In this document: in pieces, positions 1 to 64,000 of the stretch
Layout of the letters: each line of letters begins with the position of its first letter
Position numbering within the stretch: position 1 is the first letter of the stretch
Source: Thalia democratica
Lineage: Eukaryota
Direction: 5' to 3'
Assembly (NCBI GenBank): GCA_965202585.1
Contig: OZ241830.1
Location: 17,980,001 to 18,044,000, forward strand
DNA: 64,000 nt
Position numbers and translations under genes: made by a program
Notes under the pieces: generated by a model
Database searches by the model: none
What the model was told of the DNA's origin: nothing
Seen by the model: the letters and a program-made list of their open reading frames with translations, nothing else

Positions 1-3000
1 GCATAGGCTTTTTTAAAGTAAAATGTTTAGAAGACCGTAAAAATGTTTCTAGTTTATTTAAAGCAAAAATAAAAAACGCTTAACGTAGCTAACTCATTAA
101 ACAAAATATTTGCAAAGTTCTAATTGTTTCTGTTAAGAATTGTTTGTGTGAGAGTGCTTAAAAGTATGGCTTTTACTTTAACAAAAGTAAGCATAGGCTT
201 TTTTAAAGTAAAATGTTTAGAAGACCGTAAAAATGTTTCTAGTTTATTTAAAGCAAAAATAAAAAACGCTTAACGTAGCTAATTCATTAAACTAAATATT
301 TGCAAAGTTCTAACTGTTTCCGTTAAGAATTGTTTGTGTGAGAGTGCTTAAAAGTATGGCTTTTACTTTAACGAAAAAAAGCATAGGCTTTTTTAAAGTA
401 AAATGTTTAGAAGACCGTAATAATTTTTCTAGTTTATTTAAAGCATAAATAAAAAACGCTTAACGTAGCTAATTCATTAAACAAAATATTTGCAAAGTTC
501 TAACTGTTTCCGATAAGAATTGTTTGTGTGAGAGTGCTTAAAAGTATGGCTTTTACTTTAACAAAAGTAAGCATAGGCTTTTTTAAAGTAAAATGTTTAG
601 AAGACCGTAAAAGTTTTTCTAGTTTATTTAAACCAAAAATAAAAAAAGCTTAACGTAGCTAATTCATTAAATAATATATTTGCAAAGTTCTAACTGTTTC
701 TGTTAAGAATTTTTGTGTGAGAATGCTTAAAAATATGGCTTTTACTTTAACAAAAGCAAGCATAGAGGTTTTTTAATGTGAAATATTCTGAAAACCGTAT
801 AATTTTTTTCTAAATAATTTTAAGCAAAAATAAAAGAAGCTTAACCTAGAAAATTCATAAAACAACATATTTGCAAAGTTCTAACTGTTTCTGTTAAGAA
901 TTGTTTGTGTGAGAATCCTGAAAAGTATGGCTTTTACTTTAACAAAAGTAAGCATAGGCTTTTTTAAAGTAAAACGTTTGGAAGACCCTAAAAATTTTTC
1001 TAGTTTGTTTAAAGCAAAAATAAAAAAAGCTTAACGTAGCTAATACATTAAACAACATATTTGCAAAGTTCTAATTGTTTCTGTTAAGAATTGTTTGTGT
1101 GAGAATGCTTAAAAATATTGCTAATACTTTTACAAAAGTAAGCATAGGCTTTTTTAAAGTAAAATGTTTAGAAGACGGTAAAAATTTTTCTAGTTTATTT
1201 AAAGCAAAAATAAAAGAAGCTTAACGTAGCCAATTCATTAAACTAAATACTTGCAAAGTTCTAACTGTTTCTTTTAAGAATTGTTTGTGTGAGAGTGCTT
1301 AAAAGTATGGTTTTTACTTTTACAAAAGTAAGCATAGGCTTTTTGAAAAAAAAATGTTTAGAAGACGGTAATAATTTTTCTAGTTTATTTAAAGCAAAAA
1401 TAAAAAAAGCTTAACGTAGCTAATACATTAAACTAAATATTTGCAAAGTTCTAACTGTTTCTTTTAAGAATTGTTTGTGTGAGAGTGCTTAAAAGTATGG
1501 CTTTTACTTTAACAAAAGTAAGCATAGGCTTTTTGAAAAAAAAATGTTTAGAAGACGGTAAAAATTTTCTAGTTTATTTTAAGCAAAAATAAAAAAAGCT
1601 TAAAGTAGCCAATTCATTAAACAACATATTTGCAAAGTTCTAACTGTTTCTGTTAAGAATTGTTTGTGTGAGAGTGCTGAAAAGTATGGCTTTTACTTTT
1701 ACAAAAGTAAGCATAGGCTTTTTTAAAGTAAAATATTTAGAAGACCGTTAAAATTTTTCTAGTTTATTTAAAGCAAAAATAAAAAAAGCTTAACGTAGCC
1801 AATTCATTAAACAACATATTTGCAAAGTTCTAACTGTTTCTTTTAAGAATTGTTTGTGTGAGAGTGCTTAAAAGTATGGCTTTTACTTTAACAAAAGTAA
1901 GAATAGGCTTTTTGAAAGTAAAACGTTTAGAAGACGGTAAAAGTTTCTCTAGTTTATTTAAAGCAAAAATAAAAAACGTTTAACCTAGCTAATACATTAA
2001 ACAACATATTTGCAAAGTTCTAATTGTTTCTGTTAGTATTGTTTGTGTGAGAGTGCTTAAAAGTATGGCTTTTACTTTAACAAAAGTAAGCATAGGCTTT
2101 TTTAAAGTAAAATGTTTAGATAACCGTAAAAATGTTTCTAGTTTATTTAAAGCAAAAATAAAAAACGCTTAACGTAGCTAATTCATTAAACAAAATATTT
2201 GCAAAGTTCTAATTGTTTCTGTTAAGAATTGTTTGTGTGAGAGTGCTTAAAATTATTGCTTTTACTTTAACAAAAGTAAGCATAGGCTTTTTTAAAGTAA
2301 AATGTTTAGAAGACCGTAAAAATGTTTCTAGTTTATTTAAAGCAAAAATAAAAAACGCTTAACGTAGCTAATTCATTAAACTAAATATTTGCAAAGTTCT
2401 AACTGTTTCCGTTAAGAATTGTTTGTGTGAGAGTGCTTAAAAGTATGGCTTTTACTTTAACAAAAAAAAGCATAGGCTTTTTTAAAGTAAAATGTTTAGA
2501 AGACCGTAATAATTTTTCTAGTTTATTTAAAGCAAAAATAAAAAACGCTTAACGTAGCTAATTCATTAAACAAAATATTTGCAAAGTTCTAACTGTTTCC
2601 GATAAGAATTGTTTGTGTGAGAGTGCTTAAAAGTATGGCTTTTACTTTAACAAAAGTAAGCATAGGCTTTTTTAAAGTAAAATGTTTAGAAGACGGTAAA
2701 AGTTTTTCTAGTTTATTTAAACCAAAAATAAAAAAAGCTTAACGTAGCTAATTCATTAAATAATATATTTGCAAAGTTCTAACTGTTTCTGTTAAGAATT
2801 TTTTGTGTGAGAATGCTTAAAAATATGGCTTTTACTTTAACAAAAGCAAGCATAGAGGTTTTTTATTGTGAAATATTCTGAAAACCGTATAATTTTTTTC
2901 TAAATAATTTTAAGCAAAAATAAAAGAAGCTTAACCTAGAAAATTCATAAAACAACATATTTGCAAAGTTCTAACTGTTTCTGTTAAGAATTGTTTGTGT

Positions 3001-4230
3001 GAGAATCCTGAAAAGTATGGCTTTTACTTTAACAAAAGTAAGCATAGGCTTTTTTAAAGTAAAACGTTTAGAAAACCCTAAAAATTTTTCTAGTTTGTTT
3101 AAAGCCAAAATAAAAAAAGCTTAACGTAGCTAATACATTAAACAACATATTTGCAAAGTTCTAATTGTTTCTGTTAAGAATTGTTTGTCTGAGAATGCTT
3201 AAAAATATGGCTAATACTTTTACAAAAGTAAGCATAGGCTTTTTTAAAGTAAAATGTTTAGAAGACCGTAAAAATTTTTTAAGTTTATTTAAAGCAAAAA
3301 TAAAAAAAGCTTAACGTAGCCAATTCATTAAGCAAAATATTTGCAAAGTTTTAACTGTTTCCGATAAGAATTTTTTGTGTGAGAGTGCTTAAAAGTATGG
3401 CTTTTACTTTAACAAAAGTAAGCATAGGCTTTTTTAAAGTAAAATGTTTAGAAGACCGTAAAAGTTTTTCTAGTTTATTTAAACCAAAAATAAAAAAAGC
3501 TTAACGTAGCTAATTCATTAAATAATATATTTGCAAAGTTCTAACTGTTTCTGTTAAGAATTTTTTGTGTGAGAATGCTTAAAAATATGGCTTTTACTTT
3601 AACAAAAGCAAGCATAGAGGTTTTTTAATGTGAAATATTCTGAAAACCGTATAATTTTTTTCTAAATAATTTTAAGCAAAAATAAAAGAAGCTTAACCTA
3701 GAAACTTCATAAAACAACATATTTGCAAAGTTCTAACTGTTTCTGTTAAGAATTGTTTGTGTGAGAATCCTGAAAAGTATGGCTTTTACTTTAACAAAAG
3801 TAAGCATAGGCTTTTTTAAAGTAAAACGTTTGGAAGACCCTAAAAATTTTTCTAGTTTGTTTAAAGCAAAAATAAAAAAAGCTTAACGTAGCTAATACAT
3901 TAAACAACATATTTGCAAAGTTCTAATTGTTTCTGTTAAGAATTGTATGTGTGAGAATGCTTAAAAATATGGCTAATACTTTTACAAAAGTAAGCATAGG
4001 CTTTTTTAAAGTAAAATGTTTAAAAGACCGTAAAAATTTTTTTTAGTTTTTTTAAAGCAAAAATAAAAAAAGCTTAACGTAGCCAATTCATTAAACAATA
4101 TATTTGCAAAGTTCTAACTGTTTATGTTAAGAATTGTTTGTGTGAGAGTGTTTAGAAATATGGCTTTTACTTTGACAAAAGTAAGCATAGGCTTTTTTAA
4201 ATATAAAATTTTTGAAGACCGTAAAATTTT
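1..4230. repeat. Tandem satellite, ~190-bp monomer, ~22 copies visible (runs off the left edge), with higher-order repeat structure
   Basis: GCATAGGC monomer starts at 1, 191, 381, 571, 760, 952, 1142, 1332, 1522, 1711, 1901, 2090, 2280, 2470, 2660, 2850, 3042, 3232, 3422, 3612, 3804, 3994 and 4185 (partial). Confidence 0.98.
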
Positions 4231-7200
4231 CAATACACTCAATTTAAAAAAACTATATAAAAAAATATTATAGATTAAAAAGTTGTACTTATTACAATAG
4301 TTTAAGAGTATAAGAAAGGGGTAAAAATTGGGAGTTTGATAACAAGAGGTTTATAACCTAAACTCAAAAGTGAAAGGTGATAAACTTTCATATCATTATC
4401 GATTAAATTTTCTTATTTTTAGGGTTTTCTTTTTCTACATATGTTTATTTATTTATTTTTATTTATAAGTTTATATCATTGCATTAATTTTTACCGATTA
4501 TTAATAATTTTTTATATCAATCATTATTGATATTATTATTTTATTACAGTTAAATATTTCTTAATTTAATTTTTTTATAGTTATATTATTATTTCCTTTA
4601 TCTATCTACATTATTAATTTTTCTGATATACATCGATTATATATATTTATTCTATTATTATTTTTATTGATGTTCATCTTTTTAATAATTTTATTAATTA
4701 TAATTTTTTTTTTATATTTTATTTCATCAATAAAAAAAATAACCGCTAGGTTTTGTGAGTCCGGTCCAGACTTGTCAATCTTGATTAATAAAACATACTT
4801 CTAAAATTTAAAAAGTTATTTCGTAAAGATTGACAAGTTTTAAAAAGTTCGTCGGTAGTTTGGCTTGATATATGCAAATTAGCAAAAGTTCGTCGAAAAA
4901 GTTCGTCAAAAAAGACGACTATAATTTTTTGTCAATCAAGTTATCGGTTTTACTTAAAAGAATGGCATCAGTGTAGTATAAACAGTTATTTCAACCAACA
5001 TATTTTAAACTTTCATTTTAAGCTTTGGTTTTTCAAGCTGGCTGCTTATTCTCAAAAAATGACAACCATGTATTAGGACCACCTTAAAAGTACATGTACT
5101 TAACCTTTTAATCTAAGTTAACTATGTTGTTGCAATGAGTTTATAAGTCATTAAAACTTATTAAAATGAAAACGTGTACTACTTTGCCAAATATTTATTT
5201 TTTAAGTTTGTATAGTAGTTAACCAAAACAGGTTTTTACCTTGTTTTCACATGTTTTACTTTTGTAATTTTTTTTTTCGGTTTTTGTTTCTAAAGTTTAC
5301 TTAAACCATGAGGCTTTTTTACTGTCTAGCCTTATTATATTAAGTAAACATTTTTGTTAAAAATAATTTTTTTTAAACAACTTTAAATTAAGTTAAATAA
5401 ATCTAAAATTATTAAATTTATTTACACTTCAGGCTAATTCAGGTTTAATTAATAGTTTGTTGCGAAACTTAAGTATTTTGGATATTTTTTAAACACCAGG
5501 TCTTATTTTATAATTTATTTTTTTTTTATTGATTTCCGACAAGATTTCTCTTGAAACTACCATTGAATACACCTAAGGCCCTTTTTTATGTTATTCGTCA
5601 TCAAATCCATGACATCTAGTGTAATATCTAATTATGGCCTTTTGGCTCTTCCTTTTACAGTTTGTGGCCCACTAGATTTACTAAAGTTTTCTCATATTAT
5701 TTAGTTTAAGTTTCAGAACTACTATTAAACCGCCTAAAACCTGTTTTTTTTTTGCTCTTCATCTTAGACACCAGAAACTATCTAGTGTAAATTTCAAATT
5801 ATGACCTCATGGCTATCCTGTGGCCCCTTTACAGCTCATACCCAACCCTAGATTATGATTTCCTCCCTTTGCTGCTTATGGCCGCCTAACTTTCTGTAAT
5901 GGCCCCCAAGAAAGGCACTTGGCCCACTTTAGAAAATCCTTATGTAAACTAATCAAGAAAATTCACTATCTCTAAAATTTCAACTTTCTATCAATAATGT
6001 TAAATGCTATCTAAAAGTTGTATAACTTCACTTGTTTATTTGTTGAAAGAAAAATGCAGTAAATTTCTTGTCTATTTTTAAATAAAGCATTTACTAGTCA
6101 GCTTTATCACATTAGTATATCACAGGGTTTTTACTATGTTATATAGTATAGTTCATTTATCAACAAAAAAAAACTCAAAATATTTTTTCTAAGACTCATG
6201 GTATAAACAAACTTTTCATTATGGGTTATTTTATATTTTATTTTTTTAAAGTTTTTATTCATTTAGTTCATTAAAAATAAAAGACTCCTGTCTCTGTTTT
6301 TAAGTTAGTTGGTACATCTTATTTATTTTAAAATAACAAAGTAAATTTGTTACTAGCTTTTAACAAAAAACTTTTAAAAATACTCCAGTTTTTAAACATT
6401 TATATATAATTTAATCAAACAAGTTTTACAAAAAAATTGTAATTAGCTGAAATCTAAACAAAAAACTTTAAACAAGTTAAAAGCTTTAAAACAAAATTTA
6501 AAAACATAGTTAACTTTATTAGTAGATTATAACTTATAAATAGAAAATTAAAACTTGAATTTTCAGTTTGGAAAATAAAATTTTCAAAATTTAAAAATAA
6601 AATTTGACTATGAAAAGTTTACTGGTTTTAGTATTGACAGCGATTAAATATATTCAAAATCAAAAACCATTTAAAACACTCTTGTTAAATGTCAATTTTA
6701 AGACAACATTGCAACTTTATTATACTAATGTCGCGGTCAAGTAGATTATTTGAAATAGTCAATTTTTTTTACTTCAGTTAAAATAACTTGATCAAACCTA
6801 AAAATAATATATGCTTAAATATAACCTAATTTTCAATTAGTATATATATTATAAATATATAGAATTGTTCCTAATTTAAACATTTTCTAACAATTATTTT
6901 TCATAATTGTTAACTAATAAATGCATAGTTAATTTAAAGTAAAACTGTTATACCAATGTTCTTTAAAAATTGTGCAGAATCTAAAATTTGTAATTAACAC
7001 AAACATTTTCAGATGAAATTTTTATGGGAATTAGTTAGTAGCTTCCTTATAAAATCAGGGTCTTAGAATATTGTTTTAAATTTATTATCACATTCAAAAA
7101 TATGTATTAAGACTAGTTCCACCTCTTTTTAATTAGCGTACAGCACAAAAGTGAAAGTTATTTATTCTTGCATTGAAAATCTAATCTTTGTTACTAAACA

Positions 7201-7384
7201 TAGTTGTTTACATTGTTAATTTTAATATTTAAAATTTAGTAACATAGAACAATCAAATCTGTGAAATAAGTTTTCTTTTGTTAAACAACTATATAATTAA
7301 ACAGCTAAGACTTTTTTTTTCTTTTTGAAAGCGTAGCAAAGATTATATTTGAGTTGTATAAACAAAGTAGGTGTCCAAAATGAG

Positions 7385-7750
7385 GGGTACTTTTGCATGA
7401 AGGGTCAAATATGCACAAAGACGCTATTGTACAAAGAAACTTTGCACGGTTGAAAATGTTTCAAGTTTTTTTTATTAAATCATTATTGTTTTTACTGTTA
7501 TTCCTAACCCTTAACCTAAGTCGGTAATGTGTTCTTATTATTTCATAACTTATTTTATATGATTCTTTTTATTTTTTAGTTGTTTTCTATTAAAATAATT
7601 TATAAGATTTTTTTTGTCACTGTTACCTCTAACCCTTACTTAAAGTCAGTAACTTTTTTTTTTCTTTTATGATTTTAATTAGTTTTTTTACTGTTTTAAT
7701 TTTTTTGTTCTCATTTAATTTTTTACCATTACTTTTACCTCTAACCTACT
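7385..7750. mobile_element. Degenerate non-autonomous element fragment with ACTTTTGCA(C) and CCTAACCC motifs
   Basis: Shares motifs with 18234-18323 and 45650-46070. Paralogous copy at ~49520-49890. No clear termini. Confidence 0.4.
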
Positions 7751-8117
7751 GTTGGGAACACAAAGCTTTTAGGGCACACGAAACTCACGAAATTTTTAGA
7801 TAAAACAAAAAAAAATTTTAGTCTTAATACTGTATTTATTTAATTAAAGCAGCTTAGTTTAATGTTAAAGTTGAATCTAGCCCTGGTCTTTAATTTAGCT
7901 TTTAGTTTATTGTCCATTTTACTCTCATGATCTATTTTAGTATTAAATTATGGACATCATTCTTTATATAAATAATGCATTGAAGTCACAACCCACAGCT
8001 GAAAAATGGAAATGTGCAAAGTCCATTGACTTATGTGGAAGAAGCTGTCATCCAGCTAATATCATGATTTACCACCAAATTAATAGGTTATTGTTTTCTG
8101 ATTTACTACGAATATTA

Positions 8118-8460
8118 CAGGGTTGCCAGTTTACCTGGAAAAACCTGGAATTTGACAATTTAGGCAGAAAAAAAAAGAAAAAACATTAATTACTAACAAT
8201 TTTGACATGTTCAGTAGTAGAATTTAATTTGAATTAAAAAAAATCATAAAATAAATTTTAAGAATTTGTCGTCATCAAATTTTTTATATTAAATAACAAA
8301 ATTATAAGTTTTACAGTATGTTTTTTATGCTTTTTAACACAGTTTCTTACCTTAAACATAACTTTAAACTAAAAACAGACTTGAAAAAGTCTACTTTTTT
8401 AAACCTGGGAGAAATTTGGATAACCTGTAGAAAAAAATTTTTAAACGAGTAGCAACCCTG
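8118..8460. mobile_element. MITE with CAGGGTTGC terminal inverted repeats (hAT-like termini)
   Basis: CAGGGTTGC at 8118 and GCAACCCTG ending at 8460. ATATTA on both flanks (possible TSD). Internal ACCTGG repeats; non-coding. Confidence 0.75.
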
Positions 8461-11400
8461 ATATTAGTAATTTATAGAATTTCGCTTAATGTAGAAAGTT
8501 ATGTTTTTTTCATCAAAATTATTATTATTACCTACTTTTTAAATTACAAAATTGTTCATATAAGGTTGTCCACTTGATAATGATGTTATTAGTCAAGTAA
8601 TAGTTAAAGTTTAGAACTATCTTCTATATTTACAGAAAAAAATAAGAACATTAATTTAATAAAAAAATACTTATATTGAGATAAAAACAATTAGAATATG
8701 GTAAAAATATTCTTCAAATAGATACATGGTAGTAGTGGTGAATAAATTTTAGTGACAATTTTAAGTTTTTAATAATTCAAAATTATACAATTATTATATT
8801 ATTATATATCAATAATTAGATAATGCATACAAACTCTATAACAATTATAGGGTTTAGTTAATACTTAGTTGCCACATACTGAGGCTAGTTTGAATTTTAT
8901 ATAGGTTTTTTGAAAAAATAAGGCTGGCTCATCATATTCTGGGGTTCTTTTGTAAATCTCAGGCTAATTAGCTATGATTTTAATAGATTTCTAGTTACTT
9001 TAATTTATTAGTTCTAAGATTTGAAAACTTAGTTCTTGAAAAATATCTTTATTTTTTACCTGTTTTGTTCTGTTGTTCTAACAAAAAAAAATTAACTAAT
9101 TATTTTCGTGTTTTAATTTGTCTTATAAGTTCTTTTTTCATTTATTTTTATTAATCAAGATGATTAGAGTAATTTGATGTAACTCAGGATAGATTTTTTT
9201 TACTCTAAACAAAGATTTTTACTCTAAAAAATTGCAAACCTTTTAATAACCAGTTTAAGTATCAGTATCATTTAGAGTTGTCAAACACTCAGCCTAGTTA
9301 AACTTTTCTTAAAAATACAGTCTTAATAGGCATTTTTTTCTTGCGAAAGGTAGTCTAGTTCTGGAATTTCTATTAATTTTCTGAATAGATTGTGTCAAAT
9401 TTTTTTTGAACAGTATGAATGTTTTTAGATTTTAATTTTTTAATCATAATGTTACTTCAAGTATACTGCTACATACTTTTTAGCTTTTGCTTTCTCTTTT
9501 CTATTTTAAACTTAAGTTGACTCAAACTAGTTTGTTGTAACTCTCACAGAGTGACACATACTTAGAATAATTCAGAATAGTATAAATTGCTTGCAGTTTC
9601 AAGGATAGTTTATAAAAAAAATTGAATCTTATTTCAATGTTTTTTCTTTCATGGAATGTAATTTCTTTGTTATAGTTTGAATTTTATGTTTTTTTCTTTA
9701 AAGTTCCTATTTTTCAGATATTTTAAATTTTTTATTTTAAAGTTCACTCATTTCAAATATTTATTTATGATTTTTTTATAAATAACTTAAAACATTTAAG
9801 GCTTATGATAGATTTTTGACTCAAAGAGTAACAACCCTACTTATACTTGTTACTCAGGCTGATTTTTTTTTTAGTTTTAACAAAAGCAAACTTAACAATT
9901 ATTATTGAACTGCTTACTCGAGGTCTAATTTTTTTATTTAGAAAATATATAAATGCAGTAATTTCAATAATTTAACTAAAAGATTTATAGTATGTGATTT
10001 AAAAGATGATGTAGCTTTATGTTTAACAAACACTTTTAAAAAGGCTGAAAAGTTTTTTTGTGTTTTGTCTATATATAATTTTACATACATTTAAAAGTTT
10101 AGTATTTGTGAAATATTACTTTTTTTTTCTGTTTTAGTTAGACTCAAGTAAAAAAACAGTTTAACATTTTACATTTTAAAAGGTACTTCTGGGATCTTTA
10201 GTTGTTTTACAATACTTAAGCTTTAAAAAAACTGTTAATTGATATCCCTTTCAGTGTTTTTATTATATAATTACAAAAATAAAGGTAGTTAAAAGTTATT
10301 TTGATATTCTTATCAAAACTTAAACAAATAAGGATTTTTAAAAATGTTTATGTTAGTTTATAATTTATTTTTTAAAGCTAAGGCTATATTTTAATATAAA
10401 TTAACAACTCTTTTTGTCTTAAAATAAATGTTTCAAATAATCTGTTTCTTATAACTATTATGTTCGAGGTTACTAACAAGATCGCCACAAATTCAGAATA
10501 TTCCGGGTTACTTTGTAACTTTTGAAAATCTCAGTATAACACATGATAACTCAAGAAATTTTAAATTTGTTTTCTAAACTCCGGCTGGCTCAGATAGTTT
10601 TTTTTATCTAAATACAGTTTTAAAATTTCAGGTAGTTTTTTCTACCTTTAAAGTGAGAAATAAGTGATTTAATTTCAATATTTTTTACTTTGTGGTAATT
10701 TTTGTTTAAGAGCTTGATTTATCTTGCCTTTGAAAAGTTTAAAATTAAAAAAAAAATCCTGGGTGACTGCAGTTCAGTTCAAAATCATTCAAGACAGTTT
10801 CTAAACATACAAATCAGTTTTGACTAAAAAGATTACAGCCCTGTCAAACTTTATTAACAACATTTACTTTCAATGTTTGACTTGTTAATCTAAAACAAGT
10901 TCTTTGGTGTTAGTATAACTAGGTTTAATTTTATTTCAAATTATTAATAGTCATTTTAACTGATCTAACTTCTTTTATTAAACTCAGCTAAAATCAAAAG
11001 TTAACACAATATCAAGTATTAAATGTTTACAGTAAAATATTTAATTTACTGTATAATACCAATCTTAATAGTCATAACAATTTTTGATATTTTTTGATAC
11101 TGATTAAATTAGATTATAAAGCAAATGACATTTAGCTGTTTAAAAAACAGAGTTTTCATACACTCAAACTACTCGGAATAACTTTATTGCTATTTTAAAA
11201 GTTTCGAGACTTAGGCACAGAATTTTTTTTTGAAAAACTTATGCTGACACATGTTTGATTGATTATTTTTTGAAAAATTCAGACTAGATTGATATTTTTC
11301 TGAATGTTAGACTATTTTACATATTTACTATGTTTTGATTAATTTATGTTAGATTCATTTAAGCTTTGTTAATTTGTTATTAAGCTTTTAGCAAAAATAA

Positions 11401-12742
11401 ATACATTTCTTCTTATTTAGACTAGCTTAAAGAATTACAAACTGGTTTTTGGTCAATTAAGATTGTTTTTATACTTGAAAGAGTGACAAACTCGAAACTA
11501 AATTGATAAGCCATGCTAAAATCTTAAAATACAGTACTTATTTGTAACTAACTTCATAAGAAAATATAGTTAAAATATAATTTTTTAGTTTTTTACCAGA
11601 AAAAAGTGACAATCAATTACAACCCTGATTTTTTCTTGAAATGCAGAAATTCAGTCTATGAAAGAAAAAACATCAGCATCAAATGTACAGAGATAAAGAT
11701 ATATACATTATTTTGAATATAGCTGTTTTTAATTCGTTTTTTTATGTTCATATTTTTCTATTTGTTTAATATCATTTGTAATAAGATAATACTCACAAAG
11801 TAAACGATAAAGAATTAGTTTAAGTATGTATTTAATATTATTAATTTTTTTTTAGAATACTGTACTTGGGTTTTAGTAGTGATTGCGGATATGTGCTCAA
11901 TTAATAAGTATGTAAGACAAAGCCATATAACTAAAATATCACTGTGAAAATAAGGTAAACCAAAAAAAAAGTTTCATTAAAACTAAGATGAAATATTAAA
12001 TTTCAGCTTGTGTTATCAAAAAGTTTTCATGTAAATATAAACTTAGTAATGATATATTAGCGCCGCTAGTGGGTTCCATGAAAACATATCTCATTAACAA
12101 AAAGCTTCAAAAACATCTTTTTAAAATGAAATATATTAATAAAAGTGTTTACGTAGTCCTACCGCTAGCGGCACTTTTTAAAATAGTATCTTGGGGACCC
12201 AATTTATGTTTTGCAGTTTGGTGTACACAGATTCTGATTAGCTTGAAGATCACTGGCTTAATATATATACCACTAGCTAAGTCTACTTTAAATATTTGTT
12301 CTGATTAAATTCTCATAGTAAAATAAGAAAAACAAAAATTATTAAAAACTTTTTTGCACAATAAAATACATTCTATGCATACTAGTCTTACAACCATCTT
12401 GCAGAGCATTTTACTATTAAACAGCAAGAGAAATAAGCAGATTCTAAAGTATTTTTAAAAAACTAGACATTTTTTTACGTTACTTCAAAGAAAAGTACAG
12501 CTTTAAGCTATGAATCAAACAAGACTAGACTTAAGGTTTTGACTTAAAATATGATAATGAGAGTTTTGTTATAAAATTTAACAAAATTAATTTGTTTTAT
12601 ATTTTTTTAAATAAAATAGTCAAAATTTTCATACGTTTCTTTCATTTTAGTATTATTATTACTTAAAAAGTAAACTTGAAAGTATTTAATAATCATTTTA
12701 AACAGGTTTTAAAAATTTGAAATATTAAAATTAAAAATAATA

Positions 12743-13328
12743 ATGGAGTACGAATGTTGTATATGCCTGGATAGGTTATTCAAAGTAGACTCAGAAGTAT
12801 CTGTCACACCGTGTGGTCATACCTTTCATAAAGACTGCATATCAAACGTAATAAAAGGTGAGAATAAGACATGTCCAATTTGTAGACAAGATTTACAGGA
12901 AGAAAAAGTAGTTAAAGTTCACTTTAATGTGAATAAAGAACTTGACTACAGTGATTGTTCAAATGATACTTTGATCTTCTTTGATAAAGTTGTTGAGTAT
13001 GAAGCAAACAAAAGGATGACTATGGTAAAAATCATTAAGAAATTAGATAAAGAAAATACCCGTCTAAAGGAAACTTACAAAACCAACTTTAAAGGCTACA
13101 GCTTGTGTAAGGTGTTATTGAGAGGTTTCCAGAAAGAAATTAAAAACTTGCATGAAAAAATCAGTAAGCTAAAATTAACAAATGGTGGGTTGATTGCTGA
13201 GATAAGAAGATTGTTTAATGAGAAAGAAGAAATTATTGAAGAGGAAAAGTCAGAGATTAAAGAAAATGAAATTGATGTAAATACTTGTGAAGAAGCTATC
13301 AACAATATTGAAGCAATAATTAGTAAAG
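12743..13328 (+). CDS. Unit A RING-CC-Kelch gene, coding exon 1: RING-H2 (C3H2C3, TRAIP-like spacing) plus coiled coil
   Basis: CCIC..CGHTFHKDC..CPIC motif, then a K/E-rich helical region. Phase-1 donor AAAG|GTTTGT at 13329. Copy C has a 1-nt indel just downstream of this donor, as expected for an intron. Confidence 0.9.
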
Positions 13329-14044
13329 GTTTGTTTATTTGCTATTGTTTAAATAACTTAATTGTTTACGTTAAACTTGTAGTTTTAAATAGAATCAGGA
13401 TCAAGACGGATCTTCAATTTATAATAAAGTCCAGATGAATAAGTTTGAAAGTATTCAAAATTTTAAGTTTATATAAAAAGATACTATCATTAAATTCAAT
13501 GCAAAACAACCACTGAAAATACATAAGCTCAAAAAAAAAAAAACTATAAAGGACTTAAAATCCACAGTTTTAAACACTTTTACTAATATAATTGACGATT
13601 TTGTTAACATTTTCTTATTGTTGGAAAACCTTTAACTAATTAAAAATTAAAAGTAAACTTATTCGTATAACCCTGTATGTAACATTAGTATATCTTTATT
13701 TATGTCTTATATATATTATTGTTACTGATTATTAAAATATGTTTTTACAGTAATTTAACTAGAATATTAGACTTTGAATACTCGTTCAACCGAAATTTAG
13801 CCTAAGTTACTTTAAATTATCTTAACTATTCTTAACCAAGTGCAATTTAATTAAACAACATCTGAAAACAGACGATTATCATTTTAAAAAATCAAACTCT
13901 ATTCTAATTAGCGTGTCCTGTAGATCAGTAGTTTTTATTTTAAAACTTTGAAAAAGAAATTATTTTCGAATTGTGTCAAGTAGAAATAATTCTCAATATA
14001 AAATTCTTAAATTTATTTTGTTATGGTATTTAGTTTTATTTTAG

Positions 14045-14530
14045 CTTTAAAATCGGAATTTTTTGAAGGGATTGATAATGAAAAAGTAAATGAAGTTTTT
14101 AGTGGAACTAAGAAAGCTTTAGATTACAGCATGAACATATGTTTAAATAAAAATTTACAGCATGAAGGGCTTCTAAATAAAGTAGAAAACAATATGAAAG
14201 AACTACAGGTAAACGATAAAAAAATAAGTGATTTTATATTGAGGAAATCTGTCGAACTAGAAATTGAAAACAAGGCATTGCAAGAAAACAACAAAGAAAT
14301 AATTAAATACCTTGAAATTTTGGAAAATTCGCTTAGACAGGCTCAGAACAAAACAGAATTCTTGAAAAAAGATTACGAAAGTTTAAAGTCAGAAAACAAC
14401 AATCTGTTGGCTGATTTAAAAACTACAAAACGGATAAAAACTAAAATTAAAATGTTAACAAGAAATGCAAGCGAAAAGCAAAATAATAACATTAATGATG
14501 TTCAGAGAACAAACTGCTATTCAACTAAAG
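14045..14530 (+). CDS. Unit A RING-CC-Kelch gene, coding exon 2: coiled coil
   Basis: Acceptor TTTTATTTTAG|CT at 14044 is phase 1 and joins exon 1 in frame (G+CT=Ala). Donor AAAG|GTATAT at 14531. Heptad-like L/E/K/N-rich sequence; 486 nt in all three copies. Confidence 0.8.
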
Positions 14531-14830
14531 GTATATTTATTTTTTTCTTTATTATTACTACAAGTTTTACAACTTTATATTACTTTACTTATATATTGTA
14601 TACGTAGTTCTTTTATTGCAATTTAAAGCTTTAATCATAAAACCAAAGCTCTCAGTAGACACAGGTTTCATTTTTATACAAAAATATTTTGCCTGAAATT
14701 TTACTAATATATAGTTTATTTTACGGCAAATCAAACCCTGCTTTGGTTACTATTACCTATTTTTTCTTTTTATTGTAATAACGTTATAAAGACTTGATTA
14801 ACTGTTGTAGACTTATTTTTTATTTTCTAG

Positions 14831-15735
14831 GTGCAGAAACCAATGAAATTAAAAGTTATATATACATTAGCGGAGGACAAAAAGATGAAAAAACTCACGA
14901 AAACTGTGTTTTAAAAATGGATACAAACATGGGTAAATGGGATCATTTTAAAACTATGGGTACACGTAGAAGTGAACATCAATCCTTACTAAAAGGAGAT
15001 CAATTGTATTTGATAGGCGGATATAATGGATCAGACTACGTTGATTCAGCTGAAAATGAGACCGTATATCTTAACGAGGAGTTAGCTACTAAAACGTTTC
15101 CTTTCATGCACAACAAACGGCTAAGCTTCGGAATGTGTTCTTTTGCAGAATGTGTTTTTGTCGGCGGAGGGTATCGAGAAGAAGGCGAAACCTTAGACAA
15201 TTGCGAAGTCTACAGTTTTGAAACTTGTGAATGGACTGAAGTTTTTAGTATGAACACTAAAAGAAGCGAATTTACTCTGACTTATTATCAAGGAAAAGTC
15301 TGGGCTATTGGCGGTTATTATCACTCAAATGACACAAATACATGGCTGAACACAATAGAAACATTCGATATTACAAAAAACAAATGGAAAACAAGCAATT
15401 TGAGGCTCCTAACTGAACGATCTGGACATAGCACTGTTGCTTACGATAAAAAACTCTTAATTGTAGGTGGCGAAAACAAAGATTCTTTTTTAGCTTCGGT
15501 TGAAGTTTATTCAAGCGAAACCAATCAGTTTAGCTTCGTTGCATCAATGAATATTCCACGATATAGTTTTGGATGCTGCGTTGTAAATTCAAGTTTGTAT
15601 GTGATGGGGGGATGGATTTTAGATTACGACACTCTAACAGATGAAGTTGCGATATACGACATTGAAAAAGATGAATGGAGAAGAGGTCCGAGTTTGCCTT
15701 TAAAATTGGCTGAATTTGCTTGCTCAAACACTTAA
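14831..15735 (+). CDS. Unit A RING-CC-Kelch gene, coding exon 3: six Kelch repeats (joined CDS 1977 nt, 658 aa)
   Basis: Acceptor TTATTTTCTAG|GT is phase 1. Six GG motifs (ISGG, LIGG, VGGG, AIGG, IVGG, VMGG) with the Kelch Y...W and R spacing. TAA at 15733-15735. Confidence 0.92.
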
Positions 15736-17239
15736 TGACCAGTTCTCATTTTACAACTCTCTAATTTTTTCTTGCTCTGAAACTTTATAATTTCTGCTTT
15801 TATTATAAGAATCTGCTAGTTATATGTTATCTAATAATATTTTTAGTTCCATGTTTTTAATAAAAAAGTTTAAATTTTTCTAGCTCTAAACAAAAGCTTG
15901 TACAGTTTTACCAAGTATAATATTTTTGTTAACTATATACAAACTTAAGTGATTGACTCACAATATTTTTCTTGTTTTCAATAAAGTTGTTAGTGTAAAA
16001 CTTTACTATTTTTGTTTTAATAGGCTTTATCTATACAAAAAACTTTGATCTTAAAAAAAAAATTATATTTAACAAAATATAAATTTTATACTTAAAATGA
16101 ACGCCATAAGTTTTATTTTATTACTATATCCTACTCATATTGTTTTAATTAACTATGTGTATTTTCCTTTACTTTCTTTTTTTTGTTTCGTTTGTTTTTT
16201 CTATATAAAATTAAAAAAAAAAAATTTAATTGTATTTAAGTATGTGTAAATAGTTCTAATAAAAACTAAACTAGGCATTAAATTTATTATAAGAAAAGTA
16301 ATTTTTTATAGTCCTTTAAACTTTAAGCTGAAAAAATGCCCATATTATTATAAAAATAGTATAAAGAAATAATTGCATATGAGTTTCCAGAGTGTTAAAA
16401 TAGATTAATAAAACATTTCTAAATTAAGTAATTTTAGTTATGTCTTAACTGCAATTGTTTTTATTACTCTTGGTGCTCAAAAATATAAGCTTGTGTAAAA
16501 CTCTAATGTATTGTTTAGTATAATTATATTAGTTAATTTAGTATAATTATCTTTTCTTTTAGTAGTAAACATTTTGTTGTTGATTTTAGTATATAGCTTG
16601 CTATTCAAGAATTTACTCTTTTATTTTAAAATAAATTATTTTCTATAGATAAAGTTTTCATTTTTTTGTTAATTTTAATATATAGCTTGAAAACTTGATT
16701 TATAGAAAACAAGTTATTATATAAGAAAACAGTAACTTCTTGAAAAGGAACGTAATGATTGGTATTAATAGTACAAATTGCGACAATGTTAAAACTATCC
16801 TGTATGCAAGGGTGGGCAACGATTTTAGTTGGCGAGCTAGGTGTGGAAAAATTAATTTGTGTATATTCTAAAGCGTTTAAGTTGCATTCAAGAAAAATAC
16901 TCAATTATTTAACGACAAATGATAATTTTAGGTGACCATTCTTTTTTATATATAATACAAACTTTAAATTTCTTACAAGTTTTATTTAAGCTTGTTCTTT
17001 ATCTTTATTTAATTTTCACAATATTAATAATAAGTTTCAAAATTTTGATTAGCAGGCAAGATGTACAAGCTTTCGGACCGCAGTTATATCTCTTTTAAGT
17101 TGGATACTGTTTAAATATTCTAGATGTTGTCCGTTTGGTGATTTTCGCTCTGCTTTTGTTTAGTTAAAGCAATCATCTTTGCAAACTTACACTAGAAATT
17201 TATCGTTAAATTGGATTTGTTTATACTGATACTCTTTTT

Positions 17240-18025
17240 ATTAAACAATAAAATTATACAATAAATCAAGAAGTTGGTGAAAATTACTTTAGAGAAAATA
17301 CTATATTTAAATTAAAGCTGCAAATAACTTAACTCGTAACGTAATGAATCGATTCATACAAAAAACTGCAAAAAAATCCAGTATGTTTGATAAGAACTTT
17401 CAAATTTAATTAACTAATGGTGGTTACTGTTTTGTCTGCATATTTTTAGCTATTATTAAAGTTCGATTTTACTTTTCTTTTTGATATTTATAAAGAAAAG
17501 GCAAGTGCAGTGGTTATTTATCACTCTCTTGTCTATACAGAGCAGGGTCAGCGACATTTTATGAGAAACAACCAAATTCACCTAAAAGGCTGTTTGCGAG
17601 CCACAGTTGTTTAATAAAATTTTAAATAAATAATAAATACAATATCGAATAGTAAATAAAATAAACATTAATTAGGCAGCAGTTTACTGACAAGGAAGTT
17701 TTTTTTATTATAAATTAGCACCAAATTCTTTATTTTATTTGAACTTTTTTAAAGTAAACGGCATGCCAATTGTTTCTGAGGGTCATATTTTATCAAACAA
17801 TTTATGTTTAAACTCAAAACAAATTATTCAAATACAATCAACAAACTTTAGTATGTTTACTGAAACTAAAAGACAAATACAAATATTTTGTAGAAATTTA
17901 TAAAAAAAAATTTTACTGTAAAAGTTCTAGATTTTAATTAGTTAATTGGTTTAAAGCTAAAAAAGCATTTAGTTTAAAATCATACTAAACTATTATCAAT
18001 ATAAATAAAAAGAATCTAAGTTAAA
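17240..18025 (+). repeat. First copy of a ~790-bp segment duplicated within unit A (second copy ~20325-21125)
   Basis: Shared blocks such as GGTGAAAATTACTTTAGAGAAA, CAAGTGCAGT(A/G)GTTATTTATCA and AAAAAGAATCTAAGTT occur twice in A but once in B; C carries only a partial copy. Confidence 0.85.
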
Positions 18026-18233
18026 CAAATAATTATTTATTCTTAAAATTTATTCAGTAAAATAGTTGTTTGCTAATACAAAATTATTAATATGCTACTT
18101 TTAATTATTAACCAAAAGTATTAGATGTCATATTAACAAAACTTTTAGTTTTTAAATAAAATATCTATTAATTTTGACAATAACAGTAAATTTTAAATAA
18201 AAAATCCACAAATATTTGAATTTATGCAAAGTA

Positions 18234-18323
18234 TGCAAAAGTGTCCCCTAGTGCAAAAGTGACGCTTCGTGCAAAAGTGACGCCGTGCAAAAGTGTCCCC
18301 TCGTGCAAAAGTGACCCGTTCCC
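18234..18323 (+). repeat. Five copies of TGCAAAAGTG at 16-18 bp spacing; probable terminus of a non-autonomous DNA element
   Basis: Motif at 18234, 18252, 18270, 18286 and 18304. Related cluster at ~46005-46066. Confidence 0.7.
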
Positions 18324-21300
18324 ATCCAAACTATACTTTAATTATTTAGTTATGATTCTTTATGTTTATAATATATATATACAATAAAACAAGAAGTTTG
18401 AAAAAACTGTAACGCTGTTCTAAGTTTTACTTGAAAACCGTTTTGTTTTTAAGAGAAAATTAAGATTTATTAAGAGCACTTATAATTCTTGCCCGGGCAA
18501 AGTATGATGAAACAAAAAGTGAGAAAGAGAATAAAGAGAATGAGAGTGCATTTCTCTTTTAAGGCGTATTATCAAAACTGCATGATGCAACGATTCATTT
18601 AATGTTTTTTGTCACAAGCTGATAAGGTGATACGACAGATTGAACTGTGCTGACAGAATGCTGAAGAGAATGTTTACAAGATTGATACTTGAATATTGGT
18701 ATTGAGTTGTTTTATAAGTTTTAGTATATATATTTATAATTGTATTTCTTAGATTTAAATATTCTTACATAAAGAAAGTTTTGAAAATCTCTTATTGTAC
18801 ATTTTATAGCTCCTTTGATATCAATAAGTGATTTACTTAAAGCACTTTTTACAGTTTATAATATAAAGCACTTTTCACATGAGTGACATACTTATATAGT
18901 TCTTGAAGCTTTTAACACTTTGTTTTGCATTTAATTTTGAGAATTTCTTAAAATATTATTGAGCTTTTTATAGTGGTTAATATACAGTATTTCATTATAC
19001 AAATTATATATTTAATATTTCTTGTAGTTTTAACAATTGATTTTGTATTCATTGAAGTTCGTTTAATAGAGAAACCCACTTAATTTTTGTGCCTGGCTAT
19101 TTATAGTAGTATATATTGATATCTAGTTATACTTAGTCTAGGGTAAAGTGATAACTATGTCAAATCCCATTAATAAAGTAACACTAAGATTAAGCCTTAA
19201 ACTTAAATGTTCTAGGGTAAATTAATCTTTTGATGTTGAGTCACCAACACCCACTAGTTTCAATACAACTGATTTAAATAAGTTTTCTATATTAAAGATG
19301 TGATTCTAGCTACAGAGTTCACTGCAGACACTTTATTTCGTTATGTTATAAGTTATTATAACATAATAAAAAGACTAGGGCCTGTGTTAAGTATGTCATT
19401 TCTATTATATACCATACTTGCCATGGAACTACTAATCACTTTATTCGTGTTTTTTTCATAATTCTTTTCTAAAACAAAGTCAATATATATGAAAAATCTA
19501 TTAAATCTATCGTTAAAAAGTTAAAGCTGTTTTTTATCTTACCATTTCTAGGTCAGGCGCTCTTGACGTTAAGAAACAATATTTACAACTGCTGGATTTA
19601 GGTCGTACTCACCTTTATGTTAAAATATTTTCTAAATTTTATGCCAAAATTTTCTGATTCTACATATAAAATTGGTATTTTTATTACAATATTATATTAA
19701 AAGTATTAAAGGTTCTTAAGTAGTTCAAATTAAAAACTTTTGTTTGAGTTAGCAAAAATTTCTATTGCTAAACTATAATGTAAAAGATAAGCGTAGAAAA
19801 GTAAAATAATTGTGCATATATATGTTCATATTTAATAAATAATTAGCGTTTATTATAAATTTGATCAATAAAGGATAAAAGTTATTCATATTTCCAGTTC
19901 AAAGGTCGGAAATAAACAGGTCCCAAAGTGCTAAACTTCAAGTATTAAAACTAACGCCGGCTGCAATTTTAGTTTTTTATCATTGTAAGTTTATTGTCAT
20001 ACGAAGGACCCAGGCATCAAAACCTAGGCCACTTATCCAGAAAGATATACAACAAAAAGACAAAAATAAACCAAAATTGTACATTAAAAATTAAAAAAAA
20101 AACTGAGTTTAACTAATTAAAGTTTAAAATTAACATAATATGACAAAAACTATAACATAAATTTTATAATTCCGGTGCTTCCGAAAAGAGAACAACAATA
20201 TCCTACTTCAACTTCACCCGAACAAATGGTTTCACTCCAAAACTGGTTTCACTTTCATTCGAACAACTGGCTTCACATTTTTTGAACAACTGGTTCAGCC
20301 TTCATTTGAGTAATTGGTTTAATTCAACAATAAAAGTGTACAATAAAATCAAGTAATTGGTGAAAATTACTTTAGAGAAATTAAGTTATTTAAATTAAAG
20401 CTGCAATTAATTTAATTCGTAACGTTAATCTATTCAAATAATAAACTGGCAAAAAGATCCAGTATGTTTTATAAGAATTTTCCAATTGGATTGACCAATG
20501 GTGGTTACTGTTTTGTCTTCATATTTTTAGCTGTTTTTAAAATTTAATTTTAGTTTTCTATTTGATGTTTACAAAAAAAAAAGACAAGTGCAGTAGTTAT
20601 TTATCAATCTTCTATCCTTAGAGAGCAGGGTCAATGAGATTTTATGAGGAACAACCAAATTCACTACAAAAGGCTATTTGCGGGCCACAGATGTTTTGGA
20701 AAGTTTTAATTATTAAATAACTAATAAACACAACAACGAATAATTCATTAAATTAATATTAATTAGGCAGCTGTTTACTGACAAGAAGGTTTTTTTTTTC
20801 ATTATAAATTAGCACCAATTTATTTATTTTTTCATTTTAATTTTTTTACGTAAACAGCATGGCAATTGTTTTTGAGAATCATAATTTACCAAACAATTTA
20901 TTTTTAAACTCAAAACAAATTATCCAAATTTTATCAACAAACTTGAGTATATTTATTTAAATTAAATAACAAATACAAGATTTGTAGAAATTTATAAAAC
21001 TTTTTTTGCTTTAAAAGTTCTAGATTTTAATTAGTTACACGATTTGTTTAAAGCTAAACAATATTTAGTTTAAAATCATACCAAACTATTATCAATATAA
21101 ATAAAAAGAATCTAAGTTGAACACTGATTTTAGCTTATGTGCAGACATAGTTTATGTTTAAGCAATAAAAAAATCAAAAGAGGCCAATAAAAACCAGTTT
21201 ATTTTCCAATAATGCTATAACTAGTCGGCCGTTTTTATTTCGTTTGTTATCCTTAATAGTTTACTTTTATAAACTTTATAAAAAGCTAATTCTAGGTTAA

Positions 21301-21689
21301 CTTTACAAACTAACGGACCTCACGAATCTTTCTTGTCCATTCATATGTGTGGTGATCTGAAGAAAAAATTATCTCCCTGTCTGTTTAAACCTTTACGAAA
21401 TTTACTTAATAAGCTGATAAAATCTTGAAACGAAAATTTTTCATTACATTATTTTCACTAATGTCATTACAAATTTTAGATTTATATAATTACCCGTTCA
21501 AAGCAAATAAGTGATCTTACACGAGGTTCCAAGGGGAGAAATCTAGAGTTTGCTTCACCTCCTGGTTTCTCCAAATTTTTTTTTTTCAAACATTGTCATC
21601 AGACAGTCTTTTGAAATAAAGACAGTCTACAGAGCCGAAGCTTGGACTTTTGTACGCCGTGAGACTAGCTCAAGTTCTCAAAAAGTTTT

Positions 21690-21765
21690 ATCATACCAAT
21701 TCCATCATCAGACATAGGTCTCAGTCTACCAAAGGCTTGTGGTCTGATGATCGAATTGAAATGAT
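21690..21765 (+). ncRNA. Candidate pre-miRNA-like hairpin (copy A)
   Basis: ~30-bp stem with an 11-nt loop. The inner stem needs G-U pairs that form only on the + strand. The 3' arm is invariant in three copies. Confidence 0.5.
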
Positions 21766-21924
21766 CAATCTTTTTGTGACTTTTATTTTTGTGTTAAATT
21801 TATATCTGTACAATTTTCTTAACTGACTAAAAGTAATAGCTGTTATGGTTTTATCTTCAATATCAAACTTTTTATAAGTTAAAGGGAGTTTTTCACGTCA
21901 AATAGTAATTTTGGTACAAAAAAA

Positions 21925-22115
21925 ATGTCTAAAAATTCATTCAGCTCAACGATTAATAACACTCATGGCGTGGAAGTAGAAACTAAGCTGCTTCTTTCTG
22001 CTAATAATTTCAATTAAGTTCACTCACAAGTCAAGAAAAGACGCAATAGAAAGGGAAATTCCTCACCAGGTTTACCTGAAGCGCCACACGGACTGACTCT
22101 TTGTGAAACGAGTTA
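21925..22115 (+). pseudogene. 5' fragment of a trypsin-family protease gene (signal region to EIPHQVYLK); overlapped by a 30-codon sORF in another frame
   Basis: KLSCFFLLII...KDAIEREIPHQVYLK resembles a signal peptide followed by the PYQVSL region. In-frame TAG (vs TAC in fuller copies) is shared by all three units. Confidence 0.75.
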
Positions 22116-22615
22116 AAAAACAAAATTTTTGCGTACTTTGTCAATACTAATCATTTCGTACTTTGTCAATATTAGAAAATATATTTTTAAATGTGCAAAT
22201 GTTTCTGCTTAGCTATTATTTAGCTTCGTTATATGGTTTGGTTGTTAGAATTGTATTATTATAAACTTTTGTTTAGATTTTTTGATACTTAGTCCTCAGC
22301 AAATAAAAATTAGCAATCTAAACAAAAGTACATACAAATAAAATTCTAACAACTAAACCGTATTACGAGTCACTACTTGAGAAATTTTACTATACTTGTC
22401 TTATGTCTTACATTGGTGTTATTTAAACAACAATGTGTTTTTGATTTATGTGTGTAAATAGAAAAATGTACAATTTCTATAAAAACTTGCCTTAAAAGTG
22501 ATAGCTGTTATGTTTTTATTTTTAATCTCACAATTTTTATAAGTTAATAACAAACCCTTTGTTACGTCAAATAATAATTTTGGTATAAAAAAATGCTATA
22601 AGTTTAATTAGCATC

Positions 22616-24090
22616 ATGATAAACAACAGTTGGAAGTACAAACTAGTCTGCTTCTTTCTTTTGACATATTTTCAACTTATGTTCTCTCGAAGTCGGGAAA
22701 GGACGCACGAGAAAAGGAAACTTCCTACCAGGAACGCCACACGGGCAGAAGTCTGTGAAAACCGAGTTCAAACACGAATATTTGGCTTAGCTGACAATTA
22801 CGCGCTGGTACTGAGCGCCGTCTACTGCTTGGGAAATAAAAACATTTTCGTGGACGTGTACAAGATCACATAGGGAAGCATACATGCCTACAAACAAAAC
22901 AACGACACTCGCAGAATGTTTGATTACTTTAGGGGTATTATGAAGGTTACAGGGACAGGAAACAAATTAGGTGGAGGACCTCGACAGGGAAGTAGCGTGA
23001 TTGGAACTAATCGGCCGTTTTGAACCACTTTGAAAGTGATAATCGGTTGGAACTACAGGAATTCGTGTTGAGATGGTGAACGGAAGAGCGCAGCAAGTGA
23101 AGCCGAATGTTTTGCAGGGGAAGAAAATATTTTGGTCGATGGTTACCTCTGTGCAAAACTCGTTCAACGACGACAATTACAAAAATAGTTTCTGCCGACA
23201 CAAACTCCAGTTTCGAATTCCAGAGCTCCTGCAAAGGCGACTCGGGCGGTCCAGTGGCTTGCAAGCAGTCGAAAAGTGTCCACTTCGATAATTTGGTGAA
23301 CAGTGTCATGCGGAGGTTTTAAATTTCAAACGGCTGGTAGCATTGGACAGCCGTGCGTGGCAGCTAAGCTTTTGGCCCACGTAGAGCAGATTGATGAAAA
23401 CGTGAGAACAGTTTCTCTAAACTTGATTATTAAGCAAAAAGAATTGGACGCTGGAGAGGTTTATCACGCTCAATATTTCAGCAACAAAAAATGTTATATT
23501 ATAGCTTGCTAAGGTGCCATCCTCAGCAAAAGATGGGTTTTAACTGCAGCGAGTTACTTTAACAACTTTCCTTTGCAGCACACAGAAGGACTGTTCAGTT
23601 TATAAGAAGACCCGAAATAGATCTTGAAAGTGCCGGTTGCAACATAGGGTAGCTTGCAGGTGAAAGATGCAAATAATTCGTGCCAACACGGAGACTATCA
23701 AAATGACAAGTATGATAAGCACAACATTGTAGTGATATTTCTCCTCGGTGAAGTTGATTACTAAGTTGAGTTTGATAAACAATTTAGAATGATTACTGGT
23801 TGCAATGTGAAAGACTGCAAAGTTTTTAGATGGGAAGATAATTGTAAAACTAAAAATGCAGAAGACAAAAATTCTCTGCAAGTAAGCAAAGTAGGTATTT
23901 TAGATGAAAAAAAGTTGCAGCTCTCTCATGTTAAACCCAAGTGTTATGCAGTTGCTTTATGATCATCATGATTTTACTGAACAAGAATTTTTAATACCTA
24001 CCATCAGTGTTGAAGCAGGAACTAGTTTAACTTACAAAGATTATATACATGTTACCATGTAGTTAACGAAGTCGCATCTTTCAGAGGATA
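22616..24090 (+). pseudogene. Intronless two-domain trypsin-family serine protease pseudogene (unit A, + copy)
   Basis: Signal-like N-terminus; LSAVYC region; SCKGDSGGPVAC; second domain GAILSKRWVLTAASYF, HGDYQND, LQVSKVGIL. Multiple stops and frameshifts. Confidence 0.85.
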
Positions 24091-24094
24091 CCTC

Positions 24095-25551
24095 CGTATG
24101 AAACGGTTCACCAAATTACCGAATTGGACACTTTTCGACTCCTGCAAGCCACCTGACCGTCCGAGTTTGCCAGAGTTTGCAGGAGCTCTGGAATTAGAAA
24201 CTGAAGTTTGTGTCGGCATTTTTTTCGTTAAACAAGTAGTACAAGTACTCGACCGTAGACCAAAAGCATGTCTTCTCCTGCAAAAAATCCGAATTTACTT
24301 TACAATTTAAACTAGCTCATGCTTCAACACTGATGGTTAGTCTTTCTAGTTCCTGTTCAGTAAAAATATGATAAAAGTAAAGCAATTGCAACTTGGTTTT
24401 AACATGAGAGAGCTGCACCTATTTTCATCTAAAATACTCACGTTTCTTAGTTGCAGAGGATTTACGTACCTTGTAGTTTCAGTTTAACTATTATCTTCCC
24501 ATCTTAACACTTTGTAGTCTTTCACACTGCGACCAGTAATCATTCTCAACGGTTTGACAAACTCAGATTCGTAATCAACTTAACTACGGAGAGTTATCAA
24601 CGCAATGTTGTGCTTTTGATAGTCTTTATGTTGGCACAATAGTTATTAAAGTAACTCGCTGTGGTTGGAACCCATCTTTCTTTGAGTATGGCGCCTTGGC
24701 AAGCTATAATATAATCTTGTTTGTTGCTGAAATAAGGAGAGTGATAAAGAGGGTTCCCAACTTTCGCGTCTTATCCTTGCTTCTTAATAACCGTCGGCCA
24801 AAGTTTGTTAAATTTGTTTGTTCATATCAAATTGTCGAACTGATCACTTTCGACTGCCTGCAATCCACCTGACCGCCCGAGTCGCCTTTGTTCTAGAACT
24901 CAAAACTGAAGTTTGTGTCGGCAGACATTTTCTAATTGTTGTAGTTGAACAAATTGCACACGTAACAGAGGCGACCGTCTGCTACAAACATGTCATCTCC
25001 TGCAAAACATCCGGCTTCACTTGCTGCTTGTTCACCATCCGCACCCGAAGTCCTGCAGTTTTAACCGATTATCAATTTCAAAAGGGCTCAAAACTTCCAG
25101 TTGGATTCAATCACGCTATTTCATTGTCGAGGTGGAGCCGAAGTCCGACTTGTCTTCCCCCAACATTTGTTTCCTGTCCCTGTAACCTTCGTAAAACCCC
25201 CTAAAACTATAAAACATTCTGTAAGTTTCGTTGTTTCGTTTTGGGGCATGTATGCTTCCCGCTGTGATCTTGTAAACGTCCAAAAAAATGTTTTCAATTC
25301 CCAAGTAGTGGGCAGCGCTTAACACTCTGTGCGTAAATGTCAGTTAAACAAAGTATTTCGTGTTTGAACTCGGTTTTCACAGACTTCTGCCTATGTGGCG
25401 CTTCAGGTACACCTGGTAGGCAACTGCCATTTCTTGTGCGTCCTTTCTTGACTTGTGAGTAAACACAAGTTGAAAATATCAACAGAAAGAAGCAGCTTAG
25501 TTTGTATTTCAAACTGTTGTTATTTATGATGCTAAATATATGTTTAGTCAT
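24095..25551 (-). pseudogene. Inverted trypsin-family protease pseudogene (unit A, - copy), convergent with the + copy
   Basis: The reverse strand gives the signal region, AYQVYLK, LSAAHYLG, KGDSGGQVDC, a partial second domain (ACQGAI..RWV) and a further GDSGG-derived tail. Many stops and frameshifts. Confidence 0.85.
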
Positions 25552-26239
25552 TTTTTTATATCAAAATTACTATTTGACGTAACAAAAAAAAGTTTAAAAT
25601 CTATAAAAATTGTGTGATAAAATATAAAAACATAACAGCTATCTTTTTTATGGCAAGTTTTTATAAAAATTGTACACAATATAACTTACACACATAAACC
25701 AAAGAAAATGAAAAAGTGGTTTAAAATTGAGCATCAATGTACATGGATGTGCAAGTAATTTACTTAAAGTGCACAGAAAACTTCAAAAACAATAAAAATT
25801 TGTCAAAAAAAAACCTTATTTTTTATTGTTTTAAATGTTTTTGTGTATATTTAAGCTTAACATATATTTATTAAGTATCTATAAAGGAAACTTAGATATA
25901 AACTAAATGTTAAACAAAATACCTAATCCGTAAAAAATCACATTTTAGTTAGTTATTGTGCATTACTTTTGTACACAATGGAAAACATATTCATTTAGTC
26001 TTTTTGTTAAATAGGTTTTGTAAAAATAACCAAGTCCAATCATTTTTAACATTCTTTTTAAGATCAAAAGTTACTGTTTTAACCAAAAAAATTATTATAG
26101 AAATGAAAAAAAAAGCTTTGTTCTAATGCTAATCTGTCAAGTCTTCTAATCGTTTGAAAATTTTTTACAGGGACTTGAAACAAAATTAATCAAATAAACT
26201 TACTTACCGAAAAAAATTAACCTAAAATATATTTTTGAT

Positions 26240-26309
26240 CAGCAGGCCACATTTACATGCTCGCGGGCCGCAGCTTTTTCTTTCGCGGGCCACAGTTTGC
26301 CGAGCCCTG
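26240..26309. mobile_element. Right terminus of a MITE (…GCGGGCCACAGTTTGCCGAGCCCTG)
   Basis: GC-rich end whose reverse complement starts CAGGGCTCGGCAAAC, a hAT-like TIR. Degenerate left-end relatives at ~17543 and ~20626. Confidence 0.55.
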
Positions 26310-26504
26310 TTTTAGTGTCTAGTTTTAGTTAAAATAAAGTCAAGGTAAAAAACTGTGTTAAGTAGTATAACAATATAGAAAAGATATTGTAGAGTTACTT
26401 AGAATTTGTTTTTCAATAAAAAAAAATTATGATGATGACAAAATCTTTTTATCTTTTTGCTAGATCTTTTGTTTTAAATTAAAAGTATACTTCTTATCTT
26501 ATTA

Positions 26505-26692
26505 TACAAAATTTATTCGAATTTCCAGGTTTTTTAGTAACTTTTGTTCAAAATCTAAGGTTTTTAGTGCATTTTGTTCAGAATTCCATGTTATTTTCAA
26601 AATTTATCGAATTCCAGGTTGTTCCAGGCTTTTTTATCATAAAATATCAAGTTCCAGATTTTTTCAGAGTTCTAAGATTTTTGGCAACCCTG
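26505..26692. mobile_element. Partial MITE of the CAGGGTTGCC family
   Basis: Ends GGCAACCCTG at 26692 and contains TTCCAGG repeats (reverse of those in 8118-8460). The other TIR was not found. Confidence 0.55.
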
Positions 26693-29600
26693 TATATAAT
26701 ATGATTGAAAAATAAAAACTGCTTTAATATAGCCAATTTAAATCGGAAAGTTTTAGCAAAATTAATGCAAATTTCTATTTCAATTATATTATTCTTGATT
26801 TAAATTTTCATTTTTGGAAAATTGTTTATTTGCATGCATAAGTAGGTGTTTTCAAATTTCAGGTTTCAAGGTAAAGTGTCAACCCTTTATCATTGTTTAA
26901 ATGATATTTCTTATCTAATGTTTACTTCTTGTAAGTTCAACAGTTTAAAAATTGGAAAAAAAAAATTGTTATATGTTAAGTTTATAGTTAAAACTATTTT
27001 AACAATACTATCTTAAAACTTCATTTTTTAGAGAGAGCACATTTATCACTTACCAGTCTAAAGCCGCTAATTTAATACAAAGTATTAAGTATAAAAACTT
27101 GATTAGACTAGATAACACTAAATCAGATCTATAAATGGCAATTGATTCTAATTTATTTTCAAACATATTATAAAACATATTAATTGTTAAATAAAACTGT
27201 AACATTTGAAATCAACAGAAAAAAGGAAACATGATTAAACAATAGTACTATTAAATTTATATCAACTTTATGAATTCGAAGTACAATAAACCAGGGGCGT
27301 GTCTAGACTTTTTTCAAAGGGCGTTCACATTTTTTGTTCTTAATTTGCCGCTTATGTACGCATTTCTTAGGTATGCACTACCAGTTAAGTACGCAATATT
27401 TAGCCGAAAAATTCTGTGTTGTATATGCTTTTTTTTTTGCTTAGAAATAACAAAAAATATATAAGTAGTATTAGAAAAATTCTATACTTTTTTATTTAAA
27501 ATGCTGTATTAAATTTAGCTAAATAAAAACTAAAAGTACCAGAAAAAAGCTAAGAACTTACAAATTGTATATCAAAAATCAAATCTTTTATTTAAAACAA
27601 AAGTATTATATCCATAACTAACTTACTCTATAAAAAAATAACTTTTTTATCAGGAACTAATATTAAAAAGTAATTAAAACTAGAATAATGTTTTATAAAG
27701 CGCATTTCAATTTTGAATTAAATGATAGATTAGATGGAGTTCTTAAAATTTTTTTTATAAACTTAAAAATCTTTACATTTATCTATTTCTTTATAAATAA
27801 AAAAAAATCAAGTAATTTAATCTATAAAAATTTAAATTTCACTAAAATGAATGTTTGTACATATACAAATAAACTAAAATATCTTTATAAGTATTTATTC
27901 TAGTTTTAATTAATTCTAGTTTCAATTTTTCCTGATAAAAAAGTTAGTTTTTTATAGAGTAAGTTAGTTATGTCTGTAACATTTTTGTTTTAAATAACAA
28001 TTTTAATTTTGATATACAATTTGTAAGTTCATAACATTTAAACAAAATTTAAAGAGAATTTAAATTTTGATTTAATTATTAGTATAGATGGAGTTTTACA
28101 AATTTTTTATTTAAATTTTGAACTTTTTACATTTATATATATTTTTATAATAAATGTTTTTTTTTCAAATAACTCAATCTATAAAAATTGAAATTTAACC
28201 CAAAATTGTTTACACTTATACAATTAAATTAAAATATCTATGAATTTATTTAATTGTTTGCCTGATAGTGCAGGGATTAAAATAATGGTTTTGAAATCTT
28301 ATTAAGTTAAAAATTTAAAAATCAAAAATCAACTTTGTGAAAAATGTTTAATTTTTATAGTTCAACATTCAACAAATAAAATTTGGTAAGAAAACGAAAG
28401 CTTTAATATATGTAATAATATTTTTTCAAAAACAAATCAATCTGATATTTACCTCAAACTTTAGATTAGTTTAGATATGTTTTTATTAATCACTTGAGTT
28501 ATTTTATGACACTTTTGCTTAGAGCTATGTTTTTACTTAAACCTTTGTTTATTGTTTTGTATTTATAAGTAATTTTACTTAAATTAAAGTAGTTTTTAAA
28601 GCTTTTTGACAGTGTAGTTGTTTAAATTATTTTAAAAACTGATGACACATCACGGCAGATTGATAAATACCGTCTAGTTTTAGTAAATTAAGTACACTGT
28701 TTTGCCTCAAAGAATGGCAACAGTGTAGTATAAACATTTATTTCAAATCAGAACAAGTCAATTTTTAACAAAGAGCTTATAAATTATTAAAAGTATAAAA
28801 AAATTAATTCTAGATAAAAAAAAAATAAACTTACTTGCACCTAACCTGTAGAGCACTGTTTTTAAAAGTAATTTTCTTTAAATGTTATAACAACGAAAAT
28901 TTAATAAATATTTAGTAAATCAAAGCCTAAATTAAATCAGACCTGTAAAAATTCATAAAAGAAAGTTTCTATAAAAAACAACACTATTGGCAATAAATTT
29001 AAAATGTAAACTTTTCACAATCTTGATATTTAGTTTTATTTTAGTAATGATTAATTGTATCTTCAAGTTGTATGACTCAACTTAATTATTTTTTTATAAC
29101 TAATTTCTATGTAGAAAATTTATTTTTTATTTCAATATATAGAATTTAAAAATCAGCTGTATTAAAAAAGGTTTTCACATTGTTTTACCAAGTTAAAACA
29201 TTTTTTCTGCCCTGCTTTTATTTTGACTTTTAAGTTTTTATTCATTTAGTTCACTAAAAGTAGAGGCGAGTCTCAAGTCTTGGTCTTTAAGTGGGGTAGT
29301 ACATCCTGAATATTTTTAGAAAACAGAGTACTTTTGTACTAGTTTTTGATAAAATACTTTTAAATATATATTAGGGGCCAATTAACTTAAATGTAATATA
29401 ATTTTTTAAAAACTTGTTTTTAAACATTCCTATTTTAAAAAATAATTTCAATAATAGAGAAATTATATTAATATTGAGATTTTTGTTTTAGTGTACTTTT
29501 AGTCTCACTTATGTTTTACTTTTTATGCATGTAGTATGAGCCACTTTAGAACTGTTTACTGATGTATGTGTCGCCCTTAAAAAAGGAGAGAAATAAAAAA

Positions 29601-32600
29601 ACTCTACATACTTGAATGTCTTTTAACTTTTACACTTTTTAAAGCTTGTGCTTATTTACTAGTTTTTTTATTTTTGATTATTGACTTTAAAAATGTAAAC
29701 AAGGTATAAAGAATCATTTAAATGATAAAAAGACTGTATTTTTAAGTTACTTTGAATAGTTCAATTTTTTTTAATCTAGGGTAACTTAGGCTTTTTTAGA
29801 CCAACTCAGGATTTTTTGATATATTTTTGAAAAACTCAAGCTGATTTGGATATTTTTATATAAACTTTGTGTTTTATAATTTTAAGTATTTTTTTTTCCT
29901 TGAACATTATGTTTCTTTTAAGATACTTGGCCTTAAATTGAACTTTAATAACAATTTAATTTTTTTTATACATCATAAACAAAAGTTTTAAATTATAAGA
30001 ATTATAAGAAAGTTTAAATAAATATATTATAAGTAATAGCTCAAGCTAACTGTTACTAGATTAATGTAACTCATTCTAAGCTTTGGTTATTCATGCTGGC
30101 TGTTTTTATTTAAAAAATTGCAACTCTGTAGTAGGAGCACCTTAAAAGTACATGTACTTAACTTTTTGTTCTAAGTTAACAATGTTGTTGCAGTATATTT
30201 ATAAATTATTAAAAATTATTTAAAAGAAAACTTAAAATTAAATTGCGAAATATATTTTAAGTTTGTATAGTGGTTAGTTAAAATAGGTTTTTAAACTTGT
30301 TTTAACGTGTTGTAATTTTTTATTTATTTTGTTTACCTTTTATTTTAAATGTTCAATTTTTATTAAATCAAGAAGCTGTTCTACTGTCTAGTATTTTTTT
30401 AATCAAGTAGAGTTTTATTTTTGTTAAATAATAAGATATTTTAATAACAACTTTAAATTAAGTGCATTAAGTCTAAAATTATTAAATTTTTTAGCAACTC
30501 AGGCTAACTCAGTTTTTTTTTTTAATTTGTTGCAAAACTTAAGATAATTTGGAAAATTTTTTAAACATTAGGCTTTATCTTATGATTTAAATGTTTTTCT
30601 TGAAATCAAAATTTCTTTAATTCTTATGTTTCTTATTGTAACAATTTGGTTACTTTAGCAACCTTGTGGTAGGAGCAACTATTTTAAACCATAATAAGAC
30701 AATTTTAAACATAGAATTTATAAATTGTTAGTAGTATAAAAAAGTTAACTCTGAAATAAAAATGTCTTGTTATACTTACCTGCTCTCAACCTTTAAAGCT
30801 CTTATTGTAAAGAATAATTTACTTTAAGAGTTAAAACAACTAAATTGTAATAAGTTCATTGTAAATTTAAGCCAATATGAAAATTAATTCTGCAATGATT
30901 CACAAAAAAAAGTTTTTCAAGAGAGAAAATACTATATGTAAACCAGGGTTTCCCAAACTTTTTATTTTGTACTTGCAAAAATATAGGTACTTAAAGGTAT
31001 TTTGATATTCTAATTAAAACTTGTACACATATGGATTTTAAAAATGTTCATGTTAGTTTAAAAATATTTTATTTTGAATTTAAGGCTATTTTTAATTTTA
31101 ATTAACAACCTTTTTTGCTTTAAAATAAATGTTTCAAATAATCTGTTTGTTATAGCTATGATATTTCAGGTAATTAAAAAGGTTGACACAAATTAAGAGT
31201 AATCCCGGATACTTTGTAACTTTTTGAAATCTGAGTATGACACAGGATAACTGAATAAGTTTTAAATTTGTTTTCAAAACTCTGGTTTGCTCAGAGAGGT
31301 TATTTTATCTCAATATAGATTTGATATTTCAAGTAAGTTTTTTCTACTTTTTAATTGAGATATAGTTGGTTTAGTTTCAATATTTTATTCGTTTGTGGTA
31401 ATTTTTGTTAAGAGCTTAGTTTTTCTTGCCTTTGAAAAATTTTAAATTGAAGAAAGAAAAAGAATCCTGGGTGACTACAGGTCAGTTCAAAGTCATTCAA
31501 GACAGTTTCTAATAAATCAGAACAGTTTTGACTAAAAGGATTACAACACTGTCAAACTTTATTAATAAACTTTACTTTCAATGTTTGACTAAATAATAAA
31601 ATCATTTTCTTTTGGTGAAAGTACAACTAGATTTATTATTATTTTAAATTATTAGATTTTCATTTTAACTTTTTTTTTGTATTTTAATTATTTAATTACT
31701 AGATTTCTGATTTTTATCTAACTTCTTTTTACAATATGGCTAAAATCAAAAATCAACACATTATCAAGTTTTAAATATTTACAGTAAGACATCCTGATTT
31801 AATGTACAAAACCGATCTTAATCGACAGCGCAATTATTGATATTTGTTGATATTAATTATACTAGATTAGAAAGCAATAATGAAACTTAGTTGTTTAAAA
31901 AACAGAGCTTTTACTCAAACTACTCAGGATAACTTTAATGCTATTTTAAAAGTTTGGAGACTTAAGCACAGTAATTATTTTTGAAAAACTTATGCTGACA
32001 CATGTTTGTTTGAATATTATTGAAAAGTTTAGAATAGATTGATATTTTTCTGTATGTTAGACTATTTTCTATATTGGCTATTTTTTGATTAATTGATGTT
32101 AGATTCATTTAAGCTTTGTTAATTTGTTATTAAATTTTTAGCAAACATAATTTTTTTTTTTTTTTTCAACTAGCTTAAAGAATTACAAACTGTTTTTTTG
32201 TCAATTAATATTGTTTTTTTTTTTACTTGAAAGAGTGACAAACTCTAAACTAAATTACTAAGCCTTGCTAAAATCTTAAAATACAGTACTTATTTGTAAA
32301 AAATCTCATAAGAAAATATAGTTAAAATTAAAGTATTTTTTTCTATAACAGAAAGAAGTGACAATCAGTTACAACCTTGAACTTATTTTGAAATACAAAA
32401 ATTCAGTCTATGAAAGAAAAAATTTCAGCATCAACTGTCCAGAGATAAAAAGATATACATTATTTTGAGTTTAGCTGTTTTTAATTCGTATTTTTTTGCT
32501 CTCTTTTTCTATTAGTTTAATATCATATTTAAGGAAGATAATACTCACAAAGTAAAAGATAAAGCATTAGTTTAAGTATGTATTTGATATTAAATAAAAT

Positions 32601-33492
32601 AGTTTAAGAATACTGTACTGGGACTTTTGTGGTGATTGCGGATATGTGCTCAATTAATAAGTATGTAAGACAAAGCCATATAACTAAAATATCACTGTAA
32701 AAATAAGGTAAACCAAATGAAAAGGTTCTTTAAAACTAAGATGAAATATTAAATTTCAGCTTGTGTTATCAAAAGGTTTTCATGTAAACATAAACTTAGT
32801 AATGATATATTAGCGCCGCTAGTGGGTTCCATGAAAACATATCTCATTAACGTAAAGCTTCAAAAATATCTTTTTAAAAAGAATATACTAATAAAAGTGT
32901 TTACGTAGTCCTACCACTAGCGGCGCTTTTTAAAATAGTATCTTAAGGACGAAATATATGTTTTGCAGTTTTGTGTATACAGATTCTGATTAGCTTGAAG
33001 ATCACTGGCTTAATATATATATCACTAGCTAAGTACATTTTAAATACTTGTTGTGATTAAATTTTTATAGTAAAATAAGAAAAACAAAAGTTATTAAAAA
33101 CTTCTTTGCACAATAAAATACATTTTATGAATACTAGTTTTACAACCATCTTATAGAGCATTTTACTATTAAACACCTATAAAAATAAGCAGATTCTACA
33201 GTGTTTTTTAAAAACTAGGCATTTTTTACGTTACTTCAAAGAAAAGTACAGCTTTAAACTATGAAGCAAACTAGACTAGACTTAAGGTTTTGACTTAAAC
33301 AATGACATTGAGAGTTTTGTTATAAAATTAAAAAAAATTAATTTGTTTTATATTTTTTAAATAAAATCGTCAAAATTTTTATACGTTTCTTTCATTTTAG
33401 TATTATTATTACTTAAAAAGTATACTTGAAAGTATTTAATAATCATTTTAAACAGATTTTAAAGTTTTAAAATATTAAAATTAAAAGTAATA

Positions 33493-34078
33493 ATGGAGTA
33501 CGAATGTTGTATATGCCTGGATAGGTTATTCAAAGTAGACACAAAAGTATCTGTCACATCGTGTGGTCATACCTTTCACAAAGACTGCATATCAAACGTA
33601 ATAAAAGGTGAGATTAAGAAATGTCCAATTTGTAGAGAAGAATTACAGGAAGAAACGATAGTTAAAGTTCACTTTAATGTGAATAAAGAACTTGACTACA
33701 GTGATTGTTCAAATGATACTTTGAGTTTCTTTGATAAAGTTGTTGAGTATGAAGCAAACAAAAGGATGACCATGGTAAAAATTATTAAGAAGTTAGATAA
33801 AGAAAATACCCGTCTAAAGGAAACTTACAAAACCAACAGAAAAGGCTACAGCTTGTGTAAGGTGTTATTGAGAGGTTTCCAGAAAGAAATTAAAAACTTG
33901 CATGAAAAAATCAGTAAGCTAAAATTAACAAAGGGTGAGTTGATTGCTGATATAAGAAGATTGTTTAATGAAAAAGAAGAAATTATTGAAGAGGAAAAGC
34001 CAGATGTTAAGGAAAATGAAATTGATGTGAATATTTGTGAAGATGCTATCAACAATATTGAAGCAGTAATTAGTAAAG
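33493..34078 (+). CDS. Unit B RING-H2 plus coiled-coil exon 1 (open; downstream exons damaged)
   Basis: Intact RING-H2 motif. Same 586-nt length and AAAG|GTTTGT donor as copy A. Confidence 0.8.
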
Positions 34079-34777
34079 GTTTGTTTACTTTCTATTGTTT
34101 AAATAATTTGATTGATTATGTTGAACTTATAGTTTTAAATAGAATCAGGATCCAGACAGATCTTCAATTCATAAAAAAGTCCAGATGAATAAGTTTGAAT
34201 ATTTTAAAATTTTTAAATGTTTATAAAAAATATTATCATTCAATCAAATGCAAAGCACCACTGATAATACAATAGCTAAAAAAATATAAAACACTTAAAA
34301 TCTACAGTTTTAAACACTTTTACTAATAAAATTGACAATTTTGTTATCATTTTCTTATTTTTGTAAATCTTAAAAAGCTAATTAAGAAAATTAAAAATAA
34401 ACTTATTCGGTTAACCCTAAATGTATCATTAATATATTTTTTTTATGTCTAATATATGTTATTATAATTGATTGTTAAAGTATATTTTTACAATAAATTA
34501 ACTAGAATCTTATACTTTAAATACTCATTTAACCGAAATTTAGCCTAAGTTACTTTAAATGATCTAAACTGTTCTTAACCGTTTGCAAATTATTTAAACA
34601 ACATCTGAAAACATACTATTATGAATTTAAAATTTAAATTCTATTTTAACTAGCGTGTCCTGTAAATCAGTAGTTTTTGTTTTAAACTTTTATAGAAATT
34701 TAAATTTCAAATTGTGTCAATTAAAAATAATTCTCAACATAGAATTCTTAAATTAACTTTTCATGAACTTAGTTTAT

Positions 34778-35263
34778 CTTTAAAATCGGAATTTTTTGAA
34801 GTGATTGGCATTGAAAAAGTAAATAAAGTTTTTAGTGGAAATAAGAAATCTTTAGATTACAACATGAACATAATTTTAAATGAGAATTTACTGCATGAAG
34901 GGCTTTTTAATAAAGTTGAAAACAATATGAAAGAAATACACGTAAACGATGAAAAAATAAGTGATTTAATATTGATGAAGTCTCTCGAACTAGAAGTTGA
35001 AAACAAGGCATTGCAAGAAAACAACTTAGAAATAACTAAATACCTTGAAATTTTGGAAAATTCGCTAAGACAGGCTCAGAACAATGCAGAGTGCTTGAAA
35101 AAAGATTACGAAAATTTGAAGTCCGAAAATAACGATCTATTGGCTGATTTAAAAACTACAAAACGGATAAAAACTAAAATTAAAAGGTTGACAAGAAATG
35201 CAAGCAAAAAGGAAAATGATAACATTAATGATGTTCAGATAACAAACTGCTATTCAACTAAAG
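34778..35263 (+). pseudogene. Unit B coiled-coil exon 2 with a destroyed splice acceptor
   Basis: Open 486-nt homolog of A exon 2, but the acceptor AG reads AT (34776-34777). The nearby AGs at 34771 and 34741 give phase 2, out of frame with exon 1. Confidence 0.65.
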
Positions 35264-35565
35264 GTACATTTATTTTTTTTAATTTTAATATTACTTTACG
35301 TTTTACAACTTTATATTACTTTACTTATATATTGTATACGTAGTATTTTTATTACAATTTAAAGCTTTAATCAAAAAATGAAAGCTCTCAGTAGACGCAG
35401 ATTTCGTTTTCATTACAAAAATATTTTGTCTGATTTTTTACTAATTTATAGTTTATTTTACGGCAAATAAAACCCGTTTTGATTACTATTACCGGTGTTT
35501 TCTTTTTATTATAATGATATTAGAAAAACTTGATTAACTGTTGTAGACTTATTTTTATTTTCTAG

Positions 35566-36473
35566 GTGCAGAAAACAATTAAGTTAAAAGTTATATATAT
35601 ATTAGCGGAGGAAAATCAGATAAAACAACTCAGGAAAACTGTGTTTTGAAAATGGACACAAACATTGGTAAATGGAATCATTTTAAAACTATGGGTACAC
35701 GTAGATGTTGCCATCAATCCGTAATAAAAGGAGATCAATTGTATTTGATAGGCGGATATAATGCATCAGACTATGTTGAATCAGCTGAAAATGAGATTGT
35801 GTCTCTCAGCGATAAATTAGCTACAAAAAAGTTTCCCTTTATGCACAACAAACGGCTAAGCTTTGGAATGTGTTCTTTAGCAGAATGTGTTTTTGTCGGA
35901 GGAGGATCTAAAAACTCTTCTGAAGTTATAGACAAATGCGAAGTCTACAGTTTTGAAACTTTTGAATGGACTGAAGTTTCTAGTATGAACACTAAAAGAT
36001 ACGACCTTACTTTGACTTATTTTCAAGGAAAAGTCTGGGCTATTGGCGGTTATAACCACTCAAATGACACAGATACATGGCTGGACACAATAGAAACATT
36101 CGATATTACAAAAAACAAATGGAAAACAATCAATTTGAGGCTCCTAACTAAACGATCTGGACATAGCACTGTTGCTTACGACAAAAAACTTTTTGTTGTT
36201 GGTGGCCGTACAAAAGAGCGTATTTTGACGTCGGTTGAAGTTTATTCGAGCGAAACAAATCAGTTTAGCTTCGTTGCTTCAATGAATAATCCACGCGATA
36301 CATTCGGATGCTGCGTTGTAAATTCAAGTTTGTATGTGATGGGGGGATGTAGATTAGATGTCGACGATCTTACAGATGAAGTTGCGATATACGACATTGA
36401 AAGAGATGAATGGAGAAATGGTCCGAGTTTGCCTATGAAACTGGCTTATTTTGCTTGCTCTGAAAGTTCATAA
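35566..36473 (+). pseudogene. Unit B Kelch exon 3 with a premature stop (GAA>TAA at 35580-35582); rest of the six-blade propeller open
   Basis: Acceptor TTTTCTAG|GT is conserved. The fifth codon is TAA where A and C have GAA. The frame is open from there to 36473. Confidence 0.8.
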
Positions 36474-37773
36474 TTTCTGCTCATTTTATAAGTATCTGCT
36501 AGTTATATATTAATAAATAGTTTTTTAGTACCGATGTTGTTAAAAAAAGCTCTAAATAAAAGTTTGTACCGTTTTAACTTTATTTTCACAACTTGCAATA
36601 TTACTTAGTTTTAACAAGTATAATATCTTTAATAACTATAGTATAAATAGATTTAATAAACTGATGCAGCAGAATTTTCTTACTTTAAAAAAAGTTGTTT
36701 GTGTACAACACAACTATTTTTGTTTTAATAATTTTAATTTTTAAGAAAAACCTTTATTTTATAATAATTCTTTTTATTATATAGAATATTTATATAACCA
36801 TTAAAATAAACACATTAAGTGTTTTTTTATTACAATATCCTACACATATTAAGTTTACTAAACTGTTTTAATTTACTATATGTATTTTCCTTTATTTTTT
36901 CATTTTTTTAGTATATTTCTTCTACAAAAAAATTTCAAAAAAAAAACAACTCGTTTAGTTTTATTTTACTATGTTAAATATTTCTAGTAAAAATTAAACT
37001 ACTCATCCAAGTTAGTATCAGAAAAGTAATTTCTTATAGTCCTTTGGATGCGAAGTTGAATAAATGGACATGTCATTATAAAAATAGTATAAAGAAATAA
37101 TTTAACCCAGAGTTACAGCAGCGTTAAACAAGATTTAAACCAGGTAATTTTTGTTTATATGTTAACTGCGTTTTTTTCTTGTTACTCTTAGTGCTTAGTA
37201 ATATGAATTTATGTAAGACTCTAGTGTATTATTTAGTATAAATATCTTTTTACTTAATAGTCAACAAGCTATATACTAAAAACAACAAAAATTTGAAAAC
37301 TTGATCTATAGAAAGCAAGTTTTTATATAATAAATAAGTAACTTCTTGAATAGAAACGTAATGATTGATATTATTAGTAAAAATTGCGACATTGTTAAAA
37401 CTATCCTGTATATAAGGGGTGAGCAACGATTTTAGTCGGCGAGCCAGGTGTGAAAAAATTAATTTGTGTATAATCTAAAGCGTTGAAGTTGCATTCACGA
37501 AAATTACTCAGCGACAAATAATAATTTTAGGTGACCATTCCTTTTTATATTTAATATAAACTTAAAATTTCTAACAAGTTTCACTTAAGCTTGTTTTTTT
37601 CTCTCTATCTAATCTTTCATAATGTTAAAAACAAGTTTCAAAATAAATTCAGTTTAGCAGGTCAAATTTACAAGCTTGCGGGCCGCACTTATATCTCTTT
37701 CAGGCTGGACCCTATTTAAATGTTCTAAATGTTGGCGGGTTGCTAATTTTCGTTCTGCATTTCTTAGTTATAG

Positions 37774-38390
37774 TGTAACCTACAGATGTAGGTACCTTTA
37801 ATACTAAACTTAACTTATACTAAATAATGATACTAATAATACTTAGGCTACTCTATATAAAACTAGGCATGACATGAGTTAACATATTTTATATAAAGAA
37901 CAATTGCAAACACTAACAAATATATAAAGAACATCAAGTTTAGAAAATACTTTAAATGTGGTCAAAACCTTTACACAAGATTTAATCTAGCAAGAATATA
38001 CTTTAAGAATGTATAAAACAAAACACGATTTAACTACTTAGAATGTAAATAAGAAATACTTGTAAAAATAATACTAATCAAAAAATACTTTATAAAACAC
38101 AACAAAACAATATAAATGTCTATTCTTCATTATCATGTTTACTTCAGCAGGCTGTGGCTAGAATCTCCCCATCTGTCTGTTGTATCAGCTTATATATAAC
38201 ATTCCCTAACTCAATGTTGCATCAGGGTTTCTTGTCTGCACTTTATTCTCTCCTTTTGTCAACTGTATTAAACTTGCATCAGTATAAAACTTAACCTTGC
38301 AAGCTTTCTCTTTACGCTTGGATGAATTTTAGCTCAAAACTTCCAACCAAATCTAAACAGTAATCAAGTGCAACTTGATATCCTGTTACA
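37774..38390 (-). repeat. 3' LTR (minus-strand orientation), 617 bp
   Basis: TG...CA termini. 13 substitutions and no indels counted versus 39753-40369. Confidence 0.93.
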
Positions 38391-38403
38391 CTTCCTCTTC
38401 TCC
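38391..38403 (-). promoter_or_regulatory. Polypurine tract of the LTR element
   Basis: CTTCCTCTTCTCC directly abuts the LTR and reads GGAGAAGAGGAAG on the minus strand. Confidence 0.85.
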
Positions 38404-38978
38404 ACTGTTGAAAGAGAAACGTCACTCTACTTCTCCTCTGCCTTTTTGTTGGAAGATAAAAAACACCCTTCCTTCATAAACAAGTAAAAAAAAGTTACAC
38501 ATATCAAAATTTAATTTGGTCTCAAAACTACTTGTGTTTTCCATACAAGATTTAAAGCAAATTAGAAAGTACAATAATTTTTAACAAATGGTCATTTAAT
38601 TCTTAAACTTTTATACTTTTGATAATCAAAAAAAAAGTTAATGTCTTTACTAGCTTCAACAATTTTTTAAACTTCAATACAATACTAAACATGAGTCACA
38701 TTCTACTATAAAGATTGCAGAATTGAAAAACAGGTAAATTACAAAAATACAAAAAAACCACTCAAATGTCATGCCTATGCAAACCCCTATAATAAAAACT
38801 CCAAAATTTTTCAGCATGTTACTGGTCTTTGCTGTCTTAGTTATTAATAAATATTTTGTTTTTTTATTGTGCTATTAAGATTTAAGAGCCTTAGATAAAT
38901 CTAATATCACTCACTTTCAAATAAAATTGGTCACCACTTTTAAGACTTATTTAAACTTATGCCTTGTTAGTTTTTTTT

Positions 38979-39434
38979 TTTGACTTTTTGTACTAAAATT
39001 TGTCAGATCAACTTTGACTTTTTGGACAATAATTATGTCAGTTACATTTTGACTTTTTGTACTAAATTTTGTTAGACCTACTTTGACTGTTTGGAATAAT
39101 ATTTTGTCAGTTCAATTTTGACTTTTTGTTCATAATTTTGTCACAACTACTTTGACATTTTGGACAATAATTTTGTCAGTGCAGTTTTGACTTTTTGTTC
39201 ATAATTTTGTCACAACTACTTTGACTTTTTGGACAATAATTTTGTCAGTGCAGTTTTGACTTTTTGATCATAATTTTGTCACAACTACTTTGACTTTTTG
39301 GATCATAATTTTGTCAGTGCAGTTTTGACTTTGTTTACTCAAAATTTATCAGTTCTACTTTGAGTTTTTGGACTAAAGTTTGTCAGTTCTACTTTGCTTT
39401 TTGGACAATAATTTAGTCAGTTCAATTTTGACTT
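38979..39434. repeat. Minisatellite inside the LTR element: 13 monomers alternating 34/35 bp (69-bp dimer)
   Basis: TTTGAC motif G positions: 38982, 39016, 39051, 39085, 39120, 39154, 39189, 39223, 39258, 39292, 39327, 39362, 39396 and 39430. Confidence 0.95.
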
Positions 39435-39740
39435 ATTAGTTTTCCTAACCCCCTACATTCTGGTTATGGGTACAAACTCAAAGACTTTTAAATGGGCATA
39501 TGGCAAATGTAAGTATTGCTTCTTAAAAATTAAATGCACAATTTGTTGTAAAATTTCTCTAAATCCACTACTGGATAAAATGCAGTATATAAAAAAAAAC
39601 AAAAATATAGGAATGTGAGATAAAATTGTGATAAATACTGCTTTCAAAATAAAAGGTAATACACTAATAAAACTTATTTGGGTAAAATAGTGTCTTGGTA
39701 ATATTTAACTGTTATTTAAAAGACTGGTTATTCTTTAAAC

Positions 39741-39751
39741 GAGGACGCCAA
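39741..39751 (-). promoter_or_regulatory. Primer-binding-site-like sequence
   Basis: + strand (C)GAGGACGCCA immediately before the LTR mimics a tRNA 3' end (discriminator G plus CCA). The tRNA species was not determined. Confidence 0.7.
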
Positions 39752-39752
39752 T

Positions 39753-40369
39753 TGTAACCTACAGATGTAGGTACCTTTAATACTAAACTTAACTTATACT
39801 AAATAATGATACTAATAATACTTAGGCTACTCTATATAAAACTAGGCATGACATGAGTTAACATATTTTATATAAAGAACAATTGCAAACACTAACAAAT
39901 ATATAAAGAACATCAAATTAAGAAAATACTTTAAATGTGGTCAAAACCTTTACACAAGATTTAATCTAGCAAGAATATACTTTAAGAATGTATAAAACAA
40001 AATACGAGTTAACTACTTAGAATGTAAATAAGAAATACTTATAAAAATAATACTAATCAAAAAATACTTTATAAAACTCGAGAAAACAATATAAATGTCT
40101 ATTCTTCATTATCACGTTTACTGCAGCAGGCTGTGGCTAGAATCTTCCCGTCTGTCTGTTGTATCAGCTTATATATAACCTTCCCTAACTCAATGTTGCA
40201 TCAGGGTTTCTTGTCTGCACTTTATTCTCTCCTTTTGTCAACTGTATTAAACTTGCATCAGTATAAAACTTAACCTTGCAAGCTTTCTCTTTACGCTTGG
40301 ATGAATTTTAGCTCAAAACTTCCAACCAAATCTAAACAGTAATCAAGTGCAACTTGATATCCTGTTACA
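39753..40369 (-). repeat. 5' LTR (minus-strand orientation), 617 bp
   Basis: Direct repeat of 37774-38390 with TG...CA termini. Confidence 0.93.
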
Positions 40370-41975
40370 ATAGCCATTATCGTTGCAAAAATACATTCGA
40401 AATTATCGCTAAATTGGATTTGTTTATATTAATACTCTTTTTATTCTACAATAAAAGTATACAATAAAATAAAGAAATTGTTAAAAATTACTTTAGAAAA
40501 AATAAGTTATTTGAGTTAAAGGTGCAAATAATTAAATTCAAAACTTAATAATCACATTATTACAAAAAACTAACAACGAAGCCAGTAAGTTTGATCAGAA
40601 CTATTCGATTTAATTTAACCAATGGTAGTTACTGTTTTGTCTGCATATTTTTAGCTGTTACTAAAAATAAATTTTAGTTTTCTATTTGATGTTTACAAAA
40701 AAAAGACAAGTGCAGTAGTTATTTATCACTCTCTTGTCTATACAAAGCAGGATCAGCAAAGTTTTATGTGGAACAACCAAATTCACTATAAAAGGCTATT
40801 TGCGGGCCACATATGTTGTGGAAAATTTTTATTGTAAAATAAGTAATACCTATACTACCGAATAATAAATAAAATAAACATTATTTAGGCAGCAGTTTAC
40901 TGAAAAAAAGGTTATTTTTTCATTATCAATTACCACTAATTTCTTTTTTGAATTTTTTTTAAGCAAACGGCATGCCAATCGTTTTTGAGGGTCATACTTT
41001 ACCAAACAACTTATGTTTAAACTGAAAACAAAGCATTCAAATTTTATCAACAAGCTTTAGTATATTTACTGAAATTAAATAACAAATATAAATAGTTTGT
41101 AGAAATTTATAAAACTTTTTTTACTGGAAAAGTTTTAGACTTTAATTAGTTTCACGATTTGTTTTAAGCTAAAAAACTACGTTTTCTGTTAAGCCCCGCC
41201 TATAGGACGTAGTTCTCATACCCCAGGTCTAAAAGAAATTTTTGTTTAATTATAAATTTTTAATATAAACTTAATAGTTTAAATTGTGCAGACCAAGTCT
41301 GTTCTACTTTTTTTTTAATGCGAATCCGGTAGATCACTATTTTAAAAAAATATTTAGTTTAAAATCATACCTAACTTTTATCAATATAAATTAAAAGAAT
41401 TTAAGTTGAACAATGATTTTAGCTTATAAGCAAATATAGTTTATGTGTAGGCAATGAAAAATTCAAAAGAGGCCAATGAAAACAAGTTTTTCCTTCAATA
41501 ATGCTATAACCAATCGGCCGCCTTTATTTGTTTGTTAATCAAAATAGTTTACTTTTATAAACGTTATAAACAGAAAATTAAAGGTTAACTATACAAACCA
41601 ACGGACCTCATGAGTCTTTCTTGTCCATTCATATGTGGGGTGATATGAAAAAAATTAGATCCCTGTCTGTTTAAACCTTTACGAAGTTTACTTTATAAGC
41701 TGATAAAATATTGAAACGAAAATTTTTTATTACATTATTTTCACTAATGTCATTATAAATTTTAAATTTATACAATTACCCGGTCAGAGCATTTATGTGA
41801 TCTTACACAAGGTTCCAACGGGGGAATCTAGAGTTTGCTAAACCTCCTGGTTTCTCCAAACTTTTTTATTTAAAAACAGTCACATCAGACAGTTTTTTGA
41901 AATAAAGACAGTCTACAGAGCCGAAGCTTGGACTTTCGTATGTCGTGAGACTAGCTCAAGTTATCAAAAAGTTTT

Positions 41976-42051
41976 ATCATACCATTTCGATCATCAGACA
42001 TAGGTCTCAGTCTACCAAAGGCTTGTGGTCTGATGATCGAATTGAGTTGAT
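41976..42051 (+). ncRNA. Candidate pre-miRNA-like hairpin (copy B)
   Basis: Homolog of 21690-21765. The 3' arm is identical; changes are confined to the stem base. Confidence 0.5.
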
Positions 42052-42215
42052 CAATCTTTTTTTTACTTTGATTTATGTGTGTAAATTTTAATGTGTATAA
42101 TTTTCTCAACTGACTAAAAAGTAATAGCTGTTATGGTTTAATTTTTAATCACACAATTTTCATAAGTTAAGACAATTTTTTTGTCACGTCAAATAGTAAT
42201 TTTGGTTCAAAAAAA

Positions 42216-42400
42216 ATGTCTAAAAATTCATTCAGCCCAACGATTAATAACACGAATGGCATGGAAGTAGAAACTAAGCTGCTTCTTTCTGCTAATAGTT
42301 TCAATTAAGTTCACTCACAAGTCAAGAAAAGACGCAATAGAAAGGGAAATTCCTTACCAGTTTTACCTGAAGCGCAACACGGACAGACTCTTTGTAAAAA
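42216..42400 (+). pseudogene. 5' protease fragment with overlapping 30-codon sORF (unit B)
   Basis: Homolog of 21925-22115, including the shared TAG. Confidence 0.72.
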
Positions 42401-42895
42401 ACAAAAAACTGCGTACTTTGTCATTACTACTCATTTTGTACTTTGTCAATATTAGGAAAGATATTTGTAAAATGTGCGAGTGTTTCTGCTTATATATTAT
42501 TTAGCTTCGTTATACGGTTTGGTTGTTAGAATTGTATTGTTATGTTCTTTTGTTTTAGGTGTTTTTGATATTTAGTCCTCAGCAAAGAACAATTAGCAAT
42601 CTAAACAAAAGTACATAAAAATACAATTCTTACAGCCAAACTGTATTACGAATCACTTCTTTAGAAATTTTACTATACTTGTCTTATGTCTTACATTGTT
42701 GTTATTTTAACAAAACAGTATTTTATTTATGTGTTTAATAGAAAAGTATACAATTTTTATAAAAACTTGCCTTAAAAGTAATAGCTGTAATGTTTTTGTT
42801 TTTAATCACACAATTTTTATAAGTTGAAAACAATTCGTGTGTTACGTCAAATAGTATTTTTGGTATAAAAAAATGCTATAAGTTTATTTAGCATC

Positions 42896-44090
42896 ATGGT
42901 AAACAACAGTTTGAAGTACAAACTAATCTGCTCCTTTTTTTGATATCTTTTGATATTTTTTCAACTTATGTTCACTCAGAAGTCGGGAAAGGACGCACGA
43001 TAAAAGGAAACTTCCAACCAGGTGTACCTGAAACGCAACACGGGCAGAAGAATGTGAAAACCGAGTTCAAACACTAAATGATTTGCTTACTTGATGAACA
43101 CGCGTTGGGTGTTGAGCGGATCTTAATGCTTTGAAATAAAATAAACTTTTGTCGACGTGTTAAAGATCACAGCGGAAAGCATGTATGTCCAAAAACAAAA
43201 CAACGACACTCGCAGAAAATTTGCTTACTCTAGGGTGTATTACGAAGGTTACAGGAAACAAATTAGGTGGAGGACATCGACAAGTAAATAGCGTGATTGG
43301 AACTAATAGGCCGTTTTGAACCACTTTAGGAGTGATATCCGGTTGGAACTGTAGGAATTCGGGTTGAGATGGTGAACGGAAGAGCGCAGCAAATGAATGC
43401 TTTGCAGGGGAAGAAGTTATTTTGGTCGATGGTCGCCTCTGTGCACAACTCGTTCAACGACGATAATTACAAAAAAAAATTCTGCCGACACAAACTTTAT
43501 TTTCGAGTTCCAGAGCTTCTGCAGAGGCGACTTGGGCGGTCCAGTGGCTTGCAGGCAGTCGAAAAGTGTCCAGTTTGATAATTTGGTGCACAGTTTCATG
43601 CGAAGGTTTTAAATTTCAAACTACCGGTAGCATTGGTAAAATTTCAAAAGATTTGAGCCAACACGAAGACTATCAAAATAACAAGTATGGTAAGCACAAC
43701 ACTGCGTTGATATTTCTCCTCGGTGAAGTTGATTTTTAAGCTGAGTTTGACAAGCCGTTGACAATGATAACTGGTAGCGATGTGAAAGATTGCAAAGTGT
43801 TTAGATGAAAAGATAATTGTGAAACTGAAACTACAGAAGACGAAAATCTTCTGCAAGTAAGACAAGTAAGTATATTAGATGATAAAAGGTGCAGTTCTCT
43901 CATGTTAAACCCAACTGCTGTTGAGTTGCTTTATGGTCATCATGTTTGTACTGAACAAGAACTTGGGACACCTACCATCAGTGTTAAATCAGTGACTAGT
44001 TTAATTTACAAAGATTATCTACATACCATGGAGTTTACGAAGTTGCATCTTTTAGTGGATACCTCAATTCGAAACAACTCCGTTCACTAA
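42896..44090 (+). pseudogene. Trypsin-family protease pseudogene (unit B, + copy; second domain partly deleted)
   Basis: FCRGDLGGPVAC (catalytic Ser changed to Leu), HEDYQN, LQVRQVSILDDKRC. Stops and frameshifts. Confidence 0.85.
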
Positions 44091-44114
44091 ATTATCGGCA
44101 AAAGTCTGTTATAT

Positions 44115-44605
44115 TAAATTATCAAATTGGACACTTTTCGACTGCTTCCAACCACAGGACTGCCTAAGTCGCCTTTGCTCTGGAACTCAAAACTGGATTT
44201 TGTGTCAGCAAAAAAACTTTTCGTTATTGTCGTAGCTGAACGTGTTGAATACAGAAGCGATATCGTAGATCACAAACATGTCTACTCCTATAAATTATCC
44301 GGCTTCACTTGCTGCTTCGTTCACTATTCCATGACCGAAATCCTGCAATTCCAACCGATTATCAATTTCAAAAAGGCTCAGAATTTCCAGTTGGATTCAA
44401 GCTATTTCCCTGTCGAGGTGGAGCTCAAATCGGATATATCATCCGCTCACAATTGTTTTTTTATCCCTGTAGCCTTCGTAAAAGCTACTTGTAGGTTTTC
44501 TTTTCTCCCTTTCTCGTGCGTCGCGTCTTTTCTTGACTTCTGAGTGAACGAAAAAATCAAAAGAAAGAAGCAGATTAGTTTGTACGTCCAACTTTTGTTA
44601 ATCAT
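44115..44605 (-). pseudogene. Inverted, internally deleted protease pseudogene (unit B, - copy)
   Basis: The reverse strand gives MINKSWTYKLICFFLLIFS..KDA, a deletion of the AAH region, then a GDxG-homologous tail. Confidence 0.8.
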
Positions 44606-45649
44606 GATGCTAAATAAACTTATAGCATTTTTTAATAACAAAACTATTATTTGACGTAACAAAAGTTGTTTTAAACCTTTTAAAATTGTGTGATAAAAAT
44701 AAAAACATAACAGCTATTATATACTTATGTTGCAAAGTTTTATAAAAGTTGTACACATTACAATTTAAACACATAAAACAAAGAAAGTAGTTGTGTTTAA
44801 TTTACAACAATGTTAGACATAACACAATTGTTGTAAAATTTCTAAAATATAGATTCGTAATACAGTTTGATTGTTAGAATTGTATTGAATGTACTTTTGT
44901 TTAGATTCCTAATTTTTGTTCGCTGAGGACTAAATACCGAAAACACTTCAAAAAAATAATAAGATAATCAGAAACATTAGCATATTTTGAAAACATGTTT
45001 TTGTATATTGACAAAGTACAAGATGATGAAACAAAAGTTGACGTACTAAGACGATTTAGAAATTAACAAAATATTAATTTATTACAGTAAGATTATAACA
45101 AATTAAAATAAAATACATTATTTTGATTGTTTTAATCAATGCTAATTTCAGACTAAAAAGTTATTTACATTTAAAAAGAAACTTTCTGTGTAGTTAAAAC
45201 CAAAATGAAATTAATATTAATTAATATAAAAACTGCAGCCGGCGATAGTTTTAATAACAGAAGTTTAGCACTTGAGGACCTGTTTATTTCCGACCTCTGA
45301 TCTAAACAAATTTATAAATGTTATCCCTTATTGGTCAAACTCATACTTAGACTCAGAGAACTCCGGAATAGTTTAAGTTTTTGTTTTATCAGGCATTGTT
45401 TCATTATTTTTTTCCTTGATTTTTATGTTTTTAAAGTGCCTTTTGAAATATTTCGGTTTTTAGACAAAAATTAACTGATAAATAACAGTTTTTAAGTTTT
45501 TGGCTTATACTATATCATATTGAATTATATTATAAGTTTAAACTAACTCAGGCTAGATATATAACTCAGCCTAGTTTTTGATCATTCAGGCTGGCTATTA
45601 TGTCATCAAGAATGTCATCCATGTATTGGAAGCCCCTTTAAATTTGAGA

Positions 45650-46070
45650 TAGGTCAAACATGAACAAAAATACTTTTGAACAATGTTCAAATATGCACAA
45701 AGAGTTAATTTTTAGGGAGTAAAAAAATAATAATAAACCGACCAAAGGTAAAAGTTACACTTATGGGTAACAGTTTAAGTAATAGAAAATAAAACTTAAA
45801 TAAAAAAAATTAAACAAAAAAGAAAACCAAGGGTAAGGGTTTAGGGTAACAGTTATGGTAAAAAAAAATAAATTTAAAATGATATTTACAAGAAAAATAT
45901 AACCAGCCTAGGGTAAAGGTTAGGGGTCACAGTAATTGTATATAATATTAATTAAAAAGAAAATTAAATCAGTTCAAAAGTTTCTTCATTAATAAAAAAG
46001 TCACTTCTCGCAAAAGTTACTTGTGCAAGCGTGACGCCGTGCAAAAGTGGCTTCTAGCAAAAGTGCTTAA
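45650..46070. mobile_element. Non-autonomous element with GGGTAAGGGTTAGGGT-like blocks and terminal GCAAAAGTG repeats
   Basis: Motifs shared with 7385-7750 and 18234-18323. Lies at the B/C junction. Confidence 0.45.
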
Positions 46071-49000
46071 AATTATTTTTTAAACATGCAACTTTAAATT
46101 CACACTACCTTTCATAACTTTTCAAATTTATTAACTGAATATATCAAAGCAAGTTCTCTCACTTAATTTATTTTTTTTTAAATGTTTTTTTTTTTTAAGT
46201 TTACTAAGATCCAGAGGTGCTTCTACTCTTTAAATTTATTTTAAAATAAAGTAGCAAAAATTTCTCCTGTTAAAAATAGTGCATTTAATAATAATTTTTA
46301 GTAAATTATTTGAATAGAAAAGTAAAGTTTTTAAACATTATAGCTAACCAAGGCTCGTTTGATATTTATTTCAAAACTTAGATTACTTCAAATTTGTTTT
46401 TATTAATACATGAATTTTTTTATGACACTTTTGCTAAGAAATATGTTTTTATTAAAACCTTTGGTTATTGTTTTGTATTTCTAAGTAATTTTAGTTAAAT
46501 AATAGTAGTTTTTCAAGCTTTTTTACAGTATAGTTATTTAAATTATTTTACAAGCTGAAGATAACTCAGGCTTGATTGATAAACATCAGTCTAATTTTTT
46601 TTCAATCAAGTATTCTGTTTTATTAGAAAGAATGGCAACAGTGTAGAATAAACAGTTATTTCAACCAACATATTTTAAACTTCTATTTTAAGCTTTAATT
46701 TTCCAAGCTGGCTGTTTTTTTCTCAAAAAATGACAACCCTGTATTAGGACCACCTTAATAGTGCATGTACTTAACCTTTTATTCTAAGTTAACAATGTTG
46801 TTGCAATGAGTTTATAAATCATTATAACTTATTAAAATGAAAACGTGTACTACTATGCTTAAAAATATTAAAGTTTAATATTAAAATTAAAACCAGTAGT
46901 AGTTAACCAAAACAGGTTTTTACTCTTGTTTTCACATGTTAAACTTTTGTATTTATTTGTTTTTCTTTGGTTTTTGTTTTTAAAGTTTACTTAACCCATG
47001 AGGCTTTTCTACTGTATAGCCTAATTATATCAAGTAGAACTTTTATTGTTAAATATTAATTTTATTATAACAACTTTAAATTAAGTAATATAAATCTAAA
47101 ATTATTAAATTTATTTACACTTCAGGCTAATTCAGGTTTGTTTAATAGTTTGCTGCGAAACTTAATCAATTTGGATACTTTTTTAAAACATCAGGTTTTA
47201 TTTTATAATTTTTTTTTATTTGAATTTTTTTTACATGTACTCGTATTTTTTACTTTTATAATTTAGTCACTATTTTTAATTTTTTAGTAATCATACTTGG
47301 TCAGTAGAAATTTTTTAAACCTTTTGATAAAACAGATGTTTTAATTATTTTACAACATGGAAAAAAAACTAAGGCTAAGTTAGTAAAACTCAGTTCAGTT
47401 TTCGTAAATCACTAATTCATTTTGACTTAAATAATGGCAACTCTGTGGTAGGCAATTCTTTTAAACCGTAACAAGACAATTTTAAAAAGAGTTTATAAAT
47501 TTCTAATTGTAAACAAAACACTTAATCTAGAAGTAAAATTGCTTTTTATATTTACTTGCTCCAAACCTTAAAGCTCTTATTGTAAAAAGTAAATTACTTT
47601 AGCCTATATGAAAAATAAATAAGCAATGATTGACAAAAAAAAAAGCCATTTTTAAACCAGGGTTTCCCAAACAATGTCCCTATCCGACAAGAATTTTCTT
47701 AAAACTACTATTTAAAACACTTAAGACCCTGTTTTTTGCTCTTCGTCATCAAATCAAGATGCGTAATTATCTAATTATGGCCTTTTGGCTCTTCCTTTTA
47801 CAGTTTGTGGTCCCCTAGATTTACTAAAATTCACTCATAATAACTAGTTTAAGTTTTAGAGCTACTATTGAACCGCTTAAAACCTGTATTTTTTCTCTTC
47901 ATCTTAAACACCAGAATACCTCGTGTAAGTTTCAAACTATGACCTCATGGCTATCCTGTGGCCCCTTTACAGCTCATGCCCAACCCTAGATTATGATTTC
48001 CCCCCTTTGCTGCTTATGGCCGCCTAACTTTCTGTAATGGCTCCCAAGAGAGCCACTTGGCCCACTTTAGAAAATCCTTCTGTAAACTAATTAAGAAGAT
48101 TCACTGTTTCCTACCCTAAAATTTCAACTTTATTTCAATAATTTTAAGCGTTATCTAAAAGTTGTATAACTTCACTTGTTTATTTGTTGAAAGAAAAATG
48201 CAGAAAATTTCTTGTTTATTTTTGTATAAAGCATTTATTGGTCAGCTTTATTAAAATAGCATCTCAAAAGGTTTTTACCATGTTGTATAGTATAGTTTAT
48301 TTAACAACCGAAAAAAAAGCTCAAAGTATTTTTTTTAGGACCTGAGGTATGAAAAACTATTTTATTATCGATAATTTTATGTATATTTTTTTAACAAGTT
48401 TTTATTTATTTAGTTCATTATAAATAAAAGGCTTCTATCTCTGTTATTAGGTTAGGTAGCACATCTTATTTATTTTAAAAAATAAAGTACATATGTTCTA
48501 GTTTTCAACAAAAAACTTTTTAAAGTACTTAAGTGTCTACGTTAGTTTTTAAACATTTATATCTAATTTAATCAAACAAGTTTTACTAAAAATTAGTTAT
48601 TGGCTGAAATCTAAATAAATAATTCAAACAGGTTAAAAGCTTTTACACCAACTTTAAAAACATAGTTAACTTTATTAGTAGATTATAACTTACAGATATG
48701 AGATTAGAACTAAAATTTTCAGTTTGGAAAATAACAATTTCACAATTTAAAATAAAATGTGACTATGACAAGTGTACTGGTTTTAGTATTTATAGTGATT
48801 AAATATATTCAAAATAAAAAACAATTTAAAATAATCCTGTTTAGTGTCAATTTTAAGACAACTTTATTATATTAATGTCAAGGTCAAGTAGATTAAATGA
48901 AATAGTCAATTTTTTTTAGTTCATTTAAATTAACTTGATTTAACCTAAAAATATTATATGCTTAAATATAACCTAATTTTCAATTATTATATATTATAAG

Positions 49001-50234
49001 TTAATAAAGTTATTCCTAATTAAAACTTTACAATTAATTATTTTTCATGATTCTTAACTAGTAAATACATAGTTAATTTAAAGTAAACTTTTATACCAAT
49101 GTTCTTTAAAAATATGCAGAATCTTAAATTTGTAATTAACACAAACATTTTCAGATGAAAATTTTATGGGAATTAGTTAGTAGCTTCCTTATAAAACCAG
49201 GGTCTTAAAATATTGTTTAAAATTTATTATCACATTCTAAAGTATTAATTAAGACTAGTTTCACCTCTTTTTAATTAGTGAACAGCACAAAAGTGAAAGT
49301 TGTTTCTGCTTGCATTGAAAGTCTAATATTTGTAACTAAACATAGTTGTTTACATTGTTAATTTTAACATTTAAAATTTAGTAATATAGCACAATCAAAT
49401 ATGTGAAATAAGTTATATTTTTGTTAAACAACTATATAATTGAACAGCTAAGATTCTTTCTTCATTTTGACAGCGTAGCACAGGTTCTTTTTTAGTCGTA
49501 GTTGTATGAACAAAGTAGGTGTCCAAAATGAGCGACACTTATGCATGAAGGTTCAAATAGGCTGGAAGACTCTATTGTACAAAGACACTTTGCACGGTTG
49601 AAAATTTTTCAAGTTTTTTTATTTAATCATTATTATTTTTACTGTTATTCCTAACCCTTAACCTAAGTCGATAATGTGTTTTTATTACTTCATAACTTAT
49701 TTTATATGATTCTTTTTTTTTTAGTTTTTTTATTAAAATAATTAATAGGATTTTTTTTTGTCACTTTTACCTCTAACCCTTACTTTCAGTCAGTAACTTT
49801 TTTTTTCTTTTTTGATTTTAATTAGTTTTTTTACTGTTTTTTTTTCTTATTTAACTTTTTACCATTACTTTTACCTCTAACCTACCGTTGGGAACACAAA
49901 ACTTTTAGGGCACACGAAACTCACGAAATTTTTAGATAACACAAAAAAAGATTTTAGTCTTATTACTGTATTTATTTAATGTTAAAGTTGAATCTAGCCC
50001 TCGCGTTTAATTGAGCTTTTAGTTAATTGTCCATTTTACTCTCATGATCTATTTCAGTAATAAATTATGGACATCATTCTTTATATAAATAATGCATTGA
50101 AGTCACAACCTACAGCTGAAAAATGGAAATGTGCAAAGTCCATTGACTTATGTGGTAGAAGCTGTCATCCAGTTAATATCATGGTTTACCACCAAAGTAA
50201 TAGGTAATTGTTTTCTGATTTACTATGAATATTA

Positions 50235-50578
50235 CAGGGTTGCCAGTTTACTTGGAAAAACCTGGAATTTGATAATTTAGGCAAAAAAAAAAGAAAATAC
50301 ATTAAATACTCACAATTTTGACATGTTCAGTAGTAGAGTTTGATTTGATTTAAAAAATTCATAATATAAATTTAAAAAATTTGTCGCCATCAAAATTTTT
50401 TATATAAAAAAATTATAAGTTTTACAGTATGTTTTCAATGTTTTTTATGCTTTTTAACATAGTTCTTATCTTAAACATAACTTTAAACTAAAAACACACT
50501 TGAAAAAGTGTACTTTTTTAAACCTGGAAGAAATTTGGATAACCTGTAAAAAATTTTTTTAAACGAGTAGCAACCCTG
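50235..50578. mobile_element. MITE with CAGGGTTGC TIRs (paralog of 8118-8460)
   Basis: Same termini and ATATTA flanks, so it inserted before the A/C duplication. Confidence 0.75.
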
Positions 50579-53500
50579 ATATTAGTAATTTATAGCATTT
50601 CGCTCAATGTAGAAAGTTTTTTTTTTTCATTAAAATTATTATTATTACCTACTTTTTAAATAACAAAATTGTTCATATAAGGTTGTCCATTTAACAATAA
50701 TGTTATTAGTTAAGTAATAATTAAAGTTTAAAATTATTTTCTATATTTACAGAAAAAATTAAGAACATTTATTTAATATAAAAAATACTTTAATTGAGAT
50801 AAAAACAATTAGAATATGGTAAAAATTTTCTTCAAATTGATACATGGTAGTAGTGGTGATTAACTTTAGTAACAATTTTAAGTTTTAAATAATTCAAGTT
50901 ATACAATTATTATATTATTATATTTCAATAATTAGATAGTGCATACAAACTCTATAAAAATTATAGGGTTTAGTTAATACTTAGTTGCCACATACTGAGG
51001 CTAGTTTGAATTTTATAAAGGTTTTTTTTTTATTCAGGCTGGCTCATTATATTGTGGGGTTCTTTTGTAAATCTCAGGCTAATTAGCTATGATTTTAATA
51101 GATTTCTAGTTACTTTAATTTATTAGTTTTAATATTTGAAAACTTAGTTCTTGAAAAATATCTTTATTTTCCACCTGTTTAGTTCTGTTGTTCTAACAAA
51201 AAAATTAACTGTTTATTTTCGTGTTTTTATTTGTCTTATAAGTTCTTTTTTCATTTTACTTCATTAATTAGGATGATTAGAGTAATTTGATGTAACTCAG
51301 GAGAGATTTTTTTTACTCTCAACAAAGATTTCTGCTCTAAAAAGTTGCAAACCTTTTAATAACCAGTTAAAGTATCTGTATCATTTAGAGTTGTCAAACA
51401 CTCAGCCTAGTTAAACTTTTCTTAAAAATACAGTCTTACTAGGCATTTATTTGAACTTCTTTTAAATTTCTAAATAAATTGTGTCAAATTTTTTTTGAAT
51501 TGTATGAATTTTTTTAGATCTTATTTTTTTAATCATAATGTTACTTTAAGTATACTGCTACATACTTTTTAGCTTTTGCTTTCTCTTTTCTATTTAATAT
51601 TTGAGTTGACTGAAACTAGTTTGTTGTAACTTTTGCAGAGTGACACACACTTAGAATAACTCAGAACAGTATAAATCCCTTAAAGATTCAAGGATAGTTT
51701 AAAAAATTGAATCTTATTTGAATGTAATTTCCTTGTTAAAGTTTGAACTTAATGTTTTTCTTGTTAAAGTTCCTATTTTGTGAGATATTTTAAATTTTTT
51801 ATTTTAAAGCAATTTATTTCAAAAATTTAGTTATGATTTTTTTATAAATAACTAAAAACATTTAAGGCTCAGGATAGATTTTTGACTTAAAGAGTAACAA
51901 TCCTGCTTATACTTGTTTTTCAGGCTGAATTTGTTTTAGTTTTAACAAAAGCAAACTTAACAATTATTATTGAACTGCTTACTCGAGGTCTAATTTTTTT
52001 ATTTAAAAAATATATAAAGGCAGTAATTTCAATAGTTTAATTAAAAGATTTATAGTATGTGATTTAATAGATGGTGTAACTTTATGTTAAACAAACACTT
52101 TGAAAAAGGCTGAAAAGTTTTTTTTGTGTTTCGTGTATATATAATTTTACATACATTTAAAAGTGAGGTATTTGTGAAATATTACGTTTTTATTTCTGTT
52201 TTAGTTAGACTCAAGTAAATAATACATTTAACGTTTTAAATTTTTCAAAATACTTTAGGGTACTTTAGTTGTTTTGCAATACTTAAGCTTTGAAAAATTG
52301 TTAATTGATATTTTTTTCAGTGTTTTTATTATATAATTACAAAAGTAAAGGTAGTTTAAATGTATTTTGATATTCTTATCAAAACTAAAACAAAAAAGGA
52401 TTTTCAAAAATATTCATGTTAGTTTATAATTTATTTTCTAAAGCTAATGCTATATTTAAATTTAAATTAACAACTCTTTTTGTCTTAAAATAAATATTTA
52501 AAATAATCTGTTTCTTATAACTATGATATTTAAGGTAACTAACAAGATCGCCACAAATTCAGAATATTACTGGTTACTTTGTAACTTTTGAAAATCTCAG
52601 TATAACACATGATAACTTAAGAAATTTTAAATTTGTTTTCTAAACTCCGGCTGGCTCAGATAGTTTTTCTTATCTCAATATAGTTTTAAAATTTCAGGTA
52701 GTTTTTTCTACCTTTAAAGTGAGATATAGTTGATTTAGTTTCAATATTTTTTACTTTGTGGTAATTTTTGTTGAAGAGCTTGATTTATCTTGCCTTTGAA
52801 ATATTTAAAATTAAAAAAAAAAATCCTGGGTCACTGCAGTTCAGTTCAAAATCATTCAAGACAGTTTCTAAGCATACAAATCAGTTTTGACTAAAAAGAT
52901 TACAACCCTTTCAAACTTTATTTACAACATTTACTTTCAATGTTTGACTTAATAATTTAAAACAAATTCTTTAGTGTTGCAATAACTAGGTTTATTTTTA
53001 TTTCAAATTATTAATAGTCATTTTAACTGATCTAACTTCTTTTATTAAACTCAGCTAAAATCAAAAGTTAACACAATATCAAGTATTAAATGTTTACAGT
53101 AAATTATTTGATTTACTGTATAATACCAATCTTAATAGTCATAACAATTTTTGATGTTTTTTGATACTGATTAAATTAGATTATTAAGCAAATGACATTT
53201 AGCTGTTTAAAAAACAGAGTTTTCATACACTCAAACTACTCGGAATAACTTTATTGCTATTTTAAAAGTTTGGAGACTTAGGCACAGGAATTTTTTTTGA
53301 AAAACTTATGCTGACACATGTTTGATTGATTATTTTTTGAAAAATTCAGACTAGATTGATATTTTTCTGAATGTTAGACTATTTTACATATTTACTATGT
53401 TTTGATTAATTTATGTTAGATTCATTTAAGCTTTGTTAATTTGTTATTAAGTTTTTAGCAAAAATAAATATATTTCTTCTTATTTAGACTAGCTTAAAGA

Positions 53501-54809
53501 ATTACAAATTGGTTTTTGCTTTATTAAGATTGTTTTTATACTTGAAAGAGTGACAAACTCAAAACTAAATTACTAAGCCATGCTAAAATCTTAAAATACA
53601 GTATTTATTTGTAACTAACTTCATAGGAAAATATAGTTAAAATTTAAAATTTTAGTTTTTTACCAGAAAGAAGTCACAATCAATTACAACCCTGAAATTT
53701 TCTTTAAATGCAGAAATTCAGTCTATGAAAGAAAAAATTTAAGCATCAAATGTACAGAGATAAAAAATATATACATTATTTTGAATTTAGCTGTTTTCAA
53801 TTCGTTTTTTTTTTTCTCATTTTTCTATTTGTTTAATATCATTTGTAATAAGATAATACTCACAAAGTAAAATGTAAAGAATTAGTTTAAATATGTATTT
53901 ATTATTAATAAACTTGTTTTAGAATACTGTACTGGGGATTTTGTGGTGATTGCGGATATGTGGTCAATTAATAAGTATGTAAGACAAAGCCATATAACTA
54001 AAATATCACTGTGAAAATTAGGTAAACCAAATAAAAAGTTTCATTAAAACTAAGATGAAATATTAAATTTCAGCTTGTGTTATCAAAAGGTTTTCATGTA
54101 AACATAAACTTAGTAATGATGTATTAGCGCCGCTAGTGGGTTCCATAAAAACATATCTCATTAACAAAAAGCTTCAAAAACATCTTTTTAAAATGAAATA
54201 TACTAATTAAAGTGTTTACGTAGTCCTACCGCTAGCGGCACTTTTTAAAATAGTATCTTGGGGACCCAATTTATGTTTTGCAGTTTGGTGTACACAGATT
54301 GTGAATAGCTTAAAGATCACTGGCTTAATATATATACCACTAGCTAAGTACACTTTAAATGTTTGTTCTGATTAAATTCTCATAGTAAAATAAGAAAAAC
54401 AAAAATTATTAAAAACTTTTTTGCACAATAAAATACATTCTATGCATACTAGTCTTACAACCATCTTGCAGAGCATTTTACTATTAAACAGCAAGAGAAA
54501 TAAGCAGATTCTAAAGTACTTTTAAAAAACTAGACATTTTTTTACGTTACTTCAAAGAAAAGTACAGCTTTAAGCTATGAATCAAACAAGACTAGACTTA
54601 AGGTTTTGACTTAAAATATGATAATGAGAGTTTTGTTATAAAATTTAACAAAATTAATTTGTTTTATGTTTTTTTAAATAAAATCGTCAAAATTTTCATA
54701 CGTTTCTTTCATTTTAGTATTATTATTACTTAAAAAGTAAACTTGAAAGTATTTAATAATCATTTTAAACAGGTTTTAAAAATTTGAAATATTAAAATTA
54801 AAAATAATA

Positions 54810-55395
54810 ATGGAGTACGAATGTTGTATATGCCTGGATAGGTTATTCAAAGTAGACTCAGAAGTATCTGTCACACCGTGTGGTCATACCTTTCACAAAG
54901 ACTGCATATCAAACGTAATAAAAGGTGAGAATAAGACATGTCCAATTTGTAGACAAGATTTACAGGAAGAAAAAGTAGTTAAAGTTCACTTTAATGTGAA
55001 TAAAAAACTTGATTACAGTGATTGTTCAAATGATACTTTGAGCTTCTTTGATAAAGTTGTTGAGTATGAAGCAGAAAAAAGGATGACCATGGTAAAAATC
55101 ATCAAGAAGTTAGATAAAGAAAATACCCGTCTAAAGGAAACTTACAAAACCAACTGTAAAGGTTACAGCTTGTGTAAGGTGTTATTGAGAGGTTTCCAGA
55201 AAGAAATTAAAAACTTGCATGAAAAAATCAGTAAGCTAAAATTAACAAATGGTGGGTTGATTGCTCAGATAAGAAGATTGTTTAATGAAAAAGAAGAAAT
55301 AATTGAAGAGGAAAAGTCAGAGATTAAAGAAAATGAAATTGATGTAAATACTTGTGATTATGCTATCAACAATATTGAAGCAATAATTAGTAGAG
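54810..55395 (+). CDS. Unit C RING-CC-Kelch gene, coding exon 1 (RING-H2 plus coiled coil)
   Basis: Intact RING-H2; 586 nt; donor AGAG|GTTTGT at 55396. Confidence 0.9.
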
Positions 55396-56110
55396 GTTTG
55401 TTTATTTGCTATTATTTAAACAACTTAATTGTTTCGTTAAACTTGTAGTTTTAAATAGAATCAGGATAAAGACGGATCTTCAATTTATAATAAAGTCCAG
55501 ATGAATAAGTTTGAAAGTATTCAAAATTTTAAGTTTATATAAAAAGATACTATCATTATTTTCAATGCAAAACAACCACTGAAAATACATAAGCTCAAAA
55601 AAAAAAAACTATAAAGGACTTAAAATCCGTAGTTTTAAACACTTTTACTAATATAATTGACGATTTTGTTAACATTTTCTTATTGTTGGAAAAACTTTAA
55701 TAATTAAAAAATTAAAAGTAAACTTATTCGTATAACCCTTTATGTAACATTAGTATATCTTTATTTATGTCTTATATATATTATTGTTACTGATTATTAA
55801 AATATGTTTTTACAGTAATTTAACTAGAATATTAGGCTTTGAGTACTCGTTCAACCGAAATTTAGCCTAAGTAACTTTAAATTATCTTAACTATTCTTAA
55901 CCAAGTGCAATTTAATTAAACAACATCTGAAAACAGACGATTATCATTTAAAAAAATCAAACTCTATTCTAATTAGCCTTACCTGTAGATCAGTAGTTTT
56001 TATTTTAAAACTTTGAAAAAAAATATTATTTTCGAATTGTGTCAAGTAGAAATAATTCTCAATATAAAATTCTTAAATTTATTTTGTTATGGTATTTAGT
56101 TTTATTTTAG

Positions 56111-56596
56111 CTTTAAAATCGGAATTTTTTGAAGGGATTGACATTGAAAAAGTAAAAGAAGTTTTTAGTGGAACTAAGAAAGCTTTAGATTACAGCATGA
56201 ACATATGTTTAAACAAAAATTTACTGCATGAAGGGCTTCTAAACAAAGTTGAAAACAATATGAAAGAACTACAGGTAAACGATAAAAAAATATGTGATTT
56301 AATATTGAGGAAATCTGTCGAACTAGAAATTGAAAACAAGGCATTGCAAGAAAACAACAAAGAAATAATTAAATACCTTGAAATTTTGGAAAATTCGCTC
56401 AGACAGGCTCAGAACAAAACAGAATTCTTGAAAAAAGATTACGAAAGTTTAAAGTCAGAAAACAACAATCTGTTGGCTGATTTAAAAACTACAAAACGGA
56501 TAAAAACTAAAATTAAAATGTTATCAAGAAATGCAAGCGAAAAGCAAAATAATAACATTAATGATGTTCAGAGAACAAACTGCTATTCAACTAAAG
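56111..56596 (+). CDS. Unit C RING-CC-Kelch gene, coding exon 2 (coiled coil)
   Basis: Phase-1 acceptor TTTTATTTTAG|CT at 56110; donor AAAG|GTACAT at 56597; 486 nt. Confidence 0.8.
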
Positions 56597-56896
56597 GTAC
56601 ATTTATTTTTTTCTTTATTATTACTACACGTTTTACAACTTTATATTACTTTACTTATATATTGTATACGTAGTTCTTTTATTGCAATTTAAAGCTTTAA
56701 TCATAAAACCAAAGCTCTCAGTAGACACAGGTTTCATTTTTATACAAAAATATTTTGCCTGAATTTTTACTAATATATAGTTTATTTTACGGCAAATCAA
56801 ACCCTGCTTTGGTTACTATTACCTATTTTTTCTTTTTATTGTAATAACGTTATAAAGACTTGATTAACTGTTGTAGACTTATTTTTTATTTTCTAG

Positions 56897-57801
56897 GTGC
56901 AGAAACCAATGAAATTAAAAGTTATATATACATTAGCGGAGGACAAAAAGATGAAAAAACTCACGAAAACTGTGTTTTAAAAATGGATACAAACATGGGT
57001 AAATGGGATCATTTTAAAACTATGGGTACACGTAGAAGTGAACATCAATCCTTACTAAAAGGAGATCAATTGTATTTGATAGGCGGATATAATGGATCAG
57101 ACTACGTTGATTCAGCTGAAAATGAGACCGTATCTCTTAACGAGGAGTTAGCTACCAAAATGTTTCCTTTCATGCACAACAAACGGCTAAGCTTTGGAAT
57201 GTGTTCTTTTGCAGAATGTGTTTTTGTCGGCGGAGGGTATCGAGAAGAAGGCAAAACCTTAGACAATTGCGAAGTCTACAGTTTTGAAACTTGTGAATGG
57301 ACTGAAGTTTTTAGTATGAACACTAAAAGAAGCGAATTTACTCTGACTTATTTTCAAGGAAAAGTCTGGGCTATTGGCGGTTTTAACATCTCAAATCACA
57401 CAAATACATGGCTGGACACAATAGAAACATTCAATATTACAAAAAACAAATGGAAAACAAGCAATTTGAGGCTCCTAACTGAACGATCTGGACATAGCAC
57501 TGTTGCTTACGATAAAAAACTCTTAATTGTAGGTGGCGAAAACAAAGATTCTTTTTTAGCTTCGGTTGAAGTTTATTCAAGCGAAACCAATCAGTTTAGC
57601 TTCGTTGCATCAATGAATATTCCACGATATAGTTTTGGATGCTGCGTTGTAAATTCAAGTTTGTATGTGATGGGGGGATGTATTTTAGATTACGACACTC
57701 TAACAGATGAAGTTGCGATATACGACATTGAAAAAGATGAATGGAGAAGAGGTCCGAGTTTGCCTTTAAAATTGGCTGAATTTGCTTGCTCAAACACTTA
57801 A
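56897..57801 (+). CDS. Unit C RING-CC-Kelch gene, coding exon 3 (six Kelch repeats)
   Basis: Phase-1 acceptor; six GG motifs; open to TAA at 57801. Confidence 0.92.
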
Positions 57802-59917
57802 TGACCAGTTCTCATTTTACAACTCTCTAAGTTTTTCTTGCTCTGAAACTTTATAATTTCTGCTTTTATTATAAGAATCTGCTAGTTATATGTTATCTAA
57901 TAATATTTTTAGTTCCATGTTTTTAAAAAAAAAGTTTAAATTTTTCTAGCTCTAAACAAAAGCTTGTACAGTTTTACCAAGTATAATATTTTTGTTAACT
58001 ATATACAAACTTAAGTGATTGACTCACAATATTTTTCTTGTTTTCAATAAAGTTATTAGTGTAAAACTCTAATATTTTTGGTTTAATAGGCTTTATCTAT
58101 ACAAAAAACTTTGATCTTAAAAAAAAATTATTTTTAACAAAATATAAATATAATACTTAAAATGAACGCCATAAGTTTTATTTTATTACTATATCCTACT
58201 CATATTGTTTTAATTAACTATGTGTATTTTCCTTTACTTTCTTTTTTTTGTTTCGTTTGTTTTTTCTATATAAAATTTAAAAAAAAAAATTAATTGTATT
58301 TAAGTATGTGTAAATAGTTCTAATAAAAACTAAACTAGGCATTAAATTTATTATAAGAAAAATAATTTTTTATAGTCCTTTAAACTTCAAGCTGAAAAAA
58401 TGCACATATTATTATAAAAATAGTATAAAGAAATAATTGCATATGAGTTTCCAGAGTGTTAAAATAGATTAATAAAACATTTCTAAATTAAGTAATTTTT
58501 AGTTATGTCTTAATTGCAATTGTTTTTATTACTCTTGGTGCTTAAAAATATAAGCTTGTGTAAAACTCTAATGTATTGTTTAGTATAATTATTTTAGTTA
58601 ATTTAGTATAATTATCTTTTCTTTTAGTAGTAAACATTTTGTTGTTTATTTTAGTATATAGCTTGCTATTCAAGAATTTACTCTTTTATTTTAAAATAAA
58701 TTATTTTTTATAGATAAAGTTTTCATTTTTTTGTTAATTTTAATATATAGCTTGAAAACTTGATTTATAGAAAATAAGTTATTATATAAGAAAACAGTAA
58801 CTTCTTGAAAAGGAACGTAATGATTGGTATTAATAGTACAAATTGCGACAATGTTAAAACTATCCTGTATGCAAGGGTGGGCAACGATTTTAGTTGGCGA
58901 GCTAGGTGTGGAAAAATTAATTTGTGTATAATCTAAAGCGTTTAAGTTGCATTCAAGAAAAATACTCAATTATTAACGACAAATGATAATTTTAGGTGAC
59001 CATTCTTTTTTATATATAATACAAACTTTAAATTTCTTACAAGTTTTATTTAAGCTTGTTCTTTATCTTTATTCAATTTTCACAATATTAATAATAAGTT
59101 TCAAAATTTTGATTAGCAGGCAAGATGTACAAGCTTTCGGACCGCAGTTATATCTCTTTTAAGTTGGATACTGTTTAAATATTCTAGATGTTGTCCGTTT
59201 GGTGATTTTCGCTCTGCTTTTGTTTAGTTAAAGCAATCATCTTTGCAAACTTACACTAGAAATTTATCGTTAAATTGGATTTGTTTATACTGATACTCTT
59301 TTTATTAAACAATAAAATTATACAATAAAATTAAGAAGTTGGTGAAAATTGTTTTAGAGAAATTAAGTTATTTAAATTAAAGCTGCAAATAACTTAATTC
59401 GTAGCGTAATGAATCTATTCATACAATAAACTAGCAATAAGATCCAGTATGTTTGATAAAAACTTTCAAATTTAATTAACTAATGGTGGTTACTTTTTGT
59501 CTGCATATTTTTAGGTATTATTAGAATTTAATTTTATTTTCCTATTTGATCTTTACAAAATAAAGACAAGTGCAGTAGTTATTTATCATTGTGAGGCACT
59601 TTTTTTAAATAAAAAAGCGCATTTAAAAGAAAAAAATATATTGCAAGAAGATTTTGCAGGCCATTATAGTTTCATAAAATTAGACTAAATAATCTAATAA
59701 AAAAATCCTTAATAACAAAATTGTATTTTAAATATTATTAAGTAAGCTTTAAGTTTACTTGAATTAAATAACGAGTACAAATAATTTGAAAAAATTTATA
59801 AAACTTTTAAATAAAAAAGTTCTAAATTTTAATTAAATTAACAATTTATTTTAAAAATAAGTTTTCTGCTATAACCCCGCTTGTAGAACGTTGTTCTCAT
59901 ACCCCTGGTCTACACAA

Positions 59918-60218
59918 AATCTTAGTTGATGATGGCTGAAATAAATATTGGCTAAAACTGATCTAACGAGCGCAGACTACAATCTCACAACAAGCTGACA
60001 ATGTCTGAGACGTTTAGCTGTGAATGATATAGCTGTGTAATTTTTTCAACTTCACCCACAAACGTTCGCTTCAGTACTTAGTACCTAAGCCCGCTTGTTT
60101 AAGATCACAATAGCGGTTTGTCGCGACTATTCCTGCCTGATCAGTCCTAATAAGGACGAAACCGGTCGTAGGATTGTCTCGGATGCTGTTGTTGTTGATC
60201 TTGCGGTAAAGTTCACTG
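59918..60218 (+). mobile_element. ~300-bp unit-C-specific insert with hammerhead motifs; probable Penelope-like/retrozyme fragment
   Basis: Absent between the homologous flanks in unit B (41230-41270). GC-richer than the flanks. Contains one clear and one degenerate type I hammerhead. Confidence 0.6.
60125..60178 (+). ncRNA. Type I hammerhead ribozyme with a G8>C core substitution
   Basis: Stem I GACTATTCCTGC/GTAGGATTGTC; core CTGATCA (60137-60143); stem II GTCC-TAATAA-GGAC; GAAA; minimal palindromic stem III ACCGGT; GTC cleavage triplet ending at 60167. Confidence 0.85.
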
Positions 60219-60941
60219 TTTATTAATATAATCTAAATAGTTTAAACTGTGCAGATCAAGTCTGATCTACATTTAAAAATCTACATTTTTAAATGCGATT
60301 CCGGTAGATCAATAAAAAAATTTAGTTAAAATTAAACCAAACTATTATAAAGTCAAATAAATAAATACTAAGTTGAACAATGACTATAGCTTATGTGCAG
60401 ATATAGTTTATGTACAAGCAATGCAAAAATTCAAAAGAGGCCAATTAAAACCAGTTTTTCTTTGAATAATACTATAACTAGTCGGCCGCGTTTATTTCGA
60501 TTGTTATCCTTGATAGTTTACTTTCATAAACATTATACATAGCTAATTCTAAGTTAACTTTACAAACCAACGGACTGCATGAGTCTTTCTTGTCCATTCA
60601 TATGTGGGCTGATATGTAGAAAAATATCTCCCTGTCTGTTTAAACCTTTACGAAGTTTACTTTATAAGCTGACAAAATCTTGAAAAGAAAATTTTTCATA
60701 TGACATTATTTTCACTAATGTCATTATGAATTTTAAACTTTTAAAATAACCCGTTCAGAGCATTTATGTGATCTTACACGAGGTTCCAAGGAGGGATCTA
60801 GAGTTTGCGCCATCTCCTGGTTTCTCCAAACTTTTTTTTTTAACATTGTCATCAGACAGTCTTTTGAAATAAAGACAGTCTACAGAGCCGAAGCTTGGAC
60901 TTTTGTAAGCCGTGAGACTAGCTCAAGTTATCAAAATTTTT

Positions 60942-61017
60942 ATCATTCCAATTCGATCATCAGACATAGGTCTCAGTCTACTAAAGGCTTGTGGTCTGAT
61001 GATCGAATTGAAATGAT
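60942..61017 (+). ncRNA. Candidate pre-miRNA-like hairpin (copy C; most perfect stem)
   Basis: Perfect 17-bp CAATTCGATCATCAGAC/GTCTGATGATCGAATTG, plus 8 inner bp and 6 basal bp. Confidence 0.52.
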
Positions 61018-61182
61018 CAATATTTTGGTGATTTTGATTTATGTGTGTAAATTTTAATGTGTACAATTTTCTTAACTGAATAAAAATTAATAGCTGTTAT
61101 GGTTTTATTTTTAATCACACAATTTTCATAAGTTAAAACAGTTTTTTTTGTCACGTCAAATAGTAATTTTGGTACAAAAAAA

Positions 61183-61370
61183 ATGTCTAAAAATTCATTC
61201 AGCCCAACGATCAATAACACGCATGGCATGGAAGTAGAAACTAAGCTGCTTCTTTCTGCTAATAATTTCAATTAAGTTCACTCACAAATCAAGAAAAGAC
61301 GCAATAAAAGTGAAATTCCTTACCAGGTTTACCTGAAGCGCCACACGGACAGACTCTTTGGAAAACGAAA
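61183..61370 (+). pseudogene. 5' protease fragment with overlapping 30-codon sORF (unit C)
   Basis: Homolog of 21925-22115 with the shared TAG. Confidence 0.72.
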
Positions 61371-61878
61371 CAAAAATCAAAATTTTCGCGTACTTTGTCA
61401 ATACTACTCATTTCGTACTTTGTCAATATTAGAAAAGATATTTTTAAGTGTGCAAATGTTTCTGCTTTGCTATTATTTAGCTTCGTAATTTGGTTTGGTT
61501 GTTAGAATTATATTATTATGTACTTTTGTTTTAGGTGTATGTATTTGATATTTAGTCCTCAGCAAAGAAAGATTAGAAATCCGAACAAAAGTACATACAA
61601 ATACAATTCTAACAACCAAACCATCTTACGAATCACTACTTTAGAAATTTTACTGTAATTGTGTTATGTCTTACATTGGTGTTATTTAAACAAAACTGTT
61701 TTTTTGATTTATGTTTGTAAATAGAAAAGTGTACAACTTTTATAAAAATTTGCAACAAAAGTAATAGCTGTTATGTTTTTATTTTTAATCACACAATTTT
61801 TATAAGTTAAAAATCAAACCCTTTGTTACGTCAAATAATAATTTTGTATAAAAAAAAACTATAAGTTTATTTAGCATC

Positions 61879-63410
61879 ATGATTAACAACACGCTTTAAA
61901 TTACAAACTAAACTTCTTCTTTATGTTGATATTTTTAACTTATGTTCACTCACAAGTCAAGTAAGGACGCACGAGAAAAGGAAACTTCCTAACATTTGTC
62001 CAATATTACATATGACCTGAAGCGCCACACGGGCAGAAATCTGAAGAAACCGAGTTCAAACACGGAATATTTTGCTTAACTGACAATTACGCGCTGGTGT
62101 TGAACGCCGTCTACTGCTTGGCAATTGAAAACGTTTTCGTGGATGTGTACAAGATCACAGCGGGAAGCATGTTTGCCCACAAACAAAACAACGACACTCA
62201 CAGAAAACTTGTTTACTTGATGGGGTAATACGAAGGTTACAGGGACATAAAACAAATTAGGTGGAAGACCTCGACAGGTAAATAGTGTGATTGGAACTAA
62301 CAGGCCGTTATGAACCACAATAAAATTGATAATCGGTTGAAGCTGCAGGAACTCGGGTTGAGATGGTGAACGGAAGAGCGCAGCAAATGAATGCTTTGCA
62401 GGGGAAGAAATTATTTTAGTCGATGGTCGCCTCTGTGCACAACTCGTTCAACGACGGCAATTACAAAAACAATTCTGCCGACACAAACTCAAGTTTCGAG
62501 TTCCAGAGCTCCTGCAAAGGCGACTCGGGCAGTCCGGTGGCTTGCAGGCAGTCGAAAAGTGTCCACTTCGATAATTTGATGCATCATTTTATGGGGAGGT
62601 TTTAACATTCAAACTACCGGTAGCATTGGGCAGACGTGCGTGGCACCTTTTCATCAAACCACGTAGAGCGGATTGATGATAAGGTGAGGACAGTTTCTCA
62701 AAACTTGATTGTTAAGAAGCATAAAGGATCGGACGCGGGAGTGGGGGACGCTCTTTATCACGCTCCTTATTTCAGCAACAAAAGCATAATGTTATAGCTT
62801 GCCAAGGAGCCATCCTCAGCAAAAGATGGGTTCCAATTGCAGCGAGTTGCTTTAACAATTATCATTTGCAGCACACAGAAGGACCGTTCAATTCCTAAGA
62901 AGATCCAAAAGATCTTGAACAAAGTCGGGTTGCACCACAGGGGTAGCTTGCACGAAGAGTTTTAAACAATTTGTGCCAAGACGAAGACTATCAAAATGAC
63001 AACTATGGTAAGCACAGCATTGCGTTGGTAATTCTCCTCAGTGAAGTTGATTTTCAAGCTGAGTTTGACAAGCAGTTGACAATGATTACTGGTAGCGATG
63101 CAAAAGACTGCAAAGTGTTTAGATGAAAAGATAATTGTAAAACTGAAACTACAGAAGACGAAAATCCTCTGCAAGTAAGCAAAGTAGGTTTCTTAGATGA
63201 TAAAAAGGTGCAGCTCTCTCATGTTAAACCCAAGTGCTCTGCAACTGCTTTATGGTCATTATGTTTGTACTGAACAAAAAATTGGGACACCTACCATCAG
63301 TGTTAAAGCAGTGACTAGTTTAATTTACAAAGACTATCTACATACCATTGAATTTACGAAGTCGCATCTTTCAGTGGATACCTCAATTCGAGACAACTCC
63401 GTTCACTAAA
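61879..63410 (+). pseudogene. Two-domain trypsin-family protease pseudogene (unit C, + copy)
   Basis: SCKGDSGSPVAC; ACQGAILSKRWVPIAASCF; EDYQNDNYGKHSIAL; LQVSKVGFLDDKRC. Early TAA in the signal region plus frameshifts. Confidence 0.85.
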
Positions 63411-63429
63411 TTATCGGCAAAAGTCTGTT

Positions 63430-63933
63430 ATATTAAAATATCGAATTGGACACTTTTCGACTGCTTCCAACCACAGGACTGCCTAAGTCGCCTTTGCTCT
63501 GGAAATCAAAACTGGAGTTTGTGTCAGCAGAAAAACTTTTCGTTATTGTCGTAATTGAACGTGTCGAACACAGAGGTGATATCGTAGATCAAAACATGTC
63601 TACTCCTACAAAACATCCAGCTTCACTTGCTGCTTCGTTCATCATTCCATGACCAAAATCCCGCAGTTTCAACCGATTATCAATTTCAAAAGGGCTCAGA
63701 ACTTCCAGTTGGATTCAATCACGCTACTTCGCTGTCGAGGTGGAGCTCAAATCGGACCTATCTTACGCACACATTTGTTTTCTATCCCTGTAGCCTTCGT
63801 AAAAGCTCCTTGTAGGTTTTTATTTCTCCCTTTCTCGTGCGTCGCGTCTTTTCTTTACTTCTGAGTGAACACAAGTTGAAAAAATTAACAGAAAAAAGCA
63901 AATTAGTTTGTACTTCCAACTTTTGTTAATCAT
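63430..63933 (-). pseudogene. Inverted, internally deleted protease pseudogene (unit C, - copy)
   Basis: Same deletion and inversion junction as unit B 44115-44605. Confidence 0.8.
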
Positions 63934-64000
63934 GATGCTAAATAAACTAATAGTCATTTTTTTATACCAAAATTATTATTTGACGTAACAAAAATTGTTT

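Follow-up and report, generated by a model that had tools for sequence, protein, structure and literature searches.

The window, by which we mean the whole 64,000-nucleotide stretch of DNA that was analyzed, holds three copies (A, B, and C) of a predicted gene whose exons encode a RING-H2 finger, helical modules, and a Kelch propeller. Comparison of the window with itself placed the copies about 21 kb apart, two of them intact (A and C) and one broken (B). At the DNA level, copy C is 97.8% identical to copy A, and copy B is 85% identical to it. The copies belong to a tandem unit of higher order that measures about 21 kb; A and C have 12 kb in common at 93% identity, and B only 6.3 kb at 84%. 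The window as a whole is AT-rich eukaryotic DNA, with about 25% GC. The features of the three copies are as follows.

Copy A, exon 1: 12743-13328, + strand; 586 nt with the start codon, the RING-H2 finger, a post-RING strand motif, and the first helical/coiled-coil module
Copy A, intron 1: 13329-14044, + strand; GT..AG, with an uncertain 3' end
Copy A, exon 2: 14045-14530, + strand; 486 nt, symmetric (phase 1-1), with the second helical module
Copy A, intron 2: 14531-14830, + strand; GTATAT..TTCTAG
Copy A, exon 3: 14831-15735, + strand; 905 nt with the TAA stop, encoding a complete six-blade Kelch propeller
Copy B, exon 1: 33493-34078, + strand; RING-H2 and helix, open
Copy B, exon-2 homologue: 34778-35263, + strand; open, with TAT where the A/C acceptor has TAG
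Copy B, exon-3 homologue: 35566-36473, + strand; Kelch, with a premature TAA at 35580-35582
Copy C, exon 1: 54810-55395, + strand; RING-H2 and helix, intact
Copy C, exon 2: 56111-56596, + strand; intact, with a TTTTAG acceptor as in A
Copy C, exon 3: 56897-57801, + strand; Kelch, intact

Gene models of the three copies

The exons of copy A add up to 1977 nt, or 659 codons including the stop, for a product of 658 amino acids, and the exons of copy C (54810-57801 as a whole) sum to the same 659 codons. Both introns of copy A are phase-1 introns and split the codons GCT and GGT. The donors are G/GTTTGT after exon 1 and G/GTATAT after exon 2, and the acceptors are TTTTAG/CT and TTCTAG/GT (the slash marks the splice site); the CTAG/GT of the intron-2 acceptor was kept in all copies compared. 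The exons were checked and searched one by one, not as a joined protein, and every in-frame exon piece of A and C was free of stop codons. An earlier note on this DNA had described three phase-1 exons that splice in frame to 658 amino acids in A and C, amplified in tandem. The exon sums, the GT..AG boundaries, and the open frames agree with the first part of that description, and the roughly 21-kb unit found by self-comparison agrees with the second.

Copy B spans 33493-36473. Its TAA is codon 5 of exon 3 and lies behind an intact and strong acceptor. At the 5' end of its exon-2 homologue, the next in-frame AG would begin exon 2 at 34802. Given this early stop and the missing A/C-type intron-1 acceptor, copy B is probably a pseudogene, disabled recently and with the TAA as its single lesion.

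Choice of the intron-1 acceptor

Judged from the sequence, 14044 is clearly the best intron-1 acceptor in copies A and C. The AG at 14043-44 is present in 2 of the 6 independent copies compared (A and C only), and TAT replaces the TAG of the A/C acceptor in B, L001, L004, and L006. The junction 13328/14045 proposed in the earlier note therefore stands in A and C and fails in these four copies, where in-frame AGs are found 12 to 24 nt downstream of the missing acceptor. The first AG beyond the T-rich tract is in frame in B, L004, and L006. A 1-nt deletion in L001 and a TAA in L006 both fall no more than 8 codons past the site equivalent to 14044.

Two other acceptors would also maintain the frame. 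An in-frame phase-1 AG at the equivalent of 14067-68 is present in all 6 copies and would start the exon at 14069. The CTTTAG at 14122 is likewise kept in every copy and would start exon 2 at 14123; its use would be possible, but less likely than that of 14044 or 14068 because it has no pyrimidine tract of its own and the T-rich tract is far away. Depending on the acceptor chosen, the product would have 658, 650, or 632 residues, with an identical architecture. The ATTTAG at 14032-33 was rejected as an acceptor, because in each copy its use would either break the frame or lead to a stop. A BLASTP register in which exon-2 residues 12-26 appeared to copy the post-RING motif was not reproduced by profile comparison and was not used to place the acceptor.

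RING-H2 finger and helical modules

The RING-H2 finger of copy A is formed by exon-1 residues 4-48 (about 12752-12886), over which Pfam zf-RING_2 matches at 1.9e-12, above its curated cut-off. The zinc ligands are of the C3H2C3 type, with the spacing C5-x2-C8-x15-C24-x-H26-x2-H29-x2-C32-x11-C44-x2-C47. Across 15 family members, with identity down to 28%, Met1 and the eight zinc ligands are invariant or nearly so, the exception among the ligands being a Phe at the seventh position in one member. Residues of the E2-contact type are present as well: Ile7 between the first two Cys, Pro45 before the last Cys pair, and Arg48 after the last Cys. Beyond the RING, exon 1 contains only three isolated Cys, and no second zinc module follows residue 50. 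Pfam searches with every exon of A, B, and C gave no match to BTB (PF00651) or BACK (PF07707), and no B-box was among the best 25 of 31 Pfam hits.

Exon 2 matched no Pfam family above threshold; it gave weak matches to coiled-coil families only, is free of proline, and has a modest heptad signal. Together, the two helical modules extend for about 300 residues without proline. When the exon-1 module was aligned with the exon-2 module in hhalign, the probability was 96.9% (E, 1.9e-10). Exon 2 evidently arose by duplication of the exon-1 helical module and has since diverged, which fits both the symmetric 1-1 phase of exon 2 and the presence of a single module in the relative P0134 (see below).

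The only named proteins that matched across both the RING and the helix were TRAIP or TRAIP-like and came from insects and a spider. With phmmer, exon 1 reached TRAIP at an E value of about 1e-7 among 1.8 billion proteins, over residues 2-174; identity was 29% over 184 columns in this one-way search from exon 1, and BLASTP gave 2e-16 as a single pairwise comparison. With a profile of the RING and helix of the family, the best solved matches were the active RING-H2 ligases RNF4, Arkadia, and RNF165.

Kelch propeller

Exon 3 matches Pfam Kelch_1 at 1.1e-49 with six repeats, and its best match among natural solved structures is KLHL3 (4.6e-38). AlphaFold modeling, which the earlier note had suggested as a check, returned a closed six-blade Kelch propeller for this exon (AF2 pLDDT, 92.2; pTM, 0.90), and Foldseek matched the model to the Kelch domains of KLHL3, KLHL12, and KEAP1 with TM scores of 0.85 to 0.89 and a probability of 1.00. 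The propeller begins right at the start of exon 3, and its blade 1 is closed by the last strand. The first 28 codons of exon 3 contain no ATG, so a stand-alone Kelch product would miss the first strand of blade 1.

One polypeptide in three exon layouts

Three different exon layouts encode the same chain, and it is on this basis that we read the product as a single polypeptide. The Tara contigs L001, L003, and L004 carry RING, helical, and Kelch ORFs in the order seen in copy A and all on one strand, with Kelch parts 48 to 65% identical; L002 has the three-part layout too, with its RING ORF truncated by the contig start. The Tara contigs also keep the phase-1 donor that follows exon 1 and the CTAG/GT that precedes exon 3. 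An exhaustive search with HMMER, with exon 1 as the query, recovered P0073 and P0066, in each of which a single unbroken ORF covers the RING and the two helical modules. In L009, an ORF with the RING and the two modules ends at a phase-1 donor (G/GTTTGT) and is followed by an intron of roughly 140 nt and then by the start of a Kelch exon. Finally, P0134 (507 aa; Tara contig L005, 2714-4237), also recovered by the exon-1 HMMER search, encodes RING, helix, and Kelch without interruption in a single ORF, as does its sister P0216, which is 68% identical to it. These two were the only RING+Kelch proteins found in searches with full-length P0134 and with the family profile. The AF2 model of P0134 consists of a RING at 1-61, a single 80-residue helix at 90-169, a disordered linker, and a propeller at 185-507.

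These comparisons support the view that A and C encode one chain with a RING-H2 finger, two helical modules, and a Kelch propeller, and without BTB or BACK. The proposal in the earlier note had been a fusion of this kind, with a TRAIP-like N terminus, a coiled coil, and a Kelch domain that lacks BTB-BACK. The fusion is borne out by the single ORF of P0134 and by L009, with its RING and both modules followed by a Kelch exon; the TRAIP-like character of the N terminus is borne out by TRAIP being the sole named match that covers RING and helix, and the lack of BTB and BACK by the Pfam searches of the exons of A, B, and C.

Copy number and spread

When the 3.3-kb stretch was compared with three DNA runs, which carry two organism labels, 1129, 1074, and 654 short contigs matched it at at least 90% identity, which indicates that the genome holds very many close copies. 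The three runs cover introns and exons alike, and for this reason we take them to be DNA. None of the runs on record as RNA contains the stretch, and the predicted splice junctions had no match among the joints listed in the three runs. Carriage by a mobile element was considered and rejected: the copies have no terminal inverted repeats, and there is no boundary common to all of them.

The Kelch exon has 43 relatives at 42 to 78% identity, every one of them an unnamed ORF on a contig from a marine metagenome; several of these contigs come from Tara Oceans. The Tara copies have a common 3' flank, which is missing from copy A. No annotated RING+Kelch protein was found in word, HMMER, and profile searches of protein collections, and the literature searched contained no paper that describes a RING-Kelch protein. 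With close relatives that are all unnamed marine-metagenome ORFs and with no annotated RING+Kelch protein found, the architecture looks lineage-specific, as had been surmised. By the same sequence comparisons, this looks like a lineage-restricted, very large, and fast-changing gene family in a marine animal.

Constraint and loop variability

The constraint on all three exons is weak but real. Pairwise dN/dS was 0.43 to 0.63 in each of the three exons, at a dS of 0.23 to 0.46, and this similarity across exons is what one gene would predict. Between copies A and C, omega was 1.0 in exon 3 (12 nonsynonymous versus 3 synonymous differences) and 0.27 in exons 1 and 2. The Kelch domains of A and C differ at 11 residues, with 6 of the 11 in loops after GG, of which 4 lie at residues 162-167. 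Along the propeller, entropy peaks right after every GG (the B-C loops) and past the conserved Arg of each blade. The dN/dS values for the classes of propeller positions were as follows.

B-C loops: 0.93
D-A loops: 0.35
Strands: 0.31
GG+1 to GG+7, a region chosen beforehand: 0.93 (dN, 0.48)
Rest of the propeller: 0.39 (dN, 0.12)

The omega of the region from GG+1 to GG+7 was matched or exceeded by only 1.75% of random block sets. These values indicate that the presumed binding face of the propeller changes fast. We do not call this positive selection on the loops: the omega of the class reaches only about 0.9 to 1.0, loop dS is raised too, and gene conversion is possible.

Proposed function and alternative readings

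We consider it likely that all three copies belong to a large and fast-evolving family of self-contained RING ubiquitin ligases, with A and C intact and B disabled recently. The TRAIP-like RING-H2 at the extreme N terminus would recruit E2~ubiquitin directly, as suggested by its full set of zinc ligands together with Ile7, Pro45, and Arg48. The helices would form a coiled coil that dimerizes the protein and spaces its two ends, by analogy with COP1, TRIM, and TRAIP proteins. Substrate may dock on the B-C/D-A loop face of the propeller, which is where the copies vary. By homology, such a ligase would work without a cullin, and the family would then amount to a ligase repertoire in which a single, constant catalytic end is combined with many different ends for target binding.

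The single chain on which this proposal depends would be lost if RING-helix and helix-Kelch (or Kelch alone) were separate genes or separately trans-spliced cistrons, a situation that we regard as highly improbable. Each exon is indeed a long ORF in its own right, and A, B, and C have in common the ATG at 14131 that the earlier note had named as a conserved possible start of a second gene. However, this ATG is shared by A, B, and C only, and it becomes TTA, TTG, and TCA in L001, L004, and L006, respectively; the claim that it is conserved must therefore be dropped. Further, P0134 and P0216 carry the whole chain in one ORF, L009 carries the RING and both modules in one exon, a stand-alone exon-3 product would be short of a blade-1 strand, and each copy has phase-1 compatibility at both junctions. 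It is also unlikely, though less so, that the copies are the debris of an amplified family that is mostly decaying and unexpressed, with A and C intact only through recent duplication. Such decay would fit the broken copy B, the absence of the stretch from the RNA runs on record, an omega of about 0.5 overall and of 1.0 for exon 3 of A versus C (as relaxed constraint would give), and an exon DNA identity to distant copies of 77 to 79%, about equal to that of introns. It would not fit the six independent copies that, at a dS of 0.3 to 0.45, keep about 650 codons open where chance stops are very frequent, the omega of 0.31 to 0.35 in strands and D-A loops, the zinc ligands and Met1 kept at 28 to 40% identity, or the conservation of the splice donors and the intron-2 acceptor.

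A single, constrained protein might still be something other than a substrate-targeting ligase, with a RING that is dead or serves in assembly and a Kelch propeller that acts as a decoy or scaffold. The residue after the last Cys, which helps to activate E2~Ub in many RINGs, does vary in the family (R, K, N, or T), but the family retains the ligand set, the E2-contact Ile, and the Pro that precedes the last Cys pair, and the solved RINGs closest by profile are active ligases of the RING-H2 type, so that we hold this reading to be very unlikely. 

The usual link between Kelch propellers and ubiquitination is a BTB domain together with cullin-3. With a RING on the Kelch chain, as in the self-contained ligase that we favor, neither the binding of targets nor the recruitment of E2 would require a cullin, and the family would be a natural source of small, modular ligases with many predicted binding specificities. 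Many copies with a variable binding face are otherwise seen in immune-type TRIM families, and the many copies here, which differ most at the presumed binding face, may mark a lineage-private recognition system. A more specific reading, speculative and on the whole rather unlikely, is that the family consists of germline-encoded, massively diversified ligases, with a constant RING-coiled-coil end and hundreds of Kelch faces, that a planktonic tunicate uses as receptors for recognition inside its cells. If so, viruses, mobile elements, or non-self would be the targets of recognition, and we would have a counterpart of TRIM5/finTRIM that is built on Kelch and has a ligase architecture not described so far.

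Comparison with known ligases

The Kelch propeller of A and C is of the KLHL type by sequence and fold and, as in KLHL proteins and KEAP1, is closed by a C-terminal strand. Unlike those proteins, the A/C product has a RING on the same chain and neither BTB nor BACK, and so it has no known way to bind CUL3. TRIM-NHL, TRIM-SPRY, and finTRIM proteins resemble it in having a RING, a coiled coil, and a C-terminal recognition domain on one chain, and in finTRIM (of fish) and TRIM5, the family has expanded in tandem and the binding loops are the most variable parts. In contrast to the TRIM proteins, there is no B-box here, the RING is of the H2 type, and the recognition domain is Kelch.

TRAIP/NOPO proteins share a RING-H2 that starts at residue 4-5, a long helical region after it, and a post-RING strand motif (VVKVHFN versus VIKVYFN). 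Even so, identity to TRAIP is about 29%, and the C-terminal half of TRAIP is replaced by the second helical module and the Kelch propeller. TRAIP has a C-terminal PCNA-binding tail. The NGLGGH block of the TRAIPs P0122, P0188, and P0212 is absent from the exon translations. By its sequence, the A/C protein is probably not a TRAIP orthologue.

COP1 (RFWD2) comes close in layout, with a RING, a coiled coil, and a C-terminal substrate-binding propeller in that order on one chain. Its propeller is a seven-blade WD40 that binds VP motifs, whereas the A/C propeller is a six-blade Kelch; the A/C product has no N-terminal extension before the RING, and COP1 is a single conserved gene, whereas the family described here is multicopy and fast-changing. 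Since RING-coiled-coil-propeller ligases are known (COP1 with WD40, TRIM-NHL), the class of architecture is less exotic than the earlier note had implied when it called the fusion unusual; what stands is the joining of a RING to a Kelch domain, for which no example was found among the named proteins and papers searched. From the sequence comparisons, the new element would be Kelch as the propeller that goes with a RING, the RING-coiled-coil-propeller layout being already known. The profile of the RING and helix of the family aligned with COP1 over 156 positions of its RING and coiled coil (E, 7e-7).

Tandem organization of the predicted ligase gene

Comparison of the window with itself showed that the predicted RING-H2/coiled-coil/Kelch ligase gene lies within a ∼21-kb higher-order unit, of which the window has three tandem copies.

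Segments of the ∼21-kb tandem unit (window positions)
5535-17523, segment of the unit
30959-37258, segment of the unit
47683-59588, segment of the unit
21056-24094, further segment
41345-43636, further segment
60314-63384, further segment

The units that hold gene copies A and C matched at 93% over 12 kb, while the unit of copy B matched either of them at 84% over 6.3 kb and was thus far less alike than A and C are to each other. This much greater closeness of the A and C units suggests a later duplication of a two-unit block or gene conversion.

Other repeats were also present. A satellite array with 22 units of 190 bp each (matches, 90%) occupies positions 1-4230 and extends past the window start. 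The GC-richer part of each ∼21-kb unit contains inverted segments, and a 617-bp direct repeat pair is possibly the two ends of a small inserted element.

Inverted and direct repeats
22440-23295 and 25703-24828, inverted pair (identity for the inverted set, 73-77%)
24826-25707 and 62580-61699, inverted pair (same set)
24828-25698 and 43585-42726, inverted pair (same set)
37774-38390 and 39753-40369, direct pair (97.9% identical, ∼1.4 kb between)

Variation among family members

Five copies on Tara Oceans contigs (L001, L004, L006, L007, and L008) have a 3' flank in common farther than ∼30 nt past the stop codon (from 6186 onward in L001 and from 5808 onward in L004). This flank is absent from copy A (15765 onward), and the sequence comparison therefore indicates that the A/B/C lineage gained different downstream sequence.

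In two copies, L006 (around 1375-1380) and B (35577-35583), an in-frame TAA is followed by G, and the resulting AAG is a potential in-frame phase-1 splice acceptor. Because this AAG is the first AG past the pyrimidine tract in L006, the stop in that copy may be removed by splicing. In another family member, the exon-1 ORF P0071, Phe replaces C44, the seventh of the RING zinc ligands; some of the copies from metagenomes are therefore probably inactive.
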